The notes under the pieces: model-generated
What the model was told of the DNA's origin: nothing
The model's input: only the letters and a program-made list of their open reading frames with translations
Database searches by the model: none
Position numbers and translations under genes: made by a program
From: Bugula neritina
Lineage: Eukaryota; Animalia; Bryozoa
Length of the DNA: 64,000 nt
Direction of reading: 5' to 3'
Assembly: GCA_964035545.1 (NCBI GenBank)
Contig: OZ037770.1
Coordinates: 4,000,662-4,064,661 of the forward strand
Part shown: positions 1 through 64,000 of the stretch, piece by piece
How positions within the stretch are numbered: the stretch's first letter is position 1
Layout of the letters: every line of letters starts with the position of its first letter

Positions 1-505
1 TGTTTGCGGAACTTTCACTGGGTGTTTTTGCAATGGTGTAACCTAAACACACCACTTTTTACAGTTTTTCTTTAAGATTTTTAGCCCAATATACATCAAA
101 ATTTAAGCAATTTTCTTCTGTACCTCAAATTACATAGTGTGGTCAAATTGTGTAAATATTCCGTTTAAGATTATTGTGTGAACTTTTTCTGTAACCAAAT
201 TGTACTCATACTATTATTTTCACGGTATTAATAGCTTCATGTATCTTTTGCATTTTGTTTCGATGCACTTGCATGATATTTTATTTTGCTTATTTCATTC
301 ATTTTGCTGTCCGATTCCGGACTGAAAATTTGAGATTCGAGTGCTGAGCTGGCTGACTCGAGACCGAGGCTCTTAGACATGCGATTGTGATAAAGCCATT
401 TTGGGCAGCCTCATATATGAGTGAGTTAAAAGCCCAATGCAGTCAGTGAGGACACTTCTACCAACTACCAAGGGATATTTACATCTGCTCCAAACTTAGT
501 ATTGA
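1..505 (+). repeat. Left arm of a >=500-bp inverted repeat (partner 5712-6216); runs off the window start
   Basis: 1-505 is the reverse complement of 5712-6216 with scattered mismatches (e.g. ttttgggcagcctcatatatgagtg vs cactcatatatggggctgcccaaaa). Confidence 0.9.
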
Positions 506-879
506 GTATCATAACATATTGTATATTTCAAACCTTACAAATAAAATTGTCACCAAATTTATAACTGATGATAACCATTTCATAAGTCCTTGATTTAATT
601 CCGCTCTAAAAAATATAAAACTATCAAGTTTAGAGGAGCATGGGCAGGGAGATTATTTAAGCTAACCTTGTAGATACATTTTGAGATGAGCTTTCTCTTG
701 AATAATCCGACATAGTTGTGGAATGCTGTTTCAGGCAAACAAAGCTGACGATTTCCTGGTAAGAGGAAGGTAAAGAATAATCCAGTGATATTAGTACAAG
801 AGGCAGAACTGGATGGTGAATTAGCTTCACAATGAAGGCTGTGATTCAGCTCTCCAAAAACAATTAGGCAACTGGACAG

Positions 880-3800
880 GCACCACTTGGTAGCAGGTCC
901 CACTCGCTGGTTTTCGATGAAGAATGCAATGTTGAACAGTCGGTAAAGGAGTTCCAAGAGATAGCCACCATCACCAAGTGGCGAGCACCAATAGCGCTCC
1001 TTCAACTGCCATTCTGCATGCTTGACCAGATCATGTTCTCCAGAGTGGGTATTGATGTTAACTATATTTTTTGAAACCATCTGCTCTCGATTCGAGCTGA
1101 CCACACATGATATAAAAGCCTGGTTACAGGGACTACGGCGAAAGCCTAAGACATCCTTACAGGATTATGCCAACACGGTACAGAAGCTCATCTAGGTTGC
1201 CTATGGTAACTTAGATTTTGAAACTCGACTGACTCTAGCCTTTAAAGCGTTTTGACAATTGCTCAATAATCGTGGCCAGTAGTGACATTTCCTCGTTGGT
1301 GAAATATAGGCGACCGAGGTCGCTCTGAACAGATTAAAGGCCTACTTTTGCAGCGGAGACTCTCATAGGGCTGATGGAAGTGCTCAAGAGATAGAGCTAG
1401 CATGGAGAAGAACTGCTCCAGCTACCCAGCCAAATTTTTTGGTGGCAGCCACGACCGCAGCCTCGCCGACCCTAACCAAATTTTCCATGTTACTGAAAGA
1501 AGTGAGGAGTATGCGGTAAAAACAAAAAAACACACCAGAACTACGACTAGGCTGAGCCGATCAGTAGATAACCACACTTGTATGATTTCTTCTCGCATGT
1601 ACCGTGTGCTGAAAGTCATGTTTGGTGAAAATGCCCTCAAGGAGGGGAGGCATTTTTTTTACATCCCAAGAACGGGAAGGTCTTGAATTGCATTGATGGA
1701 CAGAACATGCATTTTCTGCTACGCCACATTTTTACGACCTGGAAGGGTCCATGTTCAAGTGATGCACTGGGCAATGTCAATCAGCTAATATAAGATACCA
1801 TTCTAGACATGCTATTGCTTGAGGAGCACCAGTGTCAAATGCACTCACAGAAGTAAGCGACAATGATGGCTTGAAAAGGGTATTCTCATGTAAAAAGTTT
1901 AGCAGACCCTCACAGCACATTGCTCGGGCGCTCCCAAGGTACGTTGCTCTGCAGAGTCAACTACAGAGAAGTCTCCCAGTTGGCAGTTGTGCAAGACAAA
2001 CAGAAAAATTTAGCTGGCAAACAACCTAAAGTGGCAAAATTGTTGGGGAGAGTTTCTAGTGCAAAACACAAACATATTCTTGGAGCGAATAAAACTGATG
2101 CCTGGCTCACTGGTGAACAGGTATTACTTAATCATGCAGGCTGTTGTAGAAACACTGTTAGAGACAGCGCCTAATGACCCAAGGAGTCGAGGAGAAATTG
2201 GCAGCAGACCGATTTCGAGCCCCAACAGATGACCCGCAACTCTATGAGTACTATGCGTACCGGCACATTATCACAATCGACATTCTGAATGGCCAGTTTT
2301 TTGTGTACTGATGCTCAGGACATGGTAGCATTCACTTCAGTAAAGCAGGCTCTAGAAGTGAAAAGTGCTGCCATTTGCACAAACTTCTGATCCAAACCCT
2401 ATCTAATACAACATGGAGTAGCTTCTCAGTAGGCTAAACTAGAAGACAATGCTCCTTTATCTGGATGATGTCTTTGCAATCTCTGCAGACTTACAGACTT
2501 ATATCAGTTGCCTGTTGGAATGCTAATACTAATGGAATACTATTGCTAGTGACTATACCGTAGCGGTGCTGTGCTGTTCAAAATGCAGGGTGAAAATAGT
2601 GTGTTGGTAGCCTATTACAACAAGGCTCTCTCAATCGCCAACAAAAACTACTGCACTACCAGGAAGGTACTCCAGGCAGGGGTCAAGGTGGGGAACAATT
2701 TTCTGTCATATTTCTCAGAAAAACATTCAGGCTACAAACTGACCCCGTGTTACTTATATGGCTGTGTAAGTGAGCTGAACCTTTTAGCCAATTTGCTCGT
2801 TGCCGGGAAATTCTTAAAGAATTTGCAGGCCGTTTTGAGTGTTGTGCTAGTAAGGAGGCGGAAAACACCGAATAATTAAGGGGTTGTTTGGAAAAGAGCT
2901 GCAAGCAGTGCCTGCATATTTGAGGCATGACAGGGAGCTTCCTTTGTCTGATGTTGAATATTAGCTAAGAAAGGCATGCACGTATAGCTGAAAACAGGGT
3001 TGCCTGCGGTCCAGCGCTCATTCTGATTTTATCCATGCTCTCTAAACCAGCCCATCCTGTCCAGGAATGTCAAGCACTTGTGCCAATTTCAAGAAACCCA
3101 ACCTCTTGTGGTAGTGAAAATATTCCGGGTCAAGAAGGAAGGACGATAATTCAGTAAAGACAAACTGTGGTAAAAAGGTGTTGAGTTTCATCAGTTTTGC
3201 CGCTGCTGTGACTTTCTTAATCCCAATGCAGACGAATGTTTGCCCATTTCCTTGGCAGCTTACATTCCTCAACATGAACGAAAATAGATGCTAGTCTTAT
3301 AACATTGCCAACAGGAGTTGATCTAGAAGACTCACAATCTGGCATTCATACATGAGAGTCGAATAAGCAGCTTATTACAACCCCTTTTTAGAGGCTGTAC
3401 TATCCTGTGATAATACGGAGAGATTTCCTGGGTATCTGGCAGTATGATGTTGCGATGGGGTGGAGGATAGATCATTGAATGTGATTCTTCAGAGAACATT
3501 GCAAACTACCACTACTACTAGATAATGCTCAGTCCTGAAGTTTGGCTAGCACCGGACTCACTAAATAGCCTGATTGCCTGAGCAGAAGATTACCAAAGAA
3601 ATAATCGCTTGACGACCCCTAAACACATGGGCCATTCACTTCGCTAGTGGAAGCAAAGCAAGCCACACATACTCAATCTGTTCTTGACAACTTCATTATG
3701 AAAACTACACCAGACCGTGTGGATATGGAAGAAAACTAAAAGATCATGGAAGGCAAGTCTCTAAGATTGAGTACACTTCTAGTATCAAAGAACAGTCTTT

Positions 3801-4560
3801 TAAGGAACAGTAACAACAGTCTAGACTCCATCCAACAAATTGAGTTGGATGACTTGCTGAGTCATGCTTGTAGATCTGTAGAGTTGGGACTGGAGTCAAA
3901 TATAAATTACTATATATTAAACTAAAATAACGACAGCGGTGCCACCACTCTTGCCCAAAAGCCAACTGTGTCTGGGCAGTCCTCTTTTAGGAAGAGTATG
4001 GCGATCAACGAGAATATTTGGTAAAGCCAGCTGTCACATGAACAGTTTTTTGAGAAATTCCGAGAACTGGTTGCACGCCATGTTGTCAACCCTGGAAGTG
4101 GGAGTTGTTATTTCAGAGTCTTCTCCTTAACCGCCTAGCTTAAGGAGTTGATAGACTCTCACAACAGAGAGCAATTCCTATTTTTCCCTGACACCCAGAC
4201 CACGCAAGTAGTAGTAAAGAGATAACAAGACAATAAGAAAGATGACGATAATGCACGCTTCAGACCAGCAGACAGGCCAACAGGCAACGCTAGCCAGGAT
4301 TTAGCGGCAAGGGCAGAATGAAGGCAAAAAGTGTTGCCAACAGGAGGCAGGTCTTAAGCCAAGGCGCCCAGCATCCTTGTATAATGTTGAAAAACTCTTT
4401 AGGATATTGTGACAGCAAGCAAAAGCACTGGTAGGAGAGATGGAGACCATTTCTTGAAGACTGAACGCCTACAGAAGAGATTGAGCAAATGCGGTGCCTG
4501 TTACGGGCTGTCAGGGCCACTGTGCTAAGAAGTGCTTTGTCTCAGTGGGTTCAAGAAACT
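880..4560 (+). mobile_element. Decayed Ty3/Gypsy LTR retrotransposon (gag, pol and ORF3 remnants); ends approximate
   Basis: + strand from ~910 reads NVEQSVKEFQEIATITKWRAPIALLQL...LQGLRRKPKTSLQDYANTVQKL, alignable to the Gag at 58875-59741. 2571-2680 gives RNase H-like VAYYNKALSIANKNYCTTRKVL. Many stops and frameshifts. Confidence 0.85.
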
Positions 4561-4769
4561 CATGACACAAAATTTGTTACTTGTGCGTGAGTATTACATA
4601 TAAATCTTATTCATTATTTGTGCAGTGCATTTTTATTTTTACTCAACCTCCTGGTGGTTTTTTTTATTTTTGTTTCCTTAACTCGGGAAGGGGGTGCTTT
4701 CAAATGAAAAAAATGTGTGGTGAAATTGTTGTACATATTTCCAATTTGTGTCATTGCGCAAATTTCTTT

Positions 4770-4773
<4 letters not shown>

Positions 4774-4839
<66 letters not shown>
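4774..4839. repeat. (TA)n microsatellite
   Basis: Direct inspection. Confidence 0.95.
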
Positions 4840-5622
4840 CATAGGTGACTTGTGCTCGCTGCTCAACTACGGTCGCGTGCTCTCTCAAAGTAGTCTTAGG
4901 ATTCCTCCTAAGTCCTTGGAGTTGCACACGCGCATCTTGAGCGGTGAGCCCAAACCGGGCTCTCAACGCATCACAGATGTTGCCGACATCTTGACCCACC
5001 CCATAAGGTTTGGCTGGCCCTGTCAGGCATAACCGCAGCTGTATCAGAGTAACCCTGGAAGGCCATCGACAGATGGCTGCCACATCACTGAATTAAGTGA
5101 TAAATTACTCCACATCCCTTTCTCCTGAAAATATGGGAGCCCGAAATTGATACCTGTCCATAGGCAGCGCTAGGCCTCCTATGACATCTTCCATAGCTGC
5201 TTGCTTGACTTGCTCCTGACGGGGTATGTCCTTTTTGTCGGCCATCTTTTCCTACTCTTTGGTTATGAGCATTGGCTTTAAATTAATCCCACTGCTGCCA
5301 CCACTGTTGTGAAACTGCGAATTCACGAATTATTTGAGTGTTTGAAGTAATGCAACACCGCCAAGTTAAAGTAGATTAAATGCATTTATTTAGTGCCAAA
5401 ATACAAAAGTAAAACTATACAATAACTACAAAAACACACTACATAATTCAGACAGAGCATAAATAACCTAACTATAACTAATCCGCTGTCTGACTGCTGG
5501 CTTACAAGTGTGATAGCTGTCAGCTTTAATTACTAAGCTCCTCCCATTGTCCATAGCGTATGTTAGTAGCGTAGTATGCCGATACTAGAAGGCCGAGTAG
5601 ATGATGGGCGCTGCGCATTACA
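4840..5622 (-). mobile_element. Truncated Ty3/Gypsy 5' fragment: LTR (~5305-5622), tRNA-Leu PBS (5286-5303), start of gag
   Basis: ORF 4751-5083 RWPSRVTLIQLRLCLTGPAKPYGVGQDV...LRRNPKTTL matches the Gag of the 52.6-60 kb element. PBS TGGTGGCAGCAGTGGGAT lies next to an LTR end. Distal LTR boundary approximate. Confidence 0.85.
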
Positions 5623-5711
5623 ATAACACAGAAGGAGCAGAAGAGTTGTCCTTTCGATGCACCTAATAAGATAACTCTGTACACAAAACTCTTTACAATA
5701 TCTTCTGGTCT

Positions 5712-6216
5712 TCAATACTAAATTTGGAGCAGATGCAAATATCTCTTGGTAGTTGGTAAAAGTGTGTTCACTGTCTTCATTGGACTTTTAATTCACTCAT
5801 ATATGGGGCTGCCCAAAATGGCTTTACCACAATCGCATGTCTAAGAGCCTCGGTTCCGAGTCGGCCAGCTCAGCACTCAAATCTCGAATTTTCAGTCCGG
5901 AATCGGACAGCGCAATGAATGAAATAAGCAAAACAAAATATCATGCAAGTGCATCGAAACAACATGCAAAAGATACATGAAGCTATTATTACCGTGAAAA
6001 TAATAGTACGAGTACAACTTGGTTACAGAAAAAGTTCACACAATAATCTTAAACGGAATATTTACACAATTTAACCACACTATGTAATTTGAGGTGCATA
6101 AGAAATTTTCTTACATTTTGATGCATATTGGGCTAAATATTGTGAAGAAAAACTGTGAAAAGTTGCGTGTTGAGGTTGCTAGATTGCAATAACACCCAGT
6201 GAAAGTTCAACAAACA
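5712..6216 (-). repeat. Right arm of the inverted repeat (partner 1-505)
   Basis: Reverse-complement match to the window start. Confidence 0.9.
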
Positions 6217-6670
6217 ACCAGCAATCACATGAACAACATGTGGCCTTGTTTACGAGTTTAGTTGTTGCAAAAATCAGAATTAACATCAAATTCATGTAAA
6301 ATAATAATTTACAAAAAATGCAAAATTGCTATTATAGATCTGTAATTAAATTTTATTCCAATGGCACCCAGAGCTTATATCACTGCAGATACCATGAATA
6401 GGATTGAACAGGCTTGGGCTACCTCTGTCTTGAATAATAGTACAAGGTCTTGTTCAAATGGCTACAAGGAACTCTAACTACCCTTTCTTAAATAAGCAGT
6501 CCATGCCCAACAGTTGAGCTGACCAGTGATAGATTCAAATATTAAGTTGATAAAAAATTAGAGTAAGAAATGTGTAATATTTTGAAAGAGTCACTGAAAT
6601 ATGTTTACTTTTTTGCTTTTGAAAACTTTTTATATTTATCTACCTATATATTATCTACCTATGTATTATT

Positions 6671-6671
<1 letters not shown>

Positions 6672-6747
<76 letters not shown>

Positions 6748-6751
6748 ATAT
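6672..6751. repeat. Imperfect (TA)n microsatellite
   Basis: Direct inspection. Confidence 0.9.
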
Positions 6752-9319
6752 TATATTAATTTGTTAATTTACTAAAATAGTTTATTCATTATTTGTTATA
6801 TCAGTAGTTTACTGCCTTGAAACATTGTCTGCATGTTCATTATTGTTAAAATATCAATTGCCATCTTTGTTATCATAAGATCAAATAACAAAATGTCATC
6901 AAATTAAAATTAAAAATGAAAACATTCCACTTTATCTATTGCTGCAGTTCACTCATTGCATTATACAAATAGATTTTTCATTAACCGAATGGAAATAGTT
7001 ATATATTGACGGAAACCACCACCACCACAAGTTAAAGCTAACTGCAAGCACAAAATTTGTGTTTGTAATTATTGTATACCCGGCATCCATTCACATAATA
7101 GCAGTCATGGAAATGCAGTGTATGACACTTGTTCAGTTACCTATATTCCTATATAGCAGCTGACATGGTATAACAACTAGGCATATATAATCAATGACTG
7201 ATAGCACTGCAAAGGTACAGATTATCTATATATAATAATCTGCATTGGCATTAGGCCCAATATAAACAAATATTTTAGATAAGATGGTACAGTAGCAAAG
7301 CTACCACTAATAATGACTAACGTAATAATAGCACGGGTAATAATGGCAGACGTAATAATGACAGAATCGAAAAAATACGTAGATATGGCACACCTATGTT
7401 TAAGTTACCCAAACTCAACTTCCAAACTCAAAGCTCCAATCACAAAGCAAATCCCCAACCTAAATTCCCCCATCTCAATCTCAAACTTTTACCTACCCCT
7501 TTAATTGTTACATAAGCAATGTTGATTTTTACTATCTTTTTTTTACACGTGCAATTTTATACAGACACGATAAACACCAGAGCTACACTAAGCATAGTTT
7601 TATAATCATTAATTATCACCTTTTTCAATGGAAAATTATGTTTCTGAAATTTACATACTAATGCTCCTATAAAAGAAACACATTAAAATACTATAAACAA
7701 TCAAGTTCATAATGATACCAATATTCACACATTTTTGATTATTAACACATGTAAATGATTAAGGTCAAAATATTATTACCAAATATTTATATTTAACTTA
7801 TATAAGATAATTAGATTTCGTATTACTAACTTCAAGTAGTATCATTCATGTTTTGATCTAAACTATTGCTACTCGTATCTACCTCCAAATCAACATCGCC
7901 AGACAGGTATAATTGGTTGTTGAGACTAACTTGTTATAGAGGCATGCTCTACTCTGATTCTTATCTCTAATAGTCGATATGTCAATAAAACTCTTGTTTG
8001 CTTAAAACATTGAACACTGCATAGTGGTTTAAGACACTTACTCATAACTGGGTTAAATACTGTGCCTTTAATCTAACTGATAACAGTAGAAAGCTGCACG
8101 TTACATTGTATGCTATTAGGCGCTGTCTAAACTTAACTGATTTACCATATTTACCCTGACCTCTATGCTTGTAGAAAACACCCAGCCTATTACTATAGCT
8201 GGTCTAGTGCAGAATTGTATGTTTTTATTCATCATGTTTTCACCTCTGACTTTTGATTTACATTTGTACTTTAAATGATGAATTAAGCTTTGTTAGAATT
8301 TTCTGGTTGCAAAAATCAATCCAATTTATAGATTATAGTGGAGGTAGGTACAGTACAATATAGAATATAGTGGAGGTAGGTACAGTATAATGGGGAAATA
8401 GAGAAAAGCCTGTGTACTCTAAATTGGAAATGTAACAATAAAAGTTATGTTTTTGCAAAAATTTTAATTTTCGCCCCAAACCAAAATCTTTGAAGAAAGT
8501 GTAAGAACTTAACCAATCTAATTTTCTCCACCACAGCACCTAAATGTTATAGTAAGCATTTCGTTTAAATTTTCAAATGTAATAAGTAGATATAAATTAT
8601 TCAGCAAAGTTTTGGCAGTAAATGAAACATGATGAATTTATGTTTTTGAAATGTTATTTTAAACTCACCGCTTTAACCTAATGAAGCATAACCTTGAAAG
8701 TTTGGAAATCTAGATGTAAGCTCTATACTTACATGTTTAAATTAATAGCTAATACGCTAGTTAGTAATTACGTACAGTTGCCATGGAGTGCATTAATTAA
8801 TGAAACGTTGTTGTAAATTGATCTAAATTTGTTTGACGAAATAAATTGTAACTCCAGCTTTGTTTTCCGCTCATCTGCACCAAAATTTTGCTCTGAAAAA
8901 GTACAATATTTTCAGCCAACAGTTTACATATAACGTGTTGTTTAAATTATTATAGCATACATAATACAATTATTGTTTTGAGAAAACGTATTGTCTTGAG
9001 CAGCAAAGTTGCAATATGGAATGTCTTCAGAAACTGTTTTAAATTTTTGTCCTAGAAAAACCTTACCTTCAATTATTCAAAGGTTTTATTACAGGGCAAT
9101 ATAAGTTTTTGCTTATCTCAATAAGTAATAAACTAGTTGGTGATATAGTTGCCATGAAATTGTTTATTACCCTCATTATAAAATGTCAAAACAGCACTTA
9201 AATTCTTACATGCCCTCACATACAGATATGCTGTTTTTATGAGCACAGTAAATATAATGTAAGCACGTAACAAAGATTACAGTTGTTGGACTAGAATCTA
9301 AACATATAATTAAAAATTT

Positions 9320-10240
9320 TAGAGCAAGTTTGTCAAATAGTCTCTCAATATAATGTAAAATTTCACCTGTCAACTATATAATACCATCTTGAGACTAGCA
9401 GTGGAACACATATCAATAATAATTGCTGGCAGGCTATAGAACTATTCACTCTATAAACGCTATAATATGCCAATCATACAAACATATAATAGTTTACTGA
9501 GTAAATAAGCATACTTGCACTAATAACGTGCTGTTACACTTTATTAGTTATTTTTGTGCTAATGATTACGTGATATGAGAAGGCTTTTATATTATAGGAA
9601 GAAATATGACATACACTCTAAGTTTTGAAGCCATGGCGTAATTTCATGCCTAGTCTTCTATATAAGCTATGTAATCTAAGTAATTTATAAGGGCAAATGT
9701 ATGTTTTCAATCAATAATGTATTATAATATTATCTTATTAAATGATATAAAAAACCCAACTATAAATACAAAGCACCTCGAAACATGAATTAGAGCAAGT
9801 TATTCAAATAGTCTCGTTAATTGATTGCATATGAAATTTTGCCTGTCAACTGTATAATACCATTTTGAGACTAGCAGTGGAACACAATCAATTGCTTCTA
9901 ATCAGCTATAGAACTATTTATTTTAACATTGTAATATGTCAGTCATGAACATATAGGCTGACTGAGTAAATAAGCATAATTATATGCACTAATAACTTGC
10001 TGTTACTCATTATTAGTTATTTCTGTGCTGAGTACATGATGAAAGGTTTTTATGTTGTAGGAAGAACTATGAGATATATGCACTTTGAGTTTTAAAGCCA
10101 TGGAGCGATTTCATGCCTTCGAATGCAGCCATGCAGTTTTCTATAACATAAGCTCTATATAATATTATCTTATTAACTGATATGAAAAACCCAACTATAG
10201 ATACAAAGCGTTTCGAAACATGAACTATAGAGCAAATATA
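9320..10240 (+). repeat. Diverged tandem duplication, ~470-bp unit (9320-9790, 9791-10240), partial third copy ~11695-11890
   Basis: Shared blocks ctgtcaact..taataccat.ttgagactagcagtggaacaca and aaaaacccaactata.atacaaagc in both units. Confidence 0.8.
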
Positions 10241-12903
10241 TAAGCAAAGGCTGCCTAATAACAATAACTTTACAACTTTGTCACCATTATTTCCCAAAAC
10301 AATGAGATAATATTAATAAAGTTTAATCTTATTGCAATGTTTAAACGTTCAAATATAGCAAAGTAAATAATACTTGTTGAAATAAACTTCCAGCTTTGTT
10401 GAATTTAATGTTATAAGAGTCACTTAAATTGTTCAGCACAAAAACAAAGTAGAATCGCCAGTATTGCTACTCAAAAACAATGGTGAATTAAGCAAAGAGA
10501 CAGGGAGTTTGCAAATAATGCAGTCTATATTCAATAAAAAACTGTGCTTGCTATAATAGGCAGTAGCAAACTGATTGCTACTAACGTATTTAGGTTGGAG
10601 CGCACTGATAATAACTTACAAAGAAACTTACGCTAATGGCAAAGATATTCTCTCAAAAAATTAAATTGTTAGTTTGAGACTCTAATTATACTGGTTACAT
10701 AAACATATAAACAACAATATAATTATAGTCTATAAGTTATAAGTTATATTATGTATGAGTAAAAGTTCAGAATAATGCTCTTTTGTATTTGAAAAAATCA
10801 ATACTTAAGGAATTTTTTTAAAACTGAAACCAATTTTCTAATAAGTTAACGTTAAAATTTAAAACAACCAATTGAGTTCTACAAAAGTTAGTTTTGATTA
10901 GTTAAATTTCTTTGACCTTGACAAGTATTCTCCTATAGCTTTACTAAAATAGGCTTTTACCTTATAAATAACGTAATGACAAATATACACTTATGAGAAG
11001 TGTTCCCATATACAGAATTACAGAAGCATGTTTTATCAATGTTGTTTTCTGATTTTTGAGTAAAATACACCAAATGTATGTTACAAATTGAAACAAAAGT
11101 CTTACCAGCCTCTTTAGTCTTTGTCCATATTGTTGAGTTTGACTGGAACTGGAAGTCAGAAATGGCGGCTTGTTAACTCTCAGCGAGGTGTGATTGAGAT
11201 GTGACCAGCTGCTGAGTGGTGAAGATAATGATTGGTTGTTGAGACTAACTGGTCATAGAGACATGCTTTACCCTCGTGATTCTTATCTCTGCTAGTCAAT
11301 ATGTCAATAAACCTCTTGTTTGTTTAAAGGCTCTATCACTGTGAGAAACTGGTGGTGCAGTGTTTGCCCATAACTTATTGGCACTTATATCGACTATTGA
11401 AAAGTAATATTTGAGTGTTATCAATGATCGCTCATATTAATAACTAATAAACTAGTTAGTAATAGTTGCTATGAAGTCTTTTATTAACTTATTATAAGTT
11501 CAAACTGACATTCAACAAGTTACCAAACATAAACTGATATGCGACCTCTACAAGAGCAGTGAGAATAATATAAACACTTAAGATGACTATAGACTGCACT
11601 TGCATTTAGCCTGCAATCTAACAACTTCATTATCAAAAATTAGGATGTCCAGATTGTTGTTTAAGTACACAAGTTTATAAAATGTGGCCTAATAACTTAT
11701 ACCATCTGGAGACTATATAGCAGTGAAACACAAATCAGTAATATTTGCTATAACAGACTGGAACCATTTATTATATCACTATAATTATAGTCATATAAAC
11801 CTGACTGAATAAATATTGTAAGCATATCGCTAATAGTTAAATGTTAGATGTCATTGGTTATTTCTCTGCTGATGACATAATAAGAAGACAAATCATGACT
11901 GCTAAACCCTTAAAATTGTACCCGTGGAATGAAGCTTCTTTTCAGATAATTAGGCCGAGTTTCTATCACCCACATTTAATTACCACTACCATCCTTCACG
12001 TCATGCAAACAATATTATGATCACTAATTTTTTTTTAAAAAAAATACAACAAAGTTAATGAAAAATATGTACAAGTATAGTAATCTAGAGAAAATTTTGC
12101 AAATTTGCTCAATCGTGTCAGCCTATTTAATTTCGTTGTCATATTGCAGTGTTGAGGTTTCAATTGGAATTGTTTGCAAAATTAAACCACTGCTTCTTCC
12201 TCTCAGTTAATGGTAATGCCAAGTGATTGTTGTTATACAAAATATGGGCCAATTAGAAACATGTACCAATTTCACCATAAACCATGCAGTCATAGTGTGC
12301 AAATTCAGCTGCAAAATACACCTCATCCTTTTATGTAAATTGTTTATTTGAAGCCTTTGTAAATTGTTGTTCGAAAGTTCCAAATTTCAACTTACAAAGT
12401 AAAAGTACGTAAAGTGACTATATATAAGCTGTAATTCTATAAATACAGGATCCTGTGTTTTTGATTTCTATTATGTAATGTACAGCCTTGAAGTTAGCCT
12501 ATAAACAATTATTACTATAGTAGAAGCAGGTATAATATTTTATCACTTGGGTTCCAATAAAATAAAGCCTGTGGTTTAGCATAATTTGCTGCACTTGTGC
12601 TTGTATAACTTTTAGAACCTTTCTAGAATATTCTGACTGCAGAAATAATTAATGCTATAAACTCTTTAAAGTCAAATATAATGTGTCAGCAGTACCAGTA
12701 GTTAGTGTAACCTATGAAAAGAATTAGCCTTTACCATGCATAGCAGAAAAAATACAGTGCCTGGCCAATATTGTTGTAAAAGTATGAACCAAATTATTAA
12801 ATAATCTTCAAACACTAAAGTTGAGTGCTAACAATGTTTGTCTATACTATAAATATGTAATAAACTGATAGTTGCTATGAGTATAATATTTACTAACCTA
12901 TTG

Positions 12904-12978
12904 TAAAATTTAAATGACACTTAGCTGGCTTCTACTCATAATATGAGTAGAAGCCAGCTAAGTGTCACTTAAATTTTA
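12904..12978. repeat. Near-perfect palindrome, 37-bp arms, 1-nt spacer, one mismatch
   Basis: taaaatttaaatgacacttagctggcttctactcata-a-tatgagtagaagccagctaagtgtcacttaaatttta. Confidence 0.95.
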
Positions 12979-13517
12979 TATTATACTGATGTTATACTGA
13001 TATGCTATCTTTATGAAAATAGTGTTCATATAATATACTATGAATACCTAATTATAATCAGAGCCATTTCAAAAATTTAAACCCACACTCAAAGACAAAT
13101 TTAAAAAGACAAAACTTGAAAATGTAGCCCATTCACATTTTTACTGAACCTTGAAACATTAAAGCGGGTTTGAACCAGAATTGTCTGTATTAACTTCTGT
13201 CATCTTGATTATATAGCAATAGAACACATTGCAGTAAGAATCGACAACATGCCTCAACTAGTATTAGCACTGAAGTGTGAGTAACCAAGTGCGATCTTTA
13301 TATATACACATTGTTGTTTGAACTCTGAAGCCCTGAAATAATGCTCTGTGTCACCTCCAGTTTGGTGCTGCTTCTAGTATCATTGATCGGCTAATTTAGC
13401 TAATAACTATAGTAACTAGCTGTTCAAGTTTATTAGCTTAGGCTTCCAAAACCTAGAATTTGGCTGTTGGTTAATAAACTTCAAAACGTAGATACAACTT
13501 ATAAATTTAGACTTTAA

Positions 13518-14286
13518 AGGATTGCTCTATCTTGTCTAATAAATGGCCATTTAGGTCAAACACACATAATATTGTGTTTTTCTAAGCATGCATTGACAAA
13601 AAGCATTTGACCAAAGGTAGAAAAAGTTAGTTGAAGTTGAGGGTGTAGATTGGTAACAGCCAAAACGCTGATTTTGAAATGAGCTGGGAAATGTGACGTA
13701 ACAGCGCCAGCATTCCTGCTGGTCACGTGACTATACAAATGAATAACTATAGAAATATGACTGTGAGATGTGATCTTTCAGCTCGTAATTTGTATATTTA
13801 TAGAAGTGCAAATGTGAATTCTCTTAATCTATAGTTTTTTGACATTTTAAATAACATGTATGTAATAACATTAGGCTATATTTTGCTTGTAACCATTAGA
13901 AAAAAGCATTGCAAAAGCATGCATTCTTTAGGATGAATGCCTGCGATCGATCTAAACTAGGTCAGATTGTGCAATGTTACGGGCGCACCAAAGCTGACCT
14001 ATATAGCGCACTGTAACTGCTTGAGCGTTATTGGTTGATATTGTGCTCAGCAACCTTGAATACTAGCGTTATAGTTAGCACGTGCAGCATAGTTACTGGC
14101 GTTCACACGTCACGTTTTAGGCTATTCTTTTTCATGGCTGAAAATTTTACCGCCCTCAAAATTGGAATTTTGAAAAGCTGTTTTCTAGGCACATATCCCT
14201 TTGCAAAGTCACAATTGTTTGCATACACATTAAATTATAGTTCATAATTATAATGTGATTGTAATAAACTAAGATTGAGCAATCCT
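13518..14286. mobile_element. Non-autonomous Kolobok-like DNA transposon
   Basis: TIRs aggattgctctatctt / aagattgagcaatcct flanked by TTAA at 13514-13517 and 14287-14290. TTAA TSD with RR termini is the Kolobok pattern. Confidence 0.75.
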
Positions 14287-14754
14287 TTAAATAGTTAGTA
14301 TTCAAGTTTCATAAAAGTTGCACGGATATTTTGTATTAGTCAACAAATAACATGTGATCCTGTAAATATAAGTAGTCCTTTAACAGCTTCTTAAAAAGTT
14401 GAACCCCGTAAAACTTATTAAAAATATATTATATCTCTTTGAATTTGCTAATTTGCCTCTTTTAGTCTGTTAACAAGCAATAAATAGTTGCTGATAGTCA
14501 CTATGGGACTGCTTATAAATAATATGATAGTATAGTAGCCCTTGACAACTTTCTACTAACTCATATGACATTCTGATAAGAGCAGTAAACACTCATTAAT
14601 AACTCAGCCGGTAACATGCACATAGTAGGTGTTTCTATGACTTCCAATTATTTGAAGGGATAATGTAGGATAACTTTGTAAGTGCATGTTTGCATAAACC
14701 TTTGATTGGAGTTTCATTCCATGCAAAATTGGCAAACATAGATTGAAAGATCCA

Positions 14755-14758
<4 letters not shown>

Positions 14759-14815
<57 letters not shown>
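14759..14815. repeat. (TA)n microsatellite
   Basis: Direct inspection. Confidence 0.95.
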
Positions 14816-14818
<3 letters not shown>

Positions 14819-15108
14819 TATATAGCTATATATAAGGTTGATATTGCAGTACCCAACTTATATTATAATATAATATAGCGTTCATACTTGCTTACCTGGT
14901 AAATATGTATTATTGCTATATATAATGGTGTTCAGTTCTGAAAAGAGAAACCAAGTAAAAGCAACTGCAAAAAAGGCCATTTTACCAGCATGTTGCATAC
15001 ATTTAATAATAAATATCTGAAAAATATTTTTCCTTTTGTTTAATTAATTTTTTTACTGTAGTGTTCTAATCGGGTGGAAGTGAAAAAAGAACAATGTGAA
15101 AAAACTTT

Positions 15109-15181
15109 GCCCTCCACTGGGGTTCAAACCCAAGACCTCTGGTTTGCAATCAAGTGTGCTAACCATTACACTACAGGACCA
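15109..15181 (-). mobile_element. tRNA-derived SINE head / tRNA-like pseudogene
   Basis: Minus strand ggtcctgtagtgtaatggttagcac...gggtttgaacccc has A-box and degenerate B-box; no good acceptor stem. Confidence 0.6.
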
Positions 15182-15736
15182 CTGCATGGGTACACCCATC
15201 ACTACAAACAAACTTGTCATATTGAACTAATTTTATACAGGACCTCCTCTTAATATCAGTTTATAATGAATGACAAACGTTAGATGCATGTTTACCTAAT
15301 GTTTCGGACTACACCTGTACAGAAACACAATAAAACCCCAGACAGAAATTGAGTAAAATCATGATGGTGAGTCAACTTTTTATATAGGCTACTTTGTCTT
15401 TTAACATGTTGGTAACTTGGCAGCACTTAAAATAGCTCAGTAATATTTTATCTGAATATATTATAGGCTTGGATTCTTAGCCGCATTGATGCATTTAGCT
15501 GCAATGAGGGGGGCAAGTGTACTAGCATGAATTCCTAAATTATCTCATCAACTTTTGGTTAAGGGACTGATGGAAATACTCGTGAAGCCACAAACTCATT
15601 TGCTATAGGTATTTTATCTAGAGCACAGGCTTTGCTTAAATATTTCTTTAATGTAGGTCTCCAAATGAGTGGATACCAGGCGAAGAATTACTAGCAGTAG
15701 CATTAGTATTACTAGTATAGCAGTAGTATTAGTGGA

Positions 15737-16282
15737 GGTAGTAGTAGTAGTGGTAGTGGTAGTGGTAGTGGTAGTGGTAGTGGTAGTGGTAGTGGTAGTG
15801 GTAGTGGTAGTGGTAGTGGTAGTGGTAGTGGTAGTGGTAGTGGTAGTGGTAGTGGTAGTGGTAGTGGTAGTGGTAGTGGTAGTGGTAGTGGTAGTGGTAG
15901 TGGTAGTGGTAGTGGTAGTGGTAGTGGTAGTGGTAGTGGTAGTGGTAGTGGTAGTGGTAGTGGTAGTGGTAGTGGTAGTGGTAGTGGTAGTGGTAGTGGT
16001 AGTGGTAGTGGTAGTGGTAGTGGTAGTGGTAGTGGTAGTGGTAGTGGTAGTGGTAGTGGTAGTGGTAGTGGTAGTGGTAGTGGTAGTGGTAGTGGTAGTG
16101 GTAGTGGTAGTGGTAGTGGCAGTGGTAGTGGTAGTAGCAGTGGTAGTGGCAGTGGTAGTGGCAGTGGTAGTGGCAGTGGTAGTAGCAGTGGTAGTAGCAG
16201 TGGTAGTAGCAGTGGTAGTAGCAGTGGTATAGTAGCAGTGGTAGTAGCAATGGTAGTAGCAATGGTAGTAGCAGTGGTAGTA
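15737..16282. repeat. (GTAGTG)n hexamer array grading into GCAGTG/GTAGCA variants
   Basis: Direct inspection; source of the poly-V, poly-LP and poly-HY ORFs. Confidence 0.97.
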
Positions 16283-17343
16283 GTTCTGTAACAGTGGTTG
16301 TGGCAGTAGATAGTAGTAGTCACAGCTGGTGCACTAACAGTCAAACTCTGAGACTTTATCACATAATAGCATACAGTATCAAAGTTAAACAGAAATTGAT
16401 GAAGCAGCATTTTTTGCACGCAGTGATGATACCACCATATTTTGCTGACACTGATTTTAGAATATAGCTAACATTTAGGATAAAGAACAAGCAACCCAAA
16501 ACTGATGCAAAAAAGTTATGTTGTAATTATTTTAAAGACAGCATGAATTAAAAAGGTGGTTATTTTAAACCTGGATATTTAATAAAAGCACTAAACACAA
16601 AAATTTCATTGTAGCCAATAATTTCTTCAATCAATATGTAGGTGTATAATAGAACTTCATAGTCATATGTCCAAGTTGCTGCAATGAAATTTTATCTTTA
16701 ATTTATTTTAAGCTTTTACAGCACACTAACTACCTTTTCACAAATTTCCCTGCCCGCTTCAAACAAGGATAAAAGGAACACAGTGCTACAGGCATTTCGT
16801 GCAAAGTTGTCTCTTCTTTAAATAATGTGCTCTAAGACTATTCAGCCATTTAATTTTGCCAGCAAAACACGCACTCCTGCAGCGGCATATTGCTGACAGA
16901 TATGGCTAATATCGAGTCAGTGCTACTACTTCATGGTACTTTACGCCACTCACTCTATCTTGGTTTTTACTAAATTAAATTCATTTCCTTAAACTTTTTT
17001 TTCAAGTTATATAGGTTTTAACAGATGAATGCCTTACTTTTCAGGGTGCAAAATAAATAAGGCTTACTAACAGTTTTCAGAATGAAATTTACTTTCAAAC
17101 TAGCCGTTGGCTTGTTTTAGCCATTGGAAGTTTAATTATTTACAATTGCAGAAAATTACTAAGATTCACAGTGATAGATAATTATTTAAAATAATAGCAG
17201 CTAAAATACATAAAATAATTTCTTCAAGTTGGTTGTGAAATAAAATTTTAATTTTTAGTCGTAGTTGTAGAATTCTATCGTTTACATCCTGTAACTATGT
17301 AACTAGAGCCTGCCTCTGCGACAAAAGAGACTTGATTGAATTA

Positions 17344-18117
17344 CCGGCTTTCCATGTACCGATCTCAGATCGATCTCCGCGAGATCGCCCCATGGAAAAA
17401 CGGCAAAAATCGATCTCAGCCGTTCTGAGCTGGTCGGTATGTAAAGCTCGAACTCAGATCGATCTCAAGACAATAAGACCATGGAAAGACGAAAGATCGA
17501 TCTGAGAAGTAGAAAAATGACTGCTCGCTAAAATGTTGTCTGCTAATGAAAATGATAACTTATTGTTAATAACTAAGCAAAGTACTTAATAATTATGATA
17601 GCTACCTTTTCAGATGCCAAAACTTTGACTTTCAGTACAATGATTAAGAAAACTCAATTATATAAAATTATAGACGGTTGAAGGTACAAAAAATGGGAAC
17701 ATTTAAATGGCCAGTAAAACTTACTTTCACTAGCTATTTGCTGCGTAATTTCAAGCCTAACAATCCTGTAAGTTTATGAATAATCTGCAAGACAGCTATT
17801 AACTTTATATAAGCTGTCAAGCTAAAAGATTAAAATTGATTATCCTAAATTGGTCAATTTACTCCCCGCTAAAAGATTTGCTGTGTGTAGTTTATAACTG
17901 GCGTTGATTTTTAGACTGCAACAATTTTGTTTTTTGACAGCAGTAGCTCTAATCAGTTAGATGGGTCAGCAAATCATACTATTAAAGTATCTTTTACTTA
18001 AGAGGAGGTAACTCCATGAGATCGATCTGACACTCTCATGGAAAAACGATTGATCTGAGCACATTTCTCAGATCGATCTCAGCGAGATCGATCTGGGATC
18101 GGTCCATGGAAAGCCCG
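17344..18117. mobile_element. Non-autonomous TIR element, PIF/Harbinger-like
   Basis: TIRs ccggctttccatgtaccgatc / gatcggtccatggaaagcccg, subterminal GATCGATCT repeats at both ends, flanks TTA and TGA (imperfect 3-bp TSD). Confidence 0.7.
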
Positions 18118-18562
18118 TGAATGTATTCCAGGGCTTCGCACAAAAAGGTTAAAGAGCATCGATACATAAATCATTCAGCTTCGCATCCTTTTCATTTGAT
18201 GGAACCGTTTTAATGAATTTGTGTCCTTAAAGACACTGTCCCCATTCATCAATGAGAAATTCGTTTGCACAATGCAGTCCTTGGAGGCTAGCTAAATATA
18301 CCAAGACTGATGTAGGCTAATAGTATAATATTTGTACCAATCAGATTATAGAGTAAATCCTTACTTCAGTGTTATATTAATATGTTACACAGTGTCTGGT
18401 TTGTTGTAAGTAACTGACCAGATATCCCTGTTAGGCCAATCAAACCGAGTGTTAGAAGTTTACTGTCCACAGTACAACACACTCTGCAGTAACCACACTT
18501 GAAAGCTGACATTAGATTCTCCCACAACATTGTTTTGTAAAACAAGTTTAATTTGCACTCAG

Positions 18563-21500
18563 ATTTTGAATTGTCCAGTAATGTCTTTTCTCAAGCTCTT
18601 TGCCCGACATTTTTGGCAGCAGAAATATCTATCAACTGTCTTGTCCGTCAGCAAAAGGCAGTTTTAATCAACCAAGAAACAGTTGCAGAAGATACAGCGA
18701 CATCTCCAGTTGCAGATTTGGATTTCACTGATCACAAGCAAGCTTTCAAAGAGAAGTCATTGTGGGAGATTGTGAGAGCTCTGACAGTCTTCAGAGTCTG
18801 TTCCAACAGGACATTTGTGAGCAGATCAGCAGAGGTTATGTGTTACATACCAAGTCTCTCTTTACATTACTTTTGAAACATATTTTGTAAATTACAATTG
18901 GTATTGTATTACAAAACACCACAACTTTATATAATATTGCACATCATTATCTTATAATAGTGAAGTATAAAATTGCACAATGTGATATGACAGTTTATTA
19001 TAACTTACATCTCAGTGTGCTTCTTATAACTCAATATAATATTGGGATAAGTGGTAGGAGCATACAACTCTTAACCCGTAAGACTTGGAAATTCGCCAAT
19101 TATTATGCAATTTTATAGAAAACAAAGTAAATAAAAAAGTGAATAAAATACTCTTTAGCAAAATTATCGAAGTCAATAATATCAGTTACCTTTACCGTCA
19201 CATCAATTGGTGATGTGCTTCACTCAGTAATTTAAACAGACATAATATAAAGGTGGAACAATGTTAAAGAATAATATTGTTATTTCTGTACATATATTAT
19301 GTCTCAGTTGGAAAATATTTGTAGAGTCTTGAGCAGCAATTGTTTTGTTACAGATATTTGAAAGGACACAAAGAATTCTGGGTAAAAGACTGTCTTCTGC
19401 CGTTGTAAAGCCTCTGTTCTATGACCAGTTTGTTGGGGGTGTGACTATAGCGGATGTTAGGTATAATATTGATAAACTGGCTAAAGCCAACAGTGGTACA
19501 TTTGTTCTGATGGTAATGGAGGCCATAGACAAGTAAGTTTCCTTTCTCTTTCAAGTAGATTAGAGGGATGGTATATGACAGCCCGAAGCGTAGCAATGTG
19601 TAGTTCATGAAATACCTAAGAACTATTTTTAAGTTGTCTGCCTTTTTTATGCATGGGACAGCTAAATGACTTACTAATTCTCAGAGTTTACTCAAGCTGA
19701 TTTTATTCAACTCATCTGTGGACTTAGTTAGAGTGTTGACTATATGCAACTTGTCTTCAAAAATGTTCTGGAATGAGTTAAGTTTTGAGCAAGTGTGTAT
19801 TGTTGCGATCATCCAATAGACCTTGTGGTATAATGGTTAGTGCGTCTGCACTTGCAACTGGCTGGTGTCGGGATCAGATCCTAGCTGTGACAAGAGTTTT
19901 ATAGAATATGGAATCAATAAAATTGTATTTAATAACTTTATAGCAAGCACTTGAACTATATCTGTTGCTTGAGTTTTTGGAACTATGATTACAAAAAAGT
20001 ATTTTGGAAACTGTGATAAATGCTGTTAGAGCAATTCATTGGTTTTATTGAATTTTCAATTCATTAAATGCTATAAAGTCATGCATTGCCATAATTGACT
20101 TGAACTGTGACTTGATCTGAGGTTTGATCTGATTCAGTATTTTGCTGATTATAATTAACATAGCAAGCTTCACATCATAGCTTTTTGCAGTGCGTGCAGC
20201 CCAATACAGTATGCTTAACAATGTCTCGCATAAGGTATCAGAAAATGTTATATAACGTATTCAAATTTATATAACATGTTTGACTTTTATCTTATATATA
20301 ACTGTTACTTTTGGGATCCACACACGTCATATGATGTACTTTATCATCAGTGATACACTAGCATCTTTTTATTAAAAAGTTGTTAATGACAATATTTTGT
20401 ATCTTTATCAAAACGACAACTGTGACTGCAAACTAAGAATAAAAAAATGACTTCATTTTCACTTTGTTATTAATGGCTCCATTCAAGTTTTGCAATTGAA
20501 TTAGATTGCTTTAAAGGGTGGAGGAAGCTAATGGCAATGCTAAAAACATTATCAAAATGATGGAAGGTATTACTGAAAAGATAACTCCGTATGGCTCATA
20601 CATGCAAATTCGTATTTCTGCTATGTTCACTTCACACCTGTTGGTGAGTTCACTGCTTGCTTTGTTGTTTTAGCTACGAGTCCTGGTTTCAGTATTTTAA
20701 TTGGTAAAACTTGGCATTTAGTTAAATGGAATTATATTTATCGTAAGAAAAATATATATGTTATGTTTATGAAAACATTAATAATTTCAATTGCGTTTTG
20801 TTGTCGATAGTAAGAAAATGTAAGATTTAGAAACTATATTTTTTAGAACAGTTATGTGAAACAACATTGTTATAAATAAATCATTTATATATAATTACAT
20901 TGTCTAATTATAATTTAAGACATCTGTTCAAAGAAATGGCTTGATATACTTATAAGATATATTGTTATTCTATTTGAACAGAAGTCACTGTCCCTACTGT
21001 CTGATGAAGTGAGAGAGAAAGTTATTTATAGTTCAGCTGAGTACATGCGCACCCACAACCCTGGTATGACATCAGCTATTTCTTCTAGTGTGTCAGGCTA
21101 ATGAGGTTTTTATTCATTTTCAGAGCTGTAAATTCTTTTAATATACTTTAGCTTTGACCTACAATATTTGCATAACCTATAACTTTCAATCTGCACCCCA
21201 ACTTTCAACTAGAAATTATAAACCTCAGCTTCAAGAGCAAATATGTATCACTTATACACGCTATATAGGAGTGGGAATTCTACGTGACAATTTAAAGAAA
21301 TAATCATATTGTGGAAGTTTTAAGACTTACCTAATGCAAAACCAAAGTTTAAAAATAGAAACTTCAATCATATAATGTTTAGTGTAAATGTAGATAGACT
21401 TTTCTTGTCATGGAAACAACGCCAATGTGTAGTTAAACAAGCTCAAACTTTATTTATTATATTTCTAGAAAATTCTACACCAAAAAGCTTGGCTGCCATT

Positions 21501-24500
21501 ATGGTAACTGATAAAGTTGTGCTTGCAGTTTTCTATTAATTTATGATTGTGACTTCATTCAACATAGTTGTTCCTGTTGACCAAATGAACAATTCATTCA
21601 TGTAGTGCAATGATGGCAATGCAGTGAGCGTAAGTGGTGTGGGAAGGGGAAAAGGGGTTATATATAGGGCATAGTGTAGGGGGAGGAAGGTGGAGCTCTC
21701 AATTATATGAGAGCATTTGCAGTGTAGGCTGGCAGATTTTAGATTTGTTACAAAATAAATGCTATAATTCACAACAAATGAGTTTTTCAGTTTCCCTTGT
21801 ATTGTGCTGTCAGTCCGCTTATCATAGGCTGTCATCTTGTCATGTCTCAGTGACAGCCATCATTGAAAAAGAAAATACATATTCCAATATTTTGGTTGAA
21901 ACCAGTTGTAACTGGTTCACATTAAATCTTTTCTCTTGATAGTCCTGATAGTCCTGTAGCAGTGAGAAGCAGTGATATAGTCTGTAATCTGTGTAAGTGA
22001 GAAGTCCTTTAGGTCTATGGATTGTATGAGATATGGCTTAAGTTCCTATACTGTAGCCATGTGTCTTGGTTTGGAGTGCAGATTCAACGTGCTAATTGTG
22101 AAGCTCGAAGATGTTAGGTTAAAAAATTTTAGACTTCACCAAATTTGCATATTATTATACCTTCTGCTTATCCTATAAATAGGTTGGGAAGCAGCAGTGG
22201 TTTGGGGGTTAGATTGCTGACTTAGTAACACCAAGGTGATGGGGTCAATTCTCAGTAAAGGTCATGTGTGATTTACTGGTGTGCCACATAATAATTTAAG
22301 CCTTTAGTCAGCTTTTAAAATGTTCCTTATACCATCAAGGATGGTGACTTTAAACTTCTGTGGATTTTGTCATATTAGATAAGTTTGTTGACTCATTTCA
22401 AATAATCCAAATATTAACTAAGAACTGTCCTGATATTCATAACTACTTCTACTGCATTATACAGCACATAGGCTGTACCTGTAGACACCCTGAGGTGGCT
22501 AGCGGAGACACCTGGGGCTTCTGGCATCATCCCAGAATTGCTGTCGGGGCTGATTCTGCTCGGTGAAGTGGGACAGAAAGCTGTTGCCACGGACACCGTG
22601 TTGATGGTGGACGCTGAGTATACCAATACAAACCCGGCGCTCACAGCTTTGGCCATGGCTCTCAGTCTAGTGTGTAATAGGACTAAGGCTGTTGTTTGGA
22701 ACACAACACAATGCTACCTCAAGGTTAGACTGCTGTTAGCTACAGATAGTTATAAGTTTCCTAATGTGGATTTAGAGACCAAACAAAAGTTGTCTTTGTT
22801 TCATTATTTTTTCTATTGAACATTTAAACTTGATCCAAATTGGTTCTCAAGGTTCAGAAGATGTGTTTTTGTTTCTCCATGTAAATATATTTTTGGTAAT
22901 TGTATAACTTATTCTACAAAGATGTCTTCATGTGTGCACACTATGTTGGTTGTTTCTTGCACGTTGTAGAAGTCATTTGAAGCATTGCAGTGGGAATTCA
23001 ATTTTGCTGAGAAGAATAACCTTCACTATGGGGGTGAGTCAGTCAGTTTTCTAGTTGATTAGCTAATTAGCATACAGAGCTGTCTATACATTGGCCCTCA
23101 ACACCATTTTAGAGAACAACTCCCAAGTATATAAATAATAATCAAAATTCCCAATAGGTTGAACTAGCAAACACATAAATAATTGATAGGAAGTTCTGCT
23201 TCACAATCACAAACATATTGTATATTAGATTAAAGATTGATTTGAGATAATCTATTACAGTTTATACTCTATTTTGTGGATCCATGTGACCTTCCAACGT
23301 CCTTTATTCAGCTGATTGGCATAACTCTAAATGCATTTTAAAAGTTATTGACGCATCCAATTGTACTCTAATGATTCTACGAGGTTGGGTTCTTGTAAAA
23401 AACAAAACACTTGACTTATATTAAAATGAGCTTGTTCATAATATAAACTTTGACAAAACGCAGCTAATTTAAAACTTTTATCAACAGGTGAGTATAATTC
23501 AATATTATATTTGTTTAATTACTTAGGAATGTTCATTTTCTTCCTTTTGACCGATTCACACGTATATTATGTAGAATTATTTAATTTCATGCTGTTTATA
23601 TAACAGAAGGCTGAGGTTCTAAAAACTGTGTGTTTGATATTTCAGCTAAGTTGGTAAGGGGGGCGTACATGGTAGCTGAGGAAAATGAAGCTAAAAGTCA
23701 AGGTCAGCCTTGTCCTGTACACGATGGAATACAGGCTACACATAACTTATACAACTCTACAGCCAACTGGCTACTGCAGAAGATCCGTGATAACAGCAAC
23801 CAGGGGAGACAAATCAGATTTGTTCTCGCTTCTCATAACCAAGACTCTATCAAACAGGCTGTAGAGAGGTAGATATAGTTTTACCAGTTTAATTGTAGCT
23901 GGTTATGTGTTGGAGACTGATCAAATGTTTTATTACTAACGACTTTGCATAATTCATCCTTCTCTGATGCAATGCGCTTATACACTATATACACGTGTAT
24001 ATACACATAATACAATGTATAAACTCAAATTAGCTAGTATTAATATTCTCATGTAGAATGAAAAGCTATGGCATTTCGAGTGAAGAGAGAAAAGTGATAC
24101 TTGCTCAGGTTTATGGAATGTGTGACCACATAACATATACTCTAGGTAAGTGTAACTCTTGCCAGCTTTAATGTCTGAGTTACTGTGTTGATTACTGAGT
24201 TACCAATAAGCACACCCTGTTACTGGTAGATCTGGTAGTGAGTAATCAGATAATGAGAGTTGAAACATCTGATTCAATAATAAATTAAAGCATTGAAGCA
24301 GCATGATTTAGTAGTTAGAGCAGAGGCTTAGCAAACACAAAGGCAGCGGTTTGATTCTATAGAAAAGCCACTGGTGATTTGAAGAAGAGAATTCAGTCAT
24401 ATTTTTCTTTTACAACAATAAAGACACAATTGTAGTTCACCTCTTTTATCTGAGGCTGTTGCAGGGTTAGCGACTATAAACCTGGAAGTTTTGTTAAGTT

Positions 24501-24949
24501 ACAAATCAACTTTAAACTCTTCAATGCAGATGAGAATCAATAAAATTCAAAGTCACACTGTTTTAAACTGAGTAAAAATTCAAAACCTAACGTAACTTGA
24601 CCAGTTGAAATATTATACCTTCATCTGTAGATAATAACTCTTAACAGCTATCTAAATCTATAATACTCAGCCAACTATATATACCTATTTTAGGAAAATT
24701 ATTCTTTAAAAAGAAGACAACTTTTATCGAATTATAAAAGAAACTCTTTAATAAATACTTATTTTCAGTTTCCTGTTGTATTTAGGTCAAAAGGGATATC
24801 ATGTGTATAAATCAGTGGCTGTTGGGACAATCAGTGAGTCTTTGCCATATCTGTCTAGACGGTCTCATGAAAATTCCTTTCTGATAGCCAACTCCAGACA
24901 AGAACGACAACTCCTCAACTCTGAGTTAAAATACAGGATTATGGGCTAA
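18563..24949 (+). CDS. PRODH2: Proline/hydroxyproline dehydrogenase, PRODH2-like; start codon exon not resolved
   Basis: Phase-consistent exons ~18563-18834, 19354-19532, 20517-20643, 20982-21063, 22485-22723, 22970-23033, 23646-23868, 24057-24145, 24786-24949 (TAA). Motifs FYDQFVGG, LMVDAEYTNTNPAL, QCYLK, AKLVRGAYM, ASHN, GMCDHIT, PYLSRRSHEN. DAEYT, ASHN and YKS point to the PRODH2 subfamily. Confidence 0.88.
19818..19895 (+). mobile_element. tRNA-derived SINE head, intronic
   Basis: tgtggtataatggttagtgcg A-box-like; degenerate B-box gggatcagatcc. Confidence 0.45.
22189..22280 (+). mobile_element. Degenerate tRNA-derived SINE head
   Basis: Similar to the heads at 24299 and 37053. Confidence 0.45.
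24299..24490 (+). mobile_element. tRNA-derived SINE, same family as 37053-37265
   Basis: Shares aaaagcca.tggtgat.t.aagaagag.at.cagtcata core and tagcgacta.aaac tail. Confidence 0.65.
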
Positions 24950-25959
24950 ACAGTTAAAAAGAATTTCTTAGAAAACCATTTTTTTGTTTGACAGCGTTCA
25001 TATTTTAGCACTAAACGCATAGTGTATAGCATATTATCATTTGTAAAAATACGAAGCACATACAAGATCTATATACATATTTTTTATGTGCACTAGGATC
25101 CATTTGTAGTCTGTAATGACTACTTATATTTTTGCAAGAAAGTTGTCCATTATGTATTTTTTCATCGATTTGCACAAACAATATATTGAAACATATATAT
25201 ATAATGTCATCGACATTAAAGCGAGTCAAATAATATTTGATAGATAAAAAGGTTATATTGGGAGTGATGCTTTAGCTAATCACTACAAACATAAAGACAA
25301 GGTAAACTGACAGAGCTTGAGAGATACACTATTTGGTTTTGATTCATATCTGGTAATGTTTGTGACATTGGTTTGTTCATCAAACATTCTTATATCTAGA
25401 TAAGTGTATATTGAGTTTAAAGATAGTGTAAGTTGTATCAATTGACATGGGGTCACTTGCCTACCTCTAACACAGTCTCATAGCTTGTCATATGTGCCTG
25501 TTCTAGATGAACAATGTAGGAAATAGAATTAAGTTCAGCTGTAGGCGCTGTCATCAAGGCTAATAATAGTTAATTATAACTGCAGAATACCTTAAGCGGT
25601 TTAACAATTTGCTAATTTATATCACAAAAGAGTTTTATTTTTTAAAGAAATACCTAATGTCTGTTAGAAAAGTTCTTCTATCATGCATCTCAGTCCGTAT
25701 TAGTGAGATGCATTATAAGATTTTAAACAGAAAGTGTGGACTGAAGATGCACCTTATAATTATGTGATTCTCCTTTACATGTTCTTTCAGTTTTATATCC
25801 AAGGAGTTTAGACTAGTTAGTTGATATATAAATATATTGATATGAGAGAAAAGAACTCCTAAACCTGAAGTTTTGCCAACAAAGCACATGGCATATGCCA
25901 ACAGTTATTGAATCTTATATTGCAGGCAATGATTCATATCAAAGCAGCATCATTAGGAA

Positions 25960-27480
25960 ATAGCATGTCTCTGATGACAACTTAACGTACTTTCTTGAGC
26001 TCTGAGTTGGACGAGGTTAAAGTTTTTACTGTCCAATCTAGTTTTTATATAGGTAGATTATTTCTACACAAAAGAAAGGTTGTGTCTATAGGCGGGCCAA
26101 AATGACTTTGGCAAATTCTTTGCCAACGATGCTGAGCAGTAAGATAAATGCTTGTTTAGTTGTTGAGACCTTTTTTGTCTCTCTCATTCTTGTAAAGTTT
26201 GGTGATGTTTGCATCTCTCATGTCTTGTGGCACAGCACTTTCTTCCCAGCATTGACAAAGAACTTTATGGAGGGAATGATATTCCATCACTGCCAGGCGT
26301 CTTGCCCTGGGACAAACTATCAATGGTAATTCATAGTAGTTTCATCATCATCAATAGTGGACATGCTTTCAACTGCATCAAGAGCAGAGTGAGAGTTTAG
26401 GTGGGTCTAGTGTTCCACCCATCTCTCCATCTGCTTTCCTTTTTTGGTGATGAATTCCCCAGCGGAAGATTTGAGAGAAGGCATCTTGCTCTGGATTGGT
26501 TCCATTGCCATCTTGATGCCATCATACATTGCTCTAATGCTCTGAGCTGTTACTACATGGCTCTACCATACTCAAGAAGTTGTTCTTCACTACAAAGCCT
26601 ATTCTCCATACATTCTTGGCTGATTTGAACTCCTTTCCGCCAGTAAAATGTGTAGTTATTTCCCTTTAGATTGCCAAAATAAGCTAATCACATTTCTTAA
26701 AGGGTAGGAAAGTCTACGCTTATTCTCTTGAATTCATAGTTTATGATGGCTGGTTTTCGGGTGTCTCTGATGTCCAGTAAATTGATGGATAGACCGGTTA
26801 GTATAGTAAGAATGTTCCAACATCTCAATTTACGACCTGGTCTATTAGAGTCAGTTTTTTGTTGCCTCGTAAAAAGATTGCAGTCTTCTGTTTGGTTGTA
26901 TCTATTTTCCCATGCAACGAAAAAGCAAGGCAGGCTATGGCAGAACAGCACCTAACTGGATGAGGGCTGCGCAGCTTATGGCGGGAGGGGTAGCTGTCTA
27001 GTGAAATCTAAAGATCTCTCTCACCGTTGAAAGAAACCCCTGCTGTCTTGCTCTACACCAATTGAGAGACAGCTTATAACTGGTATCTGCTGCTCCCAGT
27101 GTTGTGTCTACACAAAAGGCAAAGATAGAGTGTTCTTGTCAGTGAGATGATGTGCGAGTGTATACCTGGGCATTGATAATATGAAGGACAAGTTGCTGTC
27201 CATGTGGCATGTTCCTCCTCTCCACATCGCTAGCCTGTGTGAAGAAACAGCAGGGCTGTCACAGTTTGGCACCAGCGTCGTTGCAAAAGCTGCCAGAATA
27301 AGGTTTTAAATTATAACTACGAAATGCCTTCGGTTCTCCAACACCTGATTCATCCTTGGGGTTTAACCCCCAAGCTTTTTGTTTAGTTGATATTGCTGCA
27401 AGGCAGCAGAGGTTTGAGATCAGAATTTGCCTTCTCCTGAATGAGCTGCCTTCACAGACTAATGAACCCTATCTGCATAT
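25960..27480 (-). mobile_element. Decayed RTE-like LINE (5' UTR and APE endonuclease remnant)
   Basis: Minus strand LRCWNILTILTGLS..DIRDTRKPAIINYEFKRISVDF..GNLKGNNYTFYW is APE endonuclease-like with no ORF1 ahead; many stops. Confidence 0.7.
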
Positions 27481-29575
27481 AATGTCTGAATAGCATTCAG
27501 TAACGAATGATGTCATCATTTCATTAGCTCATTTGAGAACTGATTGATTTGCAGATGCAGATAAGAAAATCACAGATTTCATAACTATTATTTGTAGATA
27601 ATGGACTTGTTAGTTAAGTCACAGATTATTGAAGTGAAATTATACAGACTTGAAATAATAAAAGCTATTAAAAATTTTTACATAAATTATTTGAATGAAA
27701 TTTATTGATAATATGTAAAGAGCAATCTTTGATAGATATTAGCAAGCTACTGAAATTATGATAATAATGTTAGCATGGCAATTAGAACATGTGCTGAAAC
27801 AACATAGTCAGTGCTTAGTGTCACATCAAAATATAAATGATAATAAATTTGGCTAAGTAAAAACCGCCCCTACCATAAAACAAGTAGTGCTTTTTTAAAG
27901 TGCCACAACGGGCTAATCACGTCTCCTATTTCCCATGCACCCAATGAGGAAAGCAGACAGTGGCAAAAGAGCACGTAACTGGCTGAGAGCTGCCTAGCCT
28001 ATGGCGGGCAGCAGCTGTACAATAAAATCTAAAAGCCTCTCCCACCAATGGAAGCAACTCCTGGTGCCCTGCTCTATGCCAATCGAGCGACAGCTTACAA
28101 CCTGTATCTACTGTTCCCGATGTTGTATCTACACAGAAGGCAAAACTGAAGTGATCTCTCCAGTGAGAAAAAAATAATGGTGTGTGGGTGTATATTGGGC
28201 ATTGATCATATGGAGAACAGGCTGTCTGTAATTGATTGGAATGCCAGTGAAAAAAAAAAGTTAACCAATGTACCTATAATTAGAAAACCATTACATTAGT
28301 CATGTATATGTAGCTGTTTTGCTTTTATGGCTATGACAAATTTGCACACGAAAGTCAACATGATTTCCTCATGTGTATGATTTCACTATGACTAAGTTGT
28401 ATAAATAGTTTTTTACACCATCAGCTTCCTGAAATGATTCATTCATTGAAGTATATTTTACTCTCAGCTCTCATTCTATGCTACACTTTCAGTAAGCTAA
28501 CATGTAGCATAAACTGCAGAGTAACCTTTCACCTATGTTATGTTAAATTTTTGTTGCATTTAAATCATTTTGAATGGTGGTCTAACAAAGTAAGTATTGT
28601 TATTGTAGTGTTTTTGACAATTATTTATGGCATTTGTATTATATTTTTTAATATCAATTTTAATAATTTAGATGGTGTATACTGATTTTTATAGCAAGAT
28701 TTGTTCTTTACTTGAAGCTTATTAGTTAGTGTCAAATTATCACTGATAAAAGTTTTATCACATATTTTCATTCATTATGGCATATTCACAATTTCATTAT
28801 TTGTAGTTTTCACGACAGTTTTACCAATAAAACATCAGTAGAGACTGAAGACCACATTGTGCCTGTTTACAAACCAGGGATGATAGTTTACACTGTTTTT
28901 CATGTCATCCTTCTCCACGTCGCTGGCATATCCAACGGAAAAGCAGGGCTGCTATAACAGGGCGTTACAGTTCGGCACCAGCGCAGTCGCAGTAGCTGTC
29001 AGAATGAGGTTATAAATAACAACAAAATGCCTTCAGGGCTCCAACTCCTGATTTGTCCTTAGGGTTTACTCCCCAAGCCTCTTTCTTGATTGAGTATCGC
29101 CGCAAGGCAGAGAAAGTTTGAGATTGGAGTTTTCTTTCTTCGAAATGAGCTGTCTACACAGACTAATTAACCCTATTTGCGCAAAATGTCTCAATAGCAT
29201 TCAATAAAAAGTGATGTCATCATTTCATTAGCTCACTTGAGAAATGATTGGTTTGCGGATGCGGATAAGAAAATGACGAATTTGATGACTATTATTTGTA
29301 GATAATGGACTTGTTAGTTATAAGTCACAGATTATTGAAGTGAAATTTTACAGACTTGAAATAATAAAAGCAATTAAAAATTTTTACATAAATTATTTGA
29401 ATGAAATTTATTGATATAATATGTAAAGAGCAATCTTTGATATATACTAGCAAGCTACTGCAATTATAATAATAATGTTAGCATAGGCGTCAGAACATGT
29501 GCTGAAACAACATAGTCAGTGCTTAGTGTCACATGAAAATATAAATGAGAACAAATTTGGCTAAATAAAATCCAT
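27200..29575 (+). repeat. Local duplications: ~27200-27860 vs ~28900-29570, and ~26900-27190 vs ~27925-28220
   Basis: Long near-identical blocks, e.g. tgatgtcatcatttcattagctca...aaatttggctaa in both copies. Confidence 0.85.
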
Positions 29576-29978
29576 ATAAGCAGGATTGGTTAATGTTTAA
29601 CAAGTCATAAAATCAACTGCAACCATATTATACTAAATACTATAACATAGTAATCTATATAGGCAGAACACCCAAAATCACAAATGAACTGAATATATCA
29701 TTTCCGTAAAATGAAAGTACGGCATATATTTCATATAATATGATTATTCAATATGAGATGAAATAACAAGCTAATCTACAGAAGTAAATGTTATCAGTAT
29801 ATAGCTCTATACTCAAAATAAGATACAAAAGTTAAAATATTTGATAGATATTTTGACTGTCAAGTAATCATTACTTATTCACACAAACTCACTATCTGTT
29901 CAGAGTCAAGGGTCATGCAAATTTCTTTAAAAATTAAACGAAGCCTCCTGCAAATTGAAATTGGAGTTATGTACTGAG

Positions 29979-31914
29979 TTAAAAGTTGTCCTCTCTGCTA
30001 AACCCATCAAAGCCAGGAAACAGGTAAAGTCTTTTACGGGGAGGAAGAGTCTTCCAGATTACAACCAAATTTCTGCTTCTCTCTGAATCTTCATCTGCAT
30101 AGAGTTTCTTAACTAGTTTAGTCTGAACCTGTAGAGTAAGTAATGACTAGTAAAACGGTTCATCAATTCACTACTAAAAGTAATAAGGTACAGCTCTCAG
30201 CTGTTAGAATATACTTTAATAATTTTGAGTATAGTAAAACTTTTGGAGTTGTCCGTTACAGTCATGTCATTTGATAAAATGGACTAATTATTAGCAGACT
30301 ACAAGAACATATTAAAGGAGGAGAGAAACTATCAATATAATACTGAGCCATTATCCTAAAGAAATTGAAACAACACAGACTAAACTCTATAATTTAAACA
30401 AGTAAAGCATTGAATGACTTTCTCTTGTACTCAGAACAAATTAAATTGTTTCTTTCAAAAAACATGATAGTTTGAACATGGAGATGAAAGAGATGCCACG
30501 ATGAGGAATAGTTTTTGGCGTAAAAGTTAAAATAGCAAAAAACTTTTGAGCTTTTAATTTACCTGCTGAAAGATGGTGTAGAGATCACGGTGACAGGCAT
30601 GTTTGTAGATTGAAGATACTAGAGCTCTAATCATGGAAGATCCATACTCAGGATGTCTCTTTGATGCTATAATAATATTAAATGCAGCCAAAATCATGGT
30701 CTAGTCAGCCAAAGTATAAGATGTTTTAAGCTAAAGTGTAACACAATTTAAATCTCAAAGTTCTAGAAAACATTTTAGTCACCTCAGTTTAGAAGCTTAT
30801 CAAGTCAACAAGATTAAAACGCAAGAAAAAGGCAAAGAACAATTTTTAGATAGGTGACAAAGTACAACAGTTTAGAAATATCAGCCAATCACTGACTCTT
30901 ATTATACTTACAGCAGACATTACTCTTCAGAACAAGAAGATTATCAACATCCAGTCTTGTCATACATTCTTCTATTCTAGGTGCTGGTGGTGAGACAGGT
31001 CTGATGGGTCTTATTACGCTGGGTGTCTCAGGATATACAATATCATCATCATCAGATTCAGAGTGTGTAGAAGAGACAGCTTCAGTTTCCTCTTCTTGAG
31101 CTGCTGCAAGACCAGATCTGTCTGGATTCACATCAACGTTTGCTGTAAAAAAAACAAACGCATTTAAACTTGCACCGTGATGAGTGAAAAAGAAATTTGA
31201 TCAGTACAGGAAAAGCTTTTCAAAGGTCTCTGTATTGTTTTCACTACTTGACTAAAAATGAAAGTTTCCTATACAAAAATGTAATTACTTCCACTGCAAG
31301 CTTCTAGGATAACAACTGTAGGTTTAGGCTTCAGACTCAAAGGAGCAAGAAAATCATACAAGTCTGTAAGGTTGACCTTCTCAAGGTCAGTTCCATAGAT
31401 ACAGTTATCTTCTTCACCATGACTCATGACAACCAGTATTTGACAACCCAAGCCATTGTTTTTCTCTCCTCTTATCTCAGACTTCACAGCAGACAGCATT
31501 TCCTACAAATTTGAAAATAACTATGTTTAATAATTGATACAAAATTATGATAAATGAATAAAATAATAATTTCCGAACCTGCAAAAAAAATTGTGACCAG
31601 CAGCAAACACCCCGCTTTGGGTTTTCTATACAGTCTTAATTTTCGAGCAATTATAAACTGAACAGTTACAGTCCATCATTGTGTAAATTTTTGAGGTTTG
31701 ATGATTAAGTAGTGCTCGTATTACCTTCACCATAACAACATACCTCTGCTGTCAGGTCTGTGTGTGTCTCAACATCAAACTTGAGAGATTTCAACATGAC
31801 AGACATGTTCTCAACATCAGCATCTGAACCTTCCCTGCATAAGTCTGGTCTTTCAACAAAGTTCTTATTGTTTATTATCAGAGCTCTTCCTCTCTCTCTG
31901 GTCATACTGAACAC
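29979..31914 (-). CDS. Caspase (peptidase C14A) domain exons of the ROCO-caspase gene
   Basis: Five exons encode p20 (His in VMSHG, Cys in LEACSG), an acidic linker and p10 ending LYLFPGFDGFSREDNF*. Confidence 0.92.
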
Positions 31915-34900
31915 CTGGATACAAATATTGTTAGAGTATTGCATACAGTAGTAACGTACAGGAGTAAAGTTATCCAGTATATGATGAAACACTTTAAAAA
32001 TAAATAGCTATTATGAAGTTAGATTTTAAAACTCTAAACTGGCCTCAAAGTTCTATGTCTTGTAAAACACTGGTCAAACAAACTTTTGTAACATTCATTT
32101 TACACCTCAGTTACTTTTTGTATTTTAACTTTTATATGTTTATTAGCTATTTGAGTAGCATAAACTATTGTATTACAGCAAATGATATTTTTAACAATGA
32201 AACATTCCATTGCATTTGGTAATCGTTCAAGCATAAGAAAATACTATTAAGGTATGGTTTAAAAACAAGAGTAGGCTGCAATTACATTGATTCCGATCAA
32301 TTGATAATAGGTTGCAATCAACCCTACATTTCTACAAATCAAGTATATAAATTGCATGGTAAAGCAATAGAAGTAAATAATGACGATTCTTGGCTATATT
32401 GACATGCCATATATTTTGACATTTAAAGTCTCATATATGCACTGAATTTCCAAAGCCAAACGTTGTTAACAAAGTGTCCACCAATTCTAAAGATACCATC
32501 AGATGCAACAGAAAAAATTATGGTAGAAGTACAGAGAAGTTTAAAGGTTTCAGGAAAAAACGACATTATTAAATATTTGCCCCACTAGAATTACTCAACA
32601 AAGACTGCTGGGCAATGTTAACACTACATCCCATTCACTTCTTCAAAACACCTCTGACCTCTCTACCTCTCCTCTTTATTTACACCTGGCTTTTTATCTC
32701 TCTCGGAAAACTACTTATGCTACTCCTACTCTTCTCAAAAACCCAAAATAAGTCATAGAAATTTACAAGCAGGTGCACAAACCAGTACACCAAAGTAGCT
32801 AAAAATCACAAAACTATATATACATCCTAATTTGCATGTGACAACAGATTGAACCTTAACCAAACAGACACACCACAAAAACTAAAATGGCTAAAAATTA
32901 AGAGTTAACTGATGTAAACTGAAAAATTGCCTTCAGACTGTTGCAGTGGCTTTTTGGCAGCTTTCCAAAAATAATTGTGTAACGAAAGCTATTTGTGAAA
33001 ACTTTCGCGATAGCTATTTACTGACAGTTTTTGATCGATGAGTCAGTGTAGCTCAATTTTCCTCCTGCTAAAGATGCAGGCAATCTATACTTAATTGTCA
33101 AAATAATTGTAAGTATCAAGTAAAACGTATATTATCTTCTGTTTTGAACTTCATTAACTAAATGTTTTGTCAGCTATGTAATTAATGTTAAGTTAACAAT
33201 GTTTGTAATTTTTAGGGTTATAAGTTACAGTAAAGTATAAGTACAGTATGAGTACAATTATGAGTATATATGAGTTTAAGTATGAATGAAGTCTAACTTA
33301 AAAAATATACTGTATGCAATAGACAAAAATAGAGTTGTGGCTTGCATCTGTGTCCTCCATTCGTTCACCCTTCATTAAATGAACCATAATACATAGGCAT
33401 CTGTGCCAAACAGCACCCGTGCTGACGTAGCAACAATTATCAGCTGATACAGTAACCACTATCGAATCGGCTGTCACACAGACTGATCTTTTTCTAGAAG
33501 TAGTTCAACTACTAGACATGTTTATCTAGTAAAGAGAGTCTATAGACATAATATATTCATCAACTGATACATTCACCTTGTCAGTATCCGAGAACAGCTG
33601 CTTTATCTTTGGGTTGGTGGTTGGCTTCAATTCAAGTTGTATTAACTTCAGGCCTTCTTCATTTTTTCCATCAGGGTACAGATTGTCATCATTTTCAGAG
33701 AGATCACTCTGATCATCAGCTAACATTTCTAGACAGTCATTCAAACAATTGATTTTTGTCATCATTTGAAAACTATACAGTTAAAATTTTGCTTAATCAT
33801 TAACAGCAAAAAGCAATGGATTACAATGGACGCATGCATAAAAAAGCTTTTAGATATCTACATGTATGGCAAGCTTTGCAAAACAAGGAGTTTTATCAAA
33901 TGGTGGCTGTACACATAGGTCATTTTACTTAATTTAGTACACACTGGAAATCTCCAGTTTTTAGCTATTTTTTACAATTTAGCTGCTAATGAACATGGGT
34001 TTTGCCCAAAAGTAGTAAAGCCTAAATGAACACACCTAAAAAATCAAGGTTCCTCTAAATTTTGCTTGATTTGTCATGTTTTTTTCTAATTATTCAGCTA
34101 CTTTTGATTTCAGAGAGTTATGGTTTTTTCATGACGGCCTGCAGTCAAAAGTAGCTGAATAATTAAGAAAAAACATGGGAAATCAAGCAAAATTAAGAAG
34201 AACCTTGATTATTTAGGTGTGTTCATGACACAGGTCATACTCCTGTACTAACTTAAGTAAAATGACCCACATCAAGTTCTATCTAAAAAATTTACCAGTT
34301 GAATTGTTTTGATCTCCTCGCAGTTTGAGCTCAGCAACTAGCTTCTTCAACTTATTTGATTCTGTTTCTGACAATTTCTCACCTGAATAAAACAAATAAG
34401 ATTAGCATTTCTAAACTTTAAAGAATTTAAGTTACGAGATACTGACATGTGAATAGGAGCTTATGCTTTTAAGTTGCCATTTTATAATTAAGACAAAATA
34501 TTCAACTAATTGCTCAAAATTTTTACTAAAAGTTTTTTTGCAACACAAAGTAGTAAATATTTATTTGTTGAAACAATTATTGAAAATATTTCTGTTGAAA
34601 TTCAATTTTATGAGTGAACATACATGGGTGGATTAAAGCGCTAGGGACCTCCTCTTCATTACATAACATTTTTGAAGATCCATCACATTTCTTGACATTA
34701 GGTGGCAGCAGGTTTTTTAAGGATCGAAGACACCATTTGGGGTGAAGGACTTCTTTAGGACAGGAAACCCCCAGTAGCAAGCAGTGAGCACAAATGCAGG
34801 TAGTGACTGGTCGACTAGCAGTCCAAGTCTCCATAACATGTCTGAGGATGTTGTTGTTGACCGAAATGAGATTCTCCCACATTCTGGAAATGTTGGACGC

Positions 34901-37900
34901 ATCAGATGAAACATAAAGTAAAACTCTTCTCAATGCGTAATCGTGTACCAGTCTTGTGTATATTTCATCTTGATAGACATTAGCACCATTCTTCTTCACT
35001 TCCATTGTGGCAAAATCTTTAGAAAACATTTCTAATAAACCAACCGTCATCTGATGGTAGACATGCTGTGGTAATGCCAGACCATTAAACTGTGTCTCGG
35101 TATGAAGCAGTAGCTCTTTTGGTGGAGTGTAGAGGAGGCTGTAAGATTCTTTGGCAAACTGAGGGATTATGAAGTAAGAATCATCAGATTCATCATTCCT
35201 AGGGCCATACAACAAACGGAACGTGCTGAGCAAACAAAGCCCAATTTCAACATCACCCGGATTTCTAAATAAAGTTTCCTGAGCTATCAGATATTCAAAA
35301 AGGGATTGCATCATTAGGCCAGTTGCTTGGAAGTAGTTCACAGAGTCTTCAAAGTCTTGCTTCTCAATTCTCACTCCTCTTGAAAAATATGGTTTGAACT
35401 GATCTACTCTGCTCTGCCATATGTCTGGATCATGGTGATACAAAACACACAGCAGTTTAGTAACTTCTGTGATCTTGTGAAATATGTATGGCCTGAGCGC
35501 ATCAACATTCTTATACCAGAGAACCTTTCCGCAATCATGCATGTACATGAGAATGGTATCCAATTGGTTTCTATCAATGTCATCCCGTTCTTTCTTTATC
35601 TCTGCCAGGATTTCATCAAAAGTGTTGTGTGCAGACTGCAAGAACAACACTTTTGTGTTGACATCTTCCCAGACTTTTGGAAGGAGTTTGATGAAGTGTT
35701 GGCAACTTTGAAGGAAAGATTTTTTAATCGATTCGAATATCTTGTACTCATCAACTTTTCCAATTTCATAGATACTTCCATTTTCAAAGATTTTTCCATT
35801 TGATTCAGTGAAATGTTGAATTCGAGCAAAGTCACCTTCTAAACTTTTCTCATCTTCAAGAATATTTTTGCAAAACTGCTCAGACACTTCAAAAAAATTT
35901 CTTTGAAGCTGTTGAAACTTTTCTTTCTGAAACTTATCTTTGTGCGTGAAGACAAGCTCAGGCGGGCCAAGAGATGGATGAGCGAGATAGAGGTGAGACA
36001 TGAAATCAAAGGCCAGCTTTCTTACAGCCTCTTCATCTGTAGACTCATTCGACATCTGATCATACTGCTCCATGTTGACTACAATGACCGGTACGCAATT
36101 CTGTCTCAGTGTTAAATGGTATGTGATATGGTAGACCTCCTGGCCTCCCATATCTATGAGACGAAGAGTTGTACCATCCACCTCTACCTCTTCCACATTA
36201 AACACCTTTGTGGTCTCATCATGCTCTACATTTGAACTTCTGTCAGTCAAAACTCTTTTTTTGTCAGTGCTCTGTAAATTTCGAATTAGACTGGTTTTAC
36301 CTGCCATGGTGTTCCCCAACACTGCTATTGTCGCAAATGGAAGATTTCTACCAGTACCCTTAGCCAAATCTGTGTAGTATTGTCGCACAGCATCTAATCC
36401 TTTTTTACAGACTTCTAGTGGAGGAGATGTAAGAGAATCGCAATCATTTATATCCAGTGTATGGAGGCGTGTTAGCTGTAGTATCTCAGGTTTCAAGGAT
36501 GTCATGGAACTGTTTTTGGATATATTCAGTATGTGCAGATTACTCAATGCACACACCGGAGATGGTAGATTGGTGAATTTATTGGAAGATATGTCTAGTG
36601 TCTGTAACTTTTGTAGATTCTGTATCCTAATAATATATTATATTCATATTATCAGCACATACTAGAGGTAAGTGAGATCTAATTATAGCTGTCATAAATC
36701 TACAATGATAGTAAAGCAATTATACACAGAATGCAGACGTATGAAAATGACAATGACTACAGTGACTTTCTTGTATCAAACCTTTTAAAGTAGCATGGGA
36801 TTTAATTGTAATTCTAGAATTTTAATTTATTGGTATTCTCACAATTATCAAGTGTTTTTTGATATTCTGAAGTATTTACAACACTACAACTACAATTAAT
36901 TGATAAAAGATATTAAAGAAGTATTTTACTGTCATAATTCATAATGCTTCCATAAACAATGTTGTTTTATATAACATGTAGTTGAGTATAACTGTTTACA
37001 CTGATATTTTATTTTAGTAATATATACTATATATTTATACTCCATATATAAAGGGAACAGCCGTGGTCTAAGGGCTAAAGCATTCGATTTGTGAACACGG
37101 AGTCAGGGGTTCGAACCCCGACAAAAGCCATTGGTGATGTTAAGAAGAGCATCCAGTCATAATTGCTCCTGTGTCTCATTTGAACAAGTCCTTAGCCCAT
37201 TCTAACAAAAACTCTTTCCATCAGGCGTTTTCTCACAAGGATAGCGACTAAAAACTTGCGTGAGTTTTTATATATACTATATATGGGTCATTTTACTTAA
37301 TTTAGTACACACCGGAAGTTTCCAGTTTTTAGCTATTTTTCACAATTTAGCTGCTAATGAACAAAGGTTTTTGCCCAAAACTAGTTAAATGTTAATCAAC
37401 ACACATAAATAATCGAGGTTCTTATTAATTTTGATTGATTTTCCATGTTTTTTCCTAATTATTTAGCTACTTTTGATTGCAGACCGTTATGGTTTTTTCG
37501 TAACGGTCTGCAATCAAAAGTAGCTGAATAATTAGGAAAAAACATGGAAAATCAATCAAAATTAGGAAGAACCTTGATTATTTAGATGTATTTATTGAAA
37601 TTTTATTAGTTTTGAGCAAAAACCCTTGTTCATTAGCAGCTGAATTGTGAAAAATAGCTAAAAACTGGAAATTTCCAGTGTGTACTAAATTAAGTAAAAT
37701 GACCCATATAATATACAGTTATAATCAAACTAGATAGAGACAAAGTTATCATGTATGAGTCTGCATGAAGTATTACAGAAAGTAGGTCAGGGAAGAACAT
37801 AATACTCTTCTGTATATTCTAGTAAAAAATATTAAGAAATACACTTTTTGAACAGAAAGTTCAAGTTTTGATCAACTTTGCTACAATATGATGAAATACA

Positions 37901-40900
37901 AGTTTAGGGTACCATTGCACTATATTGCAGGGATATTACGTGTGCATTCTTTAAAAGATAGTTTTGTAATTTATAAAGGAAAGTGAATTATTGAACGTAT
38001 TATAGATATGAACAACTTGTTATGTATACACCATTTCTAGCTTTACAGAGGAGAGGTATGAACACCGTAATGTAGTTCAACTGTGTTGACTATTTTGCTA
38101 AAAAATGTTTTAAATGGTAACTCTATTGTGACACACAAACCTCTCAGGTAGAGTAGATAATCTACAGTTCCTCATATCCGCCTCTTTAAGTGATGTGAGT
38201 GATGATACAACTTCTGGTACTGTGTTGAGAGGATTCCCTCCTATGTCTAGTTTCTCTAACTGAGTCAGCTGACATAGACTGTATTATGAAGTGTATGATA
38301 TATATGTAGTCTGCATTACTATAATATTTTATACTATATTCAAATTTTCTTTTCAACAAGGTAAAACTATATACAACTTAACTACCAAGCAACTTATTGT
38401 AGCATTGTACATGCAGAGCATATTAGAAGTTAACATTTTATTATAATAGTATACAAGTATTCAATTATTATATATATTCAGTGTGTGAATACTAATAAAC
38501 TATACAACTGATGACTATTATTTACATTTTATAGCACAAGAATATATAATGGCATACCTTAAAATTTCGTTATTTTTCGTTATTTTCACAACAAACCATA
38601 TTTCATATAGAATTCAAAAAAATTGCTTTTCACATATTTTTTCAATTATATAATGACATGACCTAGTTCTACTTGGTAAGGAACTATTTTATGATTTCAA
38701 GTATTAAATGTTTCAAACAACACAAAAACCGTGACAAACAAACCTCTCAGGTAGAGTAGATAATTTACAGTCTCTCATATTCAACTCTTTAAGTGATGTG
38801 AGTGATGACACAACTTCTGGTACTGTGTGAAGAGGGTTCCTTCTTATGTCTAGCTTCTCTAACTGAATCAGCTGACATAGACTATAAACATGCAGTGTTA
38901 GATGTATTTAGTTTCACTTATACAGAGTACAATTACTAGAGTTGAGATAGCTACCATATACTACCAAATTATACTATCAATTTATTCATTCATAACAGAT
39001 CTATATATAAAGTACCATATACTATCATAACGCTTGACTACTAGATAAAAGTAGAACAGTTTATTATAATAGTACACAAGTATTTATTTTCAAACTCACT
39101 GAATACAATATAATAAACTAGAAATTATTGCTTACTATTAATTACATTTTTATAGCACAACAATATATAATGGCATATAACTTTAAAATTGTGTTATTCC
39201 CACAATATTATAAACCATTGCATATATATGTGTGTAACTTCAAAACATTGCATTTCATAATTTTCAATTATACAATGGCATACCATAATAACACTTGGTA
39301 TAAGCATAATTATAAAGATGTCAAATATAGAATGTTTAAAACAATACAAACGTTCTGACACACAAACCTCTCAGGTAGATTAGATAATCCACAGCTCCAC
39401 ATATCCAACTCTTTAAGTAATGTGAGTGATGTTACAACTTTCAGTACTCTTATAAAAGGATTCAATCCTATACGTATAGTTTTTCTAGGTGGGTCAGCTG
39501 ACATAGACTGTAATATAAAGTATATGATATATACTTAGTCTGCATTGTGAGATGATCCAATGTTGACAAGCAACAAGCTAGCAGGTACTAAAGCTACTGA
39601 CAAGTGATAGCCGAAGGAAAGCCAATGCAAAACACTTTGGAGCTAGAGCTTAGCCTGGAAGGTTAATATTACATGCATTACTATAATATTTTATACTGTA
39701 TTCACATTTGGTTTTCAACCAGGTAAAATTATATACAACTTAGCTACCAAGCAACTTGATATTACAGCACAGTACATGCAAAGCATGAAAAAATATCAGT
39801 TCATTATAATAGTGTAAAAAAATTAAATTATTATACTCAGTGAATGCTAATAAACTAGAAATTTTGGCTTACTATTCACTAAATTTTATAGAGCAAGAAT
39901 ATATAATGGCCTACCTTAAAATTATGTTATTTTCACCATATTACAAACCACTACATATATATCAATTCCTTTAAAAAAGTGCATTTCATGTTACAGAGCC
40001 TGAGAAGTTAACAGTTTAATATAATAGTATACAAGTATTCAATTATTATTATATATACTAAGCTAGTAAATACTAAGCACCTATACAACTGCTTACTATA
40101 TATTATTGACATTTTATAGCACAAGAATATATAATGGCATACCTTAAATTTTGTTATTCTCACAATATTACAGATGATATTTCATATAGAATTCAAAAAA
40201 TTTGCATTTCCCATATTTTTCAATTATATAATGACATGCCCTAATTATACTTGGTAAGAAACTCTTTTATGATTTCAAGTATTAAATGTTTCAAACAATA
40301 CAAAACTGTGACAAACAAACCTCTTATGTAGAGTAAATATTTTACAGCTCCTCATATTCAACTCTTTAAGTGATGTGAGTGATGACACAACTTCTGGTAC
40401 TGTCTTAAGAGGATTCCAACCTATGTCTAGTTTCTCTAACTGAGTCAGCTGACACAGACTGTAATATAAAGTGTGTATTATATGTATTCTACTGTATCAT
40501 ATAATGACATATTGTAATGGATTTTAGATTATGTTATTATCGAAAGGATAACTCTTTGTGGCTTACTCTCTATACGCTGGGCATAATGGCTATAAGTACT
40601 GGAGATCAATTATCATAATAGCTGACAATTGGAATGCGTACAATCTACTGGACAATTATTGCTAGCTACTAATGCACGCAGTTAAACAAGGCAAGACTAG
40701 TTAAATGGAATCAACAACTGTAGGAGGCGTAGATGGTTTGCACTGGCAGTTAGCTGCTTAGTAGCAGATGCTAGTGTTATGCTTATGGTGATGGAGTTAA
40801 TTGGTATTGACAGAGACGACTCGGCGTAGACTGTTATCCGACAATATCTTACAGTCGACAGTGGCACCACTAAGGCTAGCCAATCAGGACAGTCACACTA

Positions 40901-42038
40901 ATTGATAGCAGGTGGAGCTAGCTACTCATAGTTGCAGTGCGCTGAGTAGCTAGCCGGCAGAGCAGCTTGGGACTTCATTTAGAGTAGTTGTGTATTAAAG
41001 CTCACTAATTATGTAATCGTTTTCTATTCATGCTAGCAGTAAATAACCTTCTTGTATTTGTGTAAATAATAAAGTTATCTTAGCGTAAACAACCTGGTGC
41101 AGTGGCTTTGATTAAGTCGACCCACACATAATAATAGTGAACTGGCAAAATTCACTACAATATTCTGTACTCAGTTATAATGTAAATTATTTAGCAAACA
41201 ATTTTGTTGAGACAGGGTACAGAAAAAAATGCTATTACGTCATGTTATGGGTGTAATGGGTGCCCTGTGTAGAATTGAGTGATTAGGTGTGTTTGTATAT
41301 AGACATCGTGTTAGTTTAATAAATAAGGGTTACTCTACAATGTAATGCTAATATATAGTATGATTTATAATAATAAATGGTTTAATTTGTTATAGCTAAT
41401 CTGACACAAATTAGCATGTATTTAATATTCTGAAAATATTTTATTTTTAGGTATATGGCTACATATAATATGCTTATATATATTATGTGTTGCAAATATA
41501 AACCTTCTGTATAATCCTACATGTATACATGTACTACAATAATAATATGTTACTTCTGCATTCAACTACATAAAACATGTTTTAATTGATGATGGCATGT
41601 GTAACGCTACAGACAGTTTCCCACTGTCTAGTTTCTACAACTCAATCAACTGGCAGAGATACAATGTTATACATATATTACTATAGCTTTATATTGTGCA
41701 TGATTACATCATGAGTAAAAGTATACTTCAGCATTGACTTAGATACATACATCGTGGGTGATAAATATCACAACTAAACTCATTTACACAGCTATCATAA
41801 TAGACACTCACTTGTCTATACTTGTTCTGTCAGTCAGGTTAGAAACACGTAGACACAGGGCTTCACCAGCAATCTCTCCAATGTTGTTTGGAATATTCCC
41901 TTTCAGTTTAAGATCTGTGATATCATAACTCCCAACTTCATGTTTCACCTCAGCAGTAGTATATGACTTGGTATTAGCTTTCTATACATCCCACCAGTCT
42001 ACAGGAGGCTGACCAGAATGTCTGAACCAGATTCTCAT
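29979..42038 (-). CDS. ROCO-caspase fusion: LRRs, Roc GTPase, COR and peptidase C14 (p20+p10); 5' end uncertain or damaged
   Basis: Exons in transcript order: ~42043-41812 (in-frame TAG), 40458-40321, [39507-39368 frameshifted], 38881-38744, 38278-38141, 36626-34624, 34382-34296, 33728(or 33719)-33577, 31914-31744, 31502-31289, 31142-30912, 30666-30563, 30128-29979 (TAA). All GT-AG with matching phases. Roc motifs GNTMAGKTS, DMGGQ, THKD; COR-like PKVWEDV..YMHDCGKVLWY; caspase RGRALIINN, REGSDAD, MSHG, EACSG, SKRHPEYGS, KRLYLFPG. Confidence 0.85.
33917..34268. mobile_element. Foldback MITE, internally deleted copy of 37285-37705
   Basis: Termini ggtcattttacttaa / ttaagtaaaatgacc and an internal palindromic core. 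Confidence 0.8.
34624..36626 (-). CDS. 2003-bp exon: last LRRs with cap, Roc GTPase, COR region
   Basis: ORF 34577-36556 extended to the acceptor at 36627-36628; SPPLEVCKKGLDAVRQY cap typical of ROCO/MFHAS1-type proteins. Confidence 0.92.
37053..37265 (+). mobile_element. tRNA-derived SINE (best-preserved copy)
   Basis: A-box tggtctaaggg, B-box ggttcgaacccc; family copies at 24299 and 61840. Confidence 0.75.
37285..37705. mobile_element. Foldback MITE, almost wholly palindromic (~210-bp arms)
   Basis: gggtcattttacttaatttagtacacac... / ...gtgtgtactaaattaagtaaaatgaccc, flanked by atat on both sides. Confidence 0.9.
38141..40458 (-). repeat. Tandem array of LRR exon + intron units (exons 38141-38278, 38744-38881, 39368-39507, 40321-40458)
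   Basis: Each intact exon is 138 bp, consensus LCQLTQLEKLDIxxNPLxTVPEVVSSLTSLKELxMxxCxLSTLPE; the introns are also homologous. Confidence 0.93.
39546..39673. mobile_element. 128-bp TG...CA insertion with TGCAT TSD (short solo LTR-like)
   Basis: tgcat at 39541-39545 and 39674-39678; the paralogous intron near 38311 has the empty site ctgcattactataat. Confidence 0.75.
40513..41159. mobile_element. Solo LTR, 647 bp
   Basis: TGTA...TACA termini, ATAT at 40509-40512 and 41160-41163, internal AATAAA near 41067. Confidence 0.75.
41504..41659 (-). pseudogene. Degenerate LRR pseudo-exon
   Basis: Minus strand LCQLIEL*KLD resembles the cassette start; no AG at the expected acceptor. Confidence 0.55.
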
Positions 42039-43099
42039 ATTCTCTGTAACATCATACAGTGACAGTGTAATTATTACACAGTGCTAGCAGGTGATGTCTG
42101 TCATTCTGAAACCTGTCACATAATTATAACTATTATTTGCTGTGTGTCAGACACTATAGCTATATGTAGACATGTCTGGCTACTTTAGGTTTATGAAAGT
42201 AAAATTTGCAAATTTAAAATGATATCTAATTCCCTGAAAACAACTGCTTTGTGTAGAATCTTTGAAATTATGCCGCTTCGGTTCCAATAAAGATCTTTTT
42301 AAATAATGTTAGCATATATTTAACCTTATATAAATATATTAAATCATTTTAAAATCATATGAATTTAAAGCAGCCAAAATAACGCTGAATTATTATTTCA
42401 TATCCATGCATGCACAAAAAACTACAAATAGCAACACTAAGTAAAAACTTTCTATATCTGACACTGCATACTTCCTACCCTATGAGTCACACAGGAGAAA
42501 TGTGGACTAGTATGTAGCTAGAACACTTTCTGATAGTGAAATATATAGACCTGATTATTTGAATGTTACTCATATATTTACTATGGAAACAAGCAAACCA
42601 CCATAGAAAAGTTTTTGAAAACTCTTGTCCCAGTAGGTAAAACTTTTACTAGTCTTGCTAAAATGAGATTCATACTAATGCAGAGCTGACTTTGTTGAAA
42701 CCTACATTTAAATAAATGCTAAGTATTGTCTAAATACAAATAGTAACAACCAGTAGATAACTTTTGTTAAAAGCAAAAATTGTAACTTGGCTTTTCATTA
42801 GAAAGTTATCAAAACAACTCACCATCTGTTACTATGGTTACCAAAGATTTTACTGCTGATTTATTTCAATTCTGTATATCTAAAGGTAGGCAGCCCCATC
42901 TGTACAACAGGTTTAAAATAAAGAGGTATTATGATATAAACCATTGCTGATTTCAATTATATCAATGAACTTGCCAATTCCTATCAAGATGAGATGTATA
43001 ATCAGTCAAGATAGATAAACTAATCAACTCTCGAAACGCATGTGTATATGTTTATATATATGTGTGTATATATATACTTTGGTAAATTATAGGTCTGTA

Positions 43100-43282
43100 G
43101 CTGGGTAGGTATGTAGGCATTTAGCTATGTAGGTATTTATGTATGTAGGCATTTAGCTATGTAGGTATCTATGTATGTAGGTATTTGGGTATGTAGGTCT
43201 TTATAGGTATGCAGTTTTTTAGGTAGTTAGGTAGGTATGTAGGTAAGTATTTAGGCAGGTAGCTAGGTACGTAGGTAGGTAT
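43100..43282. repeat. Compound (GGTA/GTAT)n simple repeat
   Basis: Direct inspection. Confidence 0.85.
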
Positions 43283-43856
43283 CAATTAAGGCCTACAAAC
43301 TCCTGCTCAGGTAACAACTGTATACTTACTCACCTGCATTGTAAGAAGATGGTTAGTAACTCATCTGGCTGGAATGTGTAACACCACATATGACTTTGAA
43401 TCAATACTTCGGATCACTTTGTCTCACTGCTCTATGAAATAACAGATTGTACTGAACTCCTAAAATAGCTGTAATAGAAACTTATATAATCTAGCTTGAT
43501 ACAATAATTTCATACAAGGTTCTGCAATTAACTTGAAAAATTTGCAGACCTAAAAATAATAGATTAGCTATGATATTTTTAGATGCTACTATTAAGCATT
43601 TTATACATAAAACTGTATAATAGTCAACAGTTGATTAAATATTGTAAAAATTAGTGAGGTTGGAACAATAAGGCAGAAAACATAACTTCTTGTGTTTCTA
43701 GAGAAGAGGGTTTCTTGAAATGTGTAGAAATAACTTTACTGTAAATAGCAATATCTAAAATTTGTCTTTATCTAGTGAGCTCAATCTTTCTCTATTCAGG
43801 AAACAATTCTTATAGAAGATTTTACCAATCTTTGGTTAAAAATATGTCATTTCAGA

Positions 43857-46800
43857 TGTGACGGAGTCTCCAATAAAATGCTGAAACTCCGACATGATTG
43901 ACATTGGTCATATCGGACAAGTCAGAGCTTCGACTCAAATGTCCGACATGCCTGATGTCAGACAAAGACCGGTTTGCAGCATACACAAGTAGAAGAGATA
44001 AAAAATGAAATAGAATAGTGTTGCTCTAGGCTAAATAATAGAAAAGTAAAAAACTCCAAAGGTCCTCACACTCACTCCCCATCGAAAAGTATGATCACTT
44101 TTCAACAACTACCAAAAAAACACACAGAGAAACAAGAGGCAAAGAATAAAATAATATAATTGAAAAAAGGTTAATACACACCATTATTTCAAAGAAACGA
44201 AGTCACACTCACACATACATAATAAGATGAAACCAAATTCACAAACTACCACTGGATTAAATAATGAATTAGGTAAGAATATTGTCCACACATAAGTATA
44301 CAAGTGTACATAATACAGTCCCCTCTCTCCTCGGTGCTTAAGGCGAGAGACATGTCACTTGAGGTAGAATAACGTCTCCTGATGGCGGCACATCAACCTC
44401 CTCAGCTGACATGCTTAGCCTTTGTAGGAGCTCCATCTGCTGCTAAAGTAGCCTGCTGTTTCTTGACTTTGTCTTCTGTGTTGTTGTCTGCTTTGGTACC
44501 GGACTGCTGTTAACCCGAAGCTGGGTGGCTGCTGACTGGGTGGCGGTGGCTGGGATGTTCTTCGCATTGGTCTTGTCGATTGTTGGCTGGCAGGCCAGAA
44601 ACTTTAGAGCAAGAGCTGCCTGTTTGTGGGGTTCCCCACGTGTTGCAAGATTAGGTCTCGGAATTTCAAAAAAAATGCCTTATCGACTACAATTACATCT
44701 TGCCCGTGTGGCAACGGGCTATGTGCTAGTGGGGCAGTATAAAATTCTGTTTGTAGGAATACTCATAACATGGGCAAAATACACTGGTGACATGTTGACC
44801 AACGTGCACTCTCCTTTTCTGGTGGGTGAAAAACCTACACTCGCACTAACGGCATTTGATATTGCCCTACTCACCACACATTCGGTAAATCCGGATTCGT
44901 TTCTTGCTGGTCGTCCAGTGCCGCTGCGAGGTGAGGAGACTGTGTAGCCTTAGGACTTGATTGCCTTTCTCTTCGCTATCAAGTTAGTTAGTGGAAGCTG
45001 CCCTACCGCCAAGGATTGCCTTTTCCTTTTCTTCAGACTGTCGCAGGTCTACAGGGTCGAGGACAGACTCATCTGGGAAGGCTGGGGAGACCACTTTGGG
45101 CTGTTGATAGCTGTGCCAGGGTTTTAAGGGGAGCGAGAGTCAATGGCGCCCTCATACACACAGGTAGCTCAGGCATAACTAGGAGAATAGTCAACTCTAC
45201 CTCCTTATCTAAAAGGTAATCATGAAGAAACTCTCTTTCCAGTTTTACCCAAGCCTCTTCAAATTTCACCAGCTTAGTTTCAATCAAACCAATTGTTTAA
45301 TTGTTTAGGTCTTGCTAGACTCCTAAGGCAGAGGATCTAGCCCGAAAGAAATACCTGGCTGACTAAAGTTAGTGTTTTCTGGCAGAGTAAATTCCATGTC
45401 GTGGCAACAGTTATCCGAAAAAACATGTCTGCTCGTTGGGGAGTATTTAGTTAAAGTGCCTGAACCACATGTTATCAGGTTTTTATTTGACAACTTTGCG
45501 GTAACGTGCCCTGTCACCCAGTTCACTAAATATCACAGGGACAAATCTGAAAAGTGGAGTTCCTTTAAGTTTTGACACCGTTCTTTAGCCACTTTTTGGG
45601 AATTTCTTCTTATCCCAGGATTAGTCTCAGTATTGGACTTAAAGCATTTACTCGTACTGAGTGTACAACTCCCCCCTCCCTCCTGGTAGCATTTCTAGGT
45701 GCCGGACATGGTAGTCAACCAGTATCTGAGCAATCTCCTACTTTTTTGGCCTTCATCTAGAACTACAGGTAGTGATGAAGTTTGTTGTTCTGCGGGTTCT
45801 ACGGGTGGTCCCGCCTTCACCCTCCTCAAGGATGGAGAGCGTCTTCTACCCCGAGAGCCACTGGGTCAAATCTCAGAGCTAGCTGGACCAGGGTTTAGAT
45901 TGAGGAGCGGTTCCAGTCCACCATCTGGCCTAGAGATGAAGATCTGCTATTTCCTGTGTTGAACTGTGTCCCCTCCCAGGATGTGCCACAAAGCTGGCTC
46001 TCATAGTAGAGGTGTGTGTCCTGCAACGTCCGGGCCGGCTCATGGTGGCTTTAGCGGTTGCTTGGTGTAAACCAAGATTGGTTCAGAGTGCTCCACTCAA
46101 TAGTTGTGGTTGGGCAAAACCTCCACGCCACATAAGGGTCCAACAAACTTGGCCCGAGACTTAGCAAACTGTCCATGATGCCTACAATAACTGATCATCC
46201 AAACCCAGTCACCTACCTGTTACAGAAAAGGGGGTTCTCTGAATCTTCCATCGGCACCTTCCATTGTTTCTCCTGCAGAACTTCATGGGCTATACTAATT
46301 CTCTCTATCAGTTTCTCGACATACACATGTAGTAAGGAATTGGGCACTGGAACAAGGTAAAACATGCGTTCTAGAACCCTGGTCCCTCGGCCAAGCATCA
46401 GAAAGTGTGCTGTAGGGTGGCATGATTTTCCTGACTCCTGCTCAAGTGTCGGCTCCTGGGAGCATCACTCAACATTCTGTTGTTTCGCTCCATGACTCTA
46501 TTCACTTGCGGGAAACATGGAATTTTCTGATTCTGCTTCAACCCCTAGATTCAGCAGAGGTCACAAATTAGTTGGGACCAGAACTGAGCATCTTGGTGTG
46601 TAGGAATGTTTTCTGGTAACCCAAAATAGCAGAACACATGTTGGTCTCGAGCATGAGCCACTATGAAGCTGACATGTTTGGAATAGCCCTTGCGTATGCT
46701 AAACAGGTGAGGTGGTCTGTGAGCACCAATATCCAGATGTTTCTTTTAGCAGAAAACAGCATAGGGCTGACTAAGTTCACCCCAACCATTTTCTACGGCC

Positions 46801-48730
46801 AACCGGCGCATAGCTGGCGCCCACCAGTGTAGCCAACTGAGGACCTGCTCCATGGGTAGTTGGAAACTTGCCATGGTGGACATTAATACGAATGGCAGTA
46901 CTCTCCACTTCCACAGCCTTTTGTGGGTAATAAATGCTGCCTCGTACTGAGCGTCAAGACCGAGGGGAAATTGCCAGTACCCACTCAGCGGATCTGAAGT
47001 ACTAAAGAGCTTGGTTCCTGCAAGGGCATCCAAAAACCCGTGCACCTGAGGGAGGGGGTTAGCATCCTGAATGGTAACACTGTTGAGCTTGCGGTAGTTC
47101 ACAAAGAATTTTCAACTGCTACTCTTTTTTTGACCATGGGCTGGCTCAATCAAGTCATGATCAAGAAGCTTTTGCGCCTGTCAGCCCGCTCCTTCTCTAG
47201 GCCCTGCGGTCAAGTTGGCTGCCTTATTGGGACAGTGCGGTGTGCCATGGGAATCTTGTGGTGGATAATTTTAGTCAGCCACATCTCATTACCTCCACAG
47301 TTGAATATGCCACTGTACCCAAGGAGTAGTTCAGCCCGTGTTTGGCACTCCGAGCAACTTGTACAGCTTCCACAGACTCATTCATACAGGTTCGCCACAT
47401 GCTTCGAGACCATTCTCCGTCTAGTCCAAGAGTGGGTTTCTTGGGCGCTGGGCACTTTCTTCAGTACCAGTCTCACATCTGTTTCTTGGATAAAGTAGTA
47501 GTTTGCTACCAATGCACCAGTCAGCAGTTTGATGTGTTGGTGCATTGCCCGAGAAGCTCCCCAACAGTCCAGCCAATTCAAGCTGTTTGTCAGTCAAATC
47601 TTCCTATACATCCCTTCCACCACTTCAAGCCACGTAACCATCCTGCAGTTAACCCTGCAGTGTAGGGTCACCTGGGATTGTCCTGGGTTCTTCCCACCAA
47701 GGGCCTGTCAAATTTGTCAACACAGATAAGTTTTTTCTCCCAGCCATCACCACAGCTGACTTTTAAAAATCCATGTGACACTGGTGTTTTTCCAGAAATA
47801 AAATGCCCAAGATGGCATCCTCCTCAAACAAGTTGAAGAGAAGGTCTTTTAGATCACGTGATCATGAACTGGCCTAGGTAGTGTAATGATGCCATAGAAA
47901 GAAAAGCCTGACCCGTCTGCTAACGTACCATGTGCACCTTCACATGGCTCAAGGCTTGCCCGTTTCTGAGTGCAAAAAGTTTTGAAGAGATCCTGATTCA
48001 CCATGTTTATTGTGAACCAGTAAGAAAGCCCCAGTTCTACCTGTATTTTTATCGAGTAGAAAGTATCTGCCACTGTACAGCTGGGTGCTCCTAAAGCAGT
48101 CAGTGTTTGATGGAAACACTTTTTGGGTTCTTGACCATCAGAGACATTCCATGACCAGGGCATATGCTGATTAGCTTGAGTCTGCTGCATTTTTATCAGC
48201 GCTGCCTGCAGGTCCTTCACCGTATCCAGCAATATGGGAAATTTTGTAGAGGCCGGCTAGGTCGTGGTATCAGCCGCAACTTAAGGTCCTGGCTTGGTGG
48301 GTTAGACCGCCTCCTGTGCTGTTTTTTCACAATAGTTAAGAAAGAAATCTGCTCCTTGGGTCTTTTCACTTAATAATAAGCTTTTCCCGTCTCTCCTGCT
48401 ACTTCAATAGAGTCTACCTAGCCGCCAGAAAGTAGCGCAGTAGTCCTGCATTATTTAGGGTTCTTAAAACCAACTGATATGCCAGGTTCTGCGCTATTTT
48501 TTGTTGGTTCGACAGAGGGCGGCCCATGACAACCTCTCTATCAGGTTATTGTGATCTTGAAAGGATGTCCTATGCCCTTTTGAGACTCTGCAGCTTTTCT
48601 CATGCCTCTAGGGCCTGAAAGATGTATGTGGCTATTGTCAGAACTCAGGTCTTAACACTTCGCCTTATCTGTTAAGCAGGTCCAGAGCTGGAGGAGTCGC
48701 ATCGTCGCCAGCAATTCGGTAATGGTGGCC
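43857..48730 (-). mobile_element. Decayed Ty3/Gypsy element related to 52634-60078; ends approximate
   Basis: RT remnant NYRKLNSVTIQDANPLP..SGYWQFPL (46746-47102), integrase tail (46213-46398), protease HGTLADGS (47849-48232), ORF3 zinc-finger remnant (~44700-44865). Confidence 0.85.
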
Positions 48731-48807
48731 AAATTTTCGAACTTGAACCTGTCTGAAATATTGTTAAAACTTCATCAACAGTTCAGAAATGAGAACAGGG
48801 AGAACAG

Positions 48808-49090
48808 GTGGTGTCTGGTAAAAATGCCACAGATAAAATTAGCACTATTGGCACAAATGGAGAATTAGATGGAAATGGCACATTTTCAACTTTAGCATTG
48901 AAGATTTGAATTGGGGGTTAAGCATTTAGAATGGGGAGTTTGGAGGTTTGAGTTTTTGGGTTTGGGAAAGTTTAACAGCAGTGTGCGATTTTTGCCTGTG
49001 CCATTTTTGCCTAAAATTGGAGCAGCTTCTTCTCCTATAAAATTTCATTGGGTGTGTGGAAAGACACCATTTTTTGACAGAAACACCACC
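48808..49090. mobile_element. Putative MITE
   Basis: Imperfect TIRs ggtggtgtctggtaaaaatg / cattttttgacagaaacaccacc. Confidence 0.45.
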
Positions 49091-49629
49091 ACTTTAGTGT
49101 AACTTTGAAAACATTGCTGCTGCTAATGGAAACCAACGGTATGATGGTTGCACTCCTGCATTTTTAGGTTCAGATAATTTAGCGTAGATAATATTATATT
49201 CACTAGGCATGTAATATACAATTTATAGAAATTGACTCGCATGGCTGCTAAAAATTGGCCTGTTGGTTTTTGCAATTTTTTTGACCTCCATTGGAAATAG
49301 CGCAGAGAACAGTTAGGGTAGAGTAATGATTAAACACATTTATGTAGACGTAAACTGAGATTGCAGAATATGGTTGGGTTAAATAGATGAACTAAGATGA
49401 AGATTAATAGATATGTATAAATACTTATGTAATGTGCAAGAGCTCAAAAAGCCTTCAAGAAAATGTGTGAATTTTTCAAAATCCAAACCCCCCTCTAAAA
49501 TGACCAAATTCCCCCCTAGGGGCAATTCTCACCAGGTTAGGAACCACTGACCAAGACCTAATCTGAACTTGTCATTCAACAGTAGGCATAGTAGAAAAAG
49601 TAGGAATTTTTTAAGATTTTAAAGTTTGA

Positions 49630-49797
49630 AGTAATTGACATGTAATCATAAAGTAATTGTAAAAATCAATTACATTAGCAATGTAATTAATGACAATTAC
49701 AATTTAGACATCAATTACAAATTACATTCAATAGCTTGAAAAAATGTAATCAATTGCAACCAATTACAATTACAAATTACAATTACCCCAACCCTGC
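49630..49797 (-). repeat. AATTAC-rich repeat fragment, probably a non-autonomous element end
   Basis: Multiple aattac units ending ccccaaccctg. Confidence 0.5.
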
Positions 49798-52633
49798 TAC
49801 AAAGTAAGTTGAGTCACCTGTTGGTGTTGATTGTGATTTAATAAGTCACCAATTTTGGATTTTAATCTGAACTTAAAAAATTACAACTCACATTGCAGCG
49901 CATATTTTTACAACTCCAACCATGTGCAATAACAATAGTTGGTGCAATAGAATTTAACTAGCATAAAATTATTATTGCATTAATTTGTAAAGAGTTACTT
50001 TTAAATCTGATTCTAAGTGACTATAAGCATCAAGACACATCTCAAACTACTACCTAGCACTCAGTCATAAATTCTAATGCTGATCATATTTACCAAAATG
50101 CTTTGAGACAAAGTTAGTCTCAAGGTATCATGTTATTCAAATATAGTAGCGGATGTATTATAAAAGATAATGATAGTATTGTTATGAAGCTCACTATTAC
50201 TGATCCAGCTAGCTATTATCAATATTAATAATTATACTATCTTTGAAATTATTCCTACGTTCCAAAACCTTATTTTATAGTTGCACTGAAATAAAAAGTC
50301 TAGCAATTTAAATGTTTACACATCATATATGGCTTATTATTTCATAGATGTTTATGATTGGTTAACTTGACAATAACACATTTTAGTAGTTTATACTCGT
50401 AACTCCTATGCTACAGCCCAATAACTAATGACTAAAATTTAATGAAACTAACAAATGAATTTGAATAACTTGTGTAAAATATCTTTGAAGTCAAATTAAG
50501 AATCAACTTGAGGGTTGTAAAGACATCACTCACACTTACTGATGCTTATTTAGTATTCAGTACTACCTCAATGTCACCAACTCTAATATTTTACAGCTCA
50601 CTAGGCTTACTTGTAAATTTATTCATACTCATAGTTACTATGATAGCGTGAGCTTAACTAATGACTAGTTTCACAGTGAACTCAAACATTGACCACAGAC
50701 CAGTAGGCTAATGAACAACTAAATACTAATTCACACTTACTAACTGAGAGTAGCTAAGTGCCTTAGAAACTAGTACGCCTGAGCTTGATGCTAAACCTAG
50801 TAGCTCAAAAAACTATTACTATTAGTATCACTATTTATATTTACTTATTATTTAGATGACTGAATTTAATATGCAACAGCATATATAAATTACAGGGCTG
50901 CAACATAAAATTACCATATTCATGATGATAAAGACTAGAGTCAAACTTAACTTAAGCTTACACCTTAAAAAAAGTAAGAACTCAAAATTATTATCGTTAT
51001 ACTTAATTTTATACCATGCAACGAATAATGAATAGTAATATAATTATAATATTAACAACATTAAGTATTTTAGCCTTAGGCTTTATCACATTTACACAAA
51101 CCACTTATACAAGTTTATAGTTAAACTTCTTACTATTAGTATTATTATAACTAGGCCTATTGGTATTACTTTAGTATAACTATATAGTATATATTAATAT
51201 AGTATAACTTATAGTATAAGTACTACTAATATTAATAGTAATAGTATCAGTATGACTATACTCATTATCAGTATGAGTATCACATTCACTTTCAGTTTTA
51301 CGGTCACCAGCCATCAATCATGACATGATCCTATGAGTATAACTATGAAGTATGAGGATAACCCAAATCTCAGCGTAAATGAAAAATTGAAATACTCATA
51401 CTGGCTCAGTTAAGCTAATACTACTACTACTACTAGTACTAGTAATATTCAGAAAAAATCTAATGGTAACTCACTAATTCAAAATAAACACTTTAACAAG
51501 TTCAAGTCGAAGTTCAAGTTCCAAATGGGAGTTCAAGTTGCAATTGCCAATGGCATTGCCATTGAGTGATTGAACTTAAATTTCATGAATAGTAATTAGT
51601 TTTAATTTAAAAGCAATGTTTTAAACAACATAAGAGTATGGTGCCTTAGAAAATACTAAGTAGGCAATAAAATATGTGAAACTTACATGTTTTTGCTCTA
51701 GACTGCACGTATCAGCATTAATTTTATAACAATGTGTTGAAAAAATTGTTTAAGCAGCAGAAGTCGAGAATGGTAGCAAAATAAAATAGTTCATCAATAA
51801 ATTATAGTCCAAGACATCAGCACTAAGCTGACAACACAGACTGAATAATATGTGAGAAGAAATTACCGGTTGCATTTCTAAAATTATCTAGGATTAACAT
51901 GTGACCATGACATTATTACTTCCGATTTAACGTTGCAAGACTGAGTTCGCAATTACTGCAAACTTAATAATAATTCAGAATAATAATATATCAAAAATTG
52001 GAAAAAAACTCAATGGCAAGCCCATAATCTTTTTCAACGTGATTTTCAACGTCTATAATGGTAAGCTCAGACAAAATAATTGACAATTAACCAAATGCCT
52101 ATCCGAGCTAATATTAATACTAAAACTATTACTTGTGAATTATTTTTATTCATTCATATTCATATTCATATTGAATTTGATATTCATATTAATATTGATA
52201 TAATTTATATTCAATTTTATTCATTATGATTATGATTATAATTACAATTATTGTCACTTTGACTATCAGTATCACTATGATTTTAACTTTACGTGTTTAA
52301 GACTTAGGTTGAGTTTAAGTTTAACTTTTACGTTTATATCAATATGAATATGTTTTTCAGCATGAGTATCACTATCATCATGGCTATGACGTTGAGTTTG
52401 ACTATTGTCATTGTGACAGTCGTTTTCACACATTACTCAGACTCATAGTCATTAGACTAAGACTTAGAGTTAATCATTCCCATTGTCATTTTCTTTTGAC
52501 TTTGAGAACTTGGAGTTAGAGTTAGCAACCTGCTTAGTTTATATTTTATAATCAATATCATTATTAATATTATCATAGTGATAGTAATAGTCATATTCGT
52601 AGAGTTGCCCGATTCATAATCAATATTTCATAT

Positions 52634-52939
52634 TGTTATGTTTTTCAGATTTAGGGTTGATGTGCCACCAAGAGAGTCTATTTATCACTAGAGAAACTGC
52701 ACCGAGTTAAGTCGAGTAGATATCGTTATATTTTAATACAAGAATACATAATAAAATCTAATGTACAACAGTAATGATACGCACGTCTATTTAATTTACA
52801 GCACTATCCTCAACTGAGCTAGTAGCGCGAAGCTGCTACTATTACTCATAAAACAGCCTAGCTAATTGGCTAATACATTGTTCCGGGTCAATACGCAACC
52901 TTGCGTATTGTGTTGCTGGTAGCTCCACGAGCCACCACA
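52634..52939 (-). repeat. 3' LTR (306 bp)
   Basis: Matches 59775-60078. Confidence 0.97.
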
Positions 52940-53208
52940 CTGCCCCCTCCAGCAGAAAGCCCTCTTTCTGATAAAATAAAATTCACATAAAAAAAACGTA
53001 TACTTCGTTGGGGAGAGGGGAAGAGAACAGTATAAAAGTATATACAAAAAAACAACAACTGATAAAATATACAGGTATATATAACGTGCACAATATGTAA
53101 TAAGTAAGAGAAGGTCCTATCTACATGTAGAGTACGTGCCACCATAACGGTAGGGAATGCCACAGAGAGGTAGGGGAAGAGTAGTATGGAGTTGGAGATA
53201 GACTCAAG

Positions 53209-54282
53209 TTAACTGCGGGCCGCACGCTTCATGCGTTTAATAGACTCCTGTAAATATTTGAGTTCACTGGATGCAGCCTGCACCCGTGGGGCCAGTCTGT
53301 ACACTTCTTGCTCCAAGTCGTGTGCTCTAGCTTCTACTTCACGTAGGTTGCGGGCCCAGGGGGACGAGCGAGAGGAAGTCGGCTGTCTGTGTCTTTTCCG
53401 CTCTGAGGATGGAAGGGGAGGAGGGAGTGTATACGCATTTGTGTCTACTCTCTGTAGTACGACACGAGGAAAGGTATGCGGTATGCGTAGAGGACTGTGA
53501 GGTGGAGAGTTAGTAGACTGTGTAGGTTTATCTGCGGCTCCAGAGATGATGGGTCGCGGGGAAGGGAAGTCTTGCTCCAGGCGAGATAGCCGAGCTGAGT
53601 CAGTGATGAGTGGTTTGATGGCGTCGAGAAAGGCAGGATAGGATGATTCGTCTACTTCATAGACATGCCCTTGATAACACTGCATAGTACGTTGGTGCCG
53701 CAGTAGGTAATCACGATTGTAGCTATATTCTCCGCAAGGGCAGAAAGTGATGATGTAGTGTTGCGGCAAGTGTACTTTCAGTCTGCGGTGGGTTGTGAAT
53801 CGCTGCTGGCAGAGGTTGCATTCACGATTACTCTCACCTCCTTGATGGGTCCTAATCTCTCTCTCTGTGGCAGGGGTAATCCAGTTGGAGGTTGCTTCCA
53901 ACTGGGGTGGCAGTTGCCTTGTTGTAGAAGTTGTTGGGGCCGGCTCTGGGTCCCACGCCATCTCTAGAGAAGGCATGCCCGGAGAGACGGGCGCGAGTGT
54001 GTCTACAAAAGTAGAATTATTGTTAGATCGCGGTGGATCTTTACAACATAATTCTAGTGACTGTCGACCGTTGCTAGCCTGAGAGTCACAGCTTTTGGAA
54101 TGCACTCGAGGAACCGATGAATCATGTGTGGACTGACCAAGAACAGTGTCTAGCTCCAGGTCTAACAGACCGTCGGCCATTACAGTGTCTTCATCGTCAT
54201 TCACATGAAACGTGGTTCCCAGTAATTCTGATTCAATCTGCTGAATTAGTTCAGAATTTACTGGCATCGAGCCCGTTTCCAT
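53209..54282 (-). CDS. Retroelement ORF3, 357 aa: low-complexity N-terminus, C2H2-type zinc finger(s), C-terminal coiled coil
   Basis: CNLCQQRFTTHRRLKVHLPQH, then FCPCGEYSYNRDYLLRHQRTMQC; heptad-like LREVEARAHDLEQEVYRL..LKYLQESIKRM. Confidence 0.8.
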   Translation of the reverse strand: METGSMPVNSELIQQIESELLGTTFHVNDDEDTVMADGLLDLELDTVLGQSTHDSSVPRVHSKSCDSQASNGRQSLELCCKDPPRSNNNSTFVDTLAPVSPGMPSLEMAWDPEPAPTTSTTRQLPPQLEATSNWITPATEREIRTHQGGESNRECNLCQQRFTTHRRLKVHLPQHYIITFCPCGEYSYNRDYLLRHQRTMQCYQGHVYEVDESSYPAFLDAIKPLITDSARLSRLEQDFPSPRPIISGAADKPTQSTNSPPHSPLRIPHTFPRVVLQRVDTNAYTLPPPLPSSERKRHRQPTSSRSSPWARNLREVEARAHDLEQEVYRLAPRVQAASSELKYLQESIKRMKRAARS

Positions 54283-57200
54283 GAATAGGAATACAAGACT
54301 CGTACTGGCTTACCTGGGAACTCGGTATTAATGTCCATACTCAACGTTCTTGGTAAGATTGGAGCTGGTTGTGAGATACGTCTGCCTTTGGCGATGTCAG
54401 CGTAAGAAAAGGCTGAGCATCGTTTCTGAGGCACGAGGTCGGAACTATTTGCTTTACGCGCATTAATTCCTCCCACTATTCCGCCCTCGCAAAAGTTGAT
54501 ATTTGCGTGGGGTTCACAACTCCAACATTTTATCGTACGGTTTTCCCCTAGACTTTCATGTGCGCCGCTTCTAATGCAGTCACATACGAAGTCTTTTAAA
54601 TATAGTGGGGGTTTCCTCGTACGCTGTCCCCTTTCTAGGGGGGGTGACACGCTTGCCGGTTCGTTAGTAGGGGCCTCTAATGGCGTCTCTACTTCACCGT
54701 TAGCGGTCACCTCTTCTTGTTCTCCGGATGGAGCCCCTCCCTCCGTGGGGGTTTGCACTTCCGGAACCGGCTCGGTTTCTGGAAGTGATGGAATTAGACT
54801 TGGCGGTGGCGGACACGCTTCTGTTGACAAAAGCTGCCGCTCCTCTCTCACCAAGTTTTCTTCCCGCGGTATGACCACTTCGTATTCAGGTCCATGCCGC
54901 CGTCGCCCGCGCGTCGTTGTCTGCCTCCTGGGCTCTAACAACGGGGGGGCTTCTCCCACTCCGTCGGGGCTAGCCCAATACGGTTTCAAGCGAGACTTAT
55001 TCTGGATAGACACCTGTCCTGAGCGCTCGATCTTGTACGTGTGATTGGGCATAGCCTCGACGACCACGTAGGGGCCTACAAACTTAGGCTTCAGCTTATC
55101 AGCCTGTCCGCGACGCCTACGGTAATTGACCATCCACACCTTATCTCCCGTTTGATAGAGAGGTGGTTCATCGGAATCTTCGTGCCGCACCTTCCACTGC
55201 TGTTGGCGCAGTATATCGTGTGCGGCCTTCATCCATTCCACTAGTTCACTGGCATACTCGTGAACCGACTTGTCTTGCTCTGGAACGTGATAGGTGAGAT
55301 GGTCAGGGACACGAGTCTCTCTCCCGAGCATCAAGAGGTTTGGGGTCTCACCAGTACTGGTGTGTGGGGTGCTGCGGTAGGCACGCATGACTTGCGGCAA
55401 CACCGTATCCCATTCCTCTTGACCTCGTCCAAGGAGGAGACTCCGGAGTGCATCACCCAGCATCCGGTTGTTGCGTTCCACCACCCCGTTACCTTGAGGG
55501 TGGTAGGGGGTGGTCCTGCTCTGATTTACTCCCCAGAAGTGGCAAAGGTCGCTCATCAGTTAAGACTGGAATTGAGCGCTTTGATCAGAGTGTATCTGTT
55601 CGGGAAGCCCAAAATAACAGAATACATGTTGGTCTAGTGTCCTGGCCACTGTTGGGGCTGATGCATCTGGGATAGCCAGAGCATCCGCCCACCGAGTAAA
55701 GTGGTCGGTTAGTACTAGGATCCAATTATTGCCTCTGGGGGTCAGGGGCATGGGTCCGACCAGGTCTACAGCGACTACTTGCCAGGGCCTACCAGCATAT
55801 AGCCTCCGCCTTCCTGCTTCACCAGGGGGGCGGCTATGCTTACTGGCCTGGCAGATATCACACTGTTTGACTCTGAGCCGGACGTCACGCTCTATTTGTG
55901 GCCAATACCACCGGAGTCGTAATTTGGATATCACTCTCTTGACCCCTGCGTGGGCCTGTTTGTGAGTATCCCAAATCAACTCACGGCGGATGGCCGTGGG
56001 GCAAACTACCCTCTTCCTTTCCGGGTGTCTGCCGCTGGCAGCTAGGGAGATGGTGAGTAACCCATCCTGCCCGATCCGCAGCGAGTCCCAACGCTGACAG
56101 TATAGCCGGAACTCGGCGCATCCCTGTCGTATGCGTTCTTCGCTGGGTCGTCGCCCTTCCCTTTTGGCCCGGTATATGTCTGCCACGACTCCAGGCAGCT
56201 CTTCTTGGAGCTTCTTCAGCTCTCGAACATTACCGGCCAGTACAGGGTTGGCGCGTAGGTTTTGTACATCCTCCGGGGACTCATTAACTCTTTGCCTGAG
56301 TTGACCTTGGTCCCAGTCAAACGGTGCTCCGTGATGAGCCAACGTCTCCAACTCGCATCGCGGGGGACCTCCATCCCTCCTCTCGATGTGGAGACACTGT
56401 TTGCAACCTCCGTCAGGTCGGCGACTCAACCCATCCGCATTGCTGTGTCTCTTGCCCGGTCGATGTTCGATCCGGTATGAGAATTCAGCTAGGATTTCGA
56501 GCCACCGGGCGACCTGACTAGAGGGCTCTGCTCTCTTGCACAACCAGATCAGCGAGGCATGATCCGTACGCAGCCGGAACTTCCTGCCGTATAGGTATGG
56601 TCTGAAGTGCTTCACTGACTTGATTACTGCCAGCAGCTCCTTGCGGGTAGTGCAGTAATTTCGTTCAGCGGGTGAGAGAGACTTGCTGTAGTAGGCTACT
56701 ACTACCTCTCGGCCTTCCTCCACTTGTGACAGCACAGCGCCAACATTTTGGTCACTGGCGTCCGTGTCGAGGATGTACTCCAGAGTGGGGTCTGGGTAGG
56801 CCAAGATGGGCGCCGTTAGTAGGCAGCCCTTGAGGCGGTCGAACGCTTCCTGTTCGACTGGGGTCCACTGCCACGTCACTCCCTTTGCGGTGAGCCGGTT
56901 TAACGGCTGGGCTATGCCCGCAAAGTCCGGTATGTATTGCCTGTAATACCCTACCAGCCCCAAGAAAGCCCGGAGTCCGGTCAAGTCTTGGGGGGTGACC
57001 CAGTCTTCTACTGCCCGTACCTTTTCGGGATCCGTTGCCACGCCGTTTCGACCGACAACGTGCCCCAGGTACTTGACCTCCGGCTGCAATAGAGCGCACT
57101 TGGAAGGCTTGAGCTTAAGACCGGCACCTCGGAGTCTCTCGAAAACCTCCTGCAGACGACTGACATGTGTCTCGAAGTCTGGAGAGATTACGATGACATC

Positions 57201-58920
57201 ATCGAGGTAGACCAGCAGTGTCTTCCAATGGAGTCCGCTAAGGACTTGTTCCATCAGCCTCTGGAAGGTGGCTGGGGCGGAGGTTAACCCGAAGGGCAGC
57301 ACCTTCCACTTCCACAAACCGTCCCGTGTGATAAACGCCGCTTTCTCTTGGGCGTCGGGACTCAGAGGAACCTGCCAATAGCCGCTTAGCAAGCCTAACG
57401 TACTGAAGTACTTGCTACCGGCTAGGGCGTCCAATGACTCGTCAATACGAGGTAGAGGGTAGGCGTCCTGTATGGTTACGCTATTGAGTTTGCGGTAATC
57501 CACACAGAACCGCCAACTGCCGTCTTTCTTCCGGACCAGTACGACTGGCGAGCTCCACGCACTATGGGCGGGCTCTATCAGTCCCCGGTCCAGAAGATCC
57601 CGTACTTGTCGGCTAACCTCCTTCTCTTTCTCCGGCCCCAGCCTGCGTGTGGGCTGCCGGACAGGGACTGTCCCTGCAGTCAGCGGTATTTCATGTCCGA
57701 CAATTCCAGTCAGTCCCACGTCATGCTCCCCGCTGCTGAACACATCACCGTAGTCGCGTAGTAACTTAGCCATAGCTTGGCGTTCTCTGTTACTCGCGCA
57801 GCCGCCACTGGCTGTTTCGTATAACTCCCGGAGATGTGTTGGGACTGCCCCTCGTCCCTGAATAGGGTGTCGAGGGGGTGCCTCCGTCGCGTCACCCAGC
57901 GACGGGCCCACGTCCTCTTCCTGGACGGAGTGGAACCGGCCCAGCATTGACCCAGCTGGGAGCTCAATGGGCTCGGTAAAGGGGTTGACACACTGCACTA
58001 AGACCTCCCCTCGCTCAGATAGTCGGTTTAAACTACTGGCGAGTTGGATCCTTTCGTGCGCGCCTTCAACGACCCCGAGCCTGGCTATCCGGTTGCTGTT
58101 TACTCGGCAGTGGATAGTAGCTCTGGAGCGTCCGGGTACGGTGCAGTTTCGAACTACCTGAACACCGCCCACCAGAGGACGCCCAAACTTATCCACACAG
58201 GCGAGTTCTCGCCCGCCCATCAGCACCACCGACTTACTAAAGTCTATTCGGCACTGGTGTTGCTTCAAGAAGGGCATTCCGAGGATAGCATCTTCCTCCA
58301 GTTGACCTATGATAAAGGTCTCCTGTACAGCCTGATCTCGGACACGCCCAGGGAGCTCGATAATACCATAAAAGGGAATACATGACCCGTCTGCCAGGGT
58401 GCCATGTTCCCCAGTATACGGTCGTACTCTATCCCTGTCCCGGCGGGGCAGTGCCTCAAAGACTCTACGACTGAGAAGGTTGGTAGTACAACCGGAGTCG
58501 AGCAGGAAAGTGACGGCGTTGCCGGCCACCTTTCCGGGTAGGAAATAGCTCTCTCCATGTGGTTGTACTTTCACCCCCCCCTGCATGTGCTGTCCTGGGT
58601 TGACAGGACGGCGGGGGTTTCACCCGTGGTTTACGGGGCTTCCGGCGGCGAGGTTGGTGCCGGCGGGGTTTGGGCCTCTCCACTGGGCCTTCTGGCTCCA
58701 TTTCAGTGGCGGGCTCCTCTTCCCGAGGTAACCAATGAAACCGGTTAGCGAGTGGCAGGGAGAAGGTACTTGGCCATTGTGCGGGCCTACTAGTCCTACG
58801 TGGTACCTGCCACTCGGGTGGAGTGTTCCGTCGTGTCCGTACGGACAGACGACGGCGTGTTCCACCATACTCCTTCAGTTGCGGCCCGCGGGGAGGGAGA
58901 GTGTCCGCGGGCCGTGACAG
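54258..58920 (-). pseudogene. pol: pol (PR-RT-RNaseH-IN) with disabling lesions
   Basis: FLLDSG, YLDD, DTDAS, HHCC, VAVDL..HSD..VERNN. G8 frameshift at 58574-58581, RT TLGL instead of TLDL at 57393-57395, TAA at 55560-55562. Confidence 0.92.
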
Positions 58921-59741
58921 TTTAACGCCCCTTGGTATTGGGGTCGTCCTTTCTGTCCCTGGTCCTGCTCAGCGCTACTCCAGCCCTGCCCCACAGGCGT
59001 TGGGGGCACCCGCAGGGCCTGACCGGGGCCAGCACCGGCCAGAATGGTTACCAGTTGTCCCAGCATCTCTACCATACGGTCCACTTCGGCTTCCAGCGGG
59101 AGGGCTTCGGGACCTGTCGTAGCCCTGGCAGCGCTGACTCCAACTACTGGTGGGTTCCGTTGTGCTCGATGCATTTGGGTAGCCAACAGGTAAGCTTCTC
59201 CAGCCTTCAGGGCATCCTCTATTCTGGTTATCCCTTTAGCTCGTAGTTGATGGTGTAGGCCCAGGTCGTTTAGTGACTGGACAAAGGCGTCATAGGTGTA
59301 ACGCTCTTGGTGTTGTGCTGGCAGATCGCTATATGCAATCTGCGCCAGCTTCTTCACCGTCGCGGCATGTACTTGCAGCGAGGTCCGCGGGTTGCGGCAC
59401 AATCTCTCTAGCTTGGTCCTAGCGTCTATTGTGGAGATGCCAAAACGGGCCCGCAGCGCAGCCAGTATCCCGTCTACGTCCGTTCCCACTCCGTACGGCT
59501 TGGCTTGCTCCGTCACCGCTCTCCGCAATTGGATAAGGGCCACTCTATGCGGCCATTGAGCAACCTCCATTACCTCTCTAAATTCTTGTATAAATTGTTC
59601 GACATCTTCCGACCCAGTAAAGGTGGGAGCTTTCAAGTAATGTCTATAAGCTTCTTCTCCCTCACGATTCACAGGATTAACAGCATTTCTACGCTCACCT
59701 TCTACTGGGGGTGGTTGCATTCTAGCATTTTCAGTCTCCAT
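58875..59741 (-). CDS. gag: gag, 288 aa
   Basis: First ORF after the PBS; homologous to the other Gag fragments in this window. Confidence 0.9.
   Translation of the reverse strand: METENARMQPPPVEGERRNAVNPVNREGEEAYRHYLKAPTFTGSEDVEQFIQEFREVMEVAQWPHRVALIQLRRAVTEQAKPYGVGTDVDGILAALRARFGISTIDARTKLERLCRNPRTSLQVHAATVKKLAQIAYSDLPAQHQERYTYDAFVQSLNDLGLHHQLRAKGITRIEDALKAGEAYLLATQMHRAQRNPPVVGVSAARATTGPEALPLEAEVDRMVEMLGQLVTILAGAGPGQALRVPPTPVGQGWSSAEQDQGQKGRPQYQGALNCHGPRTLSLPAGRN
58882..58926 (-). promoter_or_regulatory. Putative -1 ribosomal frameshift signal (G_UUA_AAC plus 10-bp GC stem-loop)
   Basis: Minus strand GTTAAAC-tgtca-CGGCCCGCGG-13 nt-CCGCGGGCCG; the -1 frame stays open towards the protease. 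Confidence 0.75.
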
Positions 59742-59755
59742 CTTTGATGTACACT

Positions 59756-59773
59756 ATCCCACCGCTGCCACCA
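59756..59773 (-). promoter_or_regulatory. Primer-binding site, tRNA-Leu
   Basis: TGGTGGCAGCGGTGGGAT one base inside the 5' LTR; complementary to the ATCCCACCGCTGCCA-CCA 3' end of tRNA-Leu(AAG) as I recall it. Confidence 0.85.
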
Positions 59774-59774
59774 C

Positions 59775-60078
59775 TGTTATGTTTTTCAGATTTAGGGTTG
59801 ATGTGCCACCAAGAGAGTCTATTTATCACTAGAGAAACTGCACCGAGTTAAGTCGAGTAGATATCGTTATATTTTAATACAAGAATACATAATAAAATCT
59901 AATGTACAACAGTAATGATACGCACGTCTATTTAATTTACAGCACTATCCTCAACTGAGCTAGTAGCGCGAAGCTGCTACTATTACTCATAAAACAGCCT
60001 AGCTAATTGGCTAATACATTGTTCCGGGTCAATACGCAACCTTGCTATTGTTTGCTGGTAGCTCCACGAGCCACCACA
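59775..60078 (-). repeat. 5' LTR (304 bp)
   Basis: Matches 52634-52939; abuts the PBS. Confidence 0.97.
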
Positions 60079-60521
60079 ATATTCATATTGGTTATCATAA
60101 TTATAGTGAATTTAAATAATAAATAATAATATTATTATAATGACTATAATACAACTAAGCAATAATAATTTCAGTTTGACGATTGTAATAGATATATATT
60201 AAAATTATATATGATATAAAATTAAACTTTGATCATATTATCAAATTATTACTTTTAGTTGTCATTGTGTACTAAGGGCAAAAACACACCATCTGTTTTT
60301 TTCTTCCCACCTCTAAAACTGCAGCTTGGTTTCACTTTTTCCTAAAGTTAATCAAAATGAGTATTAATAATGACTATAGTAATACTAATACTAATCCTAA
60401 TCCTAATACCATATATGGTCAGCGCAGTAAATAAAAGCAATATACGGTTGATGTCATAGTATTATCACTGCCCAGGCTTGGTAAGCTTAAAATCGTGATG
60501 GCAAACCTTTCAAGAAAGAAG

Positions 60522-60670
<149 letters not shown>

Positions 60671-61184
60671 GCTTAAACATTTTATTATTTTGTATTTTAG
60701 CTATTTACATTTACTCAAACATCATTTTACTCATATGATCTTTTTAGCATGGTAGGCTACTGCAACTTTTCTCTGTCAGATGGTGTTGATACAATAAAGT
60801 TTTCTATTATTTTATCAAATTGAGCATTTGTAACTCAGTTGATTTAGCTGCCCTGTCATTTTTAAATAAAAACAGTTTTTATGCTCAAACGTGAACATTA
60901 TTAATGTCAAAATATGAAAATCATGGTGCAAGGCCTAGTGGTCTCTTAAAAATACTAAATAAATTTTGAGCTTTCAACTGGAAAAGTTATGCCTTTTTTT
61001 ATTAAAAATGAAAGGCTTTGTTATTTAATCATATCAAATCTCTGGTACACAATATGCTATACTCAGTAGTTAGTAGTATTCCTAATATATATATTATATA
61101 TCTCTCTATATGTATTTATATATATTATCTGTTAATTACCCATATGTTTTAGTTTGATATCGGCTCTTTCACAAATCAGTAACC

Positions 61185-62205
61185 ATGGGAAAGCGAGATG
61201 GGCAAAGACATTATGATGTCAGGGATGAGTACAGGAAGAAAATAGGTAACTGCTTCTACACTATGAGTTATTCATGCTGCATATAAATAGTGTAGTGCAT
61301 AATACCCAACACTTATTCAATGCCAACAAGAAAACAAACTCCACTTCAATGTAAATTATAAATTAAAATAAAATTTCTTTCATCAGTTACCTAATTTCTG
61401 CTTAGCTGCTAAATTCTTTTGAAATTTAGATTTTTTTCAAAACAGCAATGTATATAGTTTTAGCTTGGTGAAGTTTAATTTAAAATTAGCTGTCAGTTGG
61501 TTGGTATTACTCTGCGCATGCTATTATTGACACTGCCGATTCATGTTCATTCTAGATCAAATATGAACTATCTTAAAACTCATGCTATATGTCTTCGTGG
61601 ACTGAGGCTATATTTGATACATAAATTTATCATCATCCATCATATTTGTTGCCAATAAGTTTGCTAACTATTATTTAGGTAAACAAGACTATCTCAAGTC
61701 AAAGTCCAGTCTGAAGAAAGCCAAACAAATTGAAGAGTTGAAGAGATCAAGCACGCATTACCAGGTCTGTGTTATATTTGATTAGACATCAAGTTATTGA
61801 GTTACAGCCTCTGGCCCAAGTTTAGCCTAATCATTATCAACTCGTGTGGGTTTATAGTCGCCATCCTTGTGAGAAACTCCTTCTTGAAGGCTAAAAACTT
61901 ATTATTCATTTGTGGCGAATGACTAAGTTTCAGTTTGCTAAGGGGTTTTACTGGGATGTGAACCACAAAGCCAAGCCATCACTCTAACCCCTAGACCACT
62001 GTTACCCTCCTCTCCCCCCCCCCCCAATATAGTGCTCGTGAAATCTCATTGGCACTCTTGGTTGTGCCTAATTTGTTTAATTGTTTTCTTTGTGACCTGA
62101 CACTGTTTGTGCGTATTGTTGTAGGATATGATGATGGTAATAGGGACAGTGGCTATGGTGGTTGCAGGAATTTACGCTCTGTTTTACTCCATCAGCAAGA
62201 CATAG
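61185..62205 (+). CDS. TRIQK: Triple QxxK/R motif-containing protein, 75 aa, single C-terminal TM helix
   Basis: Exons 61185-61245, 61679-61764, 62125-62205 splice to MGKRDGQRHYDVRDEYRKKIGKQDYLKSKSSLKKAKQIEELKRSSTHYQDMMMVIGTVAMVVAGIYALFYSISKT*. YRKKIGKQDYLKSK matches the TRIQK signature YRKQIGKQDYKKTK as I recall it. Confidence 0.88.
61840..62005 (-). mobile_element. Internally deleted copy of the 37053 SINE in TRIQK intron
   Basis: tagtcgccatccttgtgagaaa and cccctagaccactgtt are reverse complements of the SINE tail and head. Confidence 0.6.
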
Positions 62206-63389
62206 TGTAGATCAACACATTGTTGTAACTTTCTCATTAGAGCTCAATGTGGATCTCAATTTGCCTAATTGTAGTAATCAGTAGAAGTCATTGTGTAGTA
62301 TTGGCTGACCTCATATTATGTATTCTACGTCATACCATTAAGTAGAGCTTCGGGTCAAAGGTTACGTTACTTTTAATTTGACAATCATTTTATTGTGAAC
62401 TCCATTGCATGTAGAGTTCTCCTTGTATTCAGAAAGACATGCGAGTGACAAGATGTAAATCTTGTAACTTTTTCTTGTCATTCTTTGTAATCAGTTTAAA
62501 CTTACACCAAGTCTACAATCGCAAAACGTTTGAGTTGTGAAGCAATTTAAACAATTTCAACACACAATACATATTATGAAGCCTTGCTACTTAAAACATT
62601 TAATATATCTTGTAAATTATTAGTTTTTTATTTTGATGGCTTGTGAGTTGTAGTAGTGCATTGTGCTCATTATCTTGTGGTCTCAGCATAGCATCACAAT
62701 ATTTGTTGTTTATCTTTGAAATTGTCCTTTTTTTTCCTCAATGATTCGTCCAAAATACAAAAAACATTTCAGTGGTTGCTTTAAAATGTTACAGGCTGAA
62801 TTTATAATTTTATAAAGATTTTATGCAAGATTACTTTTTGAAAGCTATTGATAGAACAAATAAATTAATTTATAGTAATTTGTCTTTCGGCTTTCATTTG
62901 CTGGCTTTTTGATATATCCAAGTGTTTTAAAAGTCCTGACATATATTATAGCAGCTCTTAGAATTGCCCGCAGCACTCACTGCAGTGGTTAGCTGTATTG
63001 CTCATGATGTAGATCTGTATTGTAAAGCTTAAATTGACTATGATTTGGAAGAAAAGATGCAATATTAAATTTTGTTTGATGAAGGCTACTACTAGTTAAA
63101 GTGCAACAATTTGAACTTGGATATATATTAATAGTTGCATAGTACATATTATATAAGTATGTATTGTAATATATGCATAATATGTAATTATATGCTGTAA
63201 TACATATTATGTTTGTATTGGCTATACAAGTGTGCATATGTATTTAAAAGGCATCTGACAAAAATTACACAAAATACTACATGCAAAAAGAAACTCTGTA
63301 ATTACTATAAGCTATACAGAAATGTTACATCAAATTAAACAGAATATAATATACTAAATAATTTGGCTAATCTGTATTATTGAGTTTAC

Positions 63390-63465
63390 CCAGCTGTGGT
63401 GTGATGGTTTAACTCGCCTGCTTGCAAGCCGGAGGTCTGTGGTTCGAATCCCGGTATAGGGCAAT
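63390..63465 (+). mobile_element. tRNA-derived SINE head / tRNA-like pseudogene (TGC at anticodon position)
   Basis: tggtgtgatgg A-box, ggttcgaatcc B-box, cttgcaa loop; acceptor stem does not pair. Confidence 0.6.
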
Positions 63466-64000
63466 TTTTTAACATATCCCAAGTTGCTGACTCCACCAGC
63501 TCTCCTGAAAGTATATATTCATGCATTGAGGTCTCTGATAAGTTGTGTATAGAGAGCTAATGTGTATTATTTCAACATATCATTATGTATATATTAATAA
63601 TCTTCAACTATACATAAGGCTCTAAAATGAAAAGCCATACAAATATGAAATTCTGACAATCATAATATTCTTACACAAATCCATCCTTCTTATAGATGTT
63701 AATATACTATATATAATATACTATGATATATATGCACGTTACCTATTTGGGGTTTTATGCCACCTACCATTGTAAATTATTTTGATATTGAGTGCATTTT
63801 CTACTTAAATAAAGATAGGAAATTGATATGCCTAAACGGATAAATTGATATTATAGAAAGACAAAACTATTACTTGAATTTTTATGCTGAAAGCTACCTT
63901 TTCTTTAACTTTTTTGTTTTAATATATACATCTCATAGCTTTGGATGAAGATGAGATGAGTGGTGGGTGAAAGCATGGAAGACTTTATGAATATTCTTTA

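What the first reader, a model, noticed from the sequence alone, without database searches (positions are those of the whole stretch)
29979..40458. LRR-Roc-COR-caspase: a ROCO GTPase fused in frame to a caspase
Seen: the ORF track shows a ROCO ORF and scattered caspase pieces. GT-AG exons 36626-34624 (ends phase 1), 34382-34296 (1/1), 33728-33577 (1/0) and 31914-31744 (0/0) link them with no stop, and the frame continues to TAA at 29979. I see no CARD/DED prodomain or separate start before the caspase. Established: animal ROCO proteins usually carry a kinase (LRRK), a death domain (DAPK1) or no C-terminal effector (MFHAS1); Roc-COR modules dimerise in a nucleotide-dependent way; initiator caspases are activated by dimerisation. 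Inference: a one-chain sensor-switch-executioner in which LRR ligand binding drives Roc-COR dimerisation and caspase activation, an NLR/inflammasome analogue built on a GTPase. I know no characterised protein with this architecture but cannot search to confirm novelty.
Basis: partly seen in the sequence, partly recalled or inferred. Interest (0 to 1): 0.93.

Follow-up and report, generated by a model that had tools for sequence, protein, structure and literature searches.

The report
Bryozoan ROCO GTPase fused to caspase
This moss-animal gene joins a leucine-rich-repeat sensor, an LRRK2-type GTPase switch and a cell-death protease (caspase) in one reading frame; the design recurs in amphioxus and bacteria but I found no functional test of it, and this copy looks damaged at its front end.

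Summary
The fusion is real. All junctions from the Roc-COR exon to TAA 29979 are AG/GT, in phase and stop-free. A close paralogue keeps the exon order and splice sites (dN/dS 0.24). RNA contigs of paralogues join the linker exon to the caspase, and Watersipora RefSeq proteins carry LRR-Roc-COR-caspase in one chain with matching exon borders. The host is probably Bugula neritina. The scan found this family before on other DNA of this genome.

Novelty is lower than claimed. LRR+AP-GTPase+COR+caspase is listed for bacteria (Kaur 2021), and amphioxus 'LRRs-caspase' genes were reported in 2008. I find amphioxus LRR-Roc-COR-caspase proteins whose sisters carry GT4, OTU or Death domains instead. Trees weakly favour separate fusions (AU p 0.046). 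I found no paper on the bryozoan family and no functional test.

One LRR cassette is frameshifted, an upstream coding exon has an in-frame TAG, and the caspase motif is EACSG (Gln283 to Glu) with His, Cys and both S1 arginines kept.

Best reading: a family of one-chain immune or cell-death receptors in which COR dimerisation activates the caspase. This is inferred. This copy may be truncated or a decoy.

The parts
41812..42043 (-). Probable N-terminal coding exon (acceptor approximate) with an in-frame TAG at 41984-41982
   Evidence: Read with X at the stop it matches W. subatra P0153 residues 45-121, E 5e-5 in a local set; GT donor after 41812
41581..41660 (-). Decayed part of an LRR cassette with an in-frame TAG (borders approximate)
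   Evidence: 80% identity over 35 nt to the cassettes; translation
40321..40458 (-). LRR cassette exon a, 138 nt, phase 2/2, two LRRs; holds the first in-frame ATG after the upstream stop (40355)
39368..39507 (-). LRR cassette exon b, 140 nt, frameshifted with 5 stops; must be skipped for an open frame
38744..38881 (-). LRR cassette exon c, 138 nt, phase 2/2
38141..38278 (-). LRR cassette exon d, 138 nt, phase 2/2
34624..36626 (-). Large exon, 667 codons: last LRRs, Roc (P-loop 36316-36290, switch I Thr 36217-36200, DxxG 36154-36140, THKD 35947-35936), COR-A and COR-B, CxHC motif 34792-34781
   Evidence: Pfam; model pLDDT 93.6 matching LRRK1, C. tepidum Roco and LRRK2; positions
34296..34382 (-). 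Linker exon 1: helix that follows COR
   Evidence: 96% identical in paralogue L003; the equivalent helix follows COR without an intron in relative L010
33577..33728 (-). Linker exon 2: acidic disordered spacer and the pre-caspase segment
   Evidence: Matches W. subatra linkers, E 2e-4; spliced to caspase exon 1 in an RNA contig of a paralogue
31744..31914 (-). Caspase exon 1 (large subunit start; Arg179 equivalent in REGSD at 31836)
   Evidence: Peptidase_C14 E 1e-10
31289..31502 (-). Caspase exon 2: catalytic His (SHG 31424-31416) and Cys (EACSG 31304-31290)
   Evidence: joint 31501/31743 in all four RNA runs
30912..31142 (-). Caspase exon 3: acidic intersubunit linker and start of the small subunit
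   Evidence: joint 30666/30912 in RNA run X5
30563..30666 (-). Caspase exon 4: small subunit with the Arg341 equivalent (SKRHP 30664-30650)
   Evidence: 61% identity to W. subatra P0048
29979..30128 (-). Caspase exon 5 and stop codon TAA (29981-29979)

Best explanation
The locus is one member of an expanded bryozoan family of single-chain LRR-Roc-COR-caspase genes. Shown: one reading frame links the LRR cassettes, a complete Roc-COR module, a flexible linker of about 80 residues and a full two-subunit caspase with no death-fold prodomain. Inferred: the variable LRR array binds a foreign or damage ligand and shifts the Roc nucleotide cycle toward the dimeric state. By analogy with C. tepidum Roco that state is GDP-bound or nucleotide-free. 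COR-B dimerisation then brings the two tethered caspases together, as a CARD/DED platform does for initiator caspases, and they self-cleave in the acidic linkers and start cell death or immune signalling. This particular copy is intact over 1,175 codons from LRR cassette a to the stop but appears damaged upstream, so it may make only an N-truncated protein or none.
For: Exon phases and no stops. Paralogue L003 keeps exon order and splice sites with dN/dS 0.24 over 355 codons. RNA contigs join linker exon 2 to caspase exon 1 in frame, and two contigs stop matching exactly at 34622 and run on for 125-128 letters. W. subatra RefSeq proteins XP_067947674.1 and XP_067948342.1 and about ten more carry Roc-COR and caspase in one chain, with matching exon borders in the gene of the second. 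Same-contig linkage in other metagenome loci. Complete Roc-COR fold and only a helix plus disordered linker before the caspase. Amphioxus and Lingula ROCOs carry caspase, Death, CARD, GT4, OTU or trypsin domains at the same position. The COR C-terminal half drives Roco dimerisation (PMC6337361).
Against: No ligand, GTPase, dimerisation or cleavage data exist for any member that I found. The RNA contigs come from paralogues or other individuals, and the joints 34624/34382 and 34296/33728 were not among the rows displayed. This copy has an upstream in-frame TAG, a frameshifted cassette and Glu for Gln283. Unchecked notes say both neighbouring paralogues have lost the catalytic Cys. LRRK2 data show that Roc-COR oligomer state and output are not simply coupled (PMC6337361).
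Confidence: 0.6

Rival explanations
1. This copy, or its local subfamily, is a decoy or regulator. The caspase domain is weak or changed in specificity (EACSG) and acts as a dimer partner that tunes active paralogues, as cFLIP does for caspase-8.
For: Gln283 is one of three S1-pocket residues (PMC2064784) and is Glu here, while all W. subatra and amphioxus fused caspases that I checked keep QAC. First-stage notes report EASSG in the paralogues on both sides (unchecked). Caspase exon 1 is still under purifying selection.
Against: His, Cys and both S1 arginines are kept. EACSG recurs in loci L017 and L020 from other samples, so it may be a tolerated variant.
Confidence: 0.2
2. This copy is a young pseudogene of a real family. 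The stop in the N-terminal exon killed it recently and the rest has not yet decayed. This can hold together with the best explanation for the family.
For: In-frame TAG at 41984-41982 in an exon homologous to W. subatra N-termini; a decayed LRR piece with TAG; frameshifted cassette b; no clean start codon found upstream. RNA contigs differ from the window at many fixed places. A related locus, L004, has frame breaks in its large exon.
Against: No lesion in 1,175 codons downstream. Dead cassettes are expected where symmetric exons turn over and can be skipped. An in-frame ATG with A at -3 lies at 40355. The TAG could be allele-specific or an assembly error.
Confidence: 0.3
3. The family acts in development or colony turnover (polypide regression, metamorphosis, self/non-self contact) or as a GTP or membrane sensor, not in pathogen sensing.
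For: Roco proteins have been proposed as GTP sensors (PMC6337361). Two W. subatra members begin with MG-x-x-x-S, a possible myristoylation signal. Polypide regression in bryozoans is from my own knowledge.
Against: Tandem expansion, variable LRR cassettes and swappable effector domains are typical of immune receptor families (PMC8195603, PMC11378527).
Confidence: 0.12
4. Two adjacent genes: a ROCO gene ending at TAA 34577 and a caspase gene with its own start.
For: The large ORF reads on to TAA 34577, and this stop is kept in L003. In-frame ATGs lie at 33765 and 33726. Several W. subatra models lack a caspase. L010 and L012 keep an intron between linker and caspase.
Against: Two RNA contigs leave the genomic sequence at the 34624 donor. 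In L010 the COR runs straight into the linker-1 helix in one ORF. Annotated single-chain proteins exist in W. subatra and amphioxus. A caspase-less splice isoform remains possible.
Confidence: 0.05

Closest known systems
Bacterial LRR + AP-GTPase (Roc) + COR + effector conflict proteins (Kaur et al. 2021, PMC8195603)
   Same: [quoted passage not shown] OQX07365.1). Proposed counter-invader role.
   Different: Here the effector is an animal-type caspase with large and small subunits, the gene is spliced with LRR cassette exons, and the family is bryozoan. I did not test descent from the bacterial proteins.
Amphioxus 'LRRs-caspase' hybrid genes (Zhang et al. 2008, PMC2575513)
   Same: Receptor LRRs and a caspase in one chain, proposed as a shortcut from recognition to apoptosis. 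Branchiostoma proteins such as C3XQ16 are LRR-Roc-COR-caspase.
   Different: The paper names no Roc or GTPase, and I could not read its model ids (images), so identity with these proteins is likely but not shown. Roc-COR identity to this exon is about 20%, the motif is QACRG, and one clade with the bryozoan set is marginally rejected.
MFHAS1/MASL1 (LRR-Roc-COR)
   Same: Same N-terminal three modules; RefSeq names the W. subatra relatives 'MFHAS1 homolog'; shared CxxC at the end of COR.
   Different: MFHAS1 has no protease. Mollusc MFHAS1-like proteins form a separate clade.
Brown algal ROCO genes with shuffled LRR exons (PMC11378527)
   Same: Tandem symmetric phase-2 LRR exons before a large Roc-COR exon; candidate immune receptors.
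   Different: Algal exons are 72 bp with one LRR; these are 138 bp with two. The word caspase does not occur in that paper.
NLR inflammasomes and Apaf-1 apoptosome
   Same: Repeat sensor, nucleotide switch and caspase activation by proximity (analogy from established knowledge).
   Different: Those use a STAND ATPase ring and CARD/PYD adaptors with a separate caspase. This uses a GTPase dimer and a covalently tethered caspase.
LRRK1, LRRK2 and C. tepidum Roco
   Same: Best structural matches of the LRR-Roc-COR model.
   Different: Kinase output or no enzyme output.

Membership tests
ROCO proteins | Roc GTPase directly followed by COR | tested here: met
   Pfam Roc above cut-off and weak COR-A; model matches LRRK1, CtRoco and the COR domain 3dpt
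ROCO proteins | Intact G1-G4 motifs | tested here: met
   GNTMAGKTS, switch I Thr139, DMGGQ, THKD
ROCO proteins | Nucleotide-dependent monomer-dimer cycle through COR-B | not testable with these tools
   Only monomer models were made
MFHAS1 orthologues | Groups with MFHAS1-like proteins and lacks a C-terminal enzyme | tested here: not met
   Separate long-branch bryozoan clade; carries a caspase
Caspases (C14A) | His-Cys catalytic dyad | tested here: met
   SHG and EACSG
Caspases (C14A) | QACxG motif with Gln283 in the S1 pocket | tested here: not met
   This copy has Glu (GAA); most relatives keep Gln
Caspases (C14A) | Arg179 and Arg341 of the S1 pocket | tested here: met
   REGSD and SKRHP align with the Arg positions of relatives, and relative P0038 aligns with caspase-3
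Caspases (C14A) | Large and small subunits with an intersubunit linker | tested here: met
   Exons match both halves of W. subatra caspase domains; model of P0038
Caspases (C14A) | Cleavage after Asp | not testable with these tools
   Needs an enzyme assay
Initiator caspases | CARD or DED prodomain | tested here: not met
   No Pfam hit in the linker exons; one helix and disorder in the relative's model
NLR / STAND receptors | NACHT or NB-ARC ATPase | tested here: not met
   The nucleotide domain is a Ras-like Roc
Amphioxus LRR-Roc-COR-caspase | One clade in the Roc-COR tree | tested here: inconclusive
   Held together the tree is 20.4 lnL worse, AU p 0.046, quick tree with a long bryozoan stem
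Bacterial LRR-AP-GTPase-COR-effector systems | Domain order with a variable C-terminal effector | tested here: met
   Same order; effector variation seen in amphioxus and Lingula relatives, but only caspase in the bryozoan set
Exon-shuffling ROCO genes (brown algal type) | Symmetric phase-2 LRR exons | tested here: met
   138-nt phase 2/2 cassettes, 78-80% identical in protein
Exon-shuffling ROCO genes (brown algal type) | Alternative splicing and diversifying selection of the LRR exons | not tested

The most novel reading that the evidence does not exclude
Invertebrates have an overlooked class of intracellular immune receptors built on ROCO GTPases with swappable effectors, and bryozoans and amphioxus each arrived at a caspase output. 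In bryozoans it is a large family in which an LRR ligand switches COR dimerisation and directly fires a tethered caspase, with catalytically altered copies such as this one acting as regulators: a GTPase-based counterpart of the inflammasome.
Probability: 0.4. Interest if true: 0.88.

Novelty: new variant of a known kind. Interest (0 to 1): 0.64.

Why it matters
If the mechanism holds, animals have a third way to couple sensing to caspase activation, beside STAND ATPase platforms and death receptors, and it parallels a predicted bacterial defence design. A caspase is a simple readout of dimerisation. An intact family member would therefore let one test directly which nucleotide state of a Roc-COR module is the active dimer, which is an open question for LRRK2 in Parkinson's disease. 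The proteins sit in public databases under the label 'MFHAS1 homolog', so the family has been hidden by annotation.

Tried and rejected
The joined protein was never searched, aligned or folded; that step was left out, and W. subatra P0038 stood in for the full chain. Reads were laid once on 5,991 letters (29960-35950), so the LRR and 5' exons were not covered.

A metagenome scan with the N-terminal exon piece found no relative (one search was a frame slip, corrected), so the codon at the TAG in other alleles is unknown. An exact look-up of caspase exon 2 found nothing. Paper searches for Roc or COR with caspase in animals, and for bryozoan caspase expansions, gave only the two papers cited; most subscription journals are not searched. 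The supplement figures of Zhang 2008 are images, so their model ids could not be matched. The careful tree did not finish; quick trees were used, and rows labelled ENA, unk or bactq have unverified origin. No caspase-domain tree was built, because too few reference caspases were held. The ESM Atlas gave only leads below 0.9, the first a bacterial COR-CHAT cluster.

Rejected: a hidden death-fold domain in the linker; a chance chain of exons; MFHAS1 orthology; NLR membership.
Full report
Observation. On the minus strand the large exon 36626-34624 (667 codons) is followed by exons 34382-34296, 33728-33577, 31914-31744, 31502-31289, 31142-30912, 30666-30563 and 30128-29979. Each has an AG acceptor, each internal one has a GT donor, the phases chain correctly and no stop occurs before the final TAA. 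Intron stretches of the same lengths are jointly stop-free with probability near 1e-15, a rough figure that ignores the choice of splice sites. Pfam finds LRR, Roc and weak COR-A in the large exon and Peptidase_C14 in the first two caspase exons. Upstream lie three intact 138-nt phase-2 LRR cassette exons (40458-40321, 38881-38744, 38278-38141) and one of 140 nt that is frameshifted (39507-39368). The intact path is 1,175 codons.

Is it one gene? Four lines of evidence say yes. First, RNA-labelled contigs from four studies cover the exons and leave most introns thin. They come from many paralogues at 85-99% identity. All four runs show contigs that join linker exon 2 to caspase exon 1. One X5 contig has the exact 33577/31914 splice and reads KLFLNTDK-VFSMT in frame. 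Two contigs stop matching at 34622 and run on for 125-128 letters, as expected if the donor at 34624 is spliced to an exon that begins with GT. The joints 34624/34382 and 34296/33728 were not among the rows displayed, and no contig can be assigned to this exact copy. Second, a close paralogue (L003) keeps the order large exon, linker 1, linker 2, caspase 1, with the same splice sites and dN/dS 0.24 over 355 codons; the linker exons are as constrained as the rest. Third, Watersipora subatra RefSeq proteins of about 1,400 residues carry LRR, Roc-COR and caspase in one chain, and the gene of XP_067948342.1 has matching exon borders. Fourth, in a more distant relative (L010) the COR runs without an intron into the helix that linker exon 1 encodes here, so that helix belongs to the protein and TAA 34577 is intronic. 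L010 and L012 keep one phase-0 intron just before the caspase.

Host. The closest paralogue comes from a JGI sample whose records are labelled AY690838, the accession of the Bugula neritina mitochondrial genome, and its introns are 79-91% identical to the window. The window is therefore probably B. neritina or a close relative. Earlier notes of this scan report the same family elsewhere in this genome, with estimates of 50 to about 100 copies. I did not count copies myself.

Anatomy. The model of the large exon is confident (pLDDT 93.6) and matches LRRK1, C. tepidum Roco, LRRK2 and the isolated COR domain, so COR-A and COR-B are both present. G1 to G4 motifs are intact. Two cysteines of a CxHC motif at the end of COR are invariant in 78 sequences, which may mark a metal site (inference). 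A model of W. subatra P0038 from Roc to the end shows one helix after COR, a disordered stretch, the caspase large subunit, a disordered intersubunit linker and the small subunit, with no death-fold bundle. The caspase here keeps His, Cys, and the Arg179 and Arg341 equivalents but has Glu for Gln283. These three residues form the Asp-binding S1 pocket, and an acidic residue at 283 is typical of meta- and paracaspases (PMC2064784). W. subatra and amphioxus members keep QAC. EACSG also occurs in two other loci. Unchecked notes report EASSG, with no catalytic Cys, in the paralogues on both sides of this window.

State of this copy. An exon at about 42043-41812 matches the N-terminal region of W. 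subatra P0153 but has an in-frame TAG at 41984-41982, and a decayed LRR piece near 41650 also has a TAG. I found no open path from an upstream ATG; the first in-frame ATG after the stop is at 40355. The copy may be a young pseudogene, an N-truncated form, or an allele or assembly error. I could not decide.

Wider distribution. One hit, Branchiostoma floridae C3XQ16, is also LRR-Roc-COR-caspase. Searching with it found about a dozen such proteins in three Branchiostoma species. Their close sisters carry GT4, OTU or Death domains instead, more distant amphioxus ROCOs carry trypsin-like domains, and Lingula ROCOs end in CARD. In Roc-COR trees the bryozoan set is one long-stemmed clade, apart from mollusc MFHAS1-like, Lingula and amphioxus proteins, and amphioxus caspase-bearing copies are mixed with non-caspase ones. 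Holding the bryozoan and amphioxus groups together is marginally rejected (AU p 0.046). Separate fusions are favoured but not proven.

Literature. Kaur et al. 2021 (PMC8195603) describe bacterial LRR + AP-GTPase + COR proteins with at least 24 effectors including caspase. Their supplement lists the exact architecture in bacteria, and a sponge protein with AP-GTPase, COR, DED, TRADD-N and caspase. Zhang et al. 2008 (PMC2575513) reported amphioxus LRRs-caspase genes as possible direct links from recognition to apoptosis without naming a GTPase. Brown algal ROCO genes have shuffled phase-2 LRR exons (PMC11378527). I found no paper on the bryozoan family and no functional test of any Roc-COR-caspase protein.

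Mechanism. Shown: the single frame, the domains, conservation and expression of the family. Established: the C-terminal half of COR dimerises Roco proteins, and C. tepidum Roco is monomeric with GTP and dimeric when nucleotide-free, with an intermediate state on GDP (PMC6337361); initiator caspases are activated by proximity (general knowledge; also cited in PMC2575513). Inferred: ligand binding to the LRR array favours the dimer, which pairs the two caspases on their flexible tethers and triggers self-cleavage. I give this 0.6 for the family. Rivals are a decoy role for the EA[C/S]SG subfamily, a developmental or GTP-sensing role, and pseudogene status for this copy. Two separate genes are unlikely.

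Method note. The spliced model was searched exon by exon by reference; the joined protein was not searched, aligned or folded.

Verdict. The feature is real. It is a new variant of a known kind: the architecture is on record from computation in bacteria and in part in amphioxus, while the bryozoan family appears undescribed and untested. Interest 0.64.

Noticed in passing
window 52634-60078: Ty3/gypsy-type LTR retrotransposon: 306-nt LTRs 99.3% identical, TG...CA ends, ATAT target duplication; gag-pol on the minus strand is split into several ORFs (protease, RT, RNase H, integrase). A young insertion about 10 kb upstream of the gene.
   Followed up: partly
window 1-523 and 5694-6216: Inverted repeats of at least 523 nt, 90% identical, around GC-richer DNA; probably a DNA transposon cut by the window start.
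   Followed up: no
window 37280-37710 and 33915-34226: Palindromic MITE-like element in two introns of the gene; a related copy lies in the intron after linker exon 1 of paralogue L003, and it is very deep in RNA contigs.
   Followed up: no
window 34792-34781: CxHC motif at the end of COR with both cysteines invariant across bryozoan, amphioxus, Lingula and mollusc ROCOs; further conserved cysteines follow. A possible zinc site.
   Followed up: partly
L010 2460-2757 (also L012): Relative whose LRR-Roc-COR and caspase parts are each intronless, with a single phase-0 intron between them; either intron loss or a retained intron that would give a caspase-less form.
   Followed up: partly
proteins P0168-P0208 (Branchiostoma) and P0126, P0220, P0223, P0227 (Lingula): Animal ROCO families with swappable C-terminal domains (caspase, GT4 glycosyltransferase, OTU, Death, CARD), echoing the bacterial systems.
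   Followed up: partly
proteins P0153 and P0023 (W. subatra): N-termini MGAKSS and MGNGQS fit a myristoylation pattern, hinting at membrane targeting of some members.
   Followed up: no
window 27251-27865 and 28958-29573: Direct duplication of about 615 nt, 86% identical, just downstream of the gene.
   Followed up: no
window 15730-16281: Tandem array of a 12-nt unit (46 copies, 96% matches) that explains the spurious ORFs there.
   Followed up: no

Follow-up and report, generated by a model that had tools for sequence, protein, structure and literature searches.

Symmetric LRR cassette exons in an LRR-Roc-COR-caspase gene family of the bryozoan Bugula neritina: a candidate receptor family with a probably disabled member

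We analysed a window of 64,000 nucleotides of the Bugula neritina genome (contig OZ037770.1, positions 4,000,662 to 4,064,661), whose minus strand carries a gene with a predicted chain of LRR arm, Roc, COR and caspase. The gene model was checked exon by exon, and searches and folding were done on separate exons. The N-terminal exon (41812-42112, 301 nt, exit phase 2) comprises a 5' untranslated part and 75 codons from an ATG at 42038 that is common to 10 of 11 paralogues. A Pfam search with the N-terminal domain (41812-42038) gave no match, and a short patch near its codons 14-21 varies among paralogues. It is followed by four cassette units that are read from the sequence, U1 (40321-40458), U2 (39368-39507), U3 (38744-38881) and U4 (38141-38278), and by an exon of 2003 nt (34624-36626, phase 2 in and 1 out), which encodes about three additional LRRs, then a Roc GTPase and then COR. 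Two linker exons are predicted by sequence only, one of 87 nt (34296-34382, phase 1/1) and an acidic one of 143 nt (33577-33719, phase 1/0). Caspase exon 1 (31744-31914, phase 0/0; Pfam PF00656, E 1e-10) precedes caspase exon 2 (31289-31502, phase 0/1; PF00656, E 2e-06), which carries the catalytic His (SHG) and Cys (EACSG). There follow a predicted inter-subunit linker exon, acidic, proline-rich and without a Pfam match (30912-31142, phase 1/1), and two in-phase exons that are small-subunit-like by eye: a probable caspase small-subunit exon (30563-30666, phase 1/0), which we take to resemble a caspase small subunit, and the last coding exon with the stop, probably the small-subunit end (29979-30128). 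Neither has a relevant Pfam match alone. In the exon-by-exon check all seven exons 3' of the Roc-COR exon stay in phase up to the stop at 29979.

The introns carry several further elements. An insertion of about 650 bp in the first intron (40513-41160) is missing in paralogues, as seen in the intron comparison. A degenerate remnant of a cassette 5' end, without a usable acceptor, lies in the same intron at 41625-41659, and the intron around it is conserved among paralogues. Between U4 and the Roc-COR exon, a hairpin repeat element with 210-nt arms that are 92% complementary occupies 37280-37710. It occurs in very high copy number in all four sequencing runs compared, and a second copy of this MITE-like element lies in another intron of the gene (33910-34277).

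The initial annotation had drawn a parallel to exon-shuffling ROCO genes, and the gene is indeed a ROCO in view of the Roc match in Pfam and the structure match of Roc-COR. The Roc domain scores above cutoff (E 1.6e-07), and its G1, G3 and G4 motifs (G86-K87-T88, D135-G138 and T204-H205-D207) are invariant across 40 sequences. The COR domain directly after Roc is only weakly matched by Pfam COR-A, below cutoff; it is recognised by structure. The predicted structure of the Roc-COR exon (pLDDT 87) matches the Roc-COR of LRRK1 and C. tepidum over approximately 700 columns, with LRRK1 8e05 (E 8e-23) and C. tepidum Roco 6hlu as the best Foldseek matches. The assignment to caspases (peptidase C14) is given by PF00656 matches above cutoff on two exons with the His-Gly and xACxG motifs kept. 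This C-terminal caspase had been overlooked, as had the size of the family and the probable disablement of the copy in the window.

Four exon-plus-intron units had been reported between 38141 and 40458, and they are indeed present on the minus strand with start-to-start spacings of 603, 624 and 953 nt. The intact exons U1, U3 and U4 are of phase 2/2, as described, 138 nt long and bordered by AG/GT: one base finishes the incoming codon, 45 full codons follow, two bases remain at the end, and the junction codon completes two 23-aa LRRs. The motifs quoted for the units (GW, GL, RR and GG before NP; NMRS, DMWS, NMRD and DMRN before C) are all found, e.g., GW..NMRS in U1, RR..NMRD in U3 and GG..DMRN in U4, while those of U2 are readable in a shifted frame only. 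The scaffold was called nearly invariant, which is too strong a term for this copy: 12 of 45 positions differ among the three intact units. Five of the 12 are hypervariable sites of the family; the differences cover 5 of 7 such sites against 7 of 38 others (hypergeometric p ~0.01, calculated by hand). The C-terminal end of U1 deviates from the cassette consensus, and U4 has Ala in place of the conserved Leu33. The intact cassettes of the window align gap-free with 23-residue LRR proteins, e.g., Leptospira LIC11098 and SHOC2. A chance origin of the cassettes is excluded because a 23-nt pattern finds 323 matches in the genome and its reversed control finds 2.

The gene belongs to an LRR-Roc-COR-caspase family of at least 67 genes; a scan of the 216-Mb genome returned 140 candidates, 67 of them scored Roc-COR matches. 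One cluster of 3.8 Mb (C6, 2.5-6.3 Mb) harbours 30 of the 67 Roc-COR ORFs, and a second cluster is located on C1. A caspase catalytic exon lies downstream on the same strand in 30 of 30 genes of the C6 cluster, in 28 of them within 8 kb. The closest named relative is a Roc-plus-caspase protein of Bugula neritina, at 35% identity. Closer relatives, with up to 78% identity, stem from a metagenome whose contig names contain AY690838, presumably the mitochondrial accession of B. neritina. In relatives at 33-50% identity, Roc-COR is preceded by an exon of phase 2/2 that encodes two LRRs in 138, 141 or 144 nt, and in three of four of them a caspase match lies on the same contig as Roc-COR. Since relatives at this low identity keep such an exon, the cassette design is old within the group. 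Some loci have an unusual layout: one start exon and the next scored Roc-COR exon are 95 kb apart and enclose many cassettes (G000:C6:6032011-6127455), and others (C6 3873277 and 3886088) are without a scored Roc-COR partner. Start exons with distant or absent partners are possible giant arrays or orphan donors.

Cassettes were sampled from approximately 0.3 Mb of family DNA picked by likeness to the window, and the sample is skewed to about 20 genes of one subfamily. Within it, 100 of 104 cassettes are intact, with 138 nt and AG/GT borders, in 91 nucleotide and 87 peptide variants, so that length and frame are kept in 96%. Entropy reaches 2.0-3.1 bits at positions 11, 13, 14, 34, 36, 37 and 39 and is at most 1.2 at the others. 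The variable residues are the exposed x positions of LxxLxLxxN/C, in good agreement with the initial annotation. In the structural model, the counterpart of cassette position 11 is part of the LRR beta-strand, with those of 13 and 14 following it; residues at such positions face the concave side of the repeat array. A site-wise dN/dS comparison across cassettes, which had been suggested as a check, was carried out and reveals a nonsynonymous excess at the exposed codons. Pairwise dN amounts to 0.67 for the six main sites versus 0.07 elsewhere, with a scaffold dS of about 0.12-0.13, and codons 11 and 34 show a pN of 0.30-0.37 at a pS of about 0.01 or less. In our own codon-model fit of the 100 intact cassettes, M2a is preferred over M1a (LRT 306; omega ~6.6 for 16% of sites), and the sites with a posterior of at least 0.999 are exactly the seven named above. 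The signal remains when each half is given its own tree (LRT 76 and 115). Because recombination inflates tree-based selection tests, the exact omega is unreliable, but the contrast within the exon is robust. In the cassette alignment (L001-L050), third positions of the scaffold level off near 9% difference, and flanking introns reach 30%; the plateau reflects either exon-centred homogenisation or a constraint on the nucleotide sequence.

The cassettes are gained, lost and exchanged in the germline. The initial annotation had anticipated gain and loss, and the number per gene varies from 3 to at least 14: eight genes covered from start exon to Roc-COR exon have 3, 4, 4, 4, 5, 5, 6 and 14 cassettes, and another gene, covered in part, has at least 14. 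Exchange between genes comes in addition. One cassette recurs, identical or with one change, in five places spread over three genes, and between two of these genes Roc-COR differs by 8%. For 75 of 100 cassettes the nearest neighbour resides in a different gene, identical half-exons are joined to different partner halves and hence form half-exon mosaics, and the PHI test on scaffold sites gives p values of 0.002-0.02. All 106 cassette matches in the 0.3 Mb lie on the strand of their gene, and none was found on the opposite strand.

Judged by its similarities to neighbouring genes, the gene in the window is itself a mosaic. Its start exon matches theirs at 90-95%, and the first 700 nt of its Roc-COR exon are mostly 84-97% like those of five close neighbours. 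The remainder of this exon falls to 58-85%, where two of the neighbours remain 90-99% alike. The caspase exon at 31289-31502 shows yet another pattern of likeness, different from that of Roc-COR and of the start exon, with 86-92% identity to one set of C6 paralogues and 65-73% to another, which includes the nearest neighbours. Whole domains thus seem to have been reassorted among genes.

Splicing of the cassettes can be followed in run X7 (presumed RNA-Seq), whose contigs join the N-terminal exon to a cassette and cassettes to each other. The letters between the joined pieces equal the predicted splices exactly (10, 36 and 2), and the predicted exon borders are therefore supported. These contigs differ in letters from the window and hence derive from paralogues or alleles rather than from the gene in the window. 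They show inclusion joints only, and contigs cannot phase isoforms. Joints between cassettes make a strict choice of one out of many unlikely, and a Dscam-type exclusive choice, with one array exon per transcript, was rejected on their account. Two apparent skips (39389 to 40357 and 39394 to 38781) were discarded. In each, the number of intervening letters is the same as the within-exon offset, so that a single paralogous cassette has been split in two by the mapping. A VLR-type donor array was likewise rejected, as each gene covered has its own spliceable cassettes between start and Roc-COR exons, and a plain tandem repeat or transposon is contradicted by open frames, splice sites and spliced joints.

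Two lesions mark the copy in the window. Codon 19 of the first coding exon is an in-frame TAG (41982-41984), which the initial annotation had not mentioned and which occurs in this copy only; the 11 paralogous N-terminal exons carry a stop at this codon in no case, and the remainder of the exon holds no in-frame ATG after it. Cassette U2 is 140 nt long, with two extra bases that would shift the reading frame on inclusion, since its splice sites are intact. It is also decayed, with 16 scaffold differences from the consensus against a mean of 4.7 and a maximum of 12 in the 100 intact cassettes. Because of the early stop and the frameshifted cassette we regard this copy as probably a pseudogene, which may still donate cassettes. 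Lesions are frequent among its relatives: they are found in five of eight genes covered from start exon through Roc-COR exon; the window gene is one, and the other four have a cassette of 136 nt, a stop, an insertion of 5 nt and an insertion of approximately 690 bp, respectively. The family as a whole is the object of interest, and the window copy probably a broken member of it.

How does this family compare to known systems? The LRR-ROCO genes of Ectocarpus and other brown algae are exon-shuffled and have been proposed as immune receptors without functional proof (PMC3341825, PMC11378527). Common to both are the order LRR-Roc-COR, LRRs on repeated symmetric exons in variable number, recombination within and between genes, diversifying selection, many pseudogenes and clustering. 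The combination of variable exon number and recombination is seen here in 3 to at least 14 cassettes per gene and in shared and mosaic cassettes, and diversifying selection on exposed LRR residues is found as well, with tree-based tests inflated by recombination. In contrast, the algal type I exon encodes one 24-aa LRR in 72 nt, and intact inverted LRR exons reside in algal introns; the bryozoan exon has 138 nt for two 23-aa LRRs, and no inverted one was found in 0.3 Mb. The bryozoan family moreover has an animal host and an added C-terminal caspase. It is a ROCO family that works like the algal exon-shuffled genes without the algal exon type and inverted exons, plus a caspase, and the likeness is probably convergent. 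Bacterial LRR-AP-GTPase(Roc)-COR proteins are interpreted as counter-invader systems and have variable C-terminal effectors that include caspases (PMC8195603, Fig. 6D text). They share the domain order of fast-evolving LRRs, Roc, COR and caspase effector and are multicopy, but they are intronless and vary in the effector, whereas the bryozoan effector is constant and the sensor is built from cassettes. By our own judgement, the bryozoan caspase has animal-type motifs and introns, unlike the bacterial one, and the best bacterial sequence matches reach just 19-32% identity over parts.

Among animal ROCO proteins, LRRK1/2, MFHAS1 and DAPK1 as well as ROCO-TIR/CARD/Death proteins of Trichoplax and Aplysia have been described (PMC4104024, PMC9334734). 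They share the Roc-COR fold and ties to immunity or death signalling with the family, but comprise few genes with kinase or adaptor domains and no catalytic caspase, and cassette arrays are unreported in these two papers. We found no paper describing a bryozoan ROCO or an animal Roc-COR-caspase protein, in a literature coverage that is incomplete. NLRs combine a nucleotide switch, an LRR sensor and a death effector, and lamprey VLRs are composed of modular LRR cassettes with a variable concave face. The sensor-switch-effector plan is shared with NLRs, which use a STAND ATPase instead of a Roc GTPase as the switch. With VLRs the family shares modular LRR cassettes that vary at the concave face; VLRs, however, are assembled somatically from donor pieces into an incomplete gene, and the bryozoan cassettes are ordinary spliced exons inside complete genes.

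Implementing all facts, we consider it reasonably probable that the four units are germline cassette exons in a large birth-and-death family of LRR-Roc-COR-caspase genes whose ligand face is diversified by selection, that the intact members are cytosolic receptors and that the copy in the window is a probable pseudogene. Unequal crossing-over and gene conversion would remix the LRR arm and make it longer or shorter with the frame preserved, because every cassette is symmetric and the scaffold near-identical, and selection would diversify the concave face of the arm. The intact proteins are most likely one-piece receptors of sensor, switch and executioner in the cytosol. Binding of a ligand to the LRR arm would release the Roc-COR GTPase switch, and the Roc-COR dimer cycle might then bring the caspase domains together, with proximity activation leading to proteolysis or cell death. 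This receptor mechanism is suggested by domain logic and by the brown-algal ROCO and bacterial LRR-AP-GTPase-COR parallels. The pattern of the family looks as expected of non-self receptors, which we put forward as a candidate role.

Several other explanations have to be weighed against this one. It is very improbable, and already largely contradicted, that repeated exons merely expand and convert without selection and that the variable codons are an unconstrained or mutation-prone surface. The first LRR alone would agree with this, as a neutral fast-mutating class with a 6-fold rate fits it better than M2a and omega is indistinguishable from 1 (LRT 0.6); so would the frequent lesions, and a scaffold synonymous divergence (~0.12) below intron divergence, by which conversion may deflate dS. 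For the whole cassette, however, a free omega (4.2) outperforms the neutral fast class (LRT 35), which is also rejected for the second LRR alone (LRT 14). A tree-free comparison points the same way: in the seven codons, divergence at first and second positions is 0.26-0.48 versus 0.03-0.30 in the flanking introns, and it is higher in every bin (e.g., 0.26 vs 0.03 and 0.40 vs 0.07). The exposed positions 8, 9, 31 and 32 stay conserved (dN 0.06), and the maintenance of length and frame in nearly all cassettes likewise speaks against neutrality. We also consider it unlikely that the gene in the window is active and that its stop and 2-nt insertion reflect a rare allele or errors of the assembly. 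The remaining exons are intact, as are the splice sites, the GTPase motifs and the catalytic dyad of the caspase, and among the listed contigs none spans either lesion; yet the lesions are two and independent, one of them being a substitution, the scaffold changes of U2 exceed those of every intact cassette, and U1 and U4 show unusual substitutions, too. Four runs list no other letter or indel at the lesions, which is weak evidence as no listed piece spans them.

A further alternative concerns how the variety arises. Cassette skipping by alternative splicing, or somatic rearrangement, might give one gene many LRR arms, which we find rather unlikely. Symmetric phase-2/2 exons allow it, and it would let genes with a frameshifted cassette function; one gene (C6:2607428) has such a cassette with intact splice sites and open N-terminal and Roc-COR exons, and LRR exons of brown-algal ROCO genes are alternatively spliced (PMC11378527). 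Nevertheless, all joints seen, from cassette to cassette and from N-terminal exon to cassette, are compatible with plain inclusion, germline duplication and exchange account for the variety seen, and skipping of U2 would leave the codon-19 stop of the window gene in place. Very doubtful is an anticipatory system, in which broken copies supply cassettes to dozens of such genes and the colony remixes these further by skipping or by somatic gene conversion; sensor arms wired directly to a caspase would then differ between zooids or cell lineages. As for the target, colony allorecognition in place of the detection of microbes or parasites appears distinctly unlikely. The genes are clustered, hypervariable and linked to a death effector, like fungal incompatibility systems, and bryozoan allo-incompatibility with cell death is mentioned in PMC8195603. 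On the other hand, dozens of paralogues on several contigs are less suggestive of one polymorphic locus than of a repertoire for sensing pathogens. The allorecognition proteins known from animals are located at the cell surface, whereas the predicted exons are, by eye, without an evident signal peptide or membrane segment.

For bryozoan immunity and colony recognition, which offer almost no molecular handles, the family provides candidates with testable wiring. One chain unites sensor, GTP switch and caspase. The family would be an animal counterpart of the brown-algal exon-shuffled ROCO genes, probably of independent origin, and is relevant to the unsettled issue of an NLR-like role of ROCO GTPases as immune switches. 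As its caspase is fused to Roc-COR, it also offers a simple read-out of how the Roc-COR dimer cycle controls an effector, a matter of debate for LRRK2. The copy in the window contributes mainly evidence of birth-and-death turnover and of mosaic structure.

Other elements lie outside the gene. A second retrotransposon-like element, GC-rich and decayed, is located directly upstream of it (~44300-48300), and a Gypsy-type LTR retrotransposon resides on the minus strand at 53209-59741. The ORFs of the latter comprise a gag-like one, a protease-RT-RNase H-integrase of 1008 aa and an additional zinc-finger-like one. An ORF on the plus strand (18553-18876) presumably resembles a proline dehydrogenase exon, and a simple repeat array of approximately 600 bp with a 6-nt unit is found at 15687-16281.
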